The notes under the pieces were generated by a model. It had not been told where the DNA came from. It ran no database searches and saw nothing but the letters and a program-made list of their open reading frames with translations. Below are positions 1 through 64,000 of a DNA stretch of 64,000 nucleotides, piece by piece. Position numbers and translations under genes: made by a program. The stretch's first letter is position 1. Each line of letters opens with the position of its first letter. This DNA is from an uncultured Syntrophobacterales bacterium (lineage in GTDB: Bacteria > Desulfobacterota > Binatia > UBA9968 > JAJDTQ01). Location of the stretch: assembly GCA_964630405.1 (NCBI GenBank), contig CAZVUC010000017.1, forward strand, positions 48,536-112,535. The letters run 5' to 3'.

Positions 1-1167
1 ATCGCGCATGGCGCCGCCGGCGCCGCCACCCTGGGCGCCGCCAACATCCTGATGGTGAGCAGCAACCTGCTGGAACTGCTGAGCGGCAATCCGGTATCGA
101 ATCAGACGGTGATCGACGCCGCCGCCCGATTCGTCCGTACCCGTCCGGGTTCCGAAAAGTCCGCCGACGTGTACCGGATGCTGGGAGCCGCCTACGAGGG
201 CAAGGGCCACCCTCACAAGGCGCTGCACTACTACCGGTTGTCCGGGAAGGTTCCGGCGGAAGACATTTCGAAGCTGGAGGAAGAGGCGGCGCAGACATTA
301 TTGGCCGCGGCCGGGCGTTCGGGCTCCAAAGCGCGCCAACGGACCCTCTATGCGACGATCCTCGAACACTACCCCGAGACTTCGGCCGGAGAGCAGGCCA
401 AGGGACGGCTGGCGCGGCTGGTTTCGGCGGAGAGTCGGGGCCTACGGTTGAGCAAACAGTTTCTCGCGGAGAACCCGCGCCTTTACGGCCCCGAAGGACT
501 GGGCCTCAAGGCCGCGCTCTTCGACGGCAGACTCCAGAACCTGGAGCTGGCCGACCCGGGCCTGAATGTCCTCGGCCGCAACGCCCTGCTGCTGCACTAC
601 CGCACTCCGTGGGGGACTCGGACCCGCACCCACTCCGTGGCCCGGGAACGGATCGAGAACCTGGAATCGCTGTTGCGCGAGAAGCACTACGCGCTTGCCA
701 GGCTGGATCCCGACGAAAGGGAAGCGGACGCCGGCGGGCTGGGGACCCTCCCGTCCGAGTTGATGCGGGTGGAGGCCCGGGGCCGGCGGCCGGACTCGGG
801 GGACCTGGACTTCATCCGCCGCACCGGCCGTGGCGCGGACCCGCGCTCACGGATACTCGACCACGAGCTGATGAGCAAGAAGGAAACCGACCCTCAACGG
901 GCCTACGGGCTGCCCGCGGTGCGGGGCAGCGTCACCGCGTCGGGAGTTAGCCTGCGGGCGGACGCGCCCAAGTCCTTTCTCGCCGACGAGCTGGTCCTCG
1001 GCAATGACTCCGTCAGCCCCTACGCCGGCGTCCGGCTGCCGATCCCGTTCCTGAAAGACTTCGTCCCGGTGGACTTCATGCTCCGCGCGCGCCCCGGACT
1101 GCCGTCTCTCACGCCCCAGATCCGCAACCCGAAGGCGTCGGTGGATGACGCCCGCCTGTACCGATAA
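1..1167 (+). CDS. Hypothetical protein with TPR-like segment; 5' end lies outside the window, since the reading frame is open back to base 1
   Basis: ORF 52..1167 stays in frame back to position 1; plausible composition; TPR-like stretch YRMLGAAYEGKGHPHKALHYYRLSGK; no recognisable catalytic motif. Confidence 0.5.
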   Translation: MAHGAAGAATLGAANILMVSSNLLELLSGNPVSNQTVIDAAARFVRTRPGSEKSADVYRMLGAAYEGKGHPHKALHYYRLSGKVPAEDISKLEEEAAQTLLAAAGRSGSKARQRTLYATILEHYPETSAGEQAKGRLARLVSAESRGLRLSKQFLAENPRLYGPEGLGLKAALFDGRLQNLELADPGLNVLGRNALLLHYRTPWGTRTRTHSVARERIENLESLLREKHYALARLDPDEREADAGGLGTLPSELMRVEARGRRPDSGDLDFIRRTGRGADPRSRILDHELMSKKETDPQRAYGLPAVRGSVTASGVSLRADAPKSFLADELVLGNDSVSPYAGVRLPIPFLKDFVPVDFMLRARPGLPSLTPQIRNPKASVDDARLYR

Positions 1168-1183
1168 ACCCCAGGAGGAAGCC

Positions 1184-1576
1184 ATGAGGAAAGTCCTTCA
1201 GCCCCAGAGCATACCCGATCCGCGGCCGCGTTACTCGCAAGGCATCATCGCCGAGGGGAAACGCCTGCTCTTCATCGCCGGCCAGACCGCCGTGGACGCC
1301 GACGGCAACATCGTCGGCAAGGGCGACGCCGCGGCCCAGGCCGAGCAGGTCCTCAAGAACATGAAGTCCGTCCTCGACGAGGCGGGGGCCGGCTTCGGGG
1401 ACATCGTCAAGATCACCACCTACATCACCGACCCGCGGTTCCGGGACGACCTGAACCCGGCGCGGCTCAAGTACATGGGCGACAACCCCCCGGCCAGCAC
1501 CCTGGTGGTGGCGGCCGGGCTGGCCAACCCCGATTTTCTGGTGGAGATCGAGGCGATCGTGGTGCTGCCGGACTGA
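1184..1576 (+). CDS. ridA: RidA/YjgF family reactive-intermediate deaminase
   Basis: About 130 aa with the family hallmark ...GDIVKITTYITD... and C-terminal VEIEAIVVLPD; GGAGG RBS 7 nt upstream of the ATG at 1184. Confidence 0.8.
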   Translation: MRKVLQPQSIPDPRPRYSQGIIAEGKRLLFIAGQTAVDADGNIVGKGDAAAQAEQVLKNMKSVLDEAGAGFGDIVKITTYITDPRFRDDLNPARLKYMGDNPPASTLVVAAGLANPDFLVEIEAIVVLPD

Positions 1577-1603
1577 CCGGGGAAACCACGCGGCAAGAAC
1601 CGG

Positions 1604-2809
1604 TTACGGCTTGACGATCAGCGACGGCTCTTCCGCCGCTTCCTGCTTCTCCTGGGCCTTGTGCAGGCCGAGGCTCCGCATCACCAGGGCTTCCAGCAAC
1701 GGGACCCCGAGGCTTCCGAGGTCGCCACGGCGGATGGCCGAGGCGATCCCGAGCACCGCCCTCGCCTTCTCGTCCTGACCGGAGACGTGCAGGTGGAGCG
1801 CGGCGTCCTCGAGGCGTCCCTCGAAGACCGGAGCGGTCTCGGCGCCGAGGAAGATTCCCTCGACCGCCTCCCGGACGATACCGCGGTACCGTTCTTCCTT
1901 CTGCATCGGGTTGAGCACGATGCGGCTCTGCTCGGTATCCTCGAGGCGCTCCAGGTAAGGCTCCAGCAAGTCCTTTTCCACGAACCAGGTGCGGAATTCC
2001 GGTTCCTCCAGGAGCTTCTCCGAAGTCTCGGACGGGGACATGGGTTCGACGCCGTCCGCGTCCACGAGGTCGCGGACCGGGTGGGCGCGTCGGGCAGGCT
2101 TGGCGGCGGTCAAGTGGGTCCGCAGCCGGGGATAGTCGGCCACCCCCTCCCCAGGGGACTCGGTCACTTTCTGATAGGCCTCGTGCACCAGCCAGTCGGC
2201 GTATTGCCAGGGCACGGGGGTCATGGAGACCTGGAGCTGGGCCTTCATGTCCTCCATCATCTGCCGCAGTTCCTTGCGGCGGATGACGTTGCCCCCCAGC
2301 CTCTCGAGGCCACGGCGGTCATTGACGGCGGCCTGCATGACCATCAGCCCGCCGCCGGGCTGCGGCCGCGTCAGGATCACCATGCGCGAGCCGGCCCCGG
2401 TGACGGACGACAGGTACCCCTCGATCTCCGGCGCCAGACTGAAGTTCGCTCCGGCATCCTCCGGGCGGGATTCCTCGGGCCCGGCCGGCACAAGCCCACC
2501 CTGGGCCAGCTTGAACAAGGACCGGCGGACCTCCCGTCGGATCTCCTTGCTCCCCGCCCGTTGCTCCAGGTCCTTGAGCGCCGCCACCGCGCCCGCATCC
2601 CGGATACGGCCCAGGACATGGGCCACGGCCGCTGAAACCGCCGGCTCGGCTCCGAACCGCCGGACCAGCGGTTCCACCATGGTCGCATCCGGCGATTCGA
2701 TCTCCAACCCCTCGCTACGAAGCGTGCCCAGACCGCTCCTAAGGGTCTTCTCCCGGGTATTCTGCCTGGCCATCGTGTTACTCTTGCCATACGGCAGCGG
2801 GTTTTCCAA
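1604..2809 (-). CDS. Hypothetical protein (401 aa)
   Basis: Long minus-strand ORF with protein-like composition (acidic, helical repeats); the overlapping plus-strand ORFs are R/G/P/H-rich GC artefacts. Confidence 0.5.
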   Translation of the reverse strand: MENPLPYGKSNTMARQNTREKTLRSGLGTLRSEGLEIESPDATMVEPLVRRFGAEPAVSAAVAHVLGRIRDAGAVAALKDLEQRAGSKEIRREVRRSLFKLAQGGLVPAGPEESRPEDAGANFSLAPEIEGYLSSVTGAGSRMVILTRPQPGGGLMVMQAAVNDRRGLERLGGNVIRRKELRQMMEDMKAQLQVSMTPVPWQYADWLVHEAYQKVTESPGEGVADYPRLRTHLTAAKPARRAHPVRDLVDADGVEPMSPSETSEKLLEEPEFRTWFVEKDLLEPYLERLEDTEQSRIVLNPMQKEERYRGIVREAVEGIFLGAETAPVFEGRLEDAALHLHVSGQDEKARAVLGIASAIRRGDLGSLGVPLLEALVMRSLGLHKAQEKQEAAEEPSLIVKP

Positions 2810-3085
2810 CGGAGCGGGCGGACCGGCCCCCGATACGGCCCGCGGCGCAAGACCCGCGGACCGGCTCCATCCATGCCGCCCCGGAGCCTGAACGGTTGAC
2901 TTGTCCGCCGCCGCCCGCTAATTCAGATGGGAATCGGCGAGCACGAAGCAGCCCCCCGTTACAGAGTTCTTTCCCCGCTCGAAGCCGGCATTTCGGGATG
3001 CGAAGCGGCCTCGCTGTGCGGCCACCACCGGCTGCGGAAGGCGCGACGCCGCCGATCGAGAAACGTACTTCAGGAGGCATACTTT

Positions 3086-3874
3086 ATGGCAGACGGCACC
3101 ATTGACCAGACGACCGAGGGCGGCATCTCGCTCATCGAGCTCAATCATCCGCCGGTCAACTCTTACACGCACGAGATGTTGCGGGAGCTCGACGACGCGC
3201 TGCTGAAGGCGCGTTTCGACGACGACACCCACGTGATCGTGATCACCGGCAAGGGAGAGAAGTTCTTCTCCGCCGGCGCCGACATCAACATGCTCGGCAC
3301 CCAGACCCTGTCCTACAAGTCCAACTTCGCGCTGCACGGCCACGAGGTGCTGATGCGCATGGAGAACACGCCCAAGCTGGTGATCGCGGCCCTCAACGGC
3401 CACGCCATCGGCGGCGGCCTCGAAATCTCCATGGCGGCGGACATCCGCATCGGCAAGAAGGACGGCGGCCGCATGGGGCTGGCCGAGGTGAACCTCGGGG
3501 TCATGCCGGGCATGGGCGGCACCCAGCGCCTGCCGCGCCTGGTGGGCCGGGCCAAGGCCCTGGAACTGTGCGCCACCGGCAAGCAGGTGGCCTTCGATGA
3601 GGCCATGGACATGGGCCTCCTCCACTACATCTACGAGCGCGACACCTTCCTGCAGGACGTGATGGACTACGCCAGGCAGTTCGTGCCCCCCAACAAGGCC
3701 AGCATGGCCGTGGGCAAGATCAAGCGCGCGGTCCACGCGGGCATCGAGAGCTCCCTGCCGGAGGGTCTGGCGTTCGAGCGGGAGGTGCTCACCCAGACCT
3801 TCGCCAGCGAGGACGGCAACGAGGGCGTGACCGCCTACCTGGAAAAGCGGACGGCCAAGTTCAAGGGCCAGTAG
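3086..3874 (+). CDS. Enoyl-CoA hydratase/isomerase (crotonase) family protein
   Basis: Crotonase signatures ...[18 protein letters not shown]... and ...[22 protein letters not shown]...; AGGAGG RBS before the ATG at 3086. Confidence 0.85.
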
Positions 3875-3972
3875 ACGTACGAGACGGTTCAAGGCCCTGG
3901 CGGCCGCCTCGCGCGGCGCGTCCGGGGCTTTGTGCGAAACATCCCATCAGGTTCACAATCCGGAGGTATCGA

Positions 3973-5430
3973 ATGTCCAAGCTGTTGATCGGCGGTGAGC
4001 TCGTCGACGCCGTGAAGAAGGAAACCTACGAAGTGCGCAACCCCGCCACCGGCCAGGTGGTGGACCACGCCGCCAAGGGCTCGGAAGAGGACGTCCGGCA
4101 AGCCGTGGACGCCGCGGAGACGGCCTTCAAGGAGTGGTCCGACACCACCCCCGAAGACCGCGGCAAGGCGCTGGAGAGCGCCTGCCAACTGATCCAGGAG
4201 CGCAGCAAGGACATCGCGACGCTGCTGACCCAGGAGCAGGGCAAGACCCTGTTCGAGGCGGGCCTGGAAATCCACCACCTGATCCACGGCCTGGAGTTCT
4301 ACGCCGGCCTCGCCTCCAAGGTGCGCGGCTCCCACGTGCCGCTGCCGCAGAAGAACGCCTACGGCATGGTCGTACGCCAGCCCATCGGCGTGTGCGGCGC
4401 CATCGTGCCGTGGAACTTCCCGCTGACGCTCATGGGCACCAAGGTGGGTCCGGCGCTGGCCGCCGGCAACACGATCATCGTGAAGCCCGCCTCGACCACG
4501 CCGCTGGCCACCGCGCTGTGCATGGAGCTGATCGCCCAGGCCACCTACGCCGGCGGCAAGAAGTCCCTGCCGGCGGGCACGGTGAACTACATCAGCGGAC
4601 CGGGCGGCTCGGTGGGCGAGGAGATCCTGAGCAACCCCCGCATCCGCCGTATCGCTTTCACAGGCTCCACTCCCATCGGCCGTCACGTCATGGAGGTGGC
4701 CGGACGGGAGATCAAGCGCGTGACCCTGGAGCTGGGCGGCAGCGACCCCATGATCGTCATGGAGGACGCCAACGTCGACATGGCGGTGAAGATGGCCGAC
4801 ATCGGGCGGTACTTCAACTGCGGCCAGATGTGCCTGGGCGTGAAGCGCCTGTTCGTGCACGAGTCCGTTGCCGATGACTTCGTCGGCAAGCTGGCGGCCG
4901 GCCTCCAGAAGAAGGCGGTGGGCGACGGCATGAAGAAGGAAAGCCGCATGGGGCCGCTCCACGTCGACTACCAGCGCACCGAGGTGGAAGAGCAGGTGGA
5001 GGACGCCAAGGCGCGGGGCGCCAAGGCGGTGGCGGGGGGCGCCCGGCCGGAGGGCGACGAGTTCAAGAACGGCCACTTCTACCTGCCGACGCTGCTCACG
5101 GACGTACCGGATGACGCCCGCATCGCCACCGAGGAGTGTTTCGGACCGGCGTTGCCGGTGTTCACCTTCCAGGACATCGACGAAGCCATCGAGCGGGCCA
5201 ACGCCTCCGAGTTCGGCCTGGGCTCATCCATCTGGACGAGCAACATGAAGTACGCCAACAAGGCCATCGACAGGCTGGAGGCGGGCAACGTGTGGGTCAA
5301 CTCGCTCCACTACGGCTATGACGAGTTGCCCTTCGGCGGCGTCAAGTCCAGCGGCGTGGGGCGCGAGCACGGGCCCGAGGCGCTGGACTACTACCTGGAG
5401 CCCAAGGGCGTGGTGGTGGTCGACGTATAG
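3973..5430 (+). CDS. NAD(P)-dependent aldehyde dehydrogenase
   Basis: ALDH family length (485 aa) and motifs: VPWNFPL, catalytic region ELGGSDP..., FNCGQMCLG active-site Cys motif, and C-terminal LPFGGVKSSGVGREHG. Confidence 0.85.
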   Translation: MSKLLIGGELVDAVKKETYEVRNPATGQVVDHAAKGSEEDVRQAVDAAETAFKEWSDTTPEDRGKALESACQLIQERSKDIATLLTQEQGKTLFEAGLEIHHLIHGLEFYAGLASKVRGSHVPLPQKNAYGMVVRQPIGVCGAIVPWNFPLTLMGTKVGPALAAGNTIIVKPASTTPLATALCMELIAQATYAGGKKSLPAGTVNYISGPGGSVGEEILSNPRIRRIAFTGSTPIGRHVMEVAGREIKRVTLELGGSDPMIVMEDANVDMAVKMADIGRYFNCGQMCLGVKRLFVHESVADDFVGKLAAGLQKKAVGDGMKKESRMGPLHVDYQRTEVEEQVEDAKARGAKAVAGGARPEGDEFKNGHFYLPTLLTDVPDDARIATEECFGPALPVFTFQDIDEAIERANASEFGLGSSIWTSNMKYANKAIDRLEAGNVWVNSLHYGYDELPFGGVKSSGVGREHGPEALDYYLEPKGVVVVDV

Positions 5431-5452
5431 GAATGCAGACCCGACGCCATGA

Positions 5453-5492
5453 ACGGGTGCCACTGTGAAGCGGTGGCACCCGTTTTCGTATT
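5453..5492 (+). terminator. Rho-independent terminator after the aldehyde dehydrogenase gene
   Basis: Perfect 11-bp stem ACGGGTGCCAC/GTGGCACCCGT with a 9-nt loop, followed by TTTTCGTATT. Confidence 0.7.
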
Positions 5493-5506
5493 GACACAGG
5501 CGGCCG

Positions 5507-7291
5507 ATGCAAGCGCCCGGAAATCCGTCCGATTCTCGACCGGCCAGCAGGGACCTGCGTCCGCTGCGCCGACTCGTCCGGTACCTGAAACCCTACCCCT
5601 GGCTGCTTGCCCTCACCGTCCTCTCCCTGCTCGCCGCCGCGGTGACGACGCTGGTCCTGCCCATAGCGGCCCGGCAGATCCTGGAGATCGGCTTCACCGA
5701 AGAGAACCGGGCGCTCATCGGCCGGCACTTTCAACTCCTGCTCGGGGTCATCGCGGTGCTGGCGGTGGCGTCCGCGAGCCGTTTCTACTTCGTCGCCCGG
5801 ATCGGCGAGCGGGTCGTGGCGGACATCCGCAAGCAGATCCACGGACACGTGCTGGGCATGAACCCCACGTTCTTCGAGGTGACCCGCACTGGCGAGATCC
5901 TGTCGCGCCTCACCACCGATACGACGCTGATCCAGACGGTGATCGGTTCCGGCGCCTCCATGGCGTTGCGCAACCTGCTGATCTTCGTGGGCGGGTTCGT
6001 CATGCTGATCGTCACCAGCCCGCAGCTCATGGGCGCCGTCCTGGTGCTGATTCCGGTGGTGTTGCTGCCGATCCTGGTACTGGGACGAAGGGTGCGGCGG
6101 CTGTCCCGGCTGAGCCAGGACCGCGTGGCCGACACCAGCGCCCTCGCCGGCGAGAACCTCGACGCGGTGGAGACGGTCCAGGCGTTCACCCAGGAACGCG
6201 CCGAGAAGGACCGTTTCGGCGCCGCCACGGAAGCGGCCTACCACACCGCGCTGGTGCGAATCCGCAACCGGGCGTTGTTGATCTTCCTGGTGATCGCGCT
6301 CATGTTCGGCGGCGTGGTGGGGGTGCTCTGGCTGGGGGCGGACGCGGTGCTGAGCGGCCGCATGTCCGCCGGCGTTCTGGTCCAGTTCGTCTTCTACGCG
6401 ATTTTCGTAGCCGGCTCCGCCGCGACCCTCAGCCAGGTGTGGGGCGAGGTGCAACGGGCCGCCGGCGCCGCCGAACGCTTGCTGGAGATGCTGGAGGCGC
6501 GACCCGCCATCACCGCGCCTTCGGAGCCGCGGCTTCTGCCGACGCCGGCCGCCGGGAACGTCGACCTCGAAGCGGTGGAGTTCCGCTACCCTTCCCGGCC
6601 CGACGAACGCGCCCTTGACGGCTTCTCACTCTCCATCGAGCCCGGCGAGACAGTCGCCCTGGTGGGTCCTTCGGGAGCCGGCAAGAGCACGGTCTTCAAG
6701 CTGCTGCTGCGGTTCTACGACCCGGGCAGCGGGTGCATCCGGCTGGACGGCCTGGATTTGCGGCATGCCGATCCTCAGGCTGTGCGGAGCCGTATCGGGC
6801 TCGTGCCCCAGGAAACCGTCATCTTCGCCGCCAATGCCAGGGAAAACATCCGCTATGGCCGCCCCGAGGCCCTGGACGCCGAGGTGACCGCGGCCGCACG
6901 GGCCGCCTTCGCCGATGACTTCATCCAGGAACTGCCCGAGCGCTACGACACCTTCCTGGGCGAGAAAGGCATGCGGCTCTCCATCGGCCAACGCCAGCGC
7001 ATCGCCATCGCCCGGGCGATTCTCCGAGACCCGGCGGTGATGCTGCTGGACGAGGCCACCAGCTCCCTGGACGCCGAGAGCGAGCACCTGGTGCACGAAG
7101 CCCTGGAGCGCCTCATGGCCGACCGCACCACCCTCATCATCGCCCACCGTCTGGCCACCGTGCTCAAGGCCGACCGCATCGTGGTCATGGACCGGGGCCG
7201 CATCGTCGCCACCGGCACCCACGAGGAACTCATGAGCGGCGGCGGCCTCTACGCCCGGTTGGCGTCGCTTCAGTTCGCACCGGAGGCCTAG
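5507..7291 (+). CDS. ABC exporter, fused permease and ATPase (MsbA-like)
   Basis: N-terminal six-helix TMD beginning ...LRRLVRYLKPYPWLLALTVLSLL...; C-terminal NBD with Walker A GPSGAGKST, ABC signature LSIGQRQR and Walker B MLLDEATSSLD. Confidence 0.85.
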   Translation: MQAPGNPSDSRPASRDLRPLRRLVRYLKPYPWLLALTVLSLLAAAVTTLVLPIAARQILEIGFTEENRALIGRHFQLLLGVIAVLAVASASRFYFVARIGERVVADIRKQIHGHVLGMNPTFFEVTRTGEILSRLTTDTTLIQTVIGSGASMALRNLLIFVGGFVMLIVTSPQLMGAVLVLIPVVLLPILVLGRRVRRLSRLSQDRVADTSALAGENLDAVETVQAFTQERAEKDRFGAATEAAYHTALVRIRNRALLIFLVIALMFGGVVGVLWLGADAVLSGRMSAGVLVQFVFYAIFVAGSAATLSQVWGEVQRAAGAAERLLEMLEARPAITAPSEPRLLPTPAAGNVDLEAVEFRYPSRPDERALDGFSLSIEPGETVALVGPSGAGKSTVFKLLLRFYDPGSGCIRLDGLDLRHADPQAVRSRIGLVPQETVIFAANARENIRYGRPEALDAEVTAAARAAFADDFIQELPERYDTFLGEKGMRLSIGQRQRIAIARAILRDPAVMLLDEATSSLDAESEHLVHEALERLMADRTTLIIAHRLATVLKADRIVVMDRGRIVATGTHEELMSGGGLYARLASLQFAPEA

Positions 7292-7295
7292 CGCA

Positions 7296-7721
7296 ATGGA
7301 GCAGCGTCTCAGCATCGTCACCCTGGGAGTAAAGGATCTTCATCGTGCCCGGACGTTCTACGAGGCGCTCGGCTGGCGCGTCGCCAACGAAGAGAACGCC
7401 GGTTCCATCGTCTGTTTCACGCTCAACGGAATCGGTTTCGCCCTCTATCCGCACGAGAAGCTCGTTGAAGACATCGGCCTGCCCGACTTGAGTGGCGGGG
7501 CGACGGGTGCGGTCACCCTGGCCTACAACGTCCGTGCGCGCGAGGACGTGGCCACGGTGCTTGACGAAGCCCAACGCGCCGGCGGCGCCATCGTCAAGCC
7601 GGCGCAGGATGTATTCTGGGGCGGCCATTCGGGATACTTCAAGGATCCCGACGGGCATCTGTGGGAAGTTGCCTGGAACCCCTTCTCGCCGCTCGACGAC
7701 GACGGAAACTTCGCCTGGTAG
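7296..7721 (+). CDS. VOC/glyoxalase-bleomycin resistance family protein
   Basis: 141 aa; VOC-like start LSIVTLGVKDLHRARTFYEALGW; 5 nt downstream of the ABC gene. Confidence 0.65.
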   Translation: MEQRLSIVTLGVKDLHRARTFYEALGWRVANEENAGSIVCFTLNGIGFALYPHEKLVEDIGLPDLSGGATGAVTLAYNVRAREDVATVLDEAQRAGGAIVKPAQDVFWGGHSGYFKDPDGHLWEVAWNPFSPLDDDGNFAW

Positions 7722-7987
7722 CCAGCCATTCCATTGGTCCGGCGGGCACCTACCGCGACGCGCTCTCGCCTCCCACCCAATCACCGTGCTGCTCCGGTAC
7801 GCCGCCGGGCCAGATGAATTGTCGACATGGACGAACGAACGCGTGGGATCAGGACCGAGCACGGCCGATCCTTGATTCCGCATGAGTAGTCTGATAAAAG
7901 ATCCCTGTATAAAGTTATCTTAATTGACAAATTCAAGGGTTCTTTCAGCGCAATTCTGCGCATTCGACACAAGTTCTGCCGGAAGTC

Positions 7988-9397
7988 ATGCTGAAACGGC
8001 GAGAGATTGCCTACCTTGAGGAATGGGCCGCCCGGCGTGGCCGCAAACCGTTGGTGATCCGTGGCGCCCGGCAAGTGGGAAAGTCAACGCTGGTGCGCGA
8101 GTTCGCCAGGACCGCGGGCAAGCCACTGGTCACGGTCGACTTCGAGCGCAACCCGGAACTGCGGCAGGCATTCACCGTTCGGGACCCGGCGCGGATTCTC
8201 TCCACGCTCGCGCTGCTCACCGGTCAAACCATTGCGCCCGGAACCCACCTGTTGTTTCTCGACGAGATTCAAGCGGCCCCGGAAGCGCTGGCGGCACTGC
8301 GATACTTCTACGAGGAAGCTTCCGAAGTGCATGTCGTTGCCGCGGGCTCGCTCGTGGAGTTCGCCCTCGCCGACACCCGGTTCTCGATGCCCGTGGGCCG
8401 GGCCGAGTATCTACACCTGGGGCCGCTGGCCTTCGAGGACTTCCTCGACGCCATGGGGCGCCCGGAACTGTCCGCCCACCTGCGCGCCATCTCGTTGCCC
8501 GATCTCGAGGATGCCTTTCCTGACGCAGTGCATCAACGGTACATCGACCTGCTGCGGGAATACTGGATTGTGGGAGGTCTTCCGGAGGCCGTCTCGGGCT
8601 ATGCACAGGGGCAAGGGAACGCCGATGGGGGCTTCCCCCAGCTCGCTCGCATCCAGCAGAGCATGATGGCCACCTATCGGGACGACTTCAACAAGTACAG
8701 CCACGGAAGCTCCCGGGACCGGCTGCGCATGGTGTTCGACAGTCTGCCGGGTCTGGTCGGACGCAAGTTCAAGTACGTCGGGATCAGCCGGGACCACCGC
8801 GCCGCGGAGCTGGCGGACGCGCTGCGACTGCTGTGCATGGCGCGAATCGCCTACAAGGTCTGCCGCACCGCGGCCAACGGCGTGCCGCTGGCCGCGGAAG
8901 TGAACGAGCGCCATTTCAAGTGTTTGTTCATGGATGTCGGCCTGATGTGCGCCGCACTGCATCTGGATCTGCTCGACCTTGGCAGGCACGACTTGACGCT
9001 GGTGAACGCTGGCGCCGTCGCCGAGCAGTTCATCGGCCAACACCTGCTCTACGGCGGCCCCGGCTACGAGACGCCGGCTCTGTACTACTGGGCGCGGGAG
9101 ACCAGGAACGCCGCTGCCGAAGTGGACTACCTGATGACCTTGGGCGCGCAAGTCGTTCCCGTCGAGGTCAAGGCAGGCGCCACCGGCTCGCTGAAGTCGC
9201 TGCACCAGTTCCTGAAGGAAAAGGGCAGCGCGTTCGGGCTTCGTTTCAATTCCGCGGCGCCGAGCCTGCTGCGCGATTCGACAAGGCTGCCGGACGGCAA
9301 TGCCCTCGACTATCATCTGCTGTCGCTGCCCCTCTACCTGGTCGGTCAGGCGCGGCGGCTGGCAGGAGAGTTTCGGGACAGGACACCAGGCCCGTGA
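7988..9397 (+). CDS. AAA-family ATPase with C-terminal DUF4143-like region
   Basis: Walker A IRGARQVGKST and Walker B LLFLDEIQ; typical ~470 aa length; preceded by a 270-bp AT-rich region. Confidence 0.75.
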   Translation: MLKRREIAYLEEWAARRGRKPLVIRGARQVGKSTLVREFARTAGKPLVTVDFERNPELRQAFTVRDPARILSTLALLTGQTIAPGTHLLFLDEIQAAPEALAALRYFYEEASEVHVVAAGSLVEFALADTRFSMPVGRAEYLHLGPLAFEDFLDAMGRPELSAHLRAISLPDLEDAFPDAVHQRYIDLLREYWIVGGLPEAVSGYAQGQGNADGGFPQLARIQQSMMATYRDDFNKYSHGSSRDRLRMVFDSLPGLVGRKFKYVGISRDHRAAELADALRLLCMARIAYKVCRTAANGVPLAAEVNERHFKCLFMDVGLMCAALHLDLLDLGRHDLTLVNAGAVAEQFIGQHLLYGGPGYETPALYYWARETRNAAAEVDYLMTLGAQVVPVEVKAGATGSLKSLHQFLKEKGSAFGLRFNSAAPSLLRDSTRLPDGNALDYHLLSLPLYLVGQARRLAGEFRDRTPGP

Positions 9398-9515
9398 TAA
9401 CGGCATCTCTGAGGTTTGCTCAAAGGGCGACAGCACGGCGTCCCCCAGAAGCCGTCGAAGGGCCGGAGAGGATGACACAGCGCGGGGCGAGGATGGCGGT
9501 GGGGCGGCCGAGGAG

Positions 9516-10889
<1,374 letters not shown>

Positions 10890-10964
10890 GGCTCGTCCTC
10901 TACCTCCGACGAAATTTCGACGCAAGCCTTGGGAGCTTGCGTCCACCGGCACCGCCGGTGCGGA

Positions 10965-10991
10965 CACGGGCGGGTTTGAAACCCGCCCGTG
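10965..10991. repeat. REP-like palindrome copy 1 (CACGGGCGGGTTTGAAACCCGCCCGTG)
   Basis: Perfect 13-bp-arm hairpin 28 nt downstream of the eutA-like stop; the same GGGCGGGTTTGAAACCCGCCC core recurs at 32052 and 34448. Confidence 0.7.
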
Positions 10992-11019
10992 CACCCTCGT
11001 CTTGCTGCGGCGCAGGTGT

Positions 11020-12516
11020 CTACTGCCGGATGGCCGCGTTCTGTTCCGCGCCGGGGAACACCAGGGATTTGATGACCACGGGTACCGCCCCCGAAGAGGG
11101 GATCAGGGCGCCGACGTCGATGTAGTCGAACTCCTGCAGCGCGATGCCGTCCACCGAGATGATGGGCTTGTCGAGCTTCATCTCCTCCTTGAAGTGGAGC
11201 CCCAGGATGCCGCCGATGTCGCCGTCGTTGACCAGGATCAGCGGGTGCCCCTTGTCGAGCACCGGCTGGAGTCCCTCCACCACCGCTCCGCAGAAGCCCT
11301 GCAGACGCGCGAAGGTGGCGGACCCTTCCCAGTGGAACGCCAGCGCCACCGGCTGGCGGCCCGCCTGCAGGTCGAGGCGGCGGAGCGCGTTGTCGATGGC
11401 GCCGATGACCTTCGCCCCATCGATGTCGTTGCCCCACTCGAAGTCGACCCGGACCACCGGGACGTTCCTCACCGGCACCGCTTCCGGCGGCGAGATGAAG
11501 ATGGTGCTGCCGCTGACCTGGATGGTGTACTGGGAGGCGCCGATGACGGTGGCGCGAATGCGCGCCGAAGGTTCCAGGATCGGTATCCCCAGGCCTTCCA
11601 CCCGTTGGCGGATCTCCCGGCCCAGCATCGCGCCCATGTCGCCGAAGCCGTTGCCGGCGTGACCGTAGATGAACTCGGAAACTCCGCCCGAGAAGGTAAC
11701 CGCATCGACCTTGCCGCGGTATGAAAGCGGCGGCAGCCGGAGCAGATCGCGGGTCTCGTCGCCGAGGTCCTGCTGGTTGACCACCTCGAACAGGCGGTCC
11801 GCCATCTCGGAAGCGATGGCCTGGAGCGTATCCTCGTTCATGAGCTGGCCCAGCTCCAACTCGACGCCTACCGCGCCGCCGTGGCGCCGCCCGGCCTCCT
11901 CCACCCGCACCACCGTGTTGCCCTCGTCCATGGCCAGGAGCCGGGCGCCCACGTCGATGGCCGTGACCTCGCGCACCCTGCCGCCCGCGCACACCGCGAT
12001 CTTGCTGGTGCCCCCGCCCACGTCGATGTTCAACACCACCGCGTCTTCGCGACCCGAGCGGGCCACCGCTCCCGAGCCATGGGCCGCCATCGTCGTTTCG
12101 AGCCCGTCCCCGGCGGTCACCGAGACGAACCGACCCGCCTCCTCGGCAAACAGGTCGGCGATGGCACGCGAGTTGCGCCGCCTCACGGCCACGCCGGTGA
12201 GGATCAGCGCGCCGGTGTCGACATCCTCGCGCTCGAGTTGCGCGTGCTTGTACTGTTCGTTGATGAACCGGCCCAACTGCTCCACGTCTATGGTCAGGTC
12301 GTCGGTGTAGGGGGTGAGCAGAATTTCCGATTCGCTCAGCACCGTCCGCTTCTTGACGACGTAGCGGGTGCCTTCCTGGCTCAACTCGAGAAGCGAGAAC
12401 ACCAGGTGGGACGTGGACGAGCCGATGTCCACGCCCACGCTGGTGAGCTTGATCTCGTCTTCGTCAACGATGTGTCTGCCGGAACCGGTGAAACCGAGGG
12501 ATCCTGTGTCGGCCAC
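11020..12516 (-). CDS. eutA: EutA-like (ethanolamine ammonia-lyase reactivase family, ASKHA fold) ATPase
   Basis: Matches E. coli EutA at three landmarks: [19 protein letters not shown] (EutA VGIDIGTTTTQVIFSRLEL), [15 protein letters not shown] (EutA LNIDIGGGTSNYALF), and C-terminal [25 protein letters not shown] (EutA DYIDIGTPLFGGSVVPVTVKSLAFP). Confidence 0.75.
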
Positions 12517-12526
12517 GGGCGGTTCC

Positions 12527-13723
12527 TCAGGCTTCCGGCTGGTAGATCTCGCCGGGCATCTTGGACTTCATCCCCTCCTTGGCCAGGGTCTCCTCGAACT
12601 CCTTGCGCAGGAACGGATCCTCGTCCCGGTAGGCGATGGCGGTGCCGCCGTCCTTGATCTCGATGGCGCCGTAGTCGATGGCCTTCTCGCCGGGCCGGCC
12701 GCGCTCGCGTCCGGGCGCGTGGGGGCCGAACCAAGCCGACAGCCGCAACGGCTCCGCGCTGACGCCGAAGTGGGCATGGAACCAGTTGCCGCCCATGGGG
12801 GCCGCGCTCACCATGCCGACGGGCTCGTAGTCCTGCCGCTTCACCCCTTCCGCCTTGCCGTCCTTCCACGGCGTGGGACCCAGGGTGGAGGGCCAGGTAT
12901 AGGTGTAGCCCTTGCCCTTGACGCAGATGAGCACCGCGGCGGAGCCGTGGGCGTGGGCCTTGGAGTAGCGGCCGGTCTCGTGCTGGCCGATCCACAGGTA
13001 GAAGCTGTTGCCCACCATGTGCGGCTCGATGCGGCGGTAGCCGGGCGAGCGTCGGTTGTCCAGCGGCAACTCGCAGGTGACGATGTCCGGGATGATGTTG
13101 GTCTGGCGCATGGCCAGCCCGCGCACCGGATCCGGCTCGATCTCCTCGTTGGGCTTGTAGTAGTCCTCGGTCTCCTTGTAGCGGTCGCTGAAGACGTAGG
13201 GGCAGTTGAAGATGAAGTCGGTGTTGTTGAACAGGTTCATGATGTTGGGCGCGGTGGTCCCGGCCAACAGCAATGCCGGGCTCGAGGTCGCGTTGACGAT
13301 CTGGTACATGGCGTTCACCGGAATCGCGAACAGCGACCCCTGCTGCCACTCGAAGGTGTGCTTCTTGTCACTACCGTCGGCCCACACCTCGGTGGTGCCG
13401 CGGCCCTCGACCACGAAGAACTGCGCCTCGTACAAATGCTTCTGCGCGTTCAAGGCCCCGGCGCCGGGTACCTCCACCACGTAGGAACCCCAGAGCCCCT
13501 CCGTCCCCAGGAGCTGGATGAAGCTGGCGTTTCCTCCGACCCGCTTCCAATGCTTCAAGGGCAGGTTCTGGACCTTCTCCACGCCGATGTCCCGGTAGAT
13601 GGGGATCTCTTGCTCTTCCATGAAGGTATCGTAGGGCGTGTTGGGACGAAGGAACTTCCCGTAGCCCGCCTTCTGCATCTCGCCCGTGGGCTCCTGCCAT
13701 TTCTCTTTTCCGTTGCCAGCCAT
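12527..13723 (-). CDS. Bicupin protein (two cupin barrels), paralog 1
   Basis: 398 aa; two cupin-like blocks (FFVVEGRGTTEVW and AHAHGSAAVLICVKGKGYTY with an HxH metal motif); CAGGAGG RBS; 10 nt upstream of the eutA-like gene; about 60% identical to the ORF at 59002..60243. Confidence 0.6.
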   Translation of the reverse strand: MAGNGKEKWQEPTGEMQKAGYGKFLRPNTPYDTFMEEQEIPIYRDIGVEKVQNLPLKHWKRVGGNASFIQLLGTEGLWGSYVVEVPGAGALNAQKHLYEAQFFVVEGRGTTEVWADGSDKKHTFEWQQGSLFAIPVNAMYQIVNATSSPALLLAGTTAPNIMNLFNNTDFIFNCPYVFSDRYKETEDYYKPNEEIEPDPVRGLAMRQTNIIPDIVTCELPLDNRRSPGYRRIEPHMVGNSFYLWIGQHETGRYSKAHAHGSAAVLICVKGKGYTYTWPSTLGPTPWKDGKAEGVKRQDYEPVGMVSAAPMGGNWFHAHFGVSAEPLRLSAWFGPHAPGRERGRPGEKAIDYGAIEIKDGGTAIAYRDEDPFLRKEFEETLAKEGMKSKMPGEIYQPEA

Positions 13724-13816
13724 AAGTGCCTCCTGAAGTGTGTGTGCCGCTCAATATAGACAATAGGCGCCCGAGCGTCCAGGGTCGGCGGGGCGCGACC
13801 GGGTGCCGGGGGTGCC

Positions 13817-14905
13817 TCAAGGGTCGCGCGTCATCGTGACCGCGATATTGCCCACGTGGCGCTTGGCGATGAACGCCTGCTGGGCGGCGACCAGCTCGCG
13901 CAAGGGGTAGGTCGCTGCCAGCACGGGCTTGATCTCGCCACGCTCGATATAGCCCACGAGGTCGGCGAAGACCCCGGGCGGCGGCACCGTGGCGCCGGTG
14001 AACACCAGGTCGCGCAGGTAGAATGTTCTCAGATCGAACCGCACCATCGGCCCGGCGATGGCCCCGGCGCAGGTATACCGGCCACCCCGCGACAGGACCG
14101 AAATCAGCCGGGGCCAGAGCGGGCCGCCCACCACGTCGGCCACCACCGTCACCTCTCCGGCGCCGGTTGCCTTCACGAGGGCTGCCCTCAGGTCTTCCGG
14201 GGCACGCGGCAGCACATGATCGGCGCCGAGGGCCCTGACAGCCTCGGCCTTGTCCTCGCCGCAGAGCGCGACGGTCTGGGCGCCGCGACGCCGGGCGAGC
14301 TGGATCAGGGCGGAACCCACGCCGCCGGACGCCCCCGTCGCCAGAACCCGGTCCTGCGCTCCTACGCCGGCGCGGTTCAGCATGTACTCCGCGGTCAGAC
14401 AGGAGGTCGCGAAGGTTGCCAGCTCGGAATCCGAAAGATCGCTGTCCACCGCATGGACGTTTCGGACATCGGCCACGGTGTACTCGGCGAAGCCGCCGTC
14501 GCACTCCGAGCCCAAGTAGCCGCATTTGTCGCGATCGAGCGGATCCCTCCAGTCGCGCAGCCAGGGGTCCACCAGCACTCGCCTGTCCAGGAGCGCGGCG
14601 TCGCAACCAGCGCCGAGGGCAACCACCCGTCCGCACGCGTCCGCCCCCTGAATACGGGGAAAGGTGATGGGCTTGCCGCCCCAGGTCGCATCCGCGTCGC
14701 CGGCGTCTTGGAGCGCCTCACCGGTCGTGGCCTCGGAGACACCAGCCGAGTACCACCCCGTGCGGGTATTGACGTCGGTATTGTTGAGACCGCAGGCGCC
14801 GACTTCGATGAGAACCTGGCCGGGACCCGGCAGCGGACGCGGCCAATCCTCTCGATAGCCCAGCAGATCGAGGCCGCCGTGACCGGTCAACACCACGGCG
14901 CGCAT
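13817..14905 (-). CDS. Zinc-binding alcohol dehydrogenase / quinone oxidoreductase (MDR family)
   Basis: MRAVVLTGHGG...QVLIEVGACGLNNTD... MDR N-terminus; Rossmann motif VLATGASGGVGSALIQLA; start moved to the internal ATG at 14905. Confidence 0.7.
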   Translation of the reverse strand: MRAVVLTGHGGLDLLGYREDWPRPLPGPGQVLIEVGACGLNNTDVNTRTGWYSAGVSEATTGEALQDAGDADATWGGKPITFPRIQGADACGRVVALGAGCDAALLDRRVLVDPWLRDWRDPLDRDKCGYLGSECDGGFAEYTVADVRNVHAVDSDLSDSELATFATSCLTAEYMLNRAGVGAQDRVLATGASGGVGSALIQLARRRGAQTVALCGEDKAEAVRALGADHVLPRAPEDLRAALVKATGAGEVTVVADVVGGPLWPRLISVLSRGGRYTCAGAIAGPMVRFDLRTFYLRDLVFTGATVPPPGVFADLVGYIERGEIKPVLAATYPLRELVAAQQAFIAKRHVGNIAVTMTRDP

Positions 14906-15001
14906 GACGCCGGGCAAGGTCGGCCGGCCCCTGGACGTGCGATTCGTCGTCTTGCCGGCAGCCATTCCGGAAAGGGCACCCGCGTACCGAGAACCTTCGG
15001 G

Positions 15002-15418
15002 TCAGTCGAAGCAGTCGAGCCCGGCGGCCGCGACTCCCACCCTGGCGATGTCCTCGTCCTCGTCGGAGGTGCCGCCGCTCACGCCCACGGCGCCCACCAC
15101 GTCGTCGCCGTCGCGGATCAGCAGGCCGCCGGCGGCGGGAACCACCTTGCCGTCGGCCAGTGCGGTGAGGGCGGCGAGGAAGGTCGGGCGCTCGTTGAGG
15201 CGCTCGGCGATGGAGCGGCTGGAGCCGCCCATGCCCAGGGAACCCCAGGCCTTGCCGATGGCGATCTGGGGGCGCAGGATGCTGGTGCCGTCCTCGCGCT
15301 TGAAGGCCTTGAGGTGGCCGCCGTCGTCGAGCACGGCGACGGCCATGGGCCTGAGGTCCAGCTTGCGGGCCTGGGCCAGGGTTTCGTCGACGATGATCGT
15401 TGCCTGTTCAAGGCTCAT
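15002..15418 (-). CDS. GlcG/HbpS-like (DUF336) heme-binding-fold protein
   Basis: 138 aa with DUF336-like MAVAVLDDGGHLKAFKREDG and C-terminal GAVGVSGG motif; overlaps the mscK-like stop by 11 nt. Confidence 0.55.
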   Translation of the reverse strand: MSLEQATIIVDETLAQARKLDLRPMAVAVLDDGGHLKAFKREDGTSILRPQIAIGKAWGSLGMGGSSRSIAERLNERPTFLAALTALADGKVVPAAGGLLIRDGDDVVGAVGVSGGTSDEDEDIARVGVAAAGLDCFD

Positions 15419-18380
15419 TCTTGAGCTGCTTCGTGCCAAGATTGTCCTCCTTTTCCTTCGATGCCTGCTCTTCCGCCTCCGGAGCATCCGCCGTCCCCGT
15501 AGCGGCCGCTCCCGTGCCCGGCCGGGTCTCCACCTGCAGCGGCGGCTGCCCCTGCTTGGTCTCGCCCCAGTAGACGGTGCGGTGCGGGAAGGGTATCTCG
15601 ATGCCCCGCTCGTCGAACGCTTTCTTCAGACGCCGGTTGTACTCGCGGCCGATCCGCCACTGCTGGACCGGCCGGGTCTTGAGCCGCGCGCGCACGATCA
15701 CCGCGGAATCCTCGAACCGGTCCACGCCCATGATCTCGATGGGTTCCAGCATGTCCCGGCGATACTGCGGCTCCTGGCGCATGGCTTCGTCCACTTCCTT
15801 CATCACCGCCACCACCTCGTCGGTGTCCTCGCGATAGCCCACTCCCACGTCCATCAGGTAGCGGGAGTAGTCCTTGGTCATGTTCTCCACGTGCTCGATG
15901 GTGCTGTTGGGCACGAAGTGCACGTTGCCGCTCAGGTCTCGGATGCGCACGGACCGCAGGGTAACTTTCTCCACCGTGCCGGTGACTCCGCCGACGTCCA
16001 CCACGTCGCCGGCGCCCACGCTGCCCTCGGTGAGGATGAAGAGGCCGTTGATGATGTCCTTGATCAGCGACTGGGCGGCGAAACCTACAGCCAATCCGAA
16101 TATCCCGATGCCCGCCAGCAGCGGACCGACCTCGATGCCGGCAAGTTGCAGGATCAGGAGAAGGCCCAGCAGGAACACCACCAGCTTGACGGCCGTCTGG
16201 GCCAGCGGCGCAAGGGTCTGGAGCTTTCTCCCCGCCTCCTGGCTGCCCACCCTGTCCAGGACCCTCGGGCGCAGGAGCGACTGGACGGTGGCGTTGCTGA
16301 GCCGCACCAGGGCCACACCGGCCACCACCACCAACACCATCAAGGCCCCCCTCGCCAGCACCGTCGCGCCCGCGGGGGTGCCGAGAAACTCCGCCACCGA
16401 GACGCCCCAGATCTCCAGCAACACGGCCGCGGCCAGAAGCCACAGCGGCAGGTCCACCAGCACCCGCAAGAGGCCGCCGCGCACGCTGTCGGCGGGGTCG
16501 TTTCCTGCTTCCGGGGCGCCCAGCCTCGCCGCGGCCCTTTCCCATACCGCGCGGACCGCGCCCTTCACGTAGAAGGACACCAGCAGCACCGCCAGCGCCA
16601 GCAGCCCGGTTCCCATGATCCTCTGCCAGACGAACTGCGACGCGTACTGATATCCGGCGAAATTGAGGGCGATGACGCCCACGAGCACCGCCACCACCAC
16701 GAGATGCACCAAGGGCCACACCGACCACAGAAAGCCATCCTGCGAACGGCTGGCGCGGAGGGCCGCCGCCATGACCGCGCTTCTCCGGCTGCATCCCACC
16801 GCCGCCAGCGCCAGCACCATCAGGGCGAATGCGATCATCAGCAGGCGCGCCAGCGCGAGGCTCGCGCCCACGTCGTCTCCGGGAGCGTTCAGCAGCACGT
16901 AACGCGGTATGAGCAGCACCAACGCGGCGACGCAAAGCGCCAAAACCGCCGCCCGAAGCCATCGGCCGGCTTCCGGGGCCACCCCCCACCGACGCTCGCC
17001 ATGGCCGTCCGCACGGAAAACCGCGTCGCCGAAGAGTCCCGCCCACAGGACCAGCGCGGCCAGTTGCAGAGCCCCTGCCAGGGCCGGGCCGAGTGAGCCG
17101 TTCTGGGACAGTCCCAACTGCGGCAGGGCCAGGACGGCGAGGACGATGTAGACCGGCCATACAGCGGCGTGGACGGCCAGCAGCAACGCCACGCGATGCG
17201 CCGGTACCTCGAGCCCCCGGGCCCTGTGGCGGGTCAGCCGCCCCCGGAGGAACCGGGCCGCTCTCACGGCCAGCCACGGCATCACCCCGAAGACCAGCAC
17301 GGCCGCGGCCCACGGCCAGTACGAGCCGGCGAACCGTATCTCGGCCATTTGCCGTTCCCGAAGAAGCCACCCGTAAACGCGCGTCAGCAGGCCGACGCCG
17401 CCGTCCACCGCCTGGCCGAAGAGCGTACCGTTGGGCGGGAACAGCCCCAGGGGCTCGCGGTTCCGCAACCACAGCATCCGGTCCAGGACGAGCGTGTACA
17501 GGCTCTGCAGCTGATCTTCCCGCCGGCGCTTGAGATCCATCAAGCGGGCGGCGCGGTCCGCCAGCTCGGAGAGGACGCCTTCCTGGGCCTGCAATGCCTC
17601 CTTGCGATCCTCCATGAGGCTCTCGAGACGGGACCTCACCGCCGGCAACGGCTGCCCTTCCGCCGCCAGCGCCCGCGCGTAGTCCCTGGCTTCGGCATCC
17701 ACCCGGAACAGCAGCGTGCCCAGCTCGAACAGCGTCTGCCGGTACTCTCGAAGCCGCCGGCCCAACGGCTCTTGATCCGCGGACAGGCGGGGATTCCGTT
17801 GCGCCCGATGGCGGAATTTCTCGAGCTCCACCTTGATGTGGCGAGCCACCCAGTCCCCCGCGCCGTAGCGCTCCACCAGGTCCACGAGACGTTCCTTGTT
17901 GCGGATGTCCTGGGCCGTGAGGCGCTCCTGCTCCGAAAGCTCCCTGCTCACGCTCGCCAGTTCCCGGCGACGCGCCAGGGTGTCCTTCTGCACCTTCAGC
18001 ACTTGGAGCTCGAGGGTCATGAGCAGGCTTTCGACCCGTGACAGGGTCTCGGTCAGGCGCCTCTGGAGGATCGCGATGCGGTCGTCGAGCACCTCTTCCT
18101 CGAAGTCGATGCTCACGGCGGTGTCCGGCACGGGACGCGGGACGAGCGGCTCGGCGGCGCCGGGCTCGCCCGCGGGGGGAGGTGCGGGCGCGGGTCGAGG
18201 ATCCTGCGCGGCTTGCGGCTCTTCGGCGGGCCGGGTCTCCTGGCGGGCCGGCGGTTCCTCGACCGGCCGGTCCGCCCGCGCTCCGGGAGGCGTCTGGCCG
18301 AAGCCTGCGGAGGCGAACAGCGCGAACACGGCCATCGCCACAAGAACGGCCCGGCCCGCGGGCAGAATTTTTCGACTCAT
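15408..18380 (-). CDS. MscK/KefA-type mechanosensitive channel (MscS family) with long periplasmic coiled-coil N-terminus
   Basis: C-terminal MscS core ...[66 protein letters not shown]...; multiple TM helices; signal peptide at the chosen start MSRKILPAG. Confidence 0.8.
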   Translation of the reverse strand: MSRKILPAGRAVLVAMAVFALFASAGFGQTPPGARADRPVEEPPARQETRPAEEPQAAQDPRPAPAPPPAGEPGAAEPLVPRPVPDTAVSIDFEEEVLDDRIAILQRRLTETLSRVESLLMTLELQVLKVQKDTLARRRELASVSRELSEQERLTAQDIRNKERLVDLVERYGAGDWVARHIKVELEKFRHRAQRNPRLSADQEPLGRRLREYRQTLFELGTLLFRVDAEARDYARALAAEGQPLPAVRSRLESLMEDRKEALQAQEGVLSELADRAARLMDLKRRREDQLQSLYTLVLDRMLWLRNREPLGLFPPNGTLFGQAVDGGVGLLTRVYGWLLRERQMAEIRFAGSYWPWAAAVLVFGVMPWLAVRAARFLRGRLTRHRARGLEVPAHRVALLLAVHAAVWPVYIVLAVLALPQLGLSQNGSLGPALAGALQLAALVLWAGLFGDAVFRADGHGERRWGVAPEAGRWLRAAVLALCVAALVLLIPRYVLLNAPGDDVGASLALARLLMIAFALMVLALAAVGCSRRSAVMAAALRASRSQDGFLWSVWPLVHLVVVAVLVGVIALNFAGYQYASQFVWQRIMGTGLLALAVLLVSFYVKGAVRAVWERAAARLGAPEAGNDPADSVRGGLLRVLVDLPLWLLAAAVLLEIWGVSVAEFLGTPAGATVLARGALMVLVVVAGVALVRLSNATVQSLLRPRVLDRVGSQEAGRKLQTLAPLAQTAVKLVVFLLGLLLILQLAGIEVGPLLAGIGIFGLAVGFAAQSLIKDIINGLFILTEGSVGAGDVVDVGGVTGTVEKVTLRSVRIRDLSGNVHFVPNSTIEHVENMTKDYSRYLMDVGVGYREDTDEVVAVMKEVDEAMRQEPQYRRDMLEPIEIMGVDRFEDSAVIVRARLKTRPVQQWRIGREYNRRLKKAFDERGIEIPFPHRTVYWGETKQGQPPLQVETRPGTGAAATGTADAPEAEEQASKEKEDNLGTKQLKNEP

Positions 18381-18512
18381 TCCGGTTCTCTCGGAGGGGG
18401 CGGCGACGCGGGCAGCCCGCCCGACGGCCAGGCTGTGCTCCTCGCGCCTCATCCCTCGATCTGCTAGCTACTGTGTCTTGTTTCTTACTTCACCACTCGC
18501 CCTCGATTCAAG

Positions 18513-19943
18513 ATGACATCCCGCGGCAACGTCCTGCTCCTGGCCACCGCCCTCCTCGTCACCTTCACGACCGGGACCGCCAGCCGCATCTTCGCCATCT
18601 CGCTGCCGACCGTGGCCGCCGGCCTGCAGACCGACATGGTGGGCATCTCGTGGGCGCTGATCTCCTTCCAGTTGGCCACCGCTGCGCTGTCCCTGGTCTT
18701 CGGGCGCGTGGGGGACGTATACGGACGCCAGACCGTCTACATCTGGGGCATCGTGCTCTTCACCGCAAGCTCGCTGTTGTGCGGGCTGTCCGGAGACATC
18801 CTGCAGCTCATCGTCTACCGCGTGCTCCAGGGGGTCGGCGCCGCCATGATGCAGGCCCAGGGCCGGGCCCTGGCCATGGACGCATCCACCGAGGAGTCCA
18901 GGGGACGCGTGCAGGGGTTCATGACCACGGCGCATCACAGCGGCTTTCTGGTCGGCCCGGGCCTGGGCGGGTTCATCATCCAGTACATCCACTGGCGCGG
19001 CGTATTCTTCTTCCTCGTCCCCCTGGGAGCCGTCGCCACCGCCCTGGGGTTGGGCTTCCGGCGGCGCCAGGGGAGCGACGCGACCGAACGCTCCGGGAAC
19101 GGACGCCCGGCCATCGACTATCTCGGCGCCGGGCTGCTGGTGGCCGTCACCCTGGCGTTGATGGCCATCCTCGACCGCCAGGTCATGGAAGCCCTCGCTC
19201 CGCTCTGGCGTGCCGGCGCCGTTGGGGCCTTCGCGGCATTGGCCGCCGGATTCCTGTGGCGCGAGAGCCGGGCAGCGAGCCCCATCCTGAGCCTGGCGCT
19301 GTTCCGGATCCGGATGTTCGCCTTCAGCACGGTGGCAATGCTGCTGGTCTCCATCGTCAACACCCTGCACGTCTACCTGCTGCCGTTCTACCTGCAGGAC
19401 GTGCTGGGGCTGACCCCCTCCTTCATGGGCATCCTGTTCCTCAGCGCACCGATCTTCGCCGCCGCGCTGTCGCCGGTGGGCGGCATCATCGCCGACAAGG
19501 TCGGGCCTACAATACCGGCCACCGCGGGCGCCGTGCTGTATGCCGGAGCATCCTTCCTGGGAGTCTATTTCGCGGCGGGTTCGCACTGGATGCTGCCCAC
19601 GATGGCGCTGGTGCTGGTGGGACTGGGCAGCGCGCTCTTCTTCCCGCCCAACCACACGGCGCTGATATCGTCCGTGCCGTTGGAACACCGGGGCGTGGCC
19701 ACCGGCACCCTCTACACCATGTTCGGCCTGGGGAACGTCTTCGGCGTCACGGTGGGCAACTTCCTCATGACCGTGGCCTTCCGCATGCACTCCGGCGATC
19801 CGGAAGCGCTGCCCGCGGCCGCCGACCGGGCGTACTTCGTGCTGGCCCTTCAGGACACCTTCCTGATCACCACGGGCGTCGCACTGGCGGCGGTAGCGTG
19901 CTCGCTGTTGCGGGGACCCAACCACCCGTCACCCCGGGCCTGA
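18513..19943 (+). CDS. MFS transporter (DHA2/EmrB-like, 14 TMS)
   Basis: MFS signature GRVGDVYGRQ, strong hydrophobic periodicity, 476 aa. Confidence 0.8.
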   Translation: MTSRGNVLLLATALLVTFTTGTASRIFAISLPTVAAGLQTDMVGISWALISFQLATAALSLVFGRVGDVYGRQTVYIWGIVLFTASSLLCGLSGDILQLIVYRVLQGVGAAMMQAQGRALAMDASTEESRGRVQGFMTTAHHSGFLVGPGLGGFIIQYIHWRGVFFFLVPLGAVATALGLGFRRRQGSDATERSGNGRPAIDYLGAGLLVAVTLALMAILDRQVMEALAPLWRAGAVGAFAALAAGFLWRESRAASPILSLALFRIRMFAFSTVAMLLVSIVNTLHVYLLPFYLQDVLGLTPSFMGILFLSAPIFAAALSPVGGIIADKVGPTIPATAGAVLYAGASFLGVYFAAGSHWMLPTMALVLVGLGSALFFPPNHTALISSVPLEHRGVATGTLYTMFGLGNVFGVTVGNFLMTVAFRMHSGDPEALPAAADRAYFVLALQDTFLITTGVALAAVACSLLRGPNHPSPRA

Positions 19944-19995
19944 CCCGTGGTCCGGGCGGCAAGGCTGGGTCAGTGGCTTGTTCGGAGTCTCGCGG

Positions 19996-21078
19996 CTACC
20001 GCAGCCGCTCCGGCAGGTTGACGAAGGTGCTCATCTCGTGCGGCATGGCGGTAACCTGCGCTTTGCACACGTGGGCCGGAGTGAGCTGGTCGATGCTGGT
20101 GACGCCCAGCAGGCCCATGGCGATGACGATCTCGTTCTCCAGGAGTTGCAGCGCGCGCACCAGGCCCTCGTAACCCCCCGCCCCCAGGGCCCAGCCCTGA
20201 AGCTTGCCGATGGTCACGGCCTTGGCGCCCAGGGCCACCGCCTTCAGCACGTCGGTACCTCTCAGGAAGCCGCCGTCGATGATGATCTCGGCCTTGCCGC
20301 CCACGGCCTCCACGACTTCCGGGAGCATGTCCATGGTCCCCTGCCCGTGGTCGAGCTGGCGGCCGCCGTGGTTGGAGATGTAGATGACGTCCACGCCGTG
20401 CTTCAGGGCGACGGTTGCGTCCTCGGCGGTGGCCACGCCCTTGAGGAGGAACGGCATCCCGCCGATCTCCTTGATGGCGTCCATTGTCTCCCAGGTGAGC
20501 TTGGCCTGCCACAGCCGGTCCTGGTTGGCGGCCTCGCGCCGCTTGCTGGGCGGCAGCCAGCGGTTCATCAACTGCCGCTCCCGGTTGCTGTAGTGGGCCG
20601 AATCCACGGTGAGGCAGAGGGCCTTGTAGCCCGACTGCTTGACCCGTCCCAGGATCTCCTCGACCCAGTCCAGGCCGCCGCGGATATAGAGCTGGAATAT
20701 CTTGTCCGAGGGGGTGGCCGCGGCCGTCTCTTCGAGGGCGGGCTGGGTGACGGAGCTGACGAAGTTGACGGTGCCGAACTCGTTGGCGGCCTTGGCGGAG
20801 GCCACGGCGCCCTCCGGGGTGATCTGCTGAAGCGATCCGATGGGAGCCAGCATGACGGGAATGCGCAGCTTGTGGCCGAGCACCGTGGTGGAGGTGTCCA
20901 CCTCGGAGACGTCCACCAGCACCCGCGGACGAAGGGCCAGCGAGTCCAGGGCCAGCCGGTTGCGGCGCATGGTGGTCTCCGACTCGCTGCCGCCGCTCAG
21001 GTAGTCCCAGACCGGCTGGGGCAGGTTGCGCCGCGCGTCTACGATGATCTCCTGATTGCTGACGTACTGTTCACTCAT
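19996..21078 (-). CDS. FMN-dependent alpha-hydroxy acid dehydrogenase (L-lactate/glycolate oxidase family)
   Basis: Family motifs PVMLAPIG, SNHGGRQLD and IIDGGFLRGTDVLKAVALGA; start at MSEQYVSNQ. Confidence 0.8.
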   Translation of the reverse strand: MSEQYVSNQEIIVDARRNLPQPVWDYLSGGSESETTMRRNRLALDSLALRPRVLVDVSEVDTSTTVLGHKLRIPVMLAPIGSLQQITPEGAVASAKAANEFGTVNFVSSVTQPALEETAAATPSDKIFQLYIRGGLDWVEEILGRVKQSGYKALCLTVDSAHYSNRERQLMNRWLPPSKRREAANQDRLWQAKLTWETMDAIKEIGGMPFLLKGVATAEDATVALKHGVDVIYISNHGGRQLDHGQGTMDMLPEVVEAVGGKAEIIIDGGFLRGTDVLKAVALGAKAVTIGKLQGWALGAGGYEGLVRALQLLENEIVIAMGLLGVTSIDQLTPAHVCKAQVTAMPHEMSTFVNLPERLR

Positions 21079-21194
21079 TGCGATTCCCTTCCGACGAACG
21101 GCGTAAAGGCGCAACGGTGGGAGTCCGCATCCGCGGCGGACTCCCACCCGTCTCTTCCATCAATGACCGGCGGCCCCTGGGGCCTGGCTCGGAA

Positions 21195-22199
21195 CTACTT
21201 GCCGCGCTTCGGCAGAAGCTTCGGCAGGAACTCGTTGGTGTAGACGTCCTCCACCGCCGACTTCTTCGGAAGCTTCATGTGCGTGGTGATGAGGTTGTTG
21301 GTGAATACCATGCGGTCCTTGGTCATTTGGCCGATGCCCGCCTTCATGGCGTGGTCGGACAGCAGCGAGTCCACCGCGATGTCGAAGTGCTTCCGCGCCA
21401 GGTCCGGGCTGATGGCCGGGTTGTGCTTGATGAAGATGTCCACGGCCTCCTGCGGGTTCTCCACCGACCAGGCAATGCCCTTGTAGGTGGCGGTCAGAAA
21501 CCGTTTCACCAGGTCCGGCTTGTTCTTGAGGGTGTCCTCGTGCACCATCAGGCCGTTGCCGTAGGTAGCCATGCCGTGGTCGGCGAACAGCAGGTACAGC
21601 GGCTTCTTGCCGACCTTCGCGGCGGCCGCGTCCAGCGTCGGCTTCTCGGTGTAGAAGATGAGGATGGCATCCACCCGTCCGGCCAGGAGGCTCGGGACGG
21701 TGGCGGGCACCGTCATGTTGATCCACTTGACCTTCTTGTCGTCGAACTTGTTGATGTTGGCGAAGGCCGGGAAGATGACCCGCGCGGCGTTGGCCTCGGG
21801 CGAGCCGATCGTCTTTCCTTCGAGGTCCGCCGGCTTGGTGATCTTGTTCCCCACCAGCGTGGCCAGGGTCTCCAGGGTCTTGTCGTGGACCATGCCCACC
21901 ATCTTGAGCTTGGCGCCCCGCGACCGGCCGGCGATCATGTTGCCCACCGAAGCGAAGCCGAAGTCGTCGGTGCCCGAGGCGATGCGCTTCACGGTGTCGC
22001 CGGAGCCGAAGCCTCGGGTCATCTGCACGTCGAGACCCGCTTCCTTCCAGAACCCCTTGTCGATGCTCACGTAGTACATGGCGTGCTTGCCGTAGGGGAT
22101 CCAGTCCAGCGCGAACTTGACCTTGTCCATGGCCGAGGCGCTGCCGATGCCCGTCACGTACAGCAGAAAAATCGCAAGCGCGATGAATATGCGTTTCAT
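21195..22199 (-). CDS. ABC transporter substrate-binding protein, NMT1/THI5 (NitT/TauT) family
   Basis: Signal peptide MKRIFIALAIFLLYVTGIGSASA followed by KVKFALDWIPYGKHAMYYV, typical of SsuA/TauA/NMT1-like SBPs. Confidence 0.75.
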   Translation of the reverse strand: MKRIFIALAIFLLYVTGIGSASAMDKVKFALDWIPYGKHAMYYVSIDKGFWKEAGLDVQMTRGFGSGDTVKRIASGTDDFGFASVGNMIAGRSRGAKLKMVGMVHDKTLETLATLVGNKITKPADLEGKTIGSPEANAARVIFPAFANINKFDDKKVKWINMTVPATVPSLLAGRVDAILIFYTEKPTLDAAAAKVGKKPLYLLFADHGMATYGNGLMVHEDTLKNKPDLVKRFLTATYKGIAWSVENPQEAVDIFIKHNPAISPDLARKHFDIAVDSLLSDHAMKAGIGQMTKDRMVFTNNLITTHMKLPKKSAVEDVYTNEFLPKLLPKRGK

Positions 22200-22239
22200 T
22201 TCCTGTACCTCCCCGCGTTAGAGCGTGTTTGCAACTACC

Positions 22240-23025
22240 TTACAGATACTGCAGCCCGATGGTCTTTCCCACTTGCCTGACGCATTCGGTGAACTCCGCC
22301 GACAACCGCATCTCCGGGGTCCGGGGCCGCGGCAGCCCTATTTTGATGATGTCGGTGATCCGGCCCGGCCGGGGCGTCATCACCATCACCCGGTCGGCCA
22401 GGAAGACCGCTTCGGGGATCGAATGGGTGATCAGCAGGCTGGTCTTCTTCTTTTCGCTCCAGATGCGCTGAAGCTCCATGTTCATCTCGCCCCGGGTCAT
22501 GGCGTCCAGGGCGCCGAAGGGCTCGTCCAGCAACAGCAGCGAAGGGTCGTGCACCAGTGCCCGGCTGATGGACGCGCGCTGCTGCATGCCGCCGGACAAC
22601 TCCCGCGGGTACTTGTCCTTGAACTCCGTGAGTCCGGTCAGCTCCAGCAACTCCAGGGCCTTGGGATAGTATTCATCCTTGGAAAGGCCGAGTATCTCCA
22701 CCGGCAACAGGACGTTGTCGATGACCGAGCGCCACTGAAACAGCACGGGTGTCTGGAACACGATGCCGGTGCTGGACTTGGGCCCCGTCACCGGCGCGCC
22801 GTTCACCAGCACCTCGCCCCGGGTCTTGTCGAGCAGCCCGGCGATGATCTTCATGATCGTGGTCTTGCCGCAGCCGCTGTGGCCCACCAGGGATATGAAC
22901 TCCTGCTCGTAGACCTCGAACGAGGCGTCCTCGAGCGCCACGATGGGCGCATCCTTGGAAGGATACACCTTGGTGAGGCTCCTGACCTCGATGGCTTTCC
23001 CGTTCGTCATGGACATCGATTCCAA
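22240..23025 (-). CDS. ABC transporter ATP-binding protein (NitT/TauT family)
   Basis: Walker A GHSGCGKTT, signature LSGGMQQR and Walker B LLLDEPFGALD; start is ambiguous among three nearby ATGs. Confidence 0.8.
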   Translation of the reverse strand: MESMSMTNGKAIEVRSLTKVYPSKDAPIVALEDASFEVYEQEFISLVGHSGCGKTTIMKIIAGLLDKTRGEVLVNGAPVTGPKSSTGIVFQTPVLFQWRSVIDNVLLPVEILGLSKDEYYPKALELLELTGLTEFKDKYPRELSGGMQQRASISRALVHDPSLLLLDEPFGALDAMTRGEMNMELQRIWSEKKKTSLLITHSIPEAVFLADRVMVMTPRPGRITDIIKIGLPRPRTPEMRLSAEFTECVRQVGKTIGLQYL

Positions 23026-23076
23026 ACTCGATCCGCCCCGGCCGGCCGGATGTTCTCCATCCGCCGGGAGCCGGCC

Positions 23077-23862
23077 TTACATGCCGAAGCCCGTCATCTC
23101 CTGCTCATCCTCGCCGATGCTCCAAGGGATCAACCACATTTCCAGCAGCACCAGGACGCCGTAAAGGACCAGGCCCAGGGCCGACAGCACGACCAGGGCC
23201 GCGAACATGAACGGCGTATTGACCTCGTAGTTGGCGACCATGACCAGGTACCCGAGGCCGGTGTTGCCGCCGACGAATTCGCCGATGATGGCGCCGATGA
23301 CCGCCAGCGTGATGGCGATCTTGAGGCCGCCGAAGAAGTGTGGCAACGCGTTGGGCAGGCGGACCTTGGAGAAGATCTGCCAGTCCGAGGCCTGGAGCGA
23401 CTTGACCAGGTCCAGCATCTCGGGCTGCACCATGCGCATGCCCTGGACCGTGGTGACGATGATGGGGAACCACGAAACCAGGAACGCGATGAGCACCTTG
23501 GACATTTCGCCGTAACCCACCCAGATCAGCAGCAGCGGCGCGATGGCCACCTTGGGAACGATCTGGGCCACGAGGATCAGCGGGTAGAGAAGATTCTGGA
23601 GCAACCGGGAGTAGACGATCATGATGGCCGAGATCACCCCCAGCACGAGCCCCATGAGGAACCCGTAGATGGTTTCCCGGAAGGTCACGAGGCAGTTCTG
23701 CATGAGGGGAAAGAACTTCTCGATGATGGTCCAGAAAATCTTCGACGGCGCGGGCAGCAGGAACTCGGAGACCGAGAACAACCACACCGACACCTCCCAA
23801 AGCAGCGTGAAGAGGATGAGACTGGAGGTGATGGTGCCGAGCTCCTTGAAACGTTCAACCAT
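23077..23862 (-). CDS. ABC transporter permease (SsuC/TauC-like)
   Basis: Six predicted TMS and an EAA-like loop region; sits upstream of the ATPase and SBP genes, forming an operon. Confidence 0.8.
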   Translation of the reverse strand: MVERFKELGTITSSLILFTLLWEVSVWLFSVSEFLLPAPSKIFWTIIEKFFPLMQNCLVTFRETIYGFLMGLVLGVISAIMIVYSRLLQNLLYPLILVAQIVPKVAIAPLLLIWVGYGEMSKVLIAFLVSWFPIIVTTVQGMRMVQPEMLDLVKSLQASDWQIFSKVRLPNALPHFFGGLKIAITLAVIGAIIGEFVGGNTGLGYLVMVANYEVNTPFMFAALVVLSALGLVLYGVLVLLEMWLIPWSIGEDEQEMTGFGM

Positions 23863-24040
23863 TCATTTTCCCCGCATGGCCGACGGCGCACGCCAATCGT
23901 TCAGGACGCCTTCATACCACAAGTTCCCGCGCAAGAAACCCCTAAATGGAATTTTAGCCCGGCGCCACGCCCATTGCCATGGAGCGCATTTGGCGCTACG
24001 GGTAAGACAGCCATCGAAACGACCCGGGAAAGGACGAACC

Positions 24041-24256
24041 ATGCCGGACAAGGTATCGATCTTCGGGCACGACCACTGAGACTACACCGCGAGTGCCCGG
24101 CGGGACTACTCGGACAGAAACATCCCCATCGAATACATCAACGTGCTGGAGGACGAGGACGGCCTCCGGCGCATGATGGACCTCAACGACGGCAGCCGCG
24201 AGATCCCGGTCATCGTGGAGGACGGCAGGGTCACCGTCGGCTTCGGCGGAAGCTGA
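24041..24256 (+). CDS. Glutaredoxin/NrdH-like protein with in-frame TGA at the redox-active position: putative selenoprotein (U-x-x-T)
   Basis: ATG at 24041 reads MPDKVSIFGHDH-TGA-DYTASARRDYSDRNIPIEYINVLEDEDGLRRMMDLNDGSREIPVIVEDGRVTVGFGGS. It aligns colinearly with the Grx fold (VEIYTKETCPYCHRAKALL...TVPQIFIDAQHIGG), and the TGA at 24077 falls exactly on the first Cys of CPYC. A hairpin lies 11 nt downstream. The ORF is missing from the six-frame track because of the TGA. Confidence 0.6.
24090..24112 (+). promoter_or_regulatory. Candidate bacterial SECIS hairpin
   Basis: CGAGU-G-CCC-GGC-GGG-ACU-ACUCG stem-loop starting 11 nt after the in-frame UGA, with a G-rich apical loop as in bSECIS elements. 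Confidence 0.4.
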
Positions 24257-24366
24257 GCGGTGTAGCGGCCGCGGTCGCGGCCGGGAAATTGACTTGCAGC
24301 GGGGTCATCGGATATTCTCCGTCTTGACCGTCGCGTGATTTCACCCGATCCCCTCGGAGGTTTGCG

Positions 24367-25329
24367 ATGATCAAGCACGTCGTTCTCGTGAAGCTGAAGC
24401 CGGACGCCTCCCCCGATCAAATCGACAGGATGATCGAGGGCTACAACTCCATGAAGGAATCCATCCCGGACCTGCTGAGCTGGTCCATGGGAGCGAACCT
24501 GCGCCGTGACGGCGACTACGACTACGCCATGGTGGCCATCTGCGAGGACGCGGAGAGCCTCCAGCGCTACGTGGACCACCCGGTGCACCGGCAGGTGGCC
24601 CAGGAGGTCGGGCGGCCGATCTTCCAGAGCCGGGAGATCGCCGACTACGAGTTCGACCCCGAGGAGGAGATGTGGGAGCCCCAGGTGCAGGAGGTGTGGA
24701 CCGAGCTGTCGGACACGGTCAAGCCCGCGCACACGGCCCTGGTGGTCATCGACGTGCAGAACGACTTCTGCGCCCCCGGCGGCGCGCGCATGAAGGGCGA
24801 CCTGAGCTTCGTCGAGGCCATGCGCGAGCCGTTGAAGGTGATGGTGGAAGCGGCCCGGGCCGCGGGGGTGCCGGTCATCTACACCCAGACCTCCAACGAC
24901 AACGAGCACGACAACGGCCCGATCCTGGCCCGGCGCGCCCGGGTGGGACTGGCCAATGCCAAGTACACCGTCCCGGGGACCCCGGGATGGGACGTCTGCG
25001 ACTTCGTCGCGCCCGCTCCGGAGGACGTCCGGATCAAGAAGTGGCATCACAGCGGCTTCACCAACCCCAGGATGGACTCCACCCTGGGGCGCCTGGGCAT
25101 CAAGACCTTGCTGTTCACGGGCGCCGCCACCAACGGCTGTGTCGAGGCCACGGTGCGGGACGCGTTCGCACGGGGCTACTACAACGTGGTGCTGGAAGAC
25201 TGCGTGGCGGCCTACGACGCCGACTTGCAGCGCTACTCGCTCAAGAACATGGCCACCCATTTCGCGCTCATCAGCACCAGCCGCGAAGTGCAGCGCACAT
25301 GGGCGGAACAGGGGGCGCTGGCGGGCTGA
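24367..25329 (+). CDS. Fusion protein: N-terminal Dabb (stress-responsive alpha-beta barrel) domain plus C-terminal isochorismatase-family cysteine hydrolase
   Basis: Residues 1-95 MIKHVVLVKLKPDASPDQIDRMIEGYNSMKESIPDLL... match the Dabb fold. The remainder carries the isochorismatase triad context VVIDVQNDF (Asp), KK and LLFTGAATNGCVEATVRDA (Cys). GGAGG RBS. Confidence 0.7.
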   Translation: MIKHVVLVKLKPDASPDQIDRMIEGYNSMKESIPDLLSWSMGANLRRDGDYDYAMVAICEDAESLQRYVDHPVHRQVAQEVGRPIFQSREIADYEFDPEEEMWEPQVQEVWTELSDTVKPAHTALVVIDVQNDFCAPGGARMKGDLSFVEAMREPLKVMVEAARAAGVPVIYTQTSNDNEHDNGPILARRARVGLANAKYTVPGTPGWDVCDFVAPAPEDVRIKKWHHSGFTNPRMDSTLGRLGIKTLLFTGAATNGCVEATVRDAFARGYYNVVLEDCVAAYDADLQRYSLKNMATHFALISTSREVQRTWAEQGALAG

Positions 25330-25411
25330 TACCGTTCCCGGAATTCGCCTTGCGGGTGTATGATTCCGGACAGAGCCGCAACGCCGTACCACGGTCCCAA
25401 AGGAGAACACC

Positions 25412-26233
25412 ATGGCCACAGCCACAGCCGAGAAACTCGACGACACCGTCGAAGCAAGCTTCAACTACATGGTCCACAAGGGCCCCCGGCCCGTCACCAC
25501 GTTCGAAAAGCCCAGCCTCGGCTACCCGCACAAGGACCGGACGTACGAGACCCACACCGCGCTGGTCCGAAACGGGCGCAACCACCCCGAGCTCTCCGTC
25601 GAGCACCACGGTTTCGCCCTGCGGCCCCAGCCCACGAAAATGACCGACTTCTTCGACGAGGACGAGATACGGGCGGTCTACTATCCCGAGATGGAGGCGC
25701 TGATCAAGGAAAACACCGGCGCCTGCCGGGTGCTGATCTTCGACCACACCTTGCGCTCCGGCTACGAGGAGAAAGGCGCCAAGGGACCGGTCCAGAACGT
25801 GCACAACGACTACACCGAGTGGTCCGGCCCGGAGCGGGTGCGGGACCTGCTGCCGGACGAGGCGGAGGAGTTGCTCAAGAAACGTTTCGCCGTGGTCCAG
25901 GTGTGGCGCGGCATGCTGAACCCGGTCCTGCGGGACCCCCTGGCCATGTGCGACGCCCAGAGCATCGCCACCGAGGACCTCATCCCGACCGTGCGGCCGC
26001 ATCCCAACCGGTTGGGCGAGACCTACCACCTGACCTACAGCCCCGACCACCGGTTCTACTACTTCCCGGACATGCAGCCGGACGAGGCCATCGTCTTCAA
26101 GTGCTACGACTCGAAGACGGACGGACGGGCGCGCTTCTCCGCGCATTCCGCCTTCGAGCATCCCGACACCGCGGAGGACGCGCCGCCGCGGGAGAGCATC
26201 GAGATCCGCACCCTGGCGTTCTTCGACGAATAG
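25412..26233 (+). CDS. Hypothetical protein, possibly a CmcJ/NvfI-family oxidoreductase
   Basis: 273 aa soluble protein with AAAGGAGA RBS; the family assignment is from memory of this family's length and conserved blocks (VQNVHNDYT, YYFPDM) and is weak. Confidence 0.35.
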   Translation: MATATAEKLDDTVEASFNYMVHKGPRPVTTFEKPSLGYPHKDRTYETHTALVRNGRNHPELSVEHHGFALRPQPTKMTDFFDEDEIRAVYYPEMEALIKENTGACRVLIFDHTLRSGYEEKGAKGPVQNVHNDYTEWSGPERVRDLLPDEAEELLKKRFAVVQVWRGMLNPVLRDPLAMCDAQSIATEDLIPTVRPHPNRLGETYHLTYSPDHRFYYFPDMQPDEAIVFKCYDSKTDGRARFSAHSAFEHPDTAEDAPPRESIEIRTLAFFDE

Positions 26234-26263
26234 AAATCCGGCGGCGGGCTTGCGCCCGCCGCC

Positions 26264-26641
26264 CTACTCCTCATCGAATCCGCGTTTAAAACGGCGGCGC
26301 CAGTAGGCGTCCAGCGCCTCGTAGAGGCCCGGGTCCGCCTTCTTGTTCTTGACGAACCAGTCCCCCAGGATGTCGATGCTGTGGTCCACGTCCACCACCG
26401 GGTTGGAGGCGAACAGCACCATCTGCGACAGCGCCTTGCGGCTGGCGTTCTTCTCCAAGGCGTTCCCCAGGCCGACGAGGAACACCTCCCGCTGGTCCGT
26501 CCGAAGGCGATTGTAGAGGCTCCAAAGGACCGACGCGGCGCCGTACCGCTCCACGTCATCGGCGGTGTCGCGGTCGAGGCCCAGAGTGATGCGCACGATG
26601 AGCCGCTCGTAGCCTCTTATGTCGTAGTACTCGTACGCCAT
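26264..26641 (-). CDS. Hypothetical protein (125 aa)
   Basis: Clean ORF starting MAYEYYDIRGYERL..., 56 nt downstream of the ThDP enzyme gene on the same strand; no recognisable motif. Confidence 0.45.
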   Translation of the reverse strand: MAYEYYDIRGYERLIVRITLGLDRDTADDVERYGAASVLWSLYNRLRTDQREVFLVGLGNALEKNASRKALSQMVLFASNPVVDVDHSIDILGDWFVKNKKADPGLYEALDAYWRRRFKRGFDEE

Positions 26642-26697
26642 TCGAGGCGAGCTTCGAGATAGCGGTTCCTGTCGAAAGGCTCGGGAACGGCGCTCAC

Positions 26698-28482
26698 TCA
26701 GCGCCGCTGCGTTACCGTATCCACCAGCGCCGGCTTGCCCTGCTTGACCTGTTCGATGGCGCGGTCCAGCGCCGGCCGGAGGTCGTCGGCGTTCTCGATG
26801 GGGCCCTCGCCGTACCAGCCCATGGAGCGGGCCATGGTGGCGAAGTCGGGGTCCGGGCCGCACAGGTCCATGCCGATATGGGCGCGGTTTGGATCGGTGC
26901 CGCGGTTCCGGGCCATGACGATCTGGTGGTTCCAGTCGTTGTAGTAGGCGCGGTTGTTGTACATCACGATGAGCATGGGGATCTCGTACTTGGCGGCGAT
27001 CCACAGGCTGCCGGCGTCGAACATCAGGTCGCCGTCGGGCTGAAGGTCCACCACCAGCCTCCCCTTGCCCCTGTGGGCCAGGGCCACCCCCAGGGAGATA
27101 CCGATCTGCGTGCCGGTTCCCAGCTCACGCCCGCCGTGGCGGTAGGGCTGGTCGAAGTTCCACAGCCGGCGCGCCCAGTCGTGCAGCGTGCCGGAGGTCA
27201 GCACCCAGTCCTCGTCCTTGATGGCGTCCCACACCTCCAGCGCCAGCCGCGGCACGGTCATGGGCACTGCGTCCCAGCGGTCCTCTTTCGCCTGGCGGAG
27301 CCACTCGGCCCGGACCTCGGCGTGGCGCTTGCCCACCTCCTCGGTCCTCTTCGCGATCTGTTCGGCCCGGCCCGGCGTCCCGGCGATGCGTTCCTTCACC
27401 AGCTTCGTCAACGCCGGCGCCGCGGTCACGGGGTCCGCGGTCATGCGCTGGTGGGCGTAGAACGGCCGGGCGTAGGTCATGGCCCACTTGCTGATCTCCG
27501 TGTCGGTGTAGCCGATGTCGATCCAGGTGGCGTCCTCCGGCACCATGCTGACCACGGTGCGGGTGGCGATGTCGCGCACGTGGGTGGGTTTCTCGAAGTC
27601 CGCGATGTCCAGCGTCAGCACCACGTCCGCGTCCTTGTAACAGCCTTCGCTGTCCATGCTCAGGTTCAACGGATGCTCGCTGGGGAAGTTGAGGCGCGAG
27701 TCGCAGTCCCACACCGCCGCTCCGAGGGTCTCGGCCAGCTCCACCACGTGGTCCCAGCCGTGGGGCGGACGGGCGGCGAAGTCGGCCACGATGACCGGGC
27801 GTTTGGCCGCCGCCAGGGTGTCGGCCGCCTTCTCCAGCGCCGTGGGGTCCGCCATGGCCTGCGCGGGCACGTGCACGTTGTCCTCCGGCGGCATGGCCAC
27901 CTCGTGGTCCAGCGCGGCCTCCTGGAGGCCGGCGTCGTAGCACATGTAGATGGGCCCCTGCTTGCCGCTCATCATCACCGCATAGGCCCGGGCAAAGGCG
28001 CCGGGCACGGCGTCGATGGTGGTGGGCTGGGAGTCCCACTTGACGTAGTGGCGGATGGCCTCGCCCTGGACGCTGGCGGAATGGATCCAGTCGATGAAGG
28101 GGCGCCGCTTGGGCTCTTCCATGGGGCCGGTGGCGCCCATGATGAAGATCGGCGCGCGGTCGAGATAGGCGTAGTAGATGCCCATGGGCGCGTGCAGCAG
28201 CCCCACCAGGTTGTGGACGATGGCGATCATCGGCTTGCCGCTGGCGCGGGCGTAGCCGTGGGCGATCTGCACCGCGATCTTCTCGTGGTTGCACAGCATC
28301 ATCGGCGGGTCGTTCTCGCCGTAGTTCACCAGCGAGTCGTGGAGGCCCCGGTAGCTAGCCCCGGGGTTGAGCGCGATGTACTCGAACCCGTAGCGCTTGA
28401 CCATGTCGACGATGACGTCCGACTGCCACTTGCGGTCGGATTTCTTGATCTCGACCGTCTCGATCCTTTCGGCTTTGCTCAT
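26698..28482 (-). CDS. Thiamine-diphosphate-dependent enzyme (acetolactate synthase / benzoylformate decarboxylase superfamily), paralog A
   Basis: N-terminal Pyr domain (ALNPGASYRGLHDSL...NHEKIAVQIAHGYA) and C-terminal PP domain with ThDP motif GTGTQIG...DLQPDGDLMFD...NN; about 90-aa charged helical insertion; GAGGA RBS. Confidence 0.8.
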   Translation of the reverse strand: MSKAERIETVEIKKSDRKWQSDVIVDMVKRYGFEYIALNPGASYRGLHDSLVNYGENDPPMMLCNHEKIAVQIAHGYARASGKPMIAIVHNLVGLLHAPMGIYYAYLDRAPIFIMGATGPMEEPKRRPFIDWIHSASVQGEAIRHYVKWDSQPTTIDAVPGAFARAYAVMMSGKQGPIYMCYDAGLQEAALDHEVAMPPEDNVHVPAQAMADPTALEKAADTLAAAKRPVIVADFAARPPHGWDHVVELAETLGAAVWDCDSRLNFPSEHPLNLSMDSEGCYKDADVVLTLDIADFEKPTHVRDIATRTVVSMVPEDATWIDIGYTDTEISKWAMTYARPFYAHQRMTADPVTAAPALTKLVKERIAGTPGRAEQIAKRTEEVGKRHAEVRAEWLRQAKEDRWDAVPMTVPRLALEVWDAIKDEDWVLTSGTLHDWARRLWNFDQPYRHGGRELGTGTQIGISLGVALAHRGKGRLVVDLQPDGDLMFDAGSLWIAAKYEIPMLIVMYNNRAYYNDWNHQIVMARNRGTDPNRAHIGMDLCGPDPDFATMARSMGWYGEGPIENADDLRPALDRAIEQVKQGKPALVDTVTQRR

Positions 28483-28522
28483 TTCGTGTTCCTCGGTTTC
28501 AGTTTTCGGCCCGACCCCCAAT

Positions 28523-28621
28523 CGTCATTCCCGCGAAAGCGGGAATCCAGGGGTGGGGACGGGTGGACGGAATTGCCGCGGCGCCCCGCCCCGCCTGAAT
28601 TCCCGCTTTCGCGGGAATGAC
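28523..28621. repeat. Inverted pair of palindromic units (CGTCATTCCCGCGAAAGCGGGAAT ... ATTCCCGCTTTCGCGGGAATGACG) flanking a 51-bp G-rich spacer
   Basis: Each unit is itself a perfect hairpin of ATTCCC-N8-GGGAAT form (loop GAAA or TTTC); the two copies are reverse complements of each other; lies in the intergenic region between the two ThDP paralogs. Confidence 0.7.
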
Positions 28622-28706
28622 GGAGAGGCCGCGGGACAGGGCGGAGAGGCCACAGGACCTGGACATAACGGGGAGGGGGCTGGACATGACAAGGAACGGC
28701 CAGCCC

Positions 28707-30473
28707 TCAGGTGTTGATGTCCCGGCGCCAGACGATGGGGTCCACCAGCGCCGGCTTGCCGGCCTTGACCTGCTCGATGGCCCGGCGTACCGCCGGCACC
28801 ACCTCCGCCGGGTCGTCGATGGGGCCTTCGGCGTACCAGCCCATGCCCCGGGCGATGTGGGCAAAGTCCGGCGGCGGCGCCTCGAGATCCATGCCGATGT
28901 AGGCCCGGTCGGGGTCGGTGCCGCGCTGGTGGGCCATGTGGATCTGGTGCGCCCAGTCGTTGTAGTAGGCGCGGTTGTTGTACATGATCACCAGCATGGG
29001 GATGTCGTACTTGATGGGCATCCATAGCGCCCCCAGGTCGAACATGAGGTCGCCGTCGGGCTGGAGGTCCACCACCAGCCTCCCCTGCCCCTTGTGGGCC
29101 AGCGCCACGCCGACGGACATGCCGATCTGGGTGCCGGTGCCCAGCTCCCGGCCCGGATGCCGGTAGGGCCGGTCGAAGTCCCATATCTTCTGGACCCAGT
29201 CCTTCAGGGTCCCGGCGGTCAGCACCCAGTCCTCGTCCTTGATGGCCTGCCACACCTCGTAGGCCAGCCGGGACTCGGTCATGGGCCGCTGGTCCATTTC
29301 CTTCTCGACCTGCTGCTGCCACTTCCGCCATTGCTGCTCGTGCTTGTCCGCCAACGCCTTCTTGCGCTCCTCGACGCGCTCCTTCAGCGCCGCGTCGGCG
29401 TCGATGAGGGCGCCGCACGCCTGGGTGAGCGCCGGGATGGTGATGGAGGTGTCCCCCATGACCCGCAGGTCCCAGTTGTTGTGCTTGTTGTAGTCGGTGG
29501 CCCACTTGCTGATCTCGATGTCGGCGAAGCCCGCGTCGACCCACTTGCAGTCCGGCGTCGTCACCACCGTGATCTCGCGGGTCTGGGTGTTGAGCTTGTG
29601 AGAGCCCCGGGTCCAGTCCACCACGTCGAGCGCCATCACCAGGTCCACCCCCGCAAAGGCGTCCGGGTTGAAGCTCATGCTCAAGGGATGGCGGTTGGGG
29701 AAGCCCAGCCGTTTACACACGTCGAACACCGATGCCCCGACCGTTTCGGCCAGCTCCACAGTGGGCTCATAGCCCTCCGGCATGCGCGCGGCGTACTCGG
29801 TGAGCAGCAACGGGTTGTCCGCGTTCACGAGCATTTCGGCGGCCTGGGCCACCGCCCCCTGCTCCGGCGCGATGCGCGACGGCACCTTCACCGCCGACGC
29901 CGGCGGGATCGTTATGTCGTCGGTGAGCGGGGTTTCCTGCAGCGCCGAGTCGTAGCACATGTAGATGGGGCCCTGGGGCTCGCTCATCATGATGGAGTAG
30001 GCCCGTGCGAAGGAGTCCGGCACGCCATGGATGCTGCCGGGCTGATAGTCCCACTTGGTGAAGTTCCGCACCGCGTCGCCCTGGGCGAACGCCGTATGGA
30101 TCCAGTCGATGAACGGGCGCCGGTACTTCTCGTCCATGGGGCCGGTGGCGCCGATGACGAACACCGGGCAGCGGTCGATGTAGGCGTAGTAGACGCCCAT
30201 GGGCGCGTGCAGCAGCCCCACCACGTCGTGCACGATGGCGATCATGGGCTTGCCCGACGCCTTGGCGTAGCCGTGGGCGATCTGCACCGCGATCTTCTCG
30301 TGGTTGCACAGCAGCATCTCGGGATCGTTCTCGCCGTAGTTCACCATGGAGTCGTGGAGACCCCGGTAGCTCGCCCCCGGGTTCAGCGCGACGTAGGGGA
30401 TGTCGTAGAGTTTCATGAGGTCGACGATGACGTCCGACTGCCAGCGCTGCTCCGATTTCTTGATATCCGACAT
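28707..30473 (-). CDS. Thiamine-diphosphate-dependent enzyme, paralog B (tandem duplicate of 26698..28482)
   Basis: About 60% identical to paralog A along its full length, including ...LNPGASYRGLHDSMVNYGENDP...NHEKIAVQIAHGYAKASGKPMIAIVH... and ...GTGTQIGMSVGVALAHKGQGRLVVDLQPDGDLMFD... Confidence 0.8.
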   Translation of the reverse strand: MSDIKKSEQRWQSDVIVDLMKLYDIPYVALNPGASYRGLHDSMVNYGENDPEMLLCNHEKIAVQIAHGYAKASGKPMIAIVHDVVGLLHAPMGVYYAYIDRCPVFVIGATGPMDEKYRRPFIDWIHTAFAQGDAVRNFTKWDYQPGSIHGVPDSFARAYSIMMSEPQGPIYMCYDSALQETPLTDDITIPPASAVKVPSRIAPEQGAVAQAAEMLVNADNPLLLTEYAARMPEGYEPTVELAETVGASVFDVCKRLGFPNRHPLSMSFNPDAFAGVDLVMALDVVDWTRGSHKLNTQTREITVVTTPDCKWVDAGFADIEISKWATDYNKHNNWDLRVMGDTSITIPALTQACGALIDADAALKERVEERKKALADKHEQQWRKWQQQVEKEMDQRPMTESRLAYEVWQAIKDEDWVLTAGTLKDWVQKIWDFDRPYRHPGRELGTGTQIGMSVGVALAHKGQGRLVVDLQPDGDLMFDLGALWMPIKYDIPMLVIMYNNRAYYNDWAHQIHMAHQRGTDPDRAYIGMDLEAPPPDFAHIARGMGWYAEGPIDDPAEVVPAVRRAIEQVKAGKPALVDPIVWRRDINT

Positions 30474-30613
30474 GAAGTGCCTTTCTCTAACTGTTGATTG
30501 ACGATCCTGCTCTATGATTTATGATCTGAATTGACTAGGTCATCGTCCGGGGCTTGTCAACGTGACCCACGCTTGACAGGGCCGGCGTCACTTCACCGGA
30601 AAGGAGCAGCAAC

Positions 30614-31036
30614 ATGAACGGACTCGGAGTTTGGCGGATCGCCGTAGCAACATTCGTGGGGTTTCTGGCATTGTCGGGCCATGCGGCGGCACAAGAGCAA
30701 CGGGCGTTTTTCATCGAACCGAAGGACGGGGCGGAAGTCCGGAGCCCGGTGAAGGTCGTGATGGGCGTGGAGGGCATGACCATCAAGCCTTCCGGCGGAG
30801 TGGTGGCGGGCACCGGACACCACCACATCCTCATCAACCAAGGCGCCATGCGCGGCGGAAAGGTGATTCCGACGGACAAGACCCACCTGCATTACGGCAA
30901 GGGGCAGACGGAAGCCAGCATCGAGCTCGCGCCCGGGGACTACACGCTGACCATGCAGTTCGCCGACGGCCTCCATCGATCCTTCGGCAAGAAGATGGCG
31001 CACACGATCAAGATCAAGGTGCTGCCCGCCAAGTGA
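30614..31036 (+). CDS. Secreted hypothetical protein (signal peptide; possibly DUF4399-like)
   Basis: Signal peptide MNGLGVWRIAVATFVGFLALSGHAAA; mature ~115 aa with GTGHHHILINQG; divergent from the ThDP gene across an AT-rich 140-bp region. Confidence 0.5.
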   Translation: MNGLGVWRIAVATFVGFLALSGHAAAQEQRAFFIEPKDGAEVRSPVKVVMGVEGMTIKPSGGVVAGTGHHHILINQGAMRGGKVIPTDKTHLHYGKGQTEASIELAPGDYTLTMQFADGLHRSFGKKMAHTIKIKVLPAK

Positions 31037-31144
31037 CCGCAGAGGCGCAGGGGCGACCGGCCGGTCGCCCCTGCGCAGACCTCCCAACGACACCCTGCCC
31101 GCCGCGTTTGACCCCGAGGCAGCCGCCGGACCACACTGCCCCTG

Positions 31145-32023
31145 GTGGGAACCGGAATCGTCTACGCCATCGCCGGGGGCATCGTGTGGGGTTTCGTGCC
31201 CCCGCTGGTGAAGCGGGGGCTGGTCCATTCCGACGTCGACGCCGCGGTGACCGTCCAGCAACTCGCCATGGTGGCGTTCCTGCTGGTGGTCTGGGTCGCC
31301 GGCTACGGCGCCGGCGGACTGCCGATTCCCCTTCCCGCCCTTGCCACCTTCGTGATCCTGGGCGCCATCGGCGCCTTTTTCGGCCGCGTCTTCCTGCTGA
31401 GGGCCATCGACCAGATCGGCGCCTCTCGAGCGCAGTCCATCAAGAACGCCTCGCCGCTGCTCACCGCGGTGATCGGCGTCACCTTCCTCGGTGAAAGCGC
31501 CACGCTGGGCACGTTCGGCGGCGTCATCGTGATCGTCGCCGGCATCCTCCTCATCACGCACACGAAGGGATCCGAGGCGGAAACCGGGGCGCCCCTGGCC
31601 GGCTTCGGCAACGCCGCCCTGTCCTTCCTCTTCTACAGCCTGGGCCCGATCCTGAAACGGCTCGGAGTGCTGCAGGGCGGCGACCCCATCGTCGGCGCGG
31701 TGATCACCCAGGTCACCGGCCTGATGTTCATCGGCCTGCTGGGCAGGACGGTGCGCATCCGCATCGTCTGGCGCGGGGTGCCGCTGGCCGGAGCAGTCTA
31801 CTTCGCCGCCTCCGGCGTCGTCCACGCCATCGGCACCATCCTCACCTTCCTGGCCGTCGTCCACGCCCCGGCGGTGATCGTGGGACCCATCTGGAACATC
31901 CAGCCCTTGGTCACCTTCGCGCTGGCGCACTTCACCCTGAAGGGAATCGAGATCGTGCGGGTTCAGGACGGCCTAGGGGCGGTGCTGATCGTGGGCGGGG
32001 TGTTTCTGCTGGCGTGGGTCTGA
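31145..32023 (+). CDS. DMT-superfamily (EamA-like) transporter
   Basis: 10 predicted TMS in two EamA-like halves; GTG start. Confidence 0.7.
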   Translation: MGTGIVYAIAGGIVWGFVPPLVKRGLVHSDVDAAVTVQQLAMVAFLLVVWVAGYGAGGLPIPLPALATFVILGAIGAFFGRVFLLRAIDQIGASRAQSIKNASPLLTAVIGVTFLGESATLGTFGGVIVIVAGILLITHTKGSEAETGAPLAGFGNAALSFLFYSLGPILKRLGVLQGGDPIVGAVITQVTGLMFIGLLGRTVRIRIVWRGVPLAGAVYFAASGVVHAIGTILTFLAVVHAPAVIVGPIWNIQPLVTFALAHFTLKGIEIVRVQDGLGAVLIVGGVFLLAWV

Positions 32024-32051
32024 CCGCAGCGTTTCCACGGGAGACAGATCC

Positions 32052-32072
32052 CAAGGGCCGTAGGGGTTTGAA
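32052..32072. repeat. REP-like palindrome copy 2 (degenerate: AGGGGTTTGAAACCCGCCCCT)
   Basis: Same right arm AAACCCGCCCC as copies 1 and 3, with a 3-nt deletion in the left arm; 28 nt after the DMT gene stop. Confidence 0.55.
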
Positions 32073-32294
32073 ACCCGCCCCTCCAACTACCTCCCGTGTT
32101 TGAAGCGATTCTCGACGAAGCGCTACGGGGCGCGATTGCAACAAAACACCCGCCGTCGCGCTTGGAAGCATGCACTTTGGTTCACGAACAGTGCGCGCTT
32201 GCAAGTCCAAAGAAACTGGTGGATTGGCTGGATTGAAGGGCCCGGCCAAGCAAGTGGGGATTGTCTGTGAAGTGGGTGAACTCCCAGTGCGACG

Positions 32295-32510
32295 TTACGC
32301 GGCCCCCTCTACAAGGCGTCGCGTCTGCTCATCCAGCGTGTGGATCGTGTCCTGGATGGTGTCGACCTCTCGCTCGTCGAAATAGGGTTCGCCGCACTGG
32401 CTGCACACCCACGCCGGTACCGCATCGAGCGCCAAGTGATAGCCGCTACGCTCGATATGGAAGGACGCCGTCGAGCGTGTCATCGCTCCTTTGCAGTGAA
32501 CGCAGTTCAT
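32295..32510 (-). CDS. YgiT-type zinc-finger (MqsA-like) antitoxin
   Basis: 71 aa with two C-x2-C pairs (CVHCKG ... CSQCGEPYF); 4-nt overlap with the upstream DUF4258 gene. Confidence 0.6.
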   Translation of the reverse strand: MNCVHCKGAMTRSTASFHIERSGYHLALDAVPAWVCSQCGEPYFDEREVDTIQDTIHTLDEQTRRLVEGAA

Positions 32511-32752
32511 GATCTCTTCCTCGTTCGAAAGTCACTTTCCCATTCAACCGGCGAAGGAAGATATGCGGTGATGACCGCGAGATAGTCTTCCTTGGGTGAG
32601 CATACCACATGAATGTCTCGTTGCCCGCTTCCGTGGCCGTGGAACAGGCAACTGTGTCCCCGCGTATCTTCAGGATAGTCCTCGATCAGTTCGCCGCGCT
32701 CGACAACTTCCCGGACCTCACTGGTTGTGATCATCCTCTCCGGTCGCGCCAT
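32507..32752 (-). CDS. DUF4258-family toxin component of a type II TA pair
   Basis: 81 aa; the DUF4258 + YgiT-zinc-finger gene pair is a recurrent TA architecture; the ...HVVCSPKEDYLAVITAY... block is typical of DUF4258. Confidence 0.55.
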   Translation of the reverse strand: MARPERMITTSEVREVVERGELIEDYPEDTRGHSCLFHGHGSGQRDIHVVCSPKEDYLAVITAYLPSPVEWESDFRTRKRS

Positions 32753-32868
32753 CTGCCGGACCGCGTGAGCAAGAAAAGCAGCCGCCTCGTCGCGGCGCGT
32801 CTGACCTGTTCAACGATCCCGATCTGAGCCACTGATATGATCGTCAGGCGAGCGGAGTCAAGAGCGAC

Positions 32869-34365
32869 TCACGGCAGGTCCGTGCTGCCCATCAGGTAGC
32901 GATCCACTTCCCGGGCGGCGCCGCGGCCCTCGTGGATGGCCCAGACCACCAGGCTCTGGCCCCGGCGGGAGTCGCCGGCGGCGAAGACGTTGTCGACGTT
33001 GGTGGCGTACTTGCCGTACTCGGCCTGAACGTTGGAGCGGAGGTCGCGCTCGACGCCGAGTTGGGTAAGGACCTCGTCCTCGGGGCCGGAGAAGCCCATG
33101 GCCAGGAGGACCAGGTCTGCGGGCCAGTCCTGCTCGCTCCCCTCCACCGGGCTGAAGGGCGCGCCGTTGGCGGGCTTGCTCCAGTCGAGGTCGATGGTCT
33201 GCAGGGCCTTGATGCGACCGTGCCCGTCGTCGATGAACTTCACCGTGTTGGTGTCGTAGCGCCTGGGGTCGTCGCCGAAGAGCGCCTTGCCCTCTTCCTG
33301 GCCGTAGTCCAGCTTGTAGACCACCGGCCACTGGGGCCACGGGTTGTTGGGCGCCCGCTCCGGCGGCGGCTTGGGGATCACGTCGAACTGCTGGAGACTG
33401 GCGCATCCGTGGCGCAGAGCCGTCCCCACGCAGTCGGTGCCGGTGTCGCCGCCGCCCAGCACGATGGTGTGCTTGTCCTTGGCGGAGATGTAGTTGCCGT
33501 CGCCGTGGCCGGAGTCGAGCAGGCTCTTGGTGTTGGCATGGAGGAACTCCATGGCGAAGTGGATGCCCTCGAGCTCGCGGCCCGGCGCGTTGCGCACGAA
33601 GTCGTTGGGCTTGGTGGCGCCGGTGCAGATCACCACCGCGTCGAACTCCCGTTGCAGATCGTCGGCGGGGACATCCTTGCCGATCTCCACGCCGGTGACG
33701 AACTCGACTCCCTCGGCCTCCATCTGGTCGAGGCGCCTTCTGACCACCCTCTCCTTGTCGAGCTTCATGTTGGGAATCCCGTACATGAGGAGGCCGCCGG
33801 GCCGGTCCGCCCGCTCGTACACGGTCACCTGGTGGCCGGCGCGGTTGAGCTGCGCCGCGCACGCCAGGCCGGCGGGGCCGGAGCCGATGACCGCCACCCG
33901 CTTTCCGGACCGCTGCAGCGGCGGTTCGGGCACGATCCAGCCCTCCTCGAAACCCCGGTCGACGATGGAGCACTCGATGGTCTTGATGGTGACCGGGTCG
34001 CTGTTGATGCCCAGGACGCAGGAACCCTCGCAGGGGGCCGGACACACGCGGCCGGTGAACTCCGGGAAGTTGTTGGTCTTGTGAAGCTGCGCCAGGGCCT
34101 CTTTCCAGTGGTCCCGGTAAACCAGGTCGTTCCAGTCCGGGATGAGGTTGTTCAGCGGACAGCCCGAGGCGCCCGGGCCCCGTCCCATGGGGACGCCCGT
34201 ATGGCAGAACGGAATGCCGCAATCCATGCAGCGGGCGCCCTGCTCCCGCAAGGATTCCGCCGGCATCGGCAGGACGAACTCGTTCCAATCCTTCAAGCGT
34301 TCGAGCGGGTCGCGGTAGGGCTGCTTGCCCCGCTCATATTCCATGAATCCGGTTATTTTTCCCAT
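32869..34365 (-). CDS. gltD: Glutamate synthase (NADPH) small subunit
   Basis: Family motifs [20 protein letters not shown] and FAD/NAD Rossmann sites [17 protein letters not shown]...; 498 aa. Confidence 0.9.
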
Positions 34366-34435
34366 AGTAACCCGGAGACGTCCTCCCTGAACGTCCCCTA
34401 CCCTTTACATCGAGGTGCTGTTCCGAACGGGGCAA

Positions 34436-34468
34436 CCGCCCGTACACGGGCGGGTTTGAAACCCGCCC

Positions 34469-34482
<14 letters not shown>
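34436..34482. repeat. REP-like palindrome copy 3 embedded in a cluster of three mutually exclusive hairpins (gltB-gltD intergenic region)
   Basis: GGGCGGGTTTGAAACCCGCCC at 34448..34468 begins 1 nt after the gltB TAG stop. It is flanked by CCGCCCGT/ACGGGCGG (34436..34453) and CCGCCCC/GGGGCGG (34463..34482), which compete for the same bases. Confidence 0.65.
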
Positions 34483-39025
<4,543 letters not shown>

Positions 39026-39370
39026 ATCGAGCAGCCCTCTGCGAGACGGCCCCCGCCCGTCTCGCCGATATTCGGAACAAGCCGGAATACCACAAAACAA
39101 TCCGAGTTTCAGCAGCTATCACGTTTCAGTCAAGGAGACGATACACGGCTTGGACGGCCAGCCGTATCTCCCCGAACGCGGCACTGAGGCGGGTGGTCGG
39201 CTTGTTCCGCCGATCCCGTACAGTCTATCAATGTATGGTCCGTTTCGCCAAGTCCCTGACGCACTCTCCGAACCATCGGTTCGGTTGGCCGCACCGCGCC
39301 GCGGACGCGGTTCCGAAATGATCGCGCCTCGGTTATAGAAGTAGGACACCTCAATCCTGGAGCACTCTCG

Positions 39371-41650
39371 ATGAAATACGTGGGCCAATCGGTACGCAGT
39401 CTCGATGCGGACGAAAAAGTCACCGGCACCGCCGTCTACACGGCGGATTTGACGGTGCCGGGAATGAAGTTCGCCAGGGTCATCGGCAGTCCCCACGCGC
39501 ACGCGCGCATCGACGGGTTCGACCTCGAAGACGCGCTCGCGGTCCCCGGCGTGCGCACCATCGTGACCCATGACAGCCTCGACTTCAGCCGGCTGGGGTG
39601 CCTCCGCACCCTCAAGCCGTACGGCCAGGCGGTGAAGGACCGCCCGGTGCTGGCCCACGACAAAGTGCGGTTCCAGGGCGAGCCCGTGGCCATCGTGGTG
39701 GCCGACAGCGAGACCGCGGCGGTGGAGGCGGCGGCGCGGGTCGACGTGCGGTACACGCCGCTGCCCCAGGTGTCGGAGATGATGTCGGCGATGGAGGGCG
39801 GCACGCTGGTGCACGACGCCGATTCCGCCTACGACCGTGAGGGCGAAAGCGACTTCGACCACGACTACGGCCGCAACAACTGCGGCGGCACCCACTTCGT
39901 CCAGGGGGACCCGGAGGGGGCCTTCCGCGAGGCCGCCCACGTCATCGAGGACCATTTCTCCTTCCCGTCCCTGTTCCACTATCCCATGGAGCCCCACTGC
40001 GCCGTGGCCACGGTGGACGACGAGTCCGTCACCGTGCACACCTCCTCGCAGGCTCCCTTTCCGGTGCGCGACGAACTGGCGCGCATGTTCGGGCTCGAGC
40101 AGGAGCAGGTGACGGTGAAGGTCCCGTACGTCGGCGGCGGCTTCGGCGCCAAGGGCCACATCGGCGTCGAGCACCTGGCGATCCTGGCGGCGGCCGCCTC
40201 CGGGGAGACGGTGCAGCTTCGCATGTCCATGGAGGAGACCGCGTTCACCGCCCGGCGCCATCCCGCCGAGATCGAGATCCGCACGGGGCTGCGCGAGGAC
40301 GGCACGCTGCTCTGCCGGGAGGCCAGGATCTACCTGGACACGGGCGCCTACGCCGACTTCGGCATCCAGGTGACGCGCAAGGCGGCCTTCCGCTCCGTGG
40401 GACCCTACCGGGTGGAGCACGCCCGGGCCGACTGCTACTCCGTCTACACCAACAAGGTGCCCGCCGGCGCCTTCCGGGGCATCGGCAGCGTCCAGCTCGG
40501 CTGGGCCTGCGAAGCCCACACCGACCACATCTGCACCGAGCTCGGCTACGACCCCATCGAGTTCCGCCTCAAGAACCTGCTGCGGGCCGGCGAGAAATAC
40601 GTGCTCGGCGGTCCGCCGCTGGACGGCAATCCCCATGGAGCGCTGACGGCCTGCCTGGAGCTCTTCGAGAAGACCCGCCGAATCCACGCCCCCGAGTCCC
40701 TGGCGCGAGCCGGCGAGAAGATCGGCACCGGCGTCGCCTGCGCCATCAAGGACCTCTCCACCACCCAGTACAACGCCCGCATCGTGTTCGAGGACGACGC
40801 CACCTTCACCGTCCACGCCAACGCCCCGGAGATCGGGGGCGGCGCCAAGACGGTGCTGGCCCAGACCGCCGCCGAGGCCCTCGGGGTGGGCATCGACCGG
40901 ATCACCATCGCCCCCTACGACACCAGCACCACGCCCGGCGCCTCCGGCGTCTACGGCAGCCGCATCACCGTGCTCATGGGCAACGCGGTGAAGCGGGCGT
41001 CCGAGGAACTGCGGGAGTTGCTGCTGCAACAGGCGGCGTCCCTGACCGACCGGGACGCCCGGGACCTCTCGCTGGAAGACGACGCTTTCTCGAGCGAAGG
41101 CGAGCCGGTAATGACCCTGGACGAGCTGGCGGAAAGGACCACGGGGACCCTTGTGGGCCGGGGCATGGACAAGGCCCTCACCCGCGACCGCATCGACATC
41201 CGCACCTGGGAGATCAACGCCGGCATCGCGGTGATGGCGGTGGACTCGGAAACCGGCAGGGCGCGCTGCCTGACCTACGTCTCCTCGGCCGACATCGGAC
41301 AGGCCATGCACCCGCTCCGGTGCGAGGGACAGGAGCAGGGCTCGATCATGTTCGGCATGGGCAACACGTTGACCGAGGAGCAGGTGTTCGACGGCGCCCT
41401 GCTGCTCAACCCCAGCGCCATCGACTACGCCCTGCCGCGGTTCAAGAACCTGCCGGCGGTGCTCGACTCCGTGCTGATCGAGAACCGGGACGGCCCCGGC
41501 CCCTTCGGCAGCAAGGGTATGGCCGAGGGCGGGCTGGCGCCGGTGGCCCCGGCCATCGCCGCGGCGTTGAGAGAGGCCGTGGGCATCGTGGTCCACGACC
41601 TGCCCATGAGTCCCGAGCGGGTGTACCGGCTGATGGAGCCCGGCGGCTGA
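39371..41650 (+). CDS. Molybdopterin-dependent oxidoreductase, xanthine dehydrogenase/aldehyde oxidase family Mo-binding subunit
   Basis: 759 aa with XDH-family blocks ...GGGFGAKG..., ...AFRGIGSVQ..., ...FGSKGMAEGG...; 270-nt leader upstream. Confidence 0.8.
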   Translation: MKYVGQSVRSLDADEKVTGTAVYTADLTVPGMKFARVIGSPHAHARIDGFDLEDALAVPGVRTIVTHDSLDFSRLGCLRTLKPYGQAVKDRPVLAHDKVRFQGEPVAIVVADSETAAVEAAARVDVRYTPLPQVSEMMSAMEGGTLVHDADSAYDREGESDFDHDYGRNNCGGTHFVQGDPEGAFREAAHVIEDHFSFPSLFHYPMEPHCAVATVDDESVTVHTSSQAPFPVRDELARMFGLEQEQVTVKVPYVGGGFGAKGHIGVEHLAILAAAASGETVQLRMSMEETAFTARRHPAEIEIRTGLREDGTLLCREARIYLDTGAYADFGIQVTRKAAFRSVGPYRVEHARADCYSVYTNKVPAGAFRGIGSVQLGWACEAHTDHICTELGYDPIEFRLKNLLRAGEKYVLGGPPLDGNPHGALTACLELFEKTRRIHAPESLARAGEKIGTGVACAIKDLSTTQYNARIVFEDDATFTVHANAPEIGGGAKTVLAQTAAEALGVGIDRITIAPYDTSTTPGASGVYGSRITVLMGNAVKRASEELRELLLQQAASLTDRDARDLSLEDDAFSSEGEPVMTLDELAERTTGTLVGRGMDKALTRDRIDIRTWEINAGIAVMAVDSETGRARCLTYVSSADIGQAMHPLRCEGQEQGSIMFGMGNTLTEEQVFDGALLLNPSAIDYALPRFKNLPAVLDSVLIENRDGPGPFGSKGMAEGGLAPVAPAIAAALREAVGIVVHDLPMSPERVYRLMEPGG

Positions 41651-42144
41651 TGGACGGCTCCTCCGACATCGAGTCCCGGGTGGCGGCCGCGCTCGGGGAA
41701 CTCGGCGTTTCCTACGAGCTCGTCCACATCGACCCCGCTTTCGCCGATACCGCGGACTTCTGCGAGCAATACGGCTATCCGATGAAGACCAGCGGCAACA
41801 CCATCATCGTGGCCTCCAAGCGCGGCGAGAAGAAGTACTGCGCATGCATCGTGCAGGCCTCCGCGCGTCTCGACGTGAACCGGACGGTCAAACGGTTGAT
41901 GGGAGTGTCCAGGGCCTCGTTCGCCTCCGCCGAGGAAACCATGGAGTTGACGGGTATGATGATCGGCGGCGTCACCGCGTTCGCCCTGCCCCCGGACCTT
42001 CCAATCTACGCCGACCCGAACCTGCGGTCGCAAGAGTACGTCATCCTCGGTTCCGGCAGCCGCTCGTCCAAGATCAAGATCTCGCCCGGGGACATCGGCA
42101 AGATACCCGGCGCGCGGTTCATCGACGGGCTGGCGATGTCGTAA
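41650..42144 (+). CDS. YbaK/ProX-type aminoacyl-tRNA deacylase-like protein
   Basis: 164 aa YbaK-like fold, with GVTAFALPPDLPIYAD and KISPGD motifs; its ATG overlaps the upstream TGA (ATGA), implying translational coupling. Confidence 0.65.
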   Translation: MDGSSDIESRVAAALGELGVSYELVHIDPAFADTADFCEQYGYPMKTSGNTIIVASKRGEKKYCACIVQASARLDVNRTVKRLMGVSRASFASAEETMELTGMMIGGVTAFALPPDLPIYADPNLRSQEYVILGSGSRSSKIKISPGDIGKIPGARFIDGLAMS

Positions 42145-42244
42145 GGGACGGGTTTCAAAACTCGGGACTGGATGGCACCCGGGTGTTCTAGTGAGACCTA
42201 GTGAGACCCGTGGAAGGTTCTTGGAAGAGGCGCGGAGGGTATGG

Positions 42245-61379: not shown

Positions 61380-62825
61380 ATGACCGACCACGACATGACG
61401 GAGTTGACGATCGCCGCGGCCGCGGCCCAGATCAAGAGCGGGGGTGCTTCACCGGTGGAGCTCACCGAACTAATGCTCGCGCGCATCGACCGCCTGAACC
61501 GTGAGTTGGTGGCCTACGTCACGGTATCGAGCGACGAGGCGCTGGCGGACGCGCGGGCGGCGGAGGCAGAGATACGCGGCGGCAAGTATCGCGGGCCGCT
61601 TCACGGGATTCCGCTGTCCATCAAGGACAACATCGCCACGAAGGGCATCCGCACCACGGCGGGGTCCAAGGTGCTGGAAGAGTGTGTCCCGGACTACGAC
61701 GCCACGGTGGTGACACGGCTCCGGGAGGCGGGGGCGGTAATCCTGGGCAAGACCAACATGCACGAGTGGGCCAACGGCGGCACCACCATCAACCCGTTCT
61801 ACGGCACCACCCGAAACCCCTGGGACACCGAGCGGATCGCCGGCGGCTCCAGCGGCGGTTCGGCCGCAGGGCTGGCGGCGAGCCTGTGCCTGGGCTCCAT
61901 CGGCACTGACAACGGCGGGTCGGTGAGGAATCCCGCCTCGCTGTGCGGAACGGTGGGGTTCAAGCCTACCTACGGGCGCATCAGCCGGTTCGGGCACGTG
62001 CCGGGCGACGGCGGCTTCAGCACCAACCACCTGGGGGTGTTCAGCAAGACGGTGCGAGACTGCGCGCTGATCCTGCGGGCGATCGCGGGCAAGGACCCCA
62101 AGGATCCCAACAGCGCGGACGAGCCGGTGCCGGACTACGAGGACGGCCTGGACGGGGGTATCGAGGGCCTCCGGATCGGAATCGTCAAGGACTACTTTGA
62201 CCGGTACATGACGCGGGCGGTCCGGGAGGCGTTCGCGGAGGCGCAGCGCCAGCTCGAATCTCTCGGAGCCAAGCTGGTGGAGGTGGAGGTGCCGCACCTG
62301 GACGCGACCCGGGTGGCCTGGCCCTGCATCACGCGGCCGGAGAACGTGGTGGAGAATCTGCCCTACCTGACGGCCAGACCGCGAGACTACAGCCCACGCC
62401 TGCTTCGTCAGAACATCGGCGCCATGCTGATCCCCGCCGACGCCTACGTCACCGCCCAGCGCATCCGGCGCCTGCTGTGCCGGGAGTTCGACGAGGTGTT
62501 TGGGCAGGTGGATATCGTCGCGGCACCTACGGCCGCGGTACCCGCGCCCACCATCGAGGAGTCTGAGCAGGCGGTCATGGTGGTGGACGGAGAGGAAATC
62601 CGGCTGGAAAGCCCGGGCGTGAACTTCCGCTCGCTCTTCACCACGCCCTTCAACCTCACCGGGCTGCCGGCCCTGAGCGTCAACTGCGGCTTCTCGGCGG
62701 GCGGCCTGCCCATCGGGCTCCAACTCGTGGGGCCGCGTTTCCGGGAAAAACGGGTGCTGCGCGCCGCCCACGCCTACGAGCAGGCGGCCGGCTGGTTCCG
62801 GCGCACGCCGCCAAAGGGAGGGTGA
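61380..62825 (+). CDS. Amidase-signature family amidase
   Basis: AS signature GGSSGGSAAGLAASLCLGSIGTDNGGSVRNPAS with the Ser-cisSer-Lys triad context (K in IKDN); GAGGAG RBS. Confidence 0.85.
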   Translation: MTDHDMTELTIAAAAAQIKSGGASPVELTELMLARIDRLNRELVAYVTVSSDEALADARAAEAEIRGGKYRGPLHGIPLSIKDNIATKGIRTTAGSKVLEECVPDYDATVVTRLREAGAVILGKTNMHEWANGGTTINPFYGTTRNPWDTERIAGGSSGGSAAGLAASLCLGSIGTDNGGSVRNPASLCGTVGFKPTYGRISRFGHVPGDGGFSTNHLGVFSKTVRDCALILRAIAGKDPKDPNSADEPVPDYEDGLDGGIEGLRIGIVKDYFDRYMTRAVREAFAEAQRQLESLGAKLVEVEVPHLDATRVAWPCITRPENVVENLPYLTARPRDYSPRLLRQNIGAMLIPADAYVTAQRIRRLLCREFDEVFGQVDIVAAPTAAVPAPTIEESEQAVMVVDGEEIRLESPGVNFRSLFTTPFNLTGLPALSVNCGFSAGGLPIGLQLVGPRFREKRVLRAAHAYEQAAGWFRRTPPKGG

Positions 62826-62830
62826 ACGGC

Positions 62831-63571
62831 TCAAGCCACGGAACGCATCCTCGTGGCTACGGCTTCCGCTCCCAGCACGCGGTCCAGGAAGTTGACGGAC
62901 AGCGGCCAGGTGAGCTTGGCCAGCGCCGGGTCGTAGGCGTCGCCGTCGGCCAGGGCGAAACCGTGGCCGGCGGGCGGGAAGAAGTGCCACTCGACGTCCG
63001 GCGTGCCTTCCAGGAAGGCCGCCCGAAGCTTTTCCTGCACCGGCACCGGCGCCACGCGGTCATGGCCACCGAACAGGACCATGGACGGACAGTGGATCTC
63101 ACGGGCGGACTCGTTGGGGTGGCGCGGCCTGAGCTCGCTCGGGCCTTCCTCCCGCACCGACGGGTAGTAACCCAGGTACGCCGCAACCTGGGGCGTCGCC
63201 GCGACGAAATGGATGCCGATGCGCCCGCCCATGCACAGGCCCATGACCGCCACGCGCTTCTCGTCCACGTCGGCCCGCCCGCAAAGGTACTGCCAGCCCT
63301 GGCCGATGACCTCGACAAAGCGCCCGTCCGTGGTCTTCTTCTGGACGTCGTGGAAGTCGGAGAAGCCCAGGATGTCGTAGAGGGCCGGCACCATGGTGGT
63401 GTACCCGGCCTCGGCGAACTCACAGGCCATGTGCTTGATGTGGCCGGTGACCCCGTAGTGGTGATGGACGATGAGCAGCGCCGGCCCCGGCGCGTCCCGT
63501 TCCGGCGAAGCGATGAAGCCGGGCACCCCGTCCTGCTCCTGCGTCAGCGCGCGAGTGATGATCTTCGACAT
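62831..63571 (-). CDS. Dienelactone hydrolase family protein
   Basis: DLH nucleophile motif VMGLCMGG and C-terminal His; 246 aa. Confidence 0.8.
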   Translation of the reverse strand: MSKIITRALTQEQDGVPGFIASPERDAPGPALLIVHHHYGVTGHIKHMACEFAEAGYTTMVPALYDILGFSDFHDVQKKTTDGRFVEVIGQGWQYLCGRADVDEKRVAVMGLCMGGRIGIHFVAATPQVAAYLGYYPSVREEGPSELRPRHPNESAREIHCPSMVLFGGHDRVAPVPVQEKLRAAFLEGTPDVEWHFFPPAGHGFALADGDAYDPALAKLTWPLSVNFLDRVLGAEAVATRMRSVA

Positions 63572-63651
63572 GGTCCCCTCCTGCTAACCCTTCATTCTTC
63601 CATGTTCCCAGCAACCATTATGCCCCTTCGTGGGGTATGCGGGTCAAACGG

Positions 63652-64000
63652 TCAACAGCCCGAGGCCGGGTCCTCCGAGCGGCGAGCCTGCCTCAGCCGC
63701 CGGGTCGCTTCCAAATCCGCGGCGCCGGTCTCCCGGTCCACCACCACCCCGTAGTGGAGCCGCGCGTTCTCCGGCGACAGCAGTTCGGCGGCCACGTCGT
63801 CCAGGACAGCCTCCACCGGCCGCTCGTAGGGGTCGCCATATCCACCGCCCCCGGCGGAGCGTATCTCGGCCACGTCGCCGCCACGGGGATGGTGCATGGC
63901 GGCCCGGTGGAATTCCAGCGCTTCGCCATCCTCCGAGCGCACCCGCACCGTCCCGGCCGCGGCCGACGAGCCGCCGGCCAGCCCGAACGGCGCGGTCTCC
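63652..64000 (-). CDS. Hydantoinase B/oxoprolinase family protein, C-terminal fragment (continues beyond the window)
   Basis: The C-terminal block GGGGYGDPYERPVEAVLDDV...ENARLHYGVVVD is characteristic of the HyuB family; the ORF stays open upstream to the window edge. Confidence 0.6.
   Translation of the reverse strand, partial: ETAPFGLAGGSSAAAGTVRVRSEDGEALEFHRAAMHHPRGGDVAEIRSAGGGGYGDPYERPVEAVLDDVAAELLSPENARLHYGVVVDRETGAADLEATRRLRQARRSEDPASGC

Follow-up and report, generated by a model that had tools for sequence, protein, structure and literature searches.

A 64,000-nucleotide stretch of DNA from an uncultured Syntrophobacterales bacterium (hereafter the window) carries two adjacent genes for ThDP-dependent enzymes, ThDP_B and ThDP_A, each with a highly charged segment between the central and PP domains. 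Are these simply paralogues of a named family, does the charged segment set them apart, and what might they do together with the genes around them?

The gene pair and its surroundings in the window

Both genes are full-length and run head-to-tail on the minus strand, at precisely the coordinates of the original prediction (Table 1); their products, put there at about 60% identical, share 58% identity (336/584). The ThDP_A start is placed at the ATG at 28482, which has a GAGGAA Shine-Dalgarno ahead of it and gives 594 aa, although an alternative upstream TTG at 28521 would give 607 aa. Each protein matches Pfam TPP_enzyme_N and TPP_enzyme_C and, weakly, TPP_enzyme_M. The best explanation, albeit a tentative one, is that they are co-transcribed, catalytically intact paralogues of Pyr-TH3-PP architecture.

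Table 1. Coordinates of the ThDP gene pair and neighbouring features in the window.
Feature	Position	Strand	Description	Evidence
ThDP_B	28707-30473	-	588-aa ThDP-dependent enzyme, first of pair	ORF; Pfam; NCBIfam; hhalign; AF2; Foldseek
ThDP_A	26698-28482	-	594-aa paralogue of ThDP_B, second of pair	ORF; Pfam; NCBIfam
Palindromic repeat element	28527-28618		In B-A spacer; arms ATTCCCGCGAAAGCGGGAAT at 28527-28546 and 28599-28618	
orf125	26264-26641	-	125-aa all-helical protein, lineage-restricted	No Pfam/NCBIfam match; seven-helix model
GC-rich hairpin	26240-26263		10 GC pairs; between convergent orf125 and CmcJ-like gene	
CmcJ/NvfI-family oxygenase	25412-26233	+	Fe/2OG-type	NCBIfam NF041278, 298 bits (cut-off 80)
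Dabb-isochorismatase fusion	24367-25329	+	Dabb + isochorismatase-family (RutB/BiuH-like amidohydrolase)	Pfam; NCBIfam
NitT/TauT-type ABC importer operon genes	21195-23862	-		Pfam NMT1; synteny in close relatives
Importer permease	23077-23862	-		
Importer ATPase	22240-23025	-		
Importer binding protein	21195-22199	-	NMT1/SsuA-like	Pfam NMT1; SsuA_fam 79 bits, below cut-off
FMN_dh	19996-21147	-	FMN-dependent 2-hydroxyacid dehydrogenase/oxidase (LldD/lactate-oxidase-like)	Pfam FMN_dh 356 bits; NCBIfam below cut-off

The palindrome in the B-A spacer has a stem of ~29 bp with no T-run behind it, occurs as a single copy in the window (0 expected by chance), and folds as RNA at -120.9 kcal/mol (z = -6.5). 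In several near-identical relatives the spacer is just 18-22 nt.

The predicted 125-aa reading frame is present 56 nt 3' of ThDP_A, with the pair lying upstream of it; the title of the original prediction had this order reversed, although its text did not. Relative to 23 homologues, orf125 has 218, 133 and 772 substitutions at codon positions 1, 2 and 3, and since these concentrate at the third position it is a real gene. It is probably co-transcribed with the ThDP pair, and the hairpin beyond it is a likely terminator of the B-A-orf125 transcript. Its homologues make up no more than 22 clusters, and in 19 of these the full-length identity is at least 68%. When 1.84 billion representatives were searched with a profile, five matches came back, four to its own family or fragments and the fifth to an unrelated Ig-repeat protein, and the seven-helix model has no fold match in the PDB. 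Elsewhere orf125 adjoins MgtE and an NMT1-type ABC transporter, not ThDP genes; it is lineage-specific and lies outside the conserved ThDP module.

The convergent neighbours, a CmcJ-like protein, a Dabb-isochorismatase fusion and a selenoprotein, are by Pfam and NCBIfam what they had been taken for. The selenoprotein is of the UXX-star type with two in-frame TGA codons, and the fusion, which adjoins the pair only in close Binatia relatives, is lineage-specific and outside the conserved core. FMN_dh is the last gene of the importer operon and shares 54% identity (BLASTP) with the FMN_dh that adjoins the ThDP pair in Rhodospirillaceae.

Family placement, catalytic residues and the linker helix

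Membership in curated ThDP families was judged by the cut-off of each NCBIfam model, and both proteins score below every one. The best-scoring model is PRK08327, an uncharacterised 'thiamine pyrophosphate-requiring protein' (246-247 bits, with ThDP_B at 247, against a cut-off of 456). Benzoylformate decarboxylase (BFD) ranks third for both proteins (122-140 bits, cut-off 493), behind the unnamed PRK08327 and PRK06154 models. The ALS models give 50-104 bits against cut-offs of 363-1084 (90-104 against the 538 cut-off), AruI 94-102 (cut-off 500), HACL 72-80 (600), two Xsc models 61-74 (TIGR03457, 676; PRK07525, 620), and Gcl 59-69 (791). The original prediction had allowed that both genes might fall inside a known clade such as ALS/IlvB; no curated cut-off is reached, and so far as curated family membership goes, assignment to ALS or another named ThDP family is refuted. 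The locus is not one of ordinary ALS paralogy, though for a different reason than the insertion that was originally put forward.

Given scores below the PRK08327 cut-off, sequence comparison tentatively suggests, as its best explanation, that ThDP_A and ThDP_B form a sister subfamily of PRK08327, nearest in sequence to BFD. The motifs NPGASYRG, C-x-HE, GATGP...RRPFIDW and NNRAYYNDW-x-HQ are common to A and B, and PRK08327 members in the alignment lack them in that form. Literature searches found no characterised member of the subfamily.

The best PDB sequence match is the BFD-type enzyme 4q9d of Mycobacterium smegmatis (E = 1e-28), and Foldseek comparison of the ThDP_B model with decarboxylase-type (DC-family) ThDP enzymes gives TM scores of 0.70-0.74, a range that takes in 4q9d, AcHACL, BAL, AHAS, CDH and GCL. 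The three-domain fold is shared with BFD (MdlC, 1BFD), and in ThDP_B the catalytic E59, the first catalytic, BFD-type H82 and the Mg-ThDP motif P472-D473-G474...N499-N500 align with it (E59 = E47, H82 = H70, D473...N500 = D428...N455). ThDP_A has the same motifs, and they are conserved throughout the A, B and related sequences that were compared. However, identity to BFD is about 20%, BFD is a homotetramer from a single gene rather than two conserved paralogues, and its hydrophobic pocket is polar here (A460 to Asn, F464 to Ala or Asn), the known substrate-pocket position F464 aligning with A508 in ThDP_B and N518 in ThDP_A. Two further points count against a BFD-like decarboxylase: Ser26 of BFD is Ala in both proteins, and the equivalent of His281 is ambiguous, with H292 a few residues off the aligned column.

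The charged segment had been described as a helical insertion of ~90 residues rich in K/E/R/Q, which overstates it: the charged stretch covers ~35 residues and contains one 31-residue helix. Enrichment (50-70% per 10-residue block) is limited to residues 361-400 of ThDP_B, and the AlphaFold model (pLDDT 78.6 and pTM 0.81 overall) has a single helix at 361-391 (pLDDT about 96), which comes after the usual beta-strands and the final central-domain helix. The hhalign profile alignment of ThDP_B to 1BFD runs unbroken across the supposed insertion; the linker, which is an extended segment in BFD and a long helix here, is only about 14 residues longer, and the loop 311-335 about 15. The actinobacterial 2-hydroxyacyl-CoA lyase (AcHACL, 7pt1; TM about 0.73) aligns full-length and has its own charged segment at the same place with almost no difference in length. 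The PRK08327 model aligns end to end (8-567 of 571) with both proteins, and the linker length is therefore typical of the wider PRK08327 group. The charged helix is thus the normal TH3-to-PP linker, modestly lengthened, and the presumed insertion is the second half of TH3 together with this interdomain helix, the standard central domain that the original prediction had named as the ordinary outcome. The conserved face of the helix (R370, H378, W385) presumably packs on the protein body, with the opposite face exposed to solvent.

Age and conservation of the pair

The duplication that gave rise to A and B is old, and the B-to-A operon has been retained in Binatia and Alphaproteobacteria. Both groups are represented in each of the A and B clades, which have neighbour-joining bootstrap values of 100% each and within which Binatia are monophyletic (100% and 94.5%, respectively); 67% of replicates place a rhizobial singleton outside A+B. 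The window proteins are 70-73% (B) and 73-79% (A) identical to their alphaproteobacterial orthologues. B and A are adjacent, with B first, in 59 of 69 informative loci.

It is possible, though on balance doubtful, that A and B form an obligate heterotetramer (alpha2beta2). Each ThDP site is shared by two chains, one contributing its Pyr domain and the other its PP domain, so an A/B dimer would have two non-equivalent sites, PyrA/PP_B and PyrB/PP_A. Such an arrangement fits the strict conservation of B-to-A order from phylum to phylum, the shortest spacers being 6-22 nt, the similarly strong constraint on the two clades, and the retention of all cofactor and catalytic motifs in both copies. Thirty positions are clade-specific, among them the active-site loop at 287-295 and the pocket residue corresponding to BFD F464 (Ala in B, Asn in A), and a second pair, independently duplicated and of the same divergence (57% identical), occurs in the same alphaproteobacterial islands. 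However, neither A nor B is degenerate, B-type genes are without an adjacent A in 10 of the 69 informative loci, including a lineage nested within the B clade (L057, L061, L067 and L071), and the rhizobial homologues are singletons. A DUF3891 gene also splits B and A in nine loci, and spacers in some others reach 100-600 nt. Sulfopyruvate decarboxylase ComDE is a heteromeric ThDP decarboxylase in which one chain is divided in two, ComD being the Pyr half and ComE the PP half. The likeness is of two adjacent ThDP-chain genes that may make one enzyme, but ThDP_A and ThDP_B are each a complete Pyr-TH3-PP chain with all motifs.

Recurrent neighbours and a proposed catabolic role

An FMN_dh gene is present at 15 of 17 alphaproteobacterial loci with the pair, at 13 of the 22 close Binatia loci and at 5 of the 10 loci that have B only, and a Mo aldehyde-oxidoreductase-type large subunit is divergent upstream in 15 of the 17 alphaproteobacterial loci and in L083. 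The Fe/2OG oxygenase slot is filled by three families in three lineages (CmcJ, TauD and PhyH). The CmcJ orthologue is found in 21/22 close loci and 3/27 soil loci; in soil Binatia it comes immediately after A within one operon, as in L022 (B, A, CmcJ; 30-nt gap, CmcJ 57% identity). Flanking importers are of four types, NitT/TauT ABC, Liv ABC, TRAP and TTT, the last two specific for organic acids. Because FMN dehydrogenases, Mo oxidoreductases, Fe/2OG oxygenases and importers recur beside the pair, a catabolic, alpha-oxidation-like module is suggested. An uncharacterised small-molecule pathway, as originally proposed, was a fair description, except that importers, FMN dehydrogenase, oxygenases and aldehyde oxidoreductases point to catabolism and not biosynthesis.

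We infer the reaction, pathway order and oligomeric state of the pair, and we lean, with reserve, towards non-oxidative 2-oxoacid decarboxylation in such a route as the best explanation. An organic acid would be imported and, where needed, 2-hydroxylated by the Fe/2OG oxygenase; the FMN-dependent dehydrogenase would oxidise the 2-hydroxyacid to a 2-oxoacid, the ThDP pair would decarboxylate this, and the Mo enzyme would oxidise the resulting aldehyde. The two paralogues may differ in the substrate pocket that they provide, whether each forms its own homotetramer or both join in a mixed A/B tetramer. In the mandelate pathway MdlC works with the FMN-dependent mandelate dehydrogenase MdlB, a pairing that the genetic link between the ThDP pair and FMN_dh resembles.

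Some observations sit less easily with a decarboxylase. The soil Binatia loci lack both FMN_dh and Mo enzymes within 10 kb, their neighbours being a Liv-type ABC transporter, MmgE/PrpD, a class II aldolase and a bicupin, and the window Mo enzymes are 9-17 kb from the pair, the better one just 42% identical to the conserved neighbour. The full-length likeness to 2-hydroxyacyl-CoA lyase in sequence and structure, together with the PhyH neighbours, would fit a lyase equally well.

Indeed, ThDP_A and ThDP_B could be C-C lyases or carboligases like 2-hydroxyacyl-CoA lyase, benzaldehyde lyase or cyclohexane-1,2-dione hydrolase, which we consider unlikely, as we do the associated proposal that their substrate is the 2-hydroxylated product of the neighbouring oxygenase. 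In peroxisomal alpha-oxidation of phytanic acid, PhyH 2-hydroxylation is followed by ThDP-dependent cleavage by HACL1, which removes C1. The Fe/2OG neighbours mirror this order: in L078 a gap of 10 nt separates the B-type gene from a downstream PhyH, an enoyl-CoA hydratase occurs in the same loci as PhyH, and CmcJ and TauD oxygenases adjoin in other lineages. Alignment to AcHACL extends through the charged linker, and Foldseek scores to AcHACL, BAL and CDH are on a par with those to 4q9d. However, the HACL model scores below that for BFD, and HACL lacks the BFD-type His (Thr in AcHACL), which as H82 is invariant here. The conserved neighbours include no acyl-CoA ligase, transferase or other CoA-activating enzyme, and the steadiest partner, the FMN 2-hydroxyacid dehydrogenase, yields a 2-oxoacid.

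A biosynthetic cluster for a secreted small molecule, with the ThDP enzymes as carboligases and EamA as exporter, is very improbable: CmcJ/NvfI relatives are known, by family name, from antibiotic and meroterpenoid pathways, and EamA transporter and DUF4399 genes lie upstream of the pair, but these two adjoin only in close relatives, the neighbourhood lacks core biosynthetic enzymes (PKS, NRPS, terpene synthases), and the partners that persist from lineage to lineage are importers dependent on solute-binding proteins, together with enzymes of oxidative catabolism. Ordinary paralogy of ALS (IlvB/IlvG/AlsS), Xsc, AruI or Gcl, with orf125 as a small regulatory subunit, has a negligible chance of being correct, since the name 'acetolactate synthase large subunit' given to homologues by metagenome pipelines and the small gene after the pair are set against scores far below all these cut-offs, the lack of ilv genes nearby, and an orf125 that is all-helical, without an ACT/IlvN domain and confined to one Binatia lineage.

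Returning to the proposed decarboxylase module, the FMN_dh gene beside the second alphaproteobacterial pair overlaps its first ThDP gene by 4 nt, and a true PRK08327 member (645 bits) is found in the same islands.

Gene layout and family assignment of the ThDP pair

The two adjacent thiamine-dependent enzymes, ThDP_A (A) and ThDP_B (B), share 58% identity across 584 residues, and both have significant Pfam matches to TPP_enzyme_N and TPP_enzyme_C together with a weak match to TPP_enzyme_M. The open reading frame positions, this identity and the Pfam matches confirm the original prediction of a paralogous pair on the minus strand accompanied by a small ORF, orf125; the small ORF lies 3′ of the pair, although the title of the prediction had 'downstream' reversed. 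An exact-sequence look-up of the B protein returned no record, and proteins 88–98% identical to it are encoded in ∼20 MAG chromosomes of uncultured Candidatus Binatia. The positions of these and other features are listed below.

Features of the window at and around the ThDP pair
Feature	Position	Strand	Remarks
EutA-like ATPase	11020-12516	-	
Bicupin	12527-13723	-	398 aa
Zn-dependent alcohol dehydrogenase	13817-14965	-	
Glutaredoxin-like selenoprotein gene	24041-24265	+	74 codons, TAG stop
GC-rich hairpin	26240-26263		3′ of orf125, facing the convergent CmcJ-like gene
orf125	26264-26641	-	125-aa ORF
ThDP_A	26698-28482	-	594 aa from ATG with GAGGAA before it; 607 aa if TTG at 28521 is the start
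Palindromic repeat	28527-28618		In B-A spacer; arms ATTCCCGCGAAAGCGGGAAT at 28527-28546 and 28599-28618; stem ∼29 bp
ThDP_B	28707-30473	-	588 aa
Mo-hydroxylase large subunit	39371-41650	+	Ald_Xan_dh_C + MoCoBD
ORFs of 164 and 287 aa	46017-47361		Just upstream of the gene for the 778-aa Mo protein
Mo-hydroxylase large subunit	47395-49731	+	Ald_Xan_dh_C + MoCoBD
Second bicupin copy	59095-60177		

The palindromic repeat has a predicted fold with z = -6.5, occurs once in the window, and is not followed by a T-run. It enlarges the B-A spacer to 224 nt, the long spacer is missing from several near-identical relatives, and among relatives 88–98% identical the spacer ranges from 10 to 378 nt. Because spacer length varies in this way among near relatives, the palindrome looks like a mobile REP/MITE-like insertion.

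The Pfam matches, the AlphaFold2 model and Foldseek comparisons place both proteins in the decarboxylase-type (DC) superfamily (ALS/BFD/POX/OXC-like) with its three-domain Pyr-TH3-PP chain. Many DC-superfamily members are matched by Foldseek with a probability of 1.00 and TM scores of 0.70–0.74, and the fold is about equally near to 4q9d, the actinobacterial 2-hydroxyacyl-CoA lyase (AcHACL), BAL, AHAS, CDH and GCL (TM 0.70–0.74, 15–20% identity). The top PDB sequence match is 4q9d, which is like benzoylformate decarboxylase (BFD; E = 1e-28). Every curated family nonetheless rejects A and B, with all NCBIfam scores below their cut-offs. The IolD (trihydroxycyclohexane-1,2-dione hydrolase) model is absent among the best 25 of the 47–49 matching NCBIfam families for either protein, the weakest of those 25 scoring 50–63 bits. 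A neighbouring 573-aa gene at L081, a homologous locus in a Rhodospirillaceae MAG, is by comparison a true PRK08327 member (645 bits).

Scores of A and B against curated NCBIfam models
Model	A (bits)	B (bits)	Cut-off
PRK08327, thiamine pyrophosphate-requiring protein (best curated model)	246.4	247.4	456
PRK06154	125-147 (A and B)		607
PRK07092, BFD	140.5	122.4	493
PRK07524, AruI (5-guanidino-2-oxopentanoate decarboxylase)	101.6 and 93.8 (A and B)		500
TIGR00118, ALS (acetolactate/acetohydroxyacid synthase)	104 and 90 (A and B)		538
NF058623, HACL (2-hydroxyacyl-CoA lyase / oxalyl-CoA decarboxylase)	80.2 and 71.8 (A and B)		600
TIGR03457, Xsc (sulfoacetaldehyde acetyltransferase)	63.5 and 63.6 (A and B)		676
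TIGR03457 / PRK07525, Xsc together	61-74 (A and B)		676 / 620
PRK11269, Gcl	59-69 (A and B)		791

Scores so far under the ALS cut-offs agree with the earlier view that ALS-type paralogy does not apply here, and the locus is an uncharacterised addition to the superfamily with an unusually conserved pairing of paralogues. The superfamily is well studied and is employed in biocatalysis. The subfamily itself is large: over 7000 related proteins were retrieved, and marine Alphaproteobacteria together with Binatia from soil or the sea account for most of them. Pipelines annotate it as 'acetolactate synthase', and none of its members has been characterised. A literature search returned no paper describing this ThDP family, and nothing relevant was found on heteromeric ThDP enzymes, PRK08327, Binatota and thiamine, or the CmcJ/NvfI family.

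Catalytic residues, substrate pocket and linker helix

The cofactor-activating Glu of the Pyr domain is E59 in B (BFD E47), invariant in 54 of 54 aligned sequences, and its counterpart in A is the Glu of a CNHEKIA motif. The Mg-ThDP motif, GDG-X(24-27)-NN, is present in B as P472-D473-G474...N499-N500, equivalent to G427-D428-G429...N454-N455 of BFD, with an Asp-to-Asn spacing of 27 residues in both and the first Gly replaced by Pro. H82 of B corresponds to BFD His70 and is invariant. E59, H82 and the Mg-ThDP motifs are kept in A, B and every relative examined. A role for one paralogue as a dead, regulatory subunit is ruled out by the intact Glu, His, DG(D) and NN motifs in every A, B, second-pair and PRK08327-like sequence.

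BFD also uses Ser26 and His281 as catalytic residues. The column of BFD Ser26 holds Ala34 in B, and that of BFD His281 holds Gly290, followed two positions on, within a gapped loop, by the almost invariant H292, so that the equivalence is ambiguous. In the substrate pocket, the hydrophobic A460 of BFD is replaced here by the polar Asn505, and F464 by Ala508 in B and Asn518 in A. This last column is one of 30 positions fixed differently between the A and B clades, which are concentrated in the central domain and in the 287–295 loop. Conserved motifs that are polar and rich in Arg (RRPFIDW and NNRAYYNDW-x-HQ) suggest, from sequence, that the substrate may be polar or anionic.

A K/E/R/Q-rich insertion of ∼90 residues had been proposed between the central and PP domains, but the alignments to BFD and AcHACL, the modelled secondary structure and the residue composition rule it out, and the region is the normal second half of TH3 followed by a lengthened linker helix. 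The charged enrichment is limited to about residues 361–400 of B. In the AlphaFold2 model of B (mean pLDDT 78.6, pTM 0.81) ordinary central-domain strands continue to residue 339, the last central-domain helix occupies 342–358, and a single 31-residue helix follows at 361–391 (pLDDT ∼96). Alignment of Pseudomonas putida BFD (1BFD over all 528 residues, the top match) to the family profile with hhalign pairs B 17–579 with BFD 9–521, and the extra residues in B amount to only ∼14 in the linker and ∼15 in the loop at 311–335. A profile search of PDB sequences aligned AcHACL end to end, with its own charged segment of essentially equal length opposite the helix, and the PRK08327 model also aligned end to end (8–567 of 571), linker included. 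R370, H378 and W385 are invariant within the helix, and since their spacing puts them on roughly one face, it suggests that this face is packed. A second alphaproteobacterial ThDP pair (see below) lacks the charged helix, and the form of the linker therefore differs between subfamilies; the helix is of no special interest in itself.

Conservation and age of the pair

The B/A pair is ancient and conserved. A tblastn search with the window proteins recovered B and then A, in the same orientation, in Binatia, with orthologues 77–98% identical, and in many Alphaproteobacteria, where B and A orthologues are 70–73% and 73–79% identical, respectively. A scan restricted to one genome per species gave 80 loci, and the B→A order is kept in 59 of the 69 that have enough downstream sequence. 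The spacer has a median length of 149 nt and in several loci is just 6–22 nt; a DUF3891 gene (280 aa) lies between B and A in nine alphaproteobacterial loci (L056, L058-L060, L062, L064, L066, L073; about 11850-12700). In neighbour-joining trees with 200 bootstraps the A and B clades are each recovered in 100% of replicates, with Binatia monophyletic within each (100% and 94.5%). One group of B-type singletons (L076, L078, L079) branches at the base of the B clade, and a second B-only group (L057 and L067, joined by L061 and L071 in a larger tree) is nested within it. One homologue 89% identical (P0010) has an ∼80-residue segment, at alignment columns ∼430–510, that reads out of frame, probably a frameshift or assembly error in a metagenome contig.

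Single-copy homologues 56–58% identical to B are present in the cultured rhizobia Phyllobacterium zundukense and Sinorhizobium mexicanum, S. chiapasense and S. terangae, on plasmids NZ_CP104971.1 (467025-468803), NZ_CP041241.1, NZ_CP133152.1 and NZ_CP121660.1. The Phyllobacterium copy, also 57% identical to A, is about equally distant from both paralogues (57–58% identity), and 67% of replicates place it outside A+B. A TctC binding-protein gene adjoins the homologue in Phyllobacterium and S. mexicanum, and Phyllobacterium has a full TctABC set. These rhizobial genes, in P. zundukense, S. mexicanum and relatives, could serve as experimental handles.

The second alphaproteobacterial ThDP pair encodes proteins of 602 and 598 aa that are 57% identical. 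Its monophyly in 100% of bootstraps rules out descent from the A/B duplication. Alphaproteobacterial islands hold six ThDP genes, namely B/A, the second pair, a true PRK08327 gene and one more, alongside three FMN-dependent 2-hydroxyacid dehydrogenase (FMN_dh) genes and Mo oxidoreductase, TauD, Rieske, Amidohydro_2, glyoxalase and alpha/beta-hydrolase genes; they were seen at L081 (JAYQSL010000002.1, 1-21776) and also at L051, L053, L058, L062 and L073.

Neighbouring genes, proposed role and quaternary state

One flank of the pair in the window carries a convergent CmcJ/NvfI oxygenase gene, a Dabb-isochorismatase amidohydrolase fusion and a UXX-star selenoprotein gene, and farther out lies a NitT/TauT-type ABC importer operon whose last gene is an FMN_dh, 54% identical to the FMN_dh beside the pair in a Rhodospirillaceae MAG. 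Genes of these kinds recur within 10 kb of the ThDP genes elsewhere.

Loci with neighbouring genes within 10 kb of the ThDP genes (Mo, aldehyde-oxidoreductase-type large subunit)
Loci	n	FMN_dh	Mo	Fe/2OG oxygenase
Alphaproteobacterial pair	17	15 (2-3 copies)	15	TauD 12
Close Binatia	22	13	9	CmcJ 21
B-only	10	5	4	PhyH 4
Soil Binatia	27	0	0	CmcJ 3

The neighbours of the soil Binatia pairs are instead a Liv-type ABC transporter, MmgE/PrpD, a class II aldolase and a bicupin. Some partners are close: in the B-only locus L078 a PhyH gene begins 10 nt past the B-type gene, in the soil Binatia locus L022 a CmcJ-like gene 57% identical to the window copy lies 30 nt past A, and in the second ThDP pair the first ThDP gene shares a 4-nt overlap with an FMN_dh gene. 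The importer changes with lineage (NitT/TauT ABC, Liv-type ABC, TRAP or TTT); TRAP and TTT systems import organic acids, and the ABC types are less specific.

The recurring set of importer, Fe/2OG oxygenase of any of three families, FMN_dh, ThDP enzyme and Mo aldehyde oxidoreductase is best read as a catabolic, alpha-oxidation-like module that would shorten its substrate by one carbon. The FMN_dh would make a 2-oxoacid and the ThDP enzymes would decarboxylate it, steps with an analogue in MdlB and MdlC of the mandelate pathway. We favour decarboxylation over HACL-type lyase chemistry, the less probable alternative, because the BFD-type His, which AcHACL lacks, is invariant in the A/B subfamily and because of the partnership with FMN_dh. 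Of the uncharacterised small-molecule pathway suggested originally, the first adjective stands, but the importers, FMN_dh, oxygenases and Mo enzymes indicate that the pathway is probably catabolic. These associations outline a route, open to testing, by which an environmental organic acid would be shortened by one carbon.

A and B may be two homotetramers with different pockets, or they may assemble into one heterotetramer, which we consider the less probable arrangement. Conserved B→A order, tight gene spacing and the second, independently duplicated pair speak for the heteromer, although B-only lineages and rhizobial singletons argue against an obligate one. It would be an alpha2beta2 enzyme of two complete paralogous chains with two chemically different active sites per dimer, a tentative and rather doubtful proposal; two such sites could, for instance, act on two substrates or catalyse two consecutive steps. 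Since the second pair is independent, of similar divergence and in the same alphaproteobacterial islands, the heteromer solution would have arisen twice. We know of no such quaternary arrangement among decarboxylase-type ThDP enzymes. A true heteromer would be a new quaternary design in the superfamily, and would define a large metagenomic family serving an organic-acid catabolic route. The locus is of moderate interest, chiefly as an enzyme-discovery target and as a test case for the heteromer idea.

The small ORF is a real gene, with 218, 133 and 772 substitutions at codon positions 1, 2 and 3, but is an orphan outside the conserved ThDP module. It has no Pfam or NCBIfam match, and its seven-helix model no PDB fold match. 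Homologues form only 22 clusters, of which 19 share at least 68% identity across the whole length; when its profile was searched against 1.84 billion representatives, five matches came back, four from its own family or fragments and the fifth an unrelated Ig-repeat protein. An ALS-type small subunit is ruled out by the all-helical model and the lack of a Pfam domain, ACT included. A conserved ThDP partner is ruled out by the few clusters and by the contig of a 69%-identical homologue, where the gene adjoins MgtE and an NMT1-type ABC transporter rather than ThDP genes.

The glutaredoxin-like selenoprotein predicted from sequence holds up: its gene has two in-frame TGA codons, one in the redox motif (codon 13) and the other at the C terminus as part of a U-A-V-stop (codon 72). 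With U read as C, the product reaches 99.7 bits (cut-off 72) with the NCBIfam model 'UXX-star selenoprotein family 1'.

The EutA-like, bicupin and alcohol dehydrogenase genes are grouped (11020-14965, minus strand) 13 kb from the pair. On the Phyllobacterium zundukense plasmid (L086, 12720-15522) a bicupin (30%) and an EutA-like gene (40%) follow the single ThDP homologue, and in soil Binatia bicupins 30% identical lie close to the pair. Both partners are missing in Sinorhizobium, so this partnership is not general.

Among NCBIfam models, the conserved Mo subunit matches 'glyceraldehyde dehydrogenase alpha' best, at a score under the cut-off. The CoxL-like 778-aa Mo protein of the window may be the orthologue of the Mo enzyme divergently adjoining the pair elsewhere, at only 42% identity, and the 164- and 287-aa ORFs just upstream of its gene could be candidate small and medium subunits.

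Follow-up and report, generated by a model that had tools for sequence, protein, structure and literature searches.

What an inverted pair of small, self-complementary units is doing between two neighbouring genes for ThDP-dependent enzymes is the question that this locus raises. In the window (the whole stretch of DNA that was analysed, 64 kb), the two genes are co-directional and separated by a gap of ~224 bp, in which the first-pass annotation had noticed the pair and had offered three explanations for it: a MITE-like insertion, a recombination hotspot related to the tandem duplication of the two genes and a large regulatory cruciform. The reading that we favour, with a probability of about 85%, is that the pair represents a copy of an interspersed repeat that inserted here recently, namely a tags-outside dimer of CGTC-1 REP units of the dRS3/NTS/SRM class.

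Structure and setting of the inverted pair

Both genes are encoded on the minus strand. Along the gene strand, the stop codon of the upstream gene lies 84 nt before the doublet and the ATG of its downstream paralog 40 nt after it; the two encoded proteins are 58% identical. The gap is probably co-transcribed, which would make the mRNA bicistronic. A promoter and terminator scan detected no promoter-like or terminator-like site in it, the sole terminator-like match of the scan being located on the non-coding strand, inside gene 2. The features of the locus are given below, where the tag, stems, loop and tails of the units were read directly from the sequence and L numbers are handles for the stretches compared with the window.

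26698-28482, minus strand: downstream ThDP-dependent paralog, 594 aa, assigned from its Pfam domains
28508-28522, no strand: outer flank GGCCCGACCCCCAAT, which, as judged by eye, resembles the recurrent family flank ..GGCGCCAACCCCCCGAGT-CGTC
28523-28622, no strand: the whole 100-bp element, most probably a tags-outside (HH) homodimer of CGTC-1 units, REPIN-like, with a spacer conserved among copies
28523-28550, plus strand: unit A, a complete unit of CGTC-1 REP / NTS type, from its sequence, consensus match and hairpin fold
28523-28526, plus strand: tag of unit A, CGTC
28527-28534, plus strand: first stem of unit A, ATTCCCGC
28535-28538, plus strand: loop of unit A, GAAA
28539-28546, plus strand: second stem of unit A, GCGGGAAT
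28547-28550, plus strand: tail of unit A, CCAG
28551-28594, no strand: doublet spacer of 44 nt, imperfectly palindromic and extending the long hairpin, as deduced from the 91% complementary arms and from aligning it to the L121 and L122 doublets
28595-28622, minus strand: unit B, CGTCATTCCCGCGAAAGCGGGAAT-TCAG
28610-28685, no strand: degenerate period-21 array, GAGAGGCCGCGGGAC-AGGGCG about three times, from TRF and a repeat search, overlapping the end of unit B
28707-30473, minus strand: upstream ThDP-dependent enzyme gene, 588 aa, with TPP_enzyme_N/M/C

The 24-mer of unit A, CGTCATTCCCGCGAAAGCGGGAAT, occupies 28523-28546 on the plus strand, and its exact reverse complement, ATTCCCGCTTTCGCGGGAATGACG, is found at 28599-28622. 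The inverted pair of self-complementary units is, therefore, real, although its second member does not lie at 28598-28621, where the first-pass annotation had placed it. The spacer, previously described as 51 bp and G-rich, measures 52 nt between the 24-mers and is itself an imperfect palindrome, so that only its left half is G-rich, while its right half is C-rich. The perfect hairpins with 8-bp stems that had been proposed were recovered in both units, and their GAAA and TTTC loops are those of one unit read on opposite strands. A repeat search extended the inverted repeat to arms of 34 nt (28523-28556 and 28589-28622, 91% complementary), and the 100 bp thus form one long hairpin. As DNA, the hairpins of the individual units fold with -9.0 and -9.1 kcal/mol (z -5.5 and -5.0), and the full 100 nt, as a single hairpin, with -45 kcal/mol (z -8.6); the corresponding 100-nt RNA of the gene strand reaches -77.7 kcal/mol (z -10.2). 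The hairpin is not followed by a U-tract on the gene strand, and an Rfam search over the element returned nothing at gathering score. Permissive thresholds brought up sub-threshold eukaryotic miRNA-precursor models on the long hairpin, which were rejected as generic hairpin matches.

When up to three mismatches were allowed, a 20-mer search found only two sites in the 64 kb, both of them in the doublet, compared to 0 matches in 100 shuffles, indicating that the pair of units is not due to chance. The window contains this one doublet only.

The further direct repeats that had been reported after the hairpin pair are likewise present. TRF delimited a period-21 array of 2.4 copies at 28610-28658, of which a third, weaker copy extends to 28685, and the repeat search retrieved three 17-nt copies (28621-28637, 28642-28658 and 28669-28685), as well as CTGGACAT.. 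twice, at 28659 and 28680. This array resembles the tandem half-unit arrays, GAGAGGGTG-GCGGGAATGACG, that lie beside doublets in L198, L155, L121 and L348, indicating that it is part of the same repeat cluster. The outer flank at 28508-28522 probably also belongs to the inserted element, an assignment made with moderate confidence from its sequence.

Membership of the CGTC-1 class and occurrence across bacteria

CGTC-tagged REPs were defined by Di Nocera, De Gregorio and Rocco in 2013 (PMC3733652). In the parts of that study that bear on the present element, CGTC-1 units have an unpaired terminal tag, CGTC (or TGTC/CCTC), an 8-bp stem starting with AT, a 4-nt loop and a CCA tail, and they occur mainly as tags-outside (HH) homodimers, 20-100 bp apart and with conserved spacers. 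In the same parts of the text, REPs are described as typically sitting between unidirectional ORFs, CGTC-tagged REPs are assigned mostly to alpha-proteobacteria, high-GC proteobacteria included, and dRS3 of Neisseria is stated to be CGTC-1; CGTC and GTAG REPs are treated there as two distinct super-families, with no dedicated transposase known for CGTC-1 (PMC3733652). The neisserial dRS3 consensus is ATTCCC-N8-GGGAAT (PMC11893778). NTS, whose consensus is CGTCATTCCCGCGMAVGCGGGAATCYRG, is an oriented form of the dRS3-type unit, and 'Ssn-related motifs' (SRM) flank ssnA homologues in many phyla (Chenal et al. 2025, PMC11893778).

Both units of the window doublet carry the CGTC tag, at 28523-28526 on the plus strand and at 28622-28619 on the minus strand, and both are built of ATTCCCGC, GAAA and GCGGGAAT. 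The tail is CCA(G) in unit A and TCA(G), with one mismatch, in unit B. The tags are outside, the spacer is homologous among copies and the doublet lies between unidirectional ORFs, the typical position of a REP. Unit A with its flanks (28523-28550) matches the NTS consensus at 28/28 positions and passes the degenerate SRM pattern; the resemblance to dRS3 that the first-pass annotation had pointed out is, thus, correct and closer than had been thought. Unit B (28622-28595, minus strand) matches at 27/28 positions, with a T for C right after the palindrome, and fails both the NTS and the SRM patterns. A second match to the SRM pattern in the window, at 41051-41081, lacks a hairpin core and was treated as a chance occurrence, about 0.9 such matches being expected at the composition of the window.

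Compared with the CGTC-1 REPs, the unit itself shows no difference, whereas the 99-103-bp doublet sub-family of this lineage, with its extended palindromic flanks and period-21 half-unit arrays, is not specifically described in those parts of PMC3733652. With NTS and SRM the element shares the determinants of polarity (CGTC upstream, C downstream), and unit A is identical to the consensus. However, the 64-kb window is devoid of ssnA, unit B lacks the critical C, and the host is not Neisseria but an uncultured high-GC bacterium, for which the transformation-limiting function described in Neisseria cannot be assumed. The core, ATTCCC-N8-GGGAAT, is identical in form to that of the neisserial dRS3/NIME arrays, and the units are likewise grouped with short repeated stretches that lie among and next to them, but here a single doublet with a conserved 44-nt spacer is found in an unrelated genome, and not long RS arrays bounded by dRS3. 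Both the unit and its dimeric arrangement have been described before, and the window doublet is a further copy of them; what is new is this copy, together with a lineage-specific sub-family of ~100-bp doublets.

The exact 20-mer was retrieved from at least 120 genome stretches of many phyla, in a collection of one genome per species (596 Gb) where about one occurrence would be expected by chance. Among the matches listed, its hosts include alpha-, beta- and gamma-proteobacteria, Chloroflexota, Patescibacteria, Planctomycetota, Bacteroidota, Nitrospirota, Acidobacteriota and a Rickettsia endosymbiont, and the GC content of the DNA that carries it ranges from 31 to 69%. The unit had been regarded as unexpected in a genome put at 68% GC. 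Given this range, the mainly alpha-proteobacterial distribution of CGTC REPs and the presence of related motifs across phyla, its occurrence in a window of 66% GC is not surprising.

Alignment of the flanks of 150 copies produced a polar logo, YGTC-core-CCAG/CCAT, often with an inverted partner tens of bases away. An 18-mer that spans the unit and enters the spacer was found in at least 120 metagenome stretches and, among the matches listed, the complete metagenome doublets are mostly 99-103 bp long, with a well-conserved spacer. Read on the tag strand, 80 out of 91 loops are GNRA and 64 out of 91 tags are CGTC. The metagenome Ga0209544 contains many doublets plus a contig of the window's lineage. 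As for target-site duplication, no direct flank duplication of at least 3 nt was detected in any of 43 distinct doublets, and the window copy, whose borders on the gene strand read CTCTC-CGTC...GACG-ATTGG, has none either. The flanks are instead inverted-complementary over at least 5 nt in 25 of the 43, indicating that the palindrome often extends past the tags. The call on duplications is based on the flank statistics of these 43 doublets, the comparison of filled and empty sites having no definable junctions (the insertions of L121 are composite and the gaps otherwise non-homologous).

Many of the doublets in the metagenome loci L126-L245 (e.g. L198 7500-7950, L152, L199 and L206) sit within an inverted repeat of greater size, ..CAGGCTGTGTCAAAAC.. 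/ ..GTTTTGACACAGCCTG.., which has additional half-units at its borders, and these clusters are mosaic, like BIME or NIME arrays. In some metagenome units, the loop is interrupted by inserted sequence (..GCGAAAGC-TTGCCCTCGACCCCGATCGGGG-GCGGGAAT..).

The ThDP gap in close relatives and the rival explanations

The state of the gap between the two paralogs was compared among relatives, which are listed here with the identity of their ThDP gene 1 to that of the window.

L344-L346, 96.6%: gap of 19 bp, empty
L248, 97.1%: gap of 107 bp, with an unrelated small hairpin
L347, 94.9%: gap of 87 bp, with a GTAG-tagged palindrome
L247, 94.9%: gap of 169 bp, with CCCTCTCCC..GGGAGAGGG repeats
L121, 95.6%: gap of 350 bp, with CCCTCTCCC..GGGAGAGGG repeats
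L348, 96.1%: gap of 210 bp, with a CGTC doublet and a half-unit in opposite orientation to the genes, the spacer matching that of the window copy
L122, 85%: doublet at the equivalent gap, both units being the compensatory variant ATTCCGGC..GCCGGAAT
L123-L125, 78%: gap of 43 bp, no repeat

In L121 and L347, perfect doublets were also present on either side of the gene pair, at gaps that are short and empty in the window, and L344-L346 have a unit in the gltB-gltD gap. Over a syntenic region of 20 kb, genomes that are 94-97% identical in the flanking genes differ at no fewer than four insertion sites, identical units occupy four different gaps within ~20 kb and the ThDP gap is filled in both orientations. 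The spacers of the relatives' doublets (L121, L122 and L348) are homologous to the window spacer. Since the same site is filled, empty or inverted among relatives of 94-97% identity, and doublets occur at other gaps, the doublet with its spacer appears to be a mobile, multi-copy entity that is polymorphic among near-identical genomes, its multi-copy nature being drawn from the relatives and the metagenome contigs. The MITE-like insertion of the first-pass annotation is, thus, borne out as regards a recurring ~100-bp doublet that is present or absent at the site, but not as regards target-site duplication, which the 43 doublets do not display.

A locus-specific hairpin, cruciform or terminator controlling the downstream ThDP paralog would be consistent with a location between co-directional genes that ends 40 nt short of the second start codon, with the high stability of the RNA hairpin and with a gap that has no separate promoter-like site. 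Such a regulator is nevertheless improbable: among the 94-97% relatives the site can be a 19-bp gap or be taken up by unrelated repeats, identical units are found at other sites and in hundreds of genomes from unrelated bacteria, and the gene strand offers neither a U-tract nor a terminator-like site, nor does Rfam recognise the element at gathering score. Its absence from close relatives makes a dedicated regulatory role unlikely, including that of the large regulatory cruciform that had been suggested, and we infer that the doublet serves no function specific to this locus. A tie to the tandem duplication, with the doublet as its relic or its driver and as a recombination hotspot at the junction of the ThDP paralogs, had also been considered; the doublet lies exactly at that junction, and in Neisseria a role as recombination substrates has been put forward for dRS3-type repeats (PMC11893778). 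However, the protein identity of the paralogs noted above, and the same tandem pair with a repeat-free junction of 43 bp in the 78% relative and one of 19 bp in the 96.6% relatives, indicate that the duplication is much older than the insertion, so a causal tie between the two is scarcely tenable.

The remaining alternatives concern the kind of mobile element. With a conventional IS-derived MITE, which would have terminal inverted repeats and a target-site duplication as in Correia-like elements, the doublet shares its character as a short, non-coding, multi-copy inverted repeat with presence/absence polymorphism, and in many copies the palindrome runs beyond the tags into longer inverted flanks. 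This origin is highly improbable in view of the missing direct duplications at the borders (0/43, and none at the window copy); moreover, no transposase gene was seen beside any copy in searches directed at Ssn-like and RAYT-like genes. Correia elements are a different family, with different terminal repeats and a TA duplication. The architecture comes closer to that of a classical REPIN or BIME, a GTAG-type REP doublet mobilised by RAYT: in both, the repeated entity is a doublet of inverted palindromic units with a conserved spacer, which forms a long hairpin, is intergenic, lacks target-site duplications and occurs in multiple copies, and each repeat class is associated with a nuclease gene that is present once and has its own repeats around it. 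Yet the tag is CGTC and not the GTAG of Pseudomonas and E. coli, and a phmmer search with E. coli RayT, weak in that it used a single-sequence query, returned no RAYT-like ORF from the window and 340 stretches (2.6 Mb). The genes that these units flank are Ssn-like, so that the associated enzyme is a GIY-YIG nuclease rather than a HUH tyrosine transposase, and mobilisation by such a nuclease is putative. A RAYT-driven GTAG doublet is, thus, very unlikely.

Taking the doublet as an inserted CGTC-1 REP dimer, an annotation of the gap should name a CGTC-1 REP / SRM doublet, and labels such as regulator, terminator or duplication relic should be avoided; the ORFs that run across the gap are spurious and should be disregarded. 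Near-identical genomes provide a clean series of filled and empty sites, which could assist in finding out by what means CGTC REPs move, while neither this series nor the link with Ssn alters what is already known about the family.

Other features were observed in the window and its relatives. A third repeat family, CCCTCTCCC-N3-5-GGGAGAGGG beside GGGGTGAGGG/CCCTCACCC, occupies L121 3211-3561 and L247 11767-11937 and is absent from the 64-kb window. A second palindromic repeat, GGGCGGGTTTGAAACCCGCCC, is located at gene ends in the window (10961-10995 and 34441-34475, with weaker copies at 32053-32087 and 725-759); it ends in ..CCCCTAC, which reads as a GTAG tag on the opposite strand, and has the appearance of a REP family of GTAG type in the same genome, the same unit also filling the ThDP gap in L347. 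One and the same ThDP gap has, thus, been colonised by three repeat families within a clade that is 94-97% identical in the flanking gene. In L348, 5015-5140 corresponds to 28523-28640 of the window (doublet plus adjoining half-unit, between the same two genes, in opposite orientation), which could reflect either an independent insertion or an inversion between flanking inverted half-units.

The doublet of L122 (11820-11916) has ATTCCGGCGAAAGCCGGAAT in both units, where four coordinated substitutions preserve the hairpins and the symmetry of the arms; either it represents a different sub-family or its arms have evolved in concert. Vertical sharing of the doublet with this relative (85%) was considered less likely, as closer relatives are without it and the L122 units show compensatory changes; more probably, another sub-family inserted there independently, or conversion took place. 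The second ThDP gene of L122 (11941-13728) was called with 372 aa only, although its DNA aligns over the full length to that of the window, and this short call on a 5x long-read contig is probably a frameshift from an assembly error. Between the DUF4399 gene and ThDP gene 1, a HicA/HicB pair or HicB alone is encoded in L248 (7672-8255), L345 (8601-9184) and L122 (9137-9349). The counterpart gap of the window (~30474-30613, ~140 bp) contains no HicAB-sized ORF in the list of ORFs of at least 60 aa, and the pair appears to be absent there; its insertion would be another variable spot of the region. Elsewhere in the window, 12740-13645 and 59086-59991 show inverted similarity of ~75% over ~900 nt between two distant coding regions, which are probably paralogous genes on opposite strands.

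Ssn-like nucleases and a possible mode of movement

SsnA is a 94-aa GIY-YIG nuclease that binds NTS as an ssDNA hairpin and cuts a few nt 5' of the motif, while Ssn does not cleave dsDNA, RNA or the reverse strand (PMC11893778). The C directly after the palindrome is the most important single base for SsnA binding, the published arrangement is NTS-ssnA-NTS, and the Ssn domain (cd10448) comprises ~95 aa (PMC11893778). Activity in vitro has been reported for four Ssn proteins, and a role in limiting transformation for N. meningitidis only (PMC11893778). To search for Ssn-like genes, we constructed an HMM from three small GIY-YIG ORFs located beside the repeat, for which PF01541 was confirmed. 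Four Ssn-like ORFs were detected in the 120 genome stretches listed and two in the 120 metagenome stretches listed. SRM units are found within 110 nt of all six, and on both sides of five of them, so that the published link of the units with Ssn-like GIY-YIG genes is reproduced independently. The same HMM search covered the 64-kb window and contigs L121-L125, with L247, L248 and L344-L348 left out, and retrieved no Ssn-like ORF from them.

It is possible, and we put it forward tentatively, that what replicates is the 100-bp doublet as a whole rather than one hairpin, within a REPIN-like system that uses an Ssn GIY-YIG nuclease instead of RAYT and is currently active in this lineage. Already under the favoured reading of an inserted CGTC-1 dimer, each arm would fold in ssDNA as a hairpin nucleated by the d(GCGAAAGC) mini-hairpin. 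The GCGAAAGC at the centre of the unit is a classical extra-stable DNA mini-hairpin. Together with the CGTC tag on its 5' side and the C that follows the stem, the hairpin would constitute a predicted binding site of the Ssn family, provided that the genome has such a nuclease, and an Ssn-type nuclease would cut a few nt 5' of the tag. As the tags are outside, each strand would have one forward unit at its 5' end, and cleavage would be expected at the two outer ends of the doublet. The T that unit B has at the SsnA-critical position would count against this mechanism. In addition, where an ssDNA molecule contains the two arms together, the folding energies favour the long hairpin (-45 kcal/mol) over the pair of small ones (-9 kcal/mol each); as dsDNA is not cleaved by Ssn, the nuclease may act only poorly on the doublet. 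If the REPIN-like proposal were true, this clade would offer a natural system for working out the movement of CGTC REPs.

Any local effect of the insertion would be incidental: an RNA hairpin of -78 kcal/mol could conceivably change how fast the mRNA decays or how strongly one paralog is expressed relative to the other. Elsewhere, REPs stabilise the mRNA upstream of them or modulate gene expression.

The exact 25-mer GTCATTCCCGCGAAAGCGGGAATCC was found in 95 predicted viral/prophage contig stretches (L249-L343), of which two (L310 and L268) contain an Ssn-like ORF.
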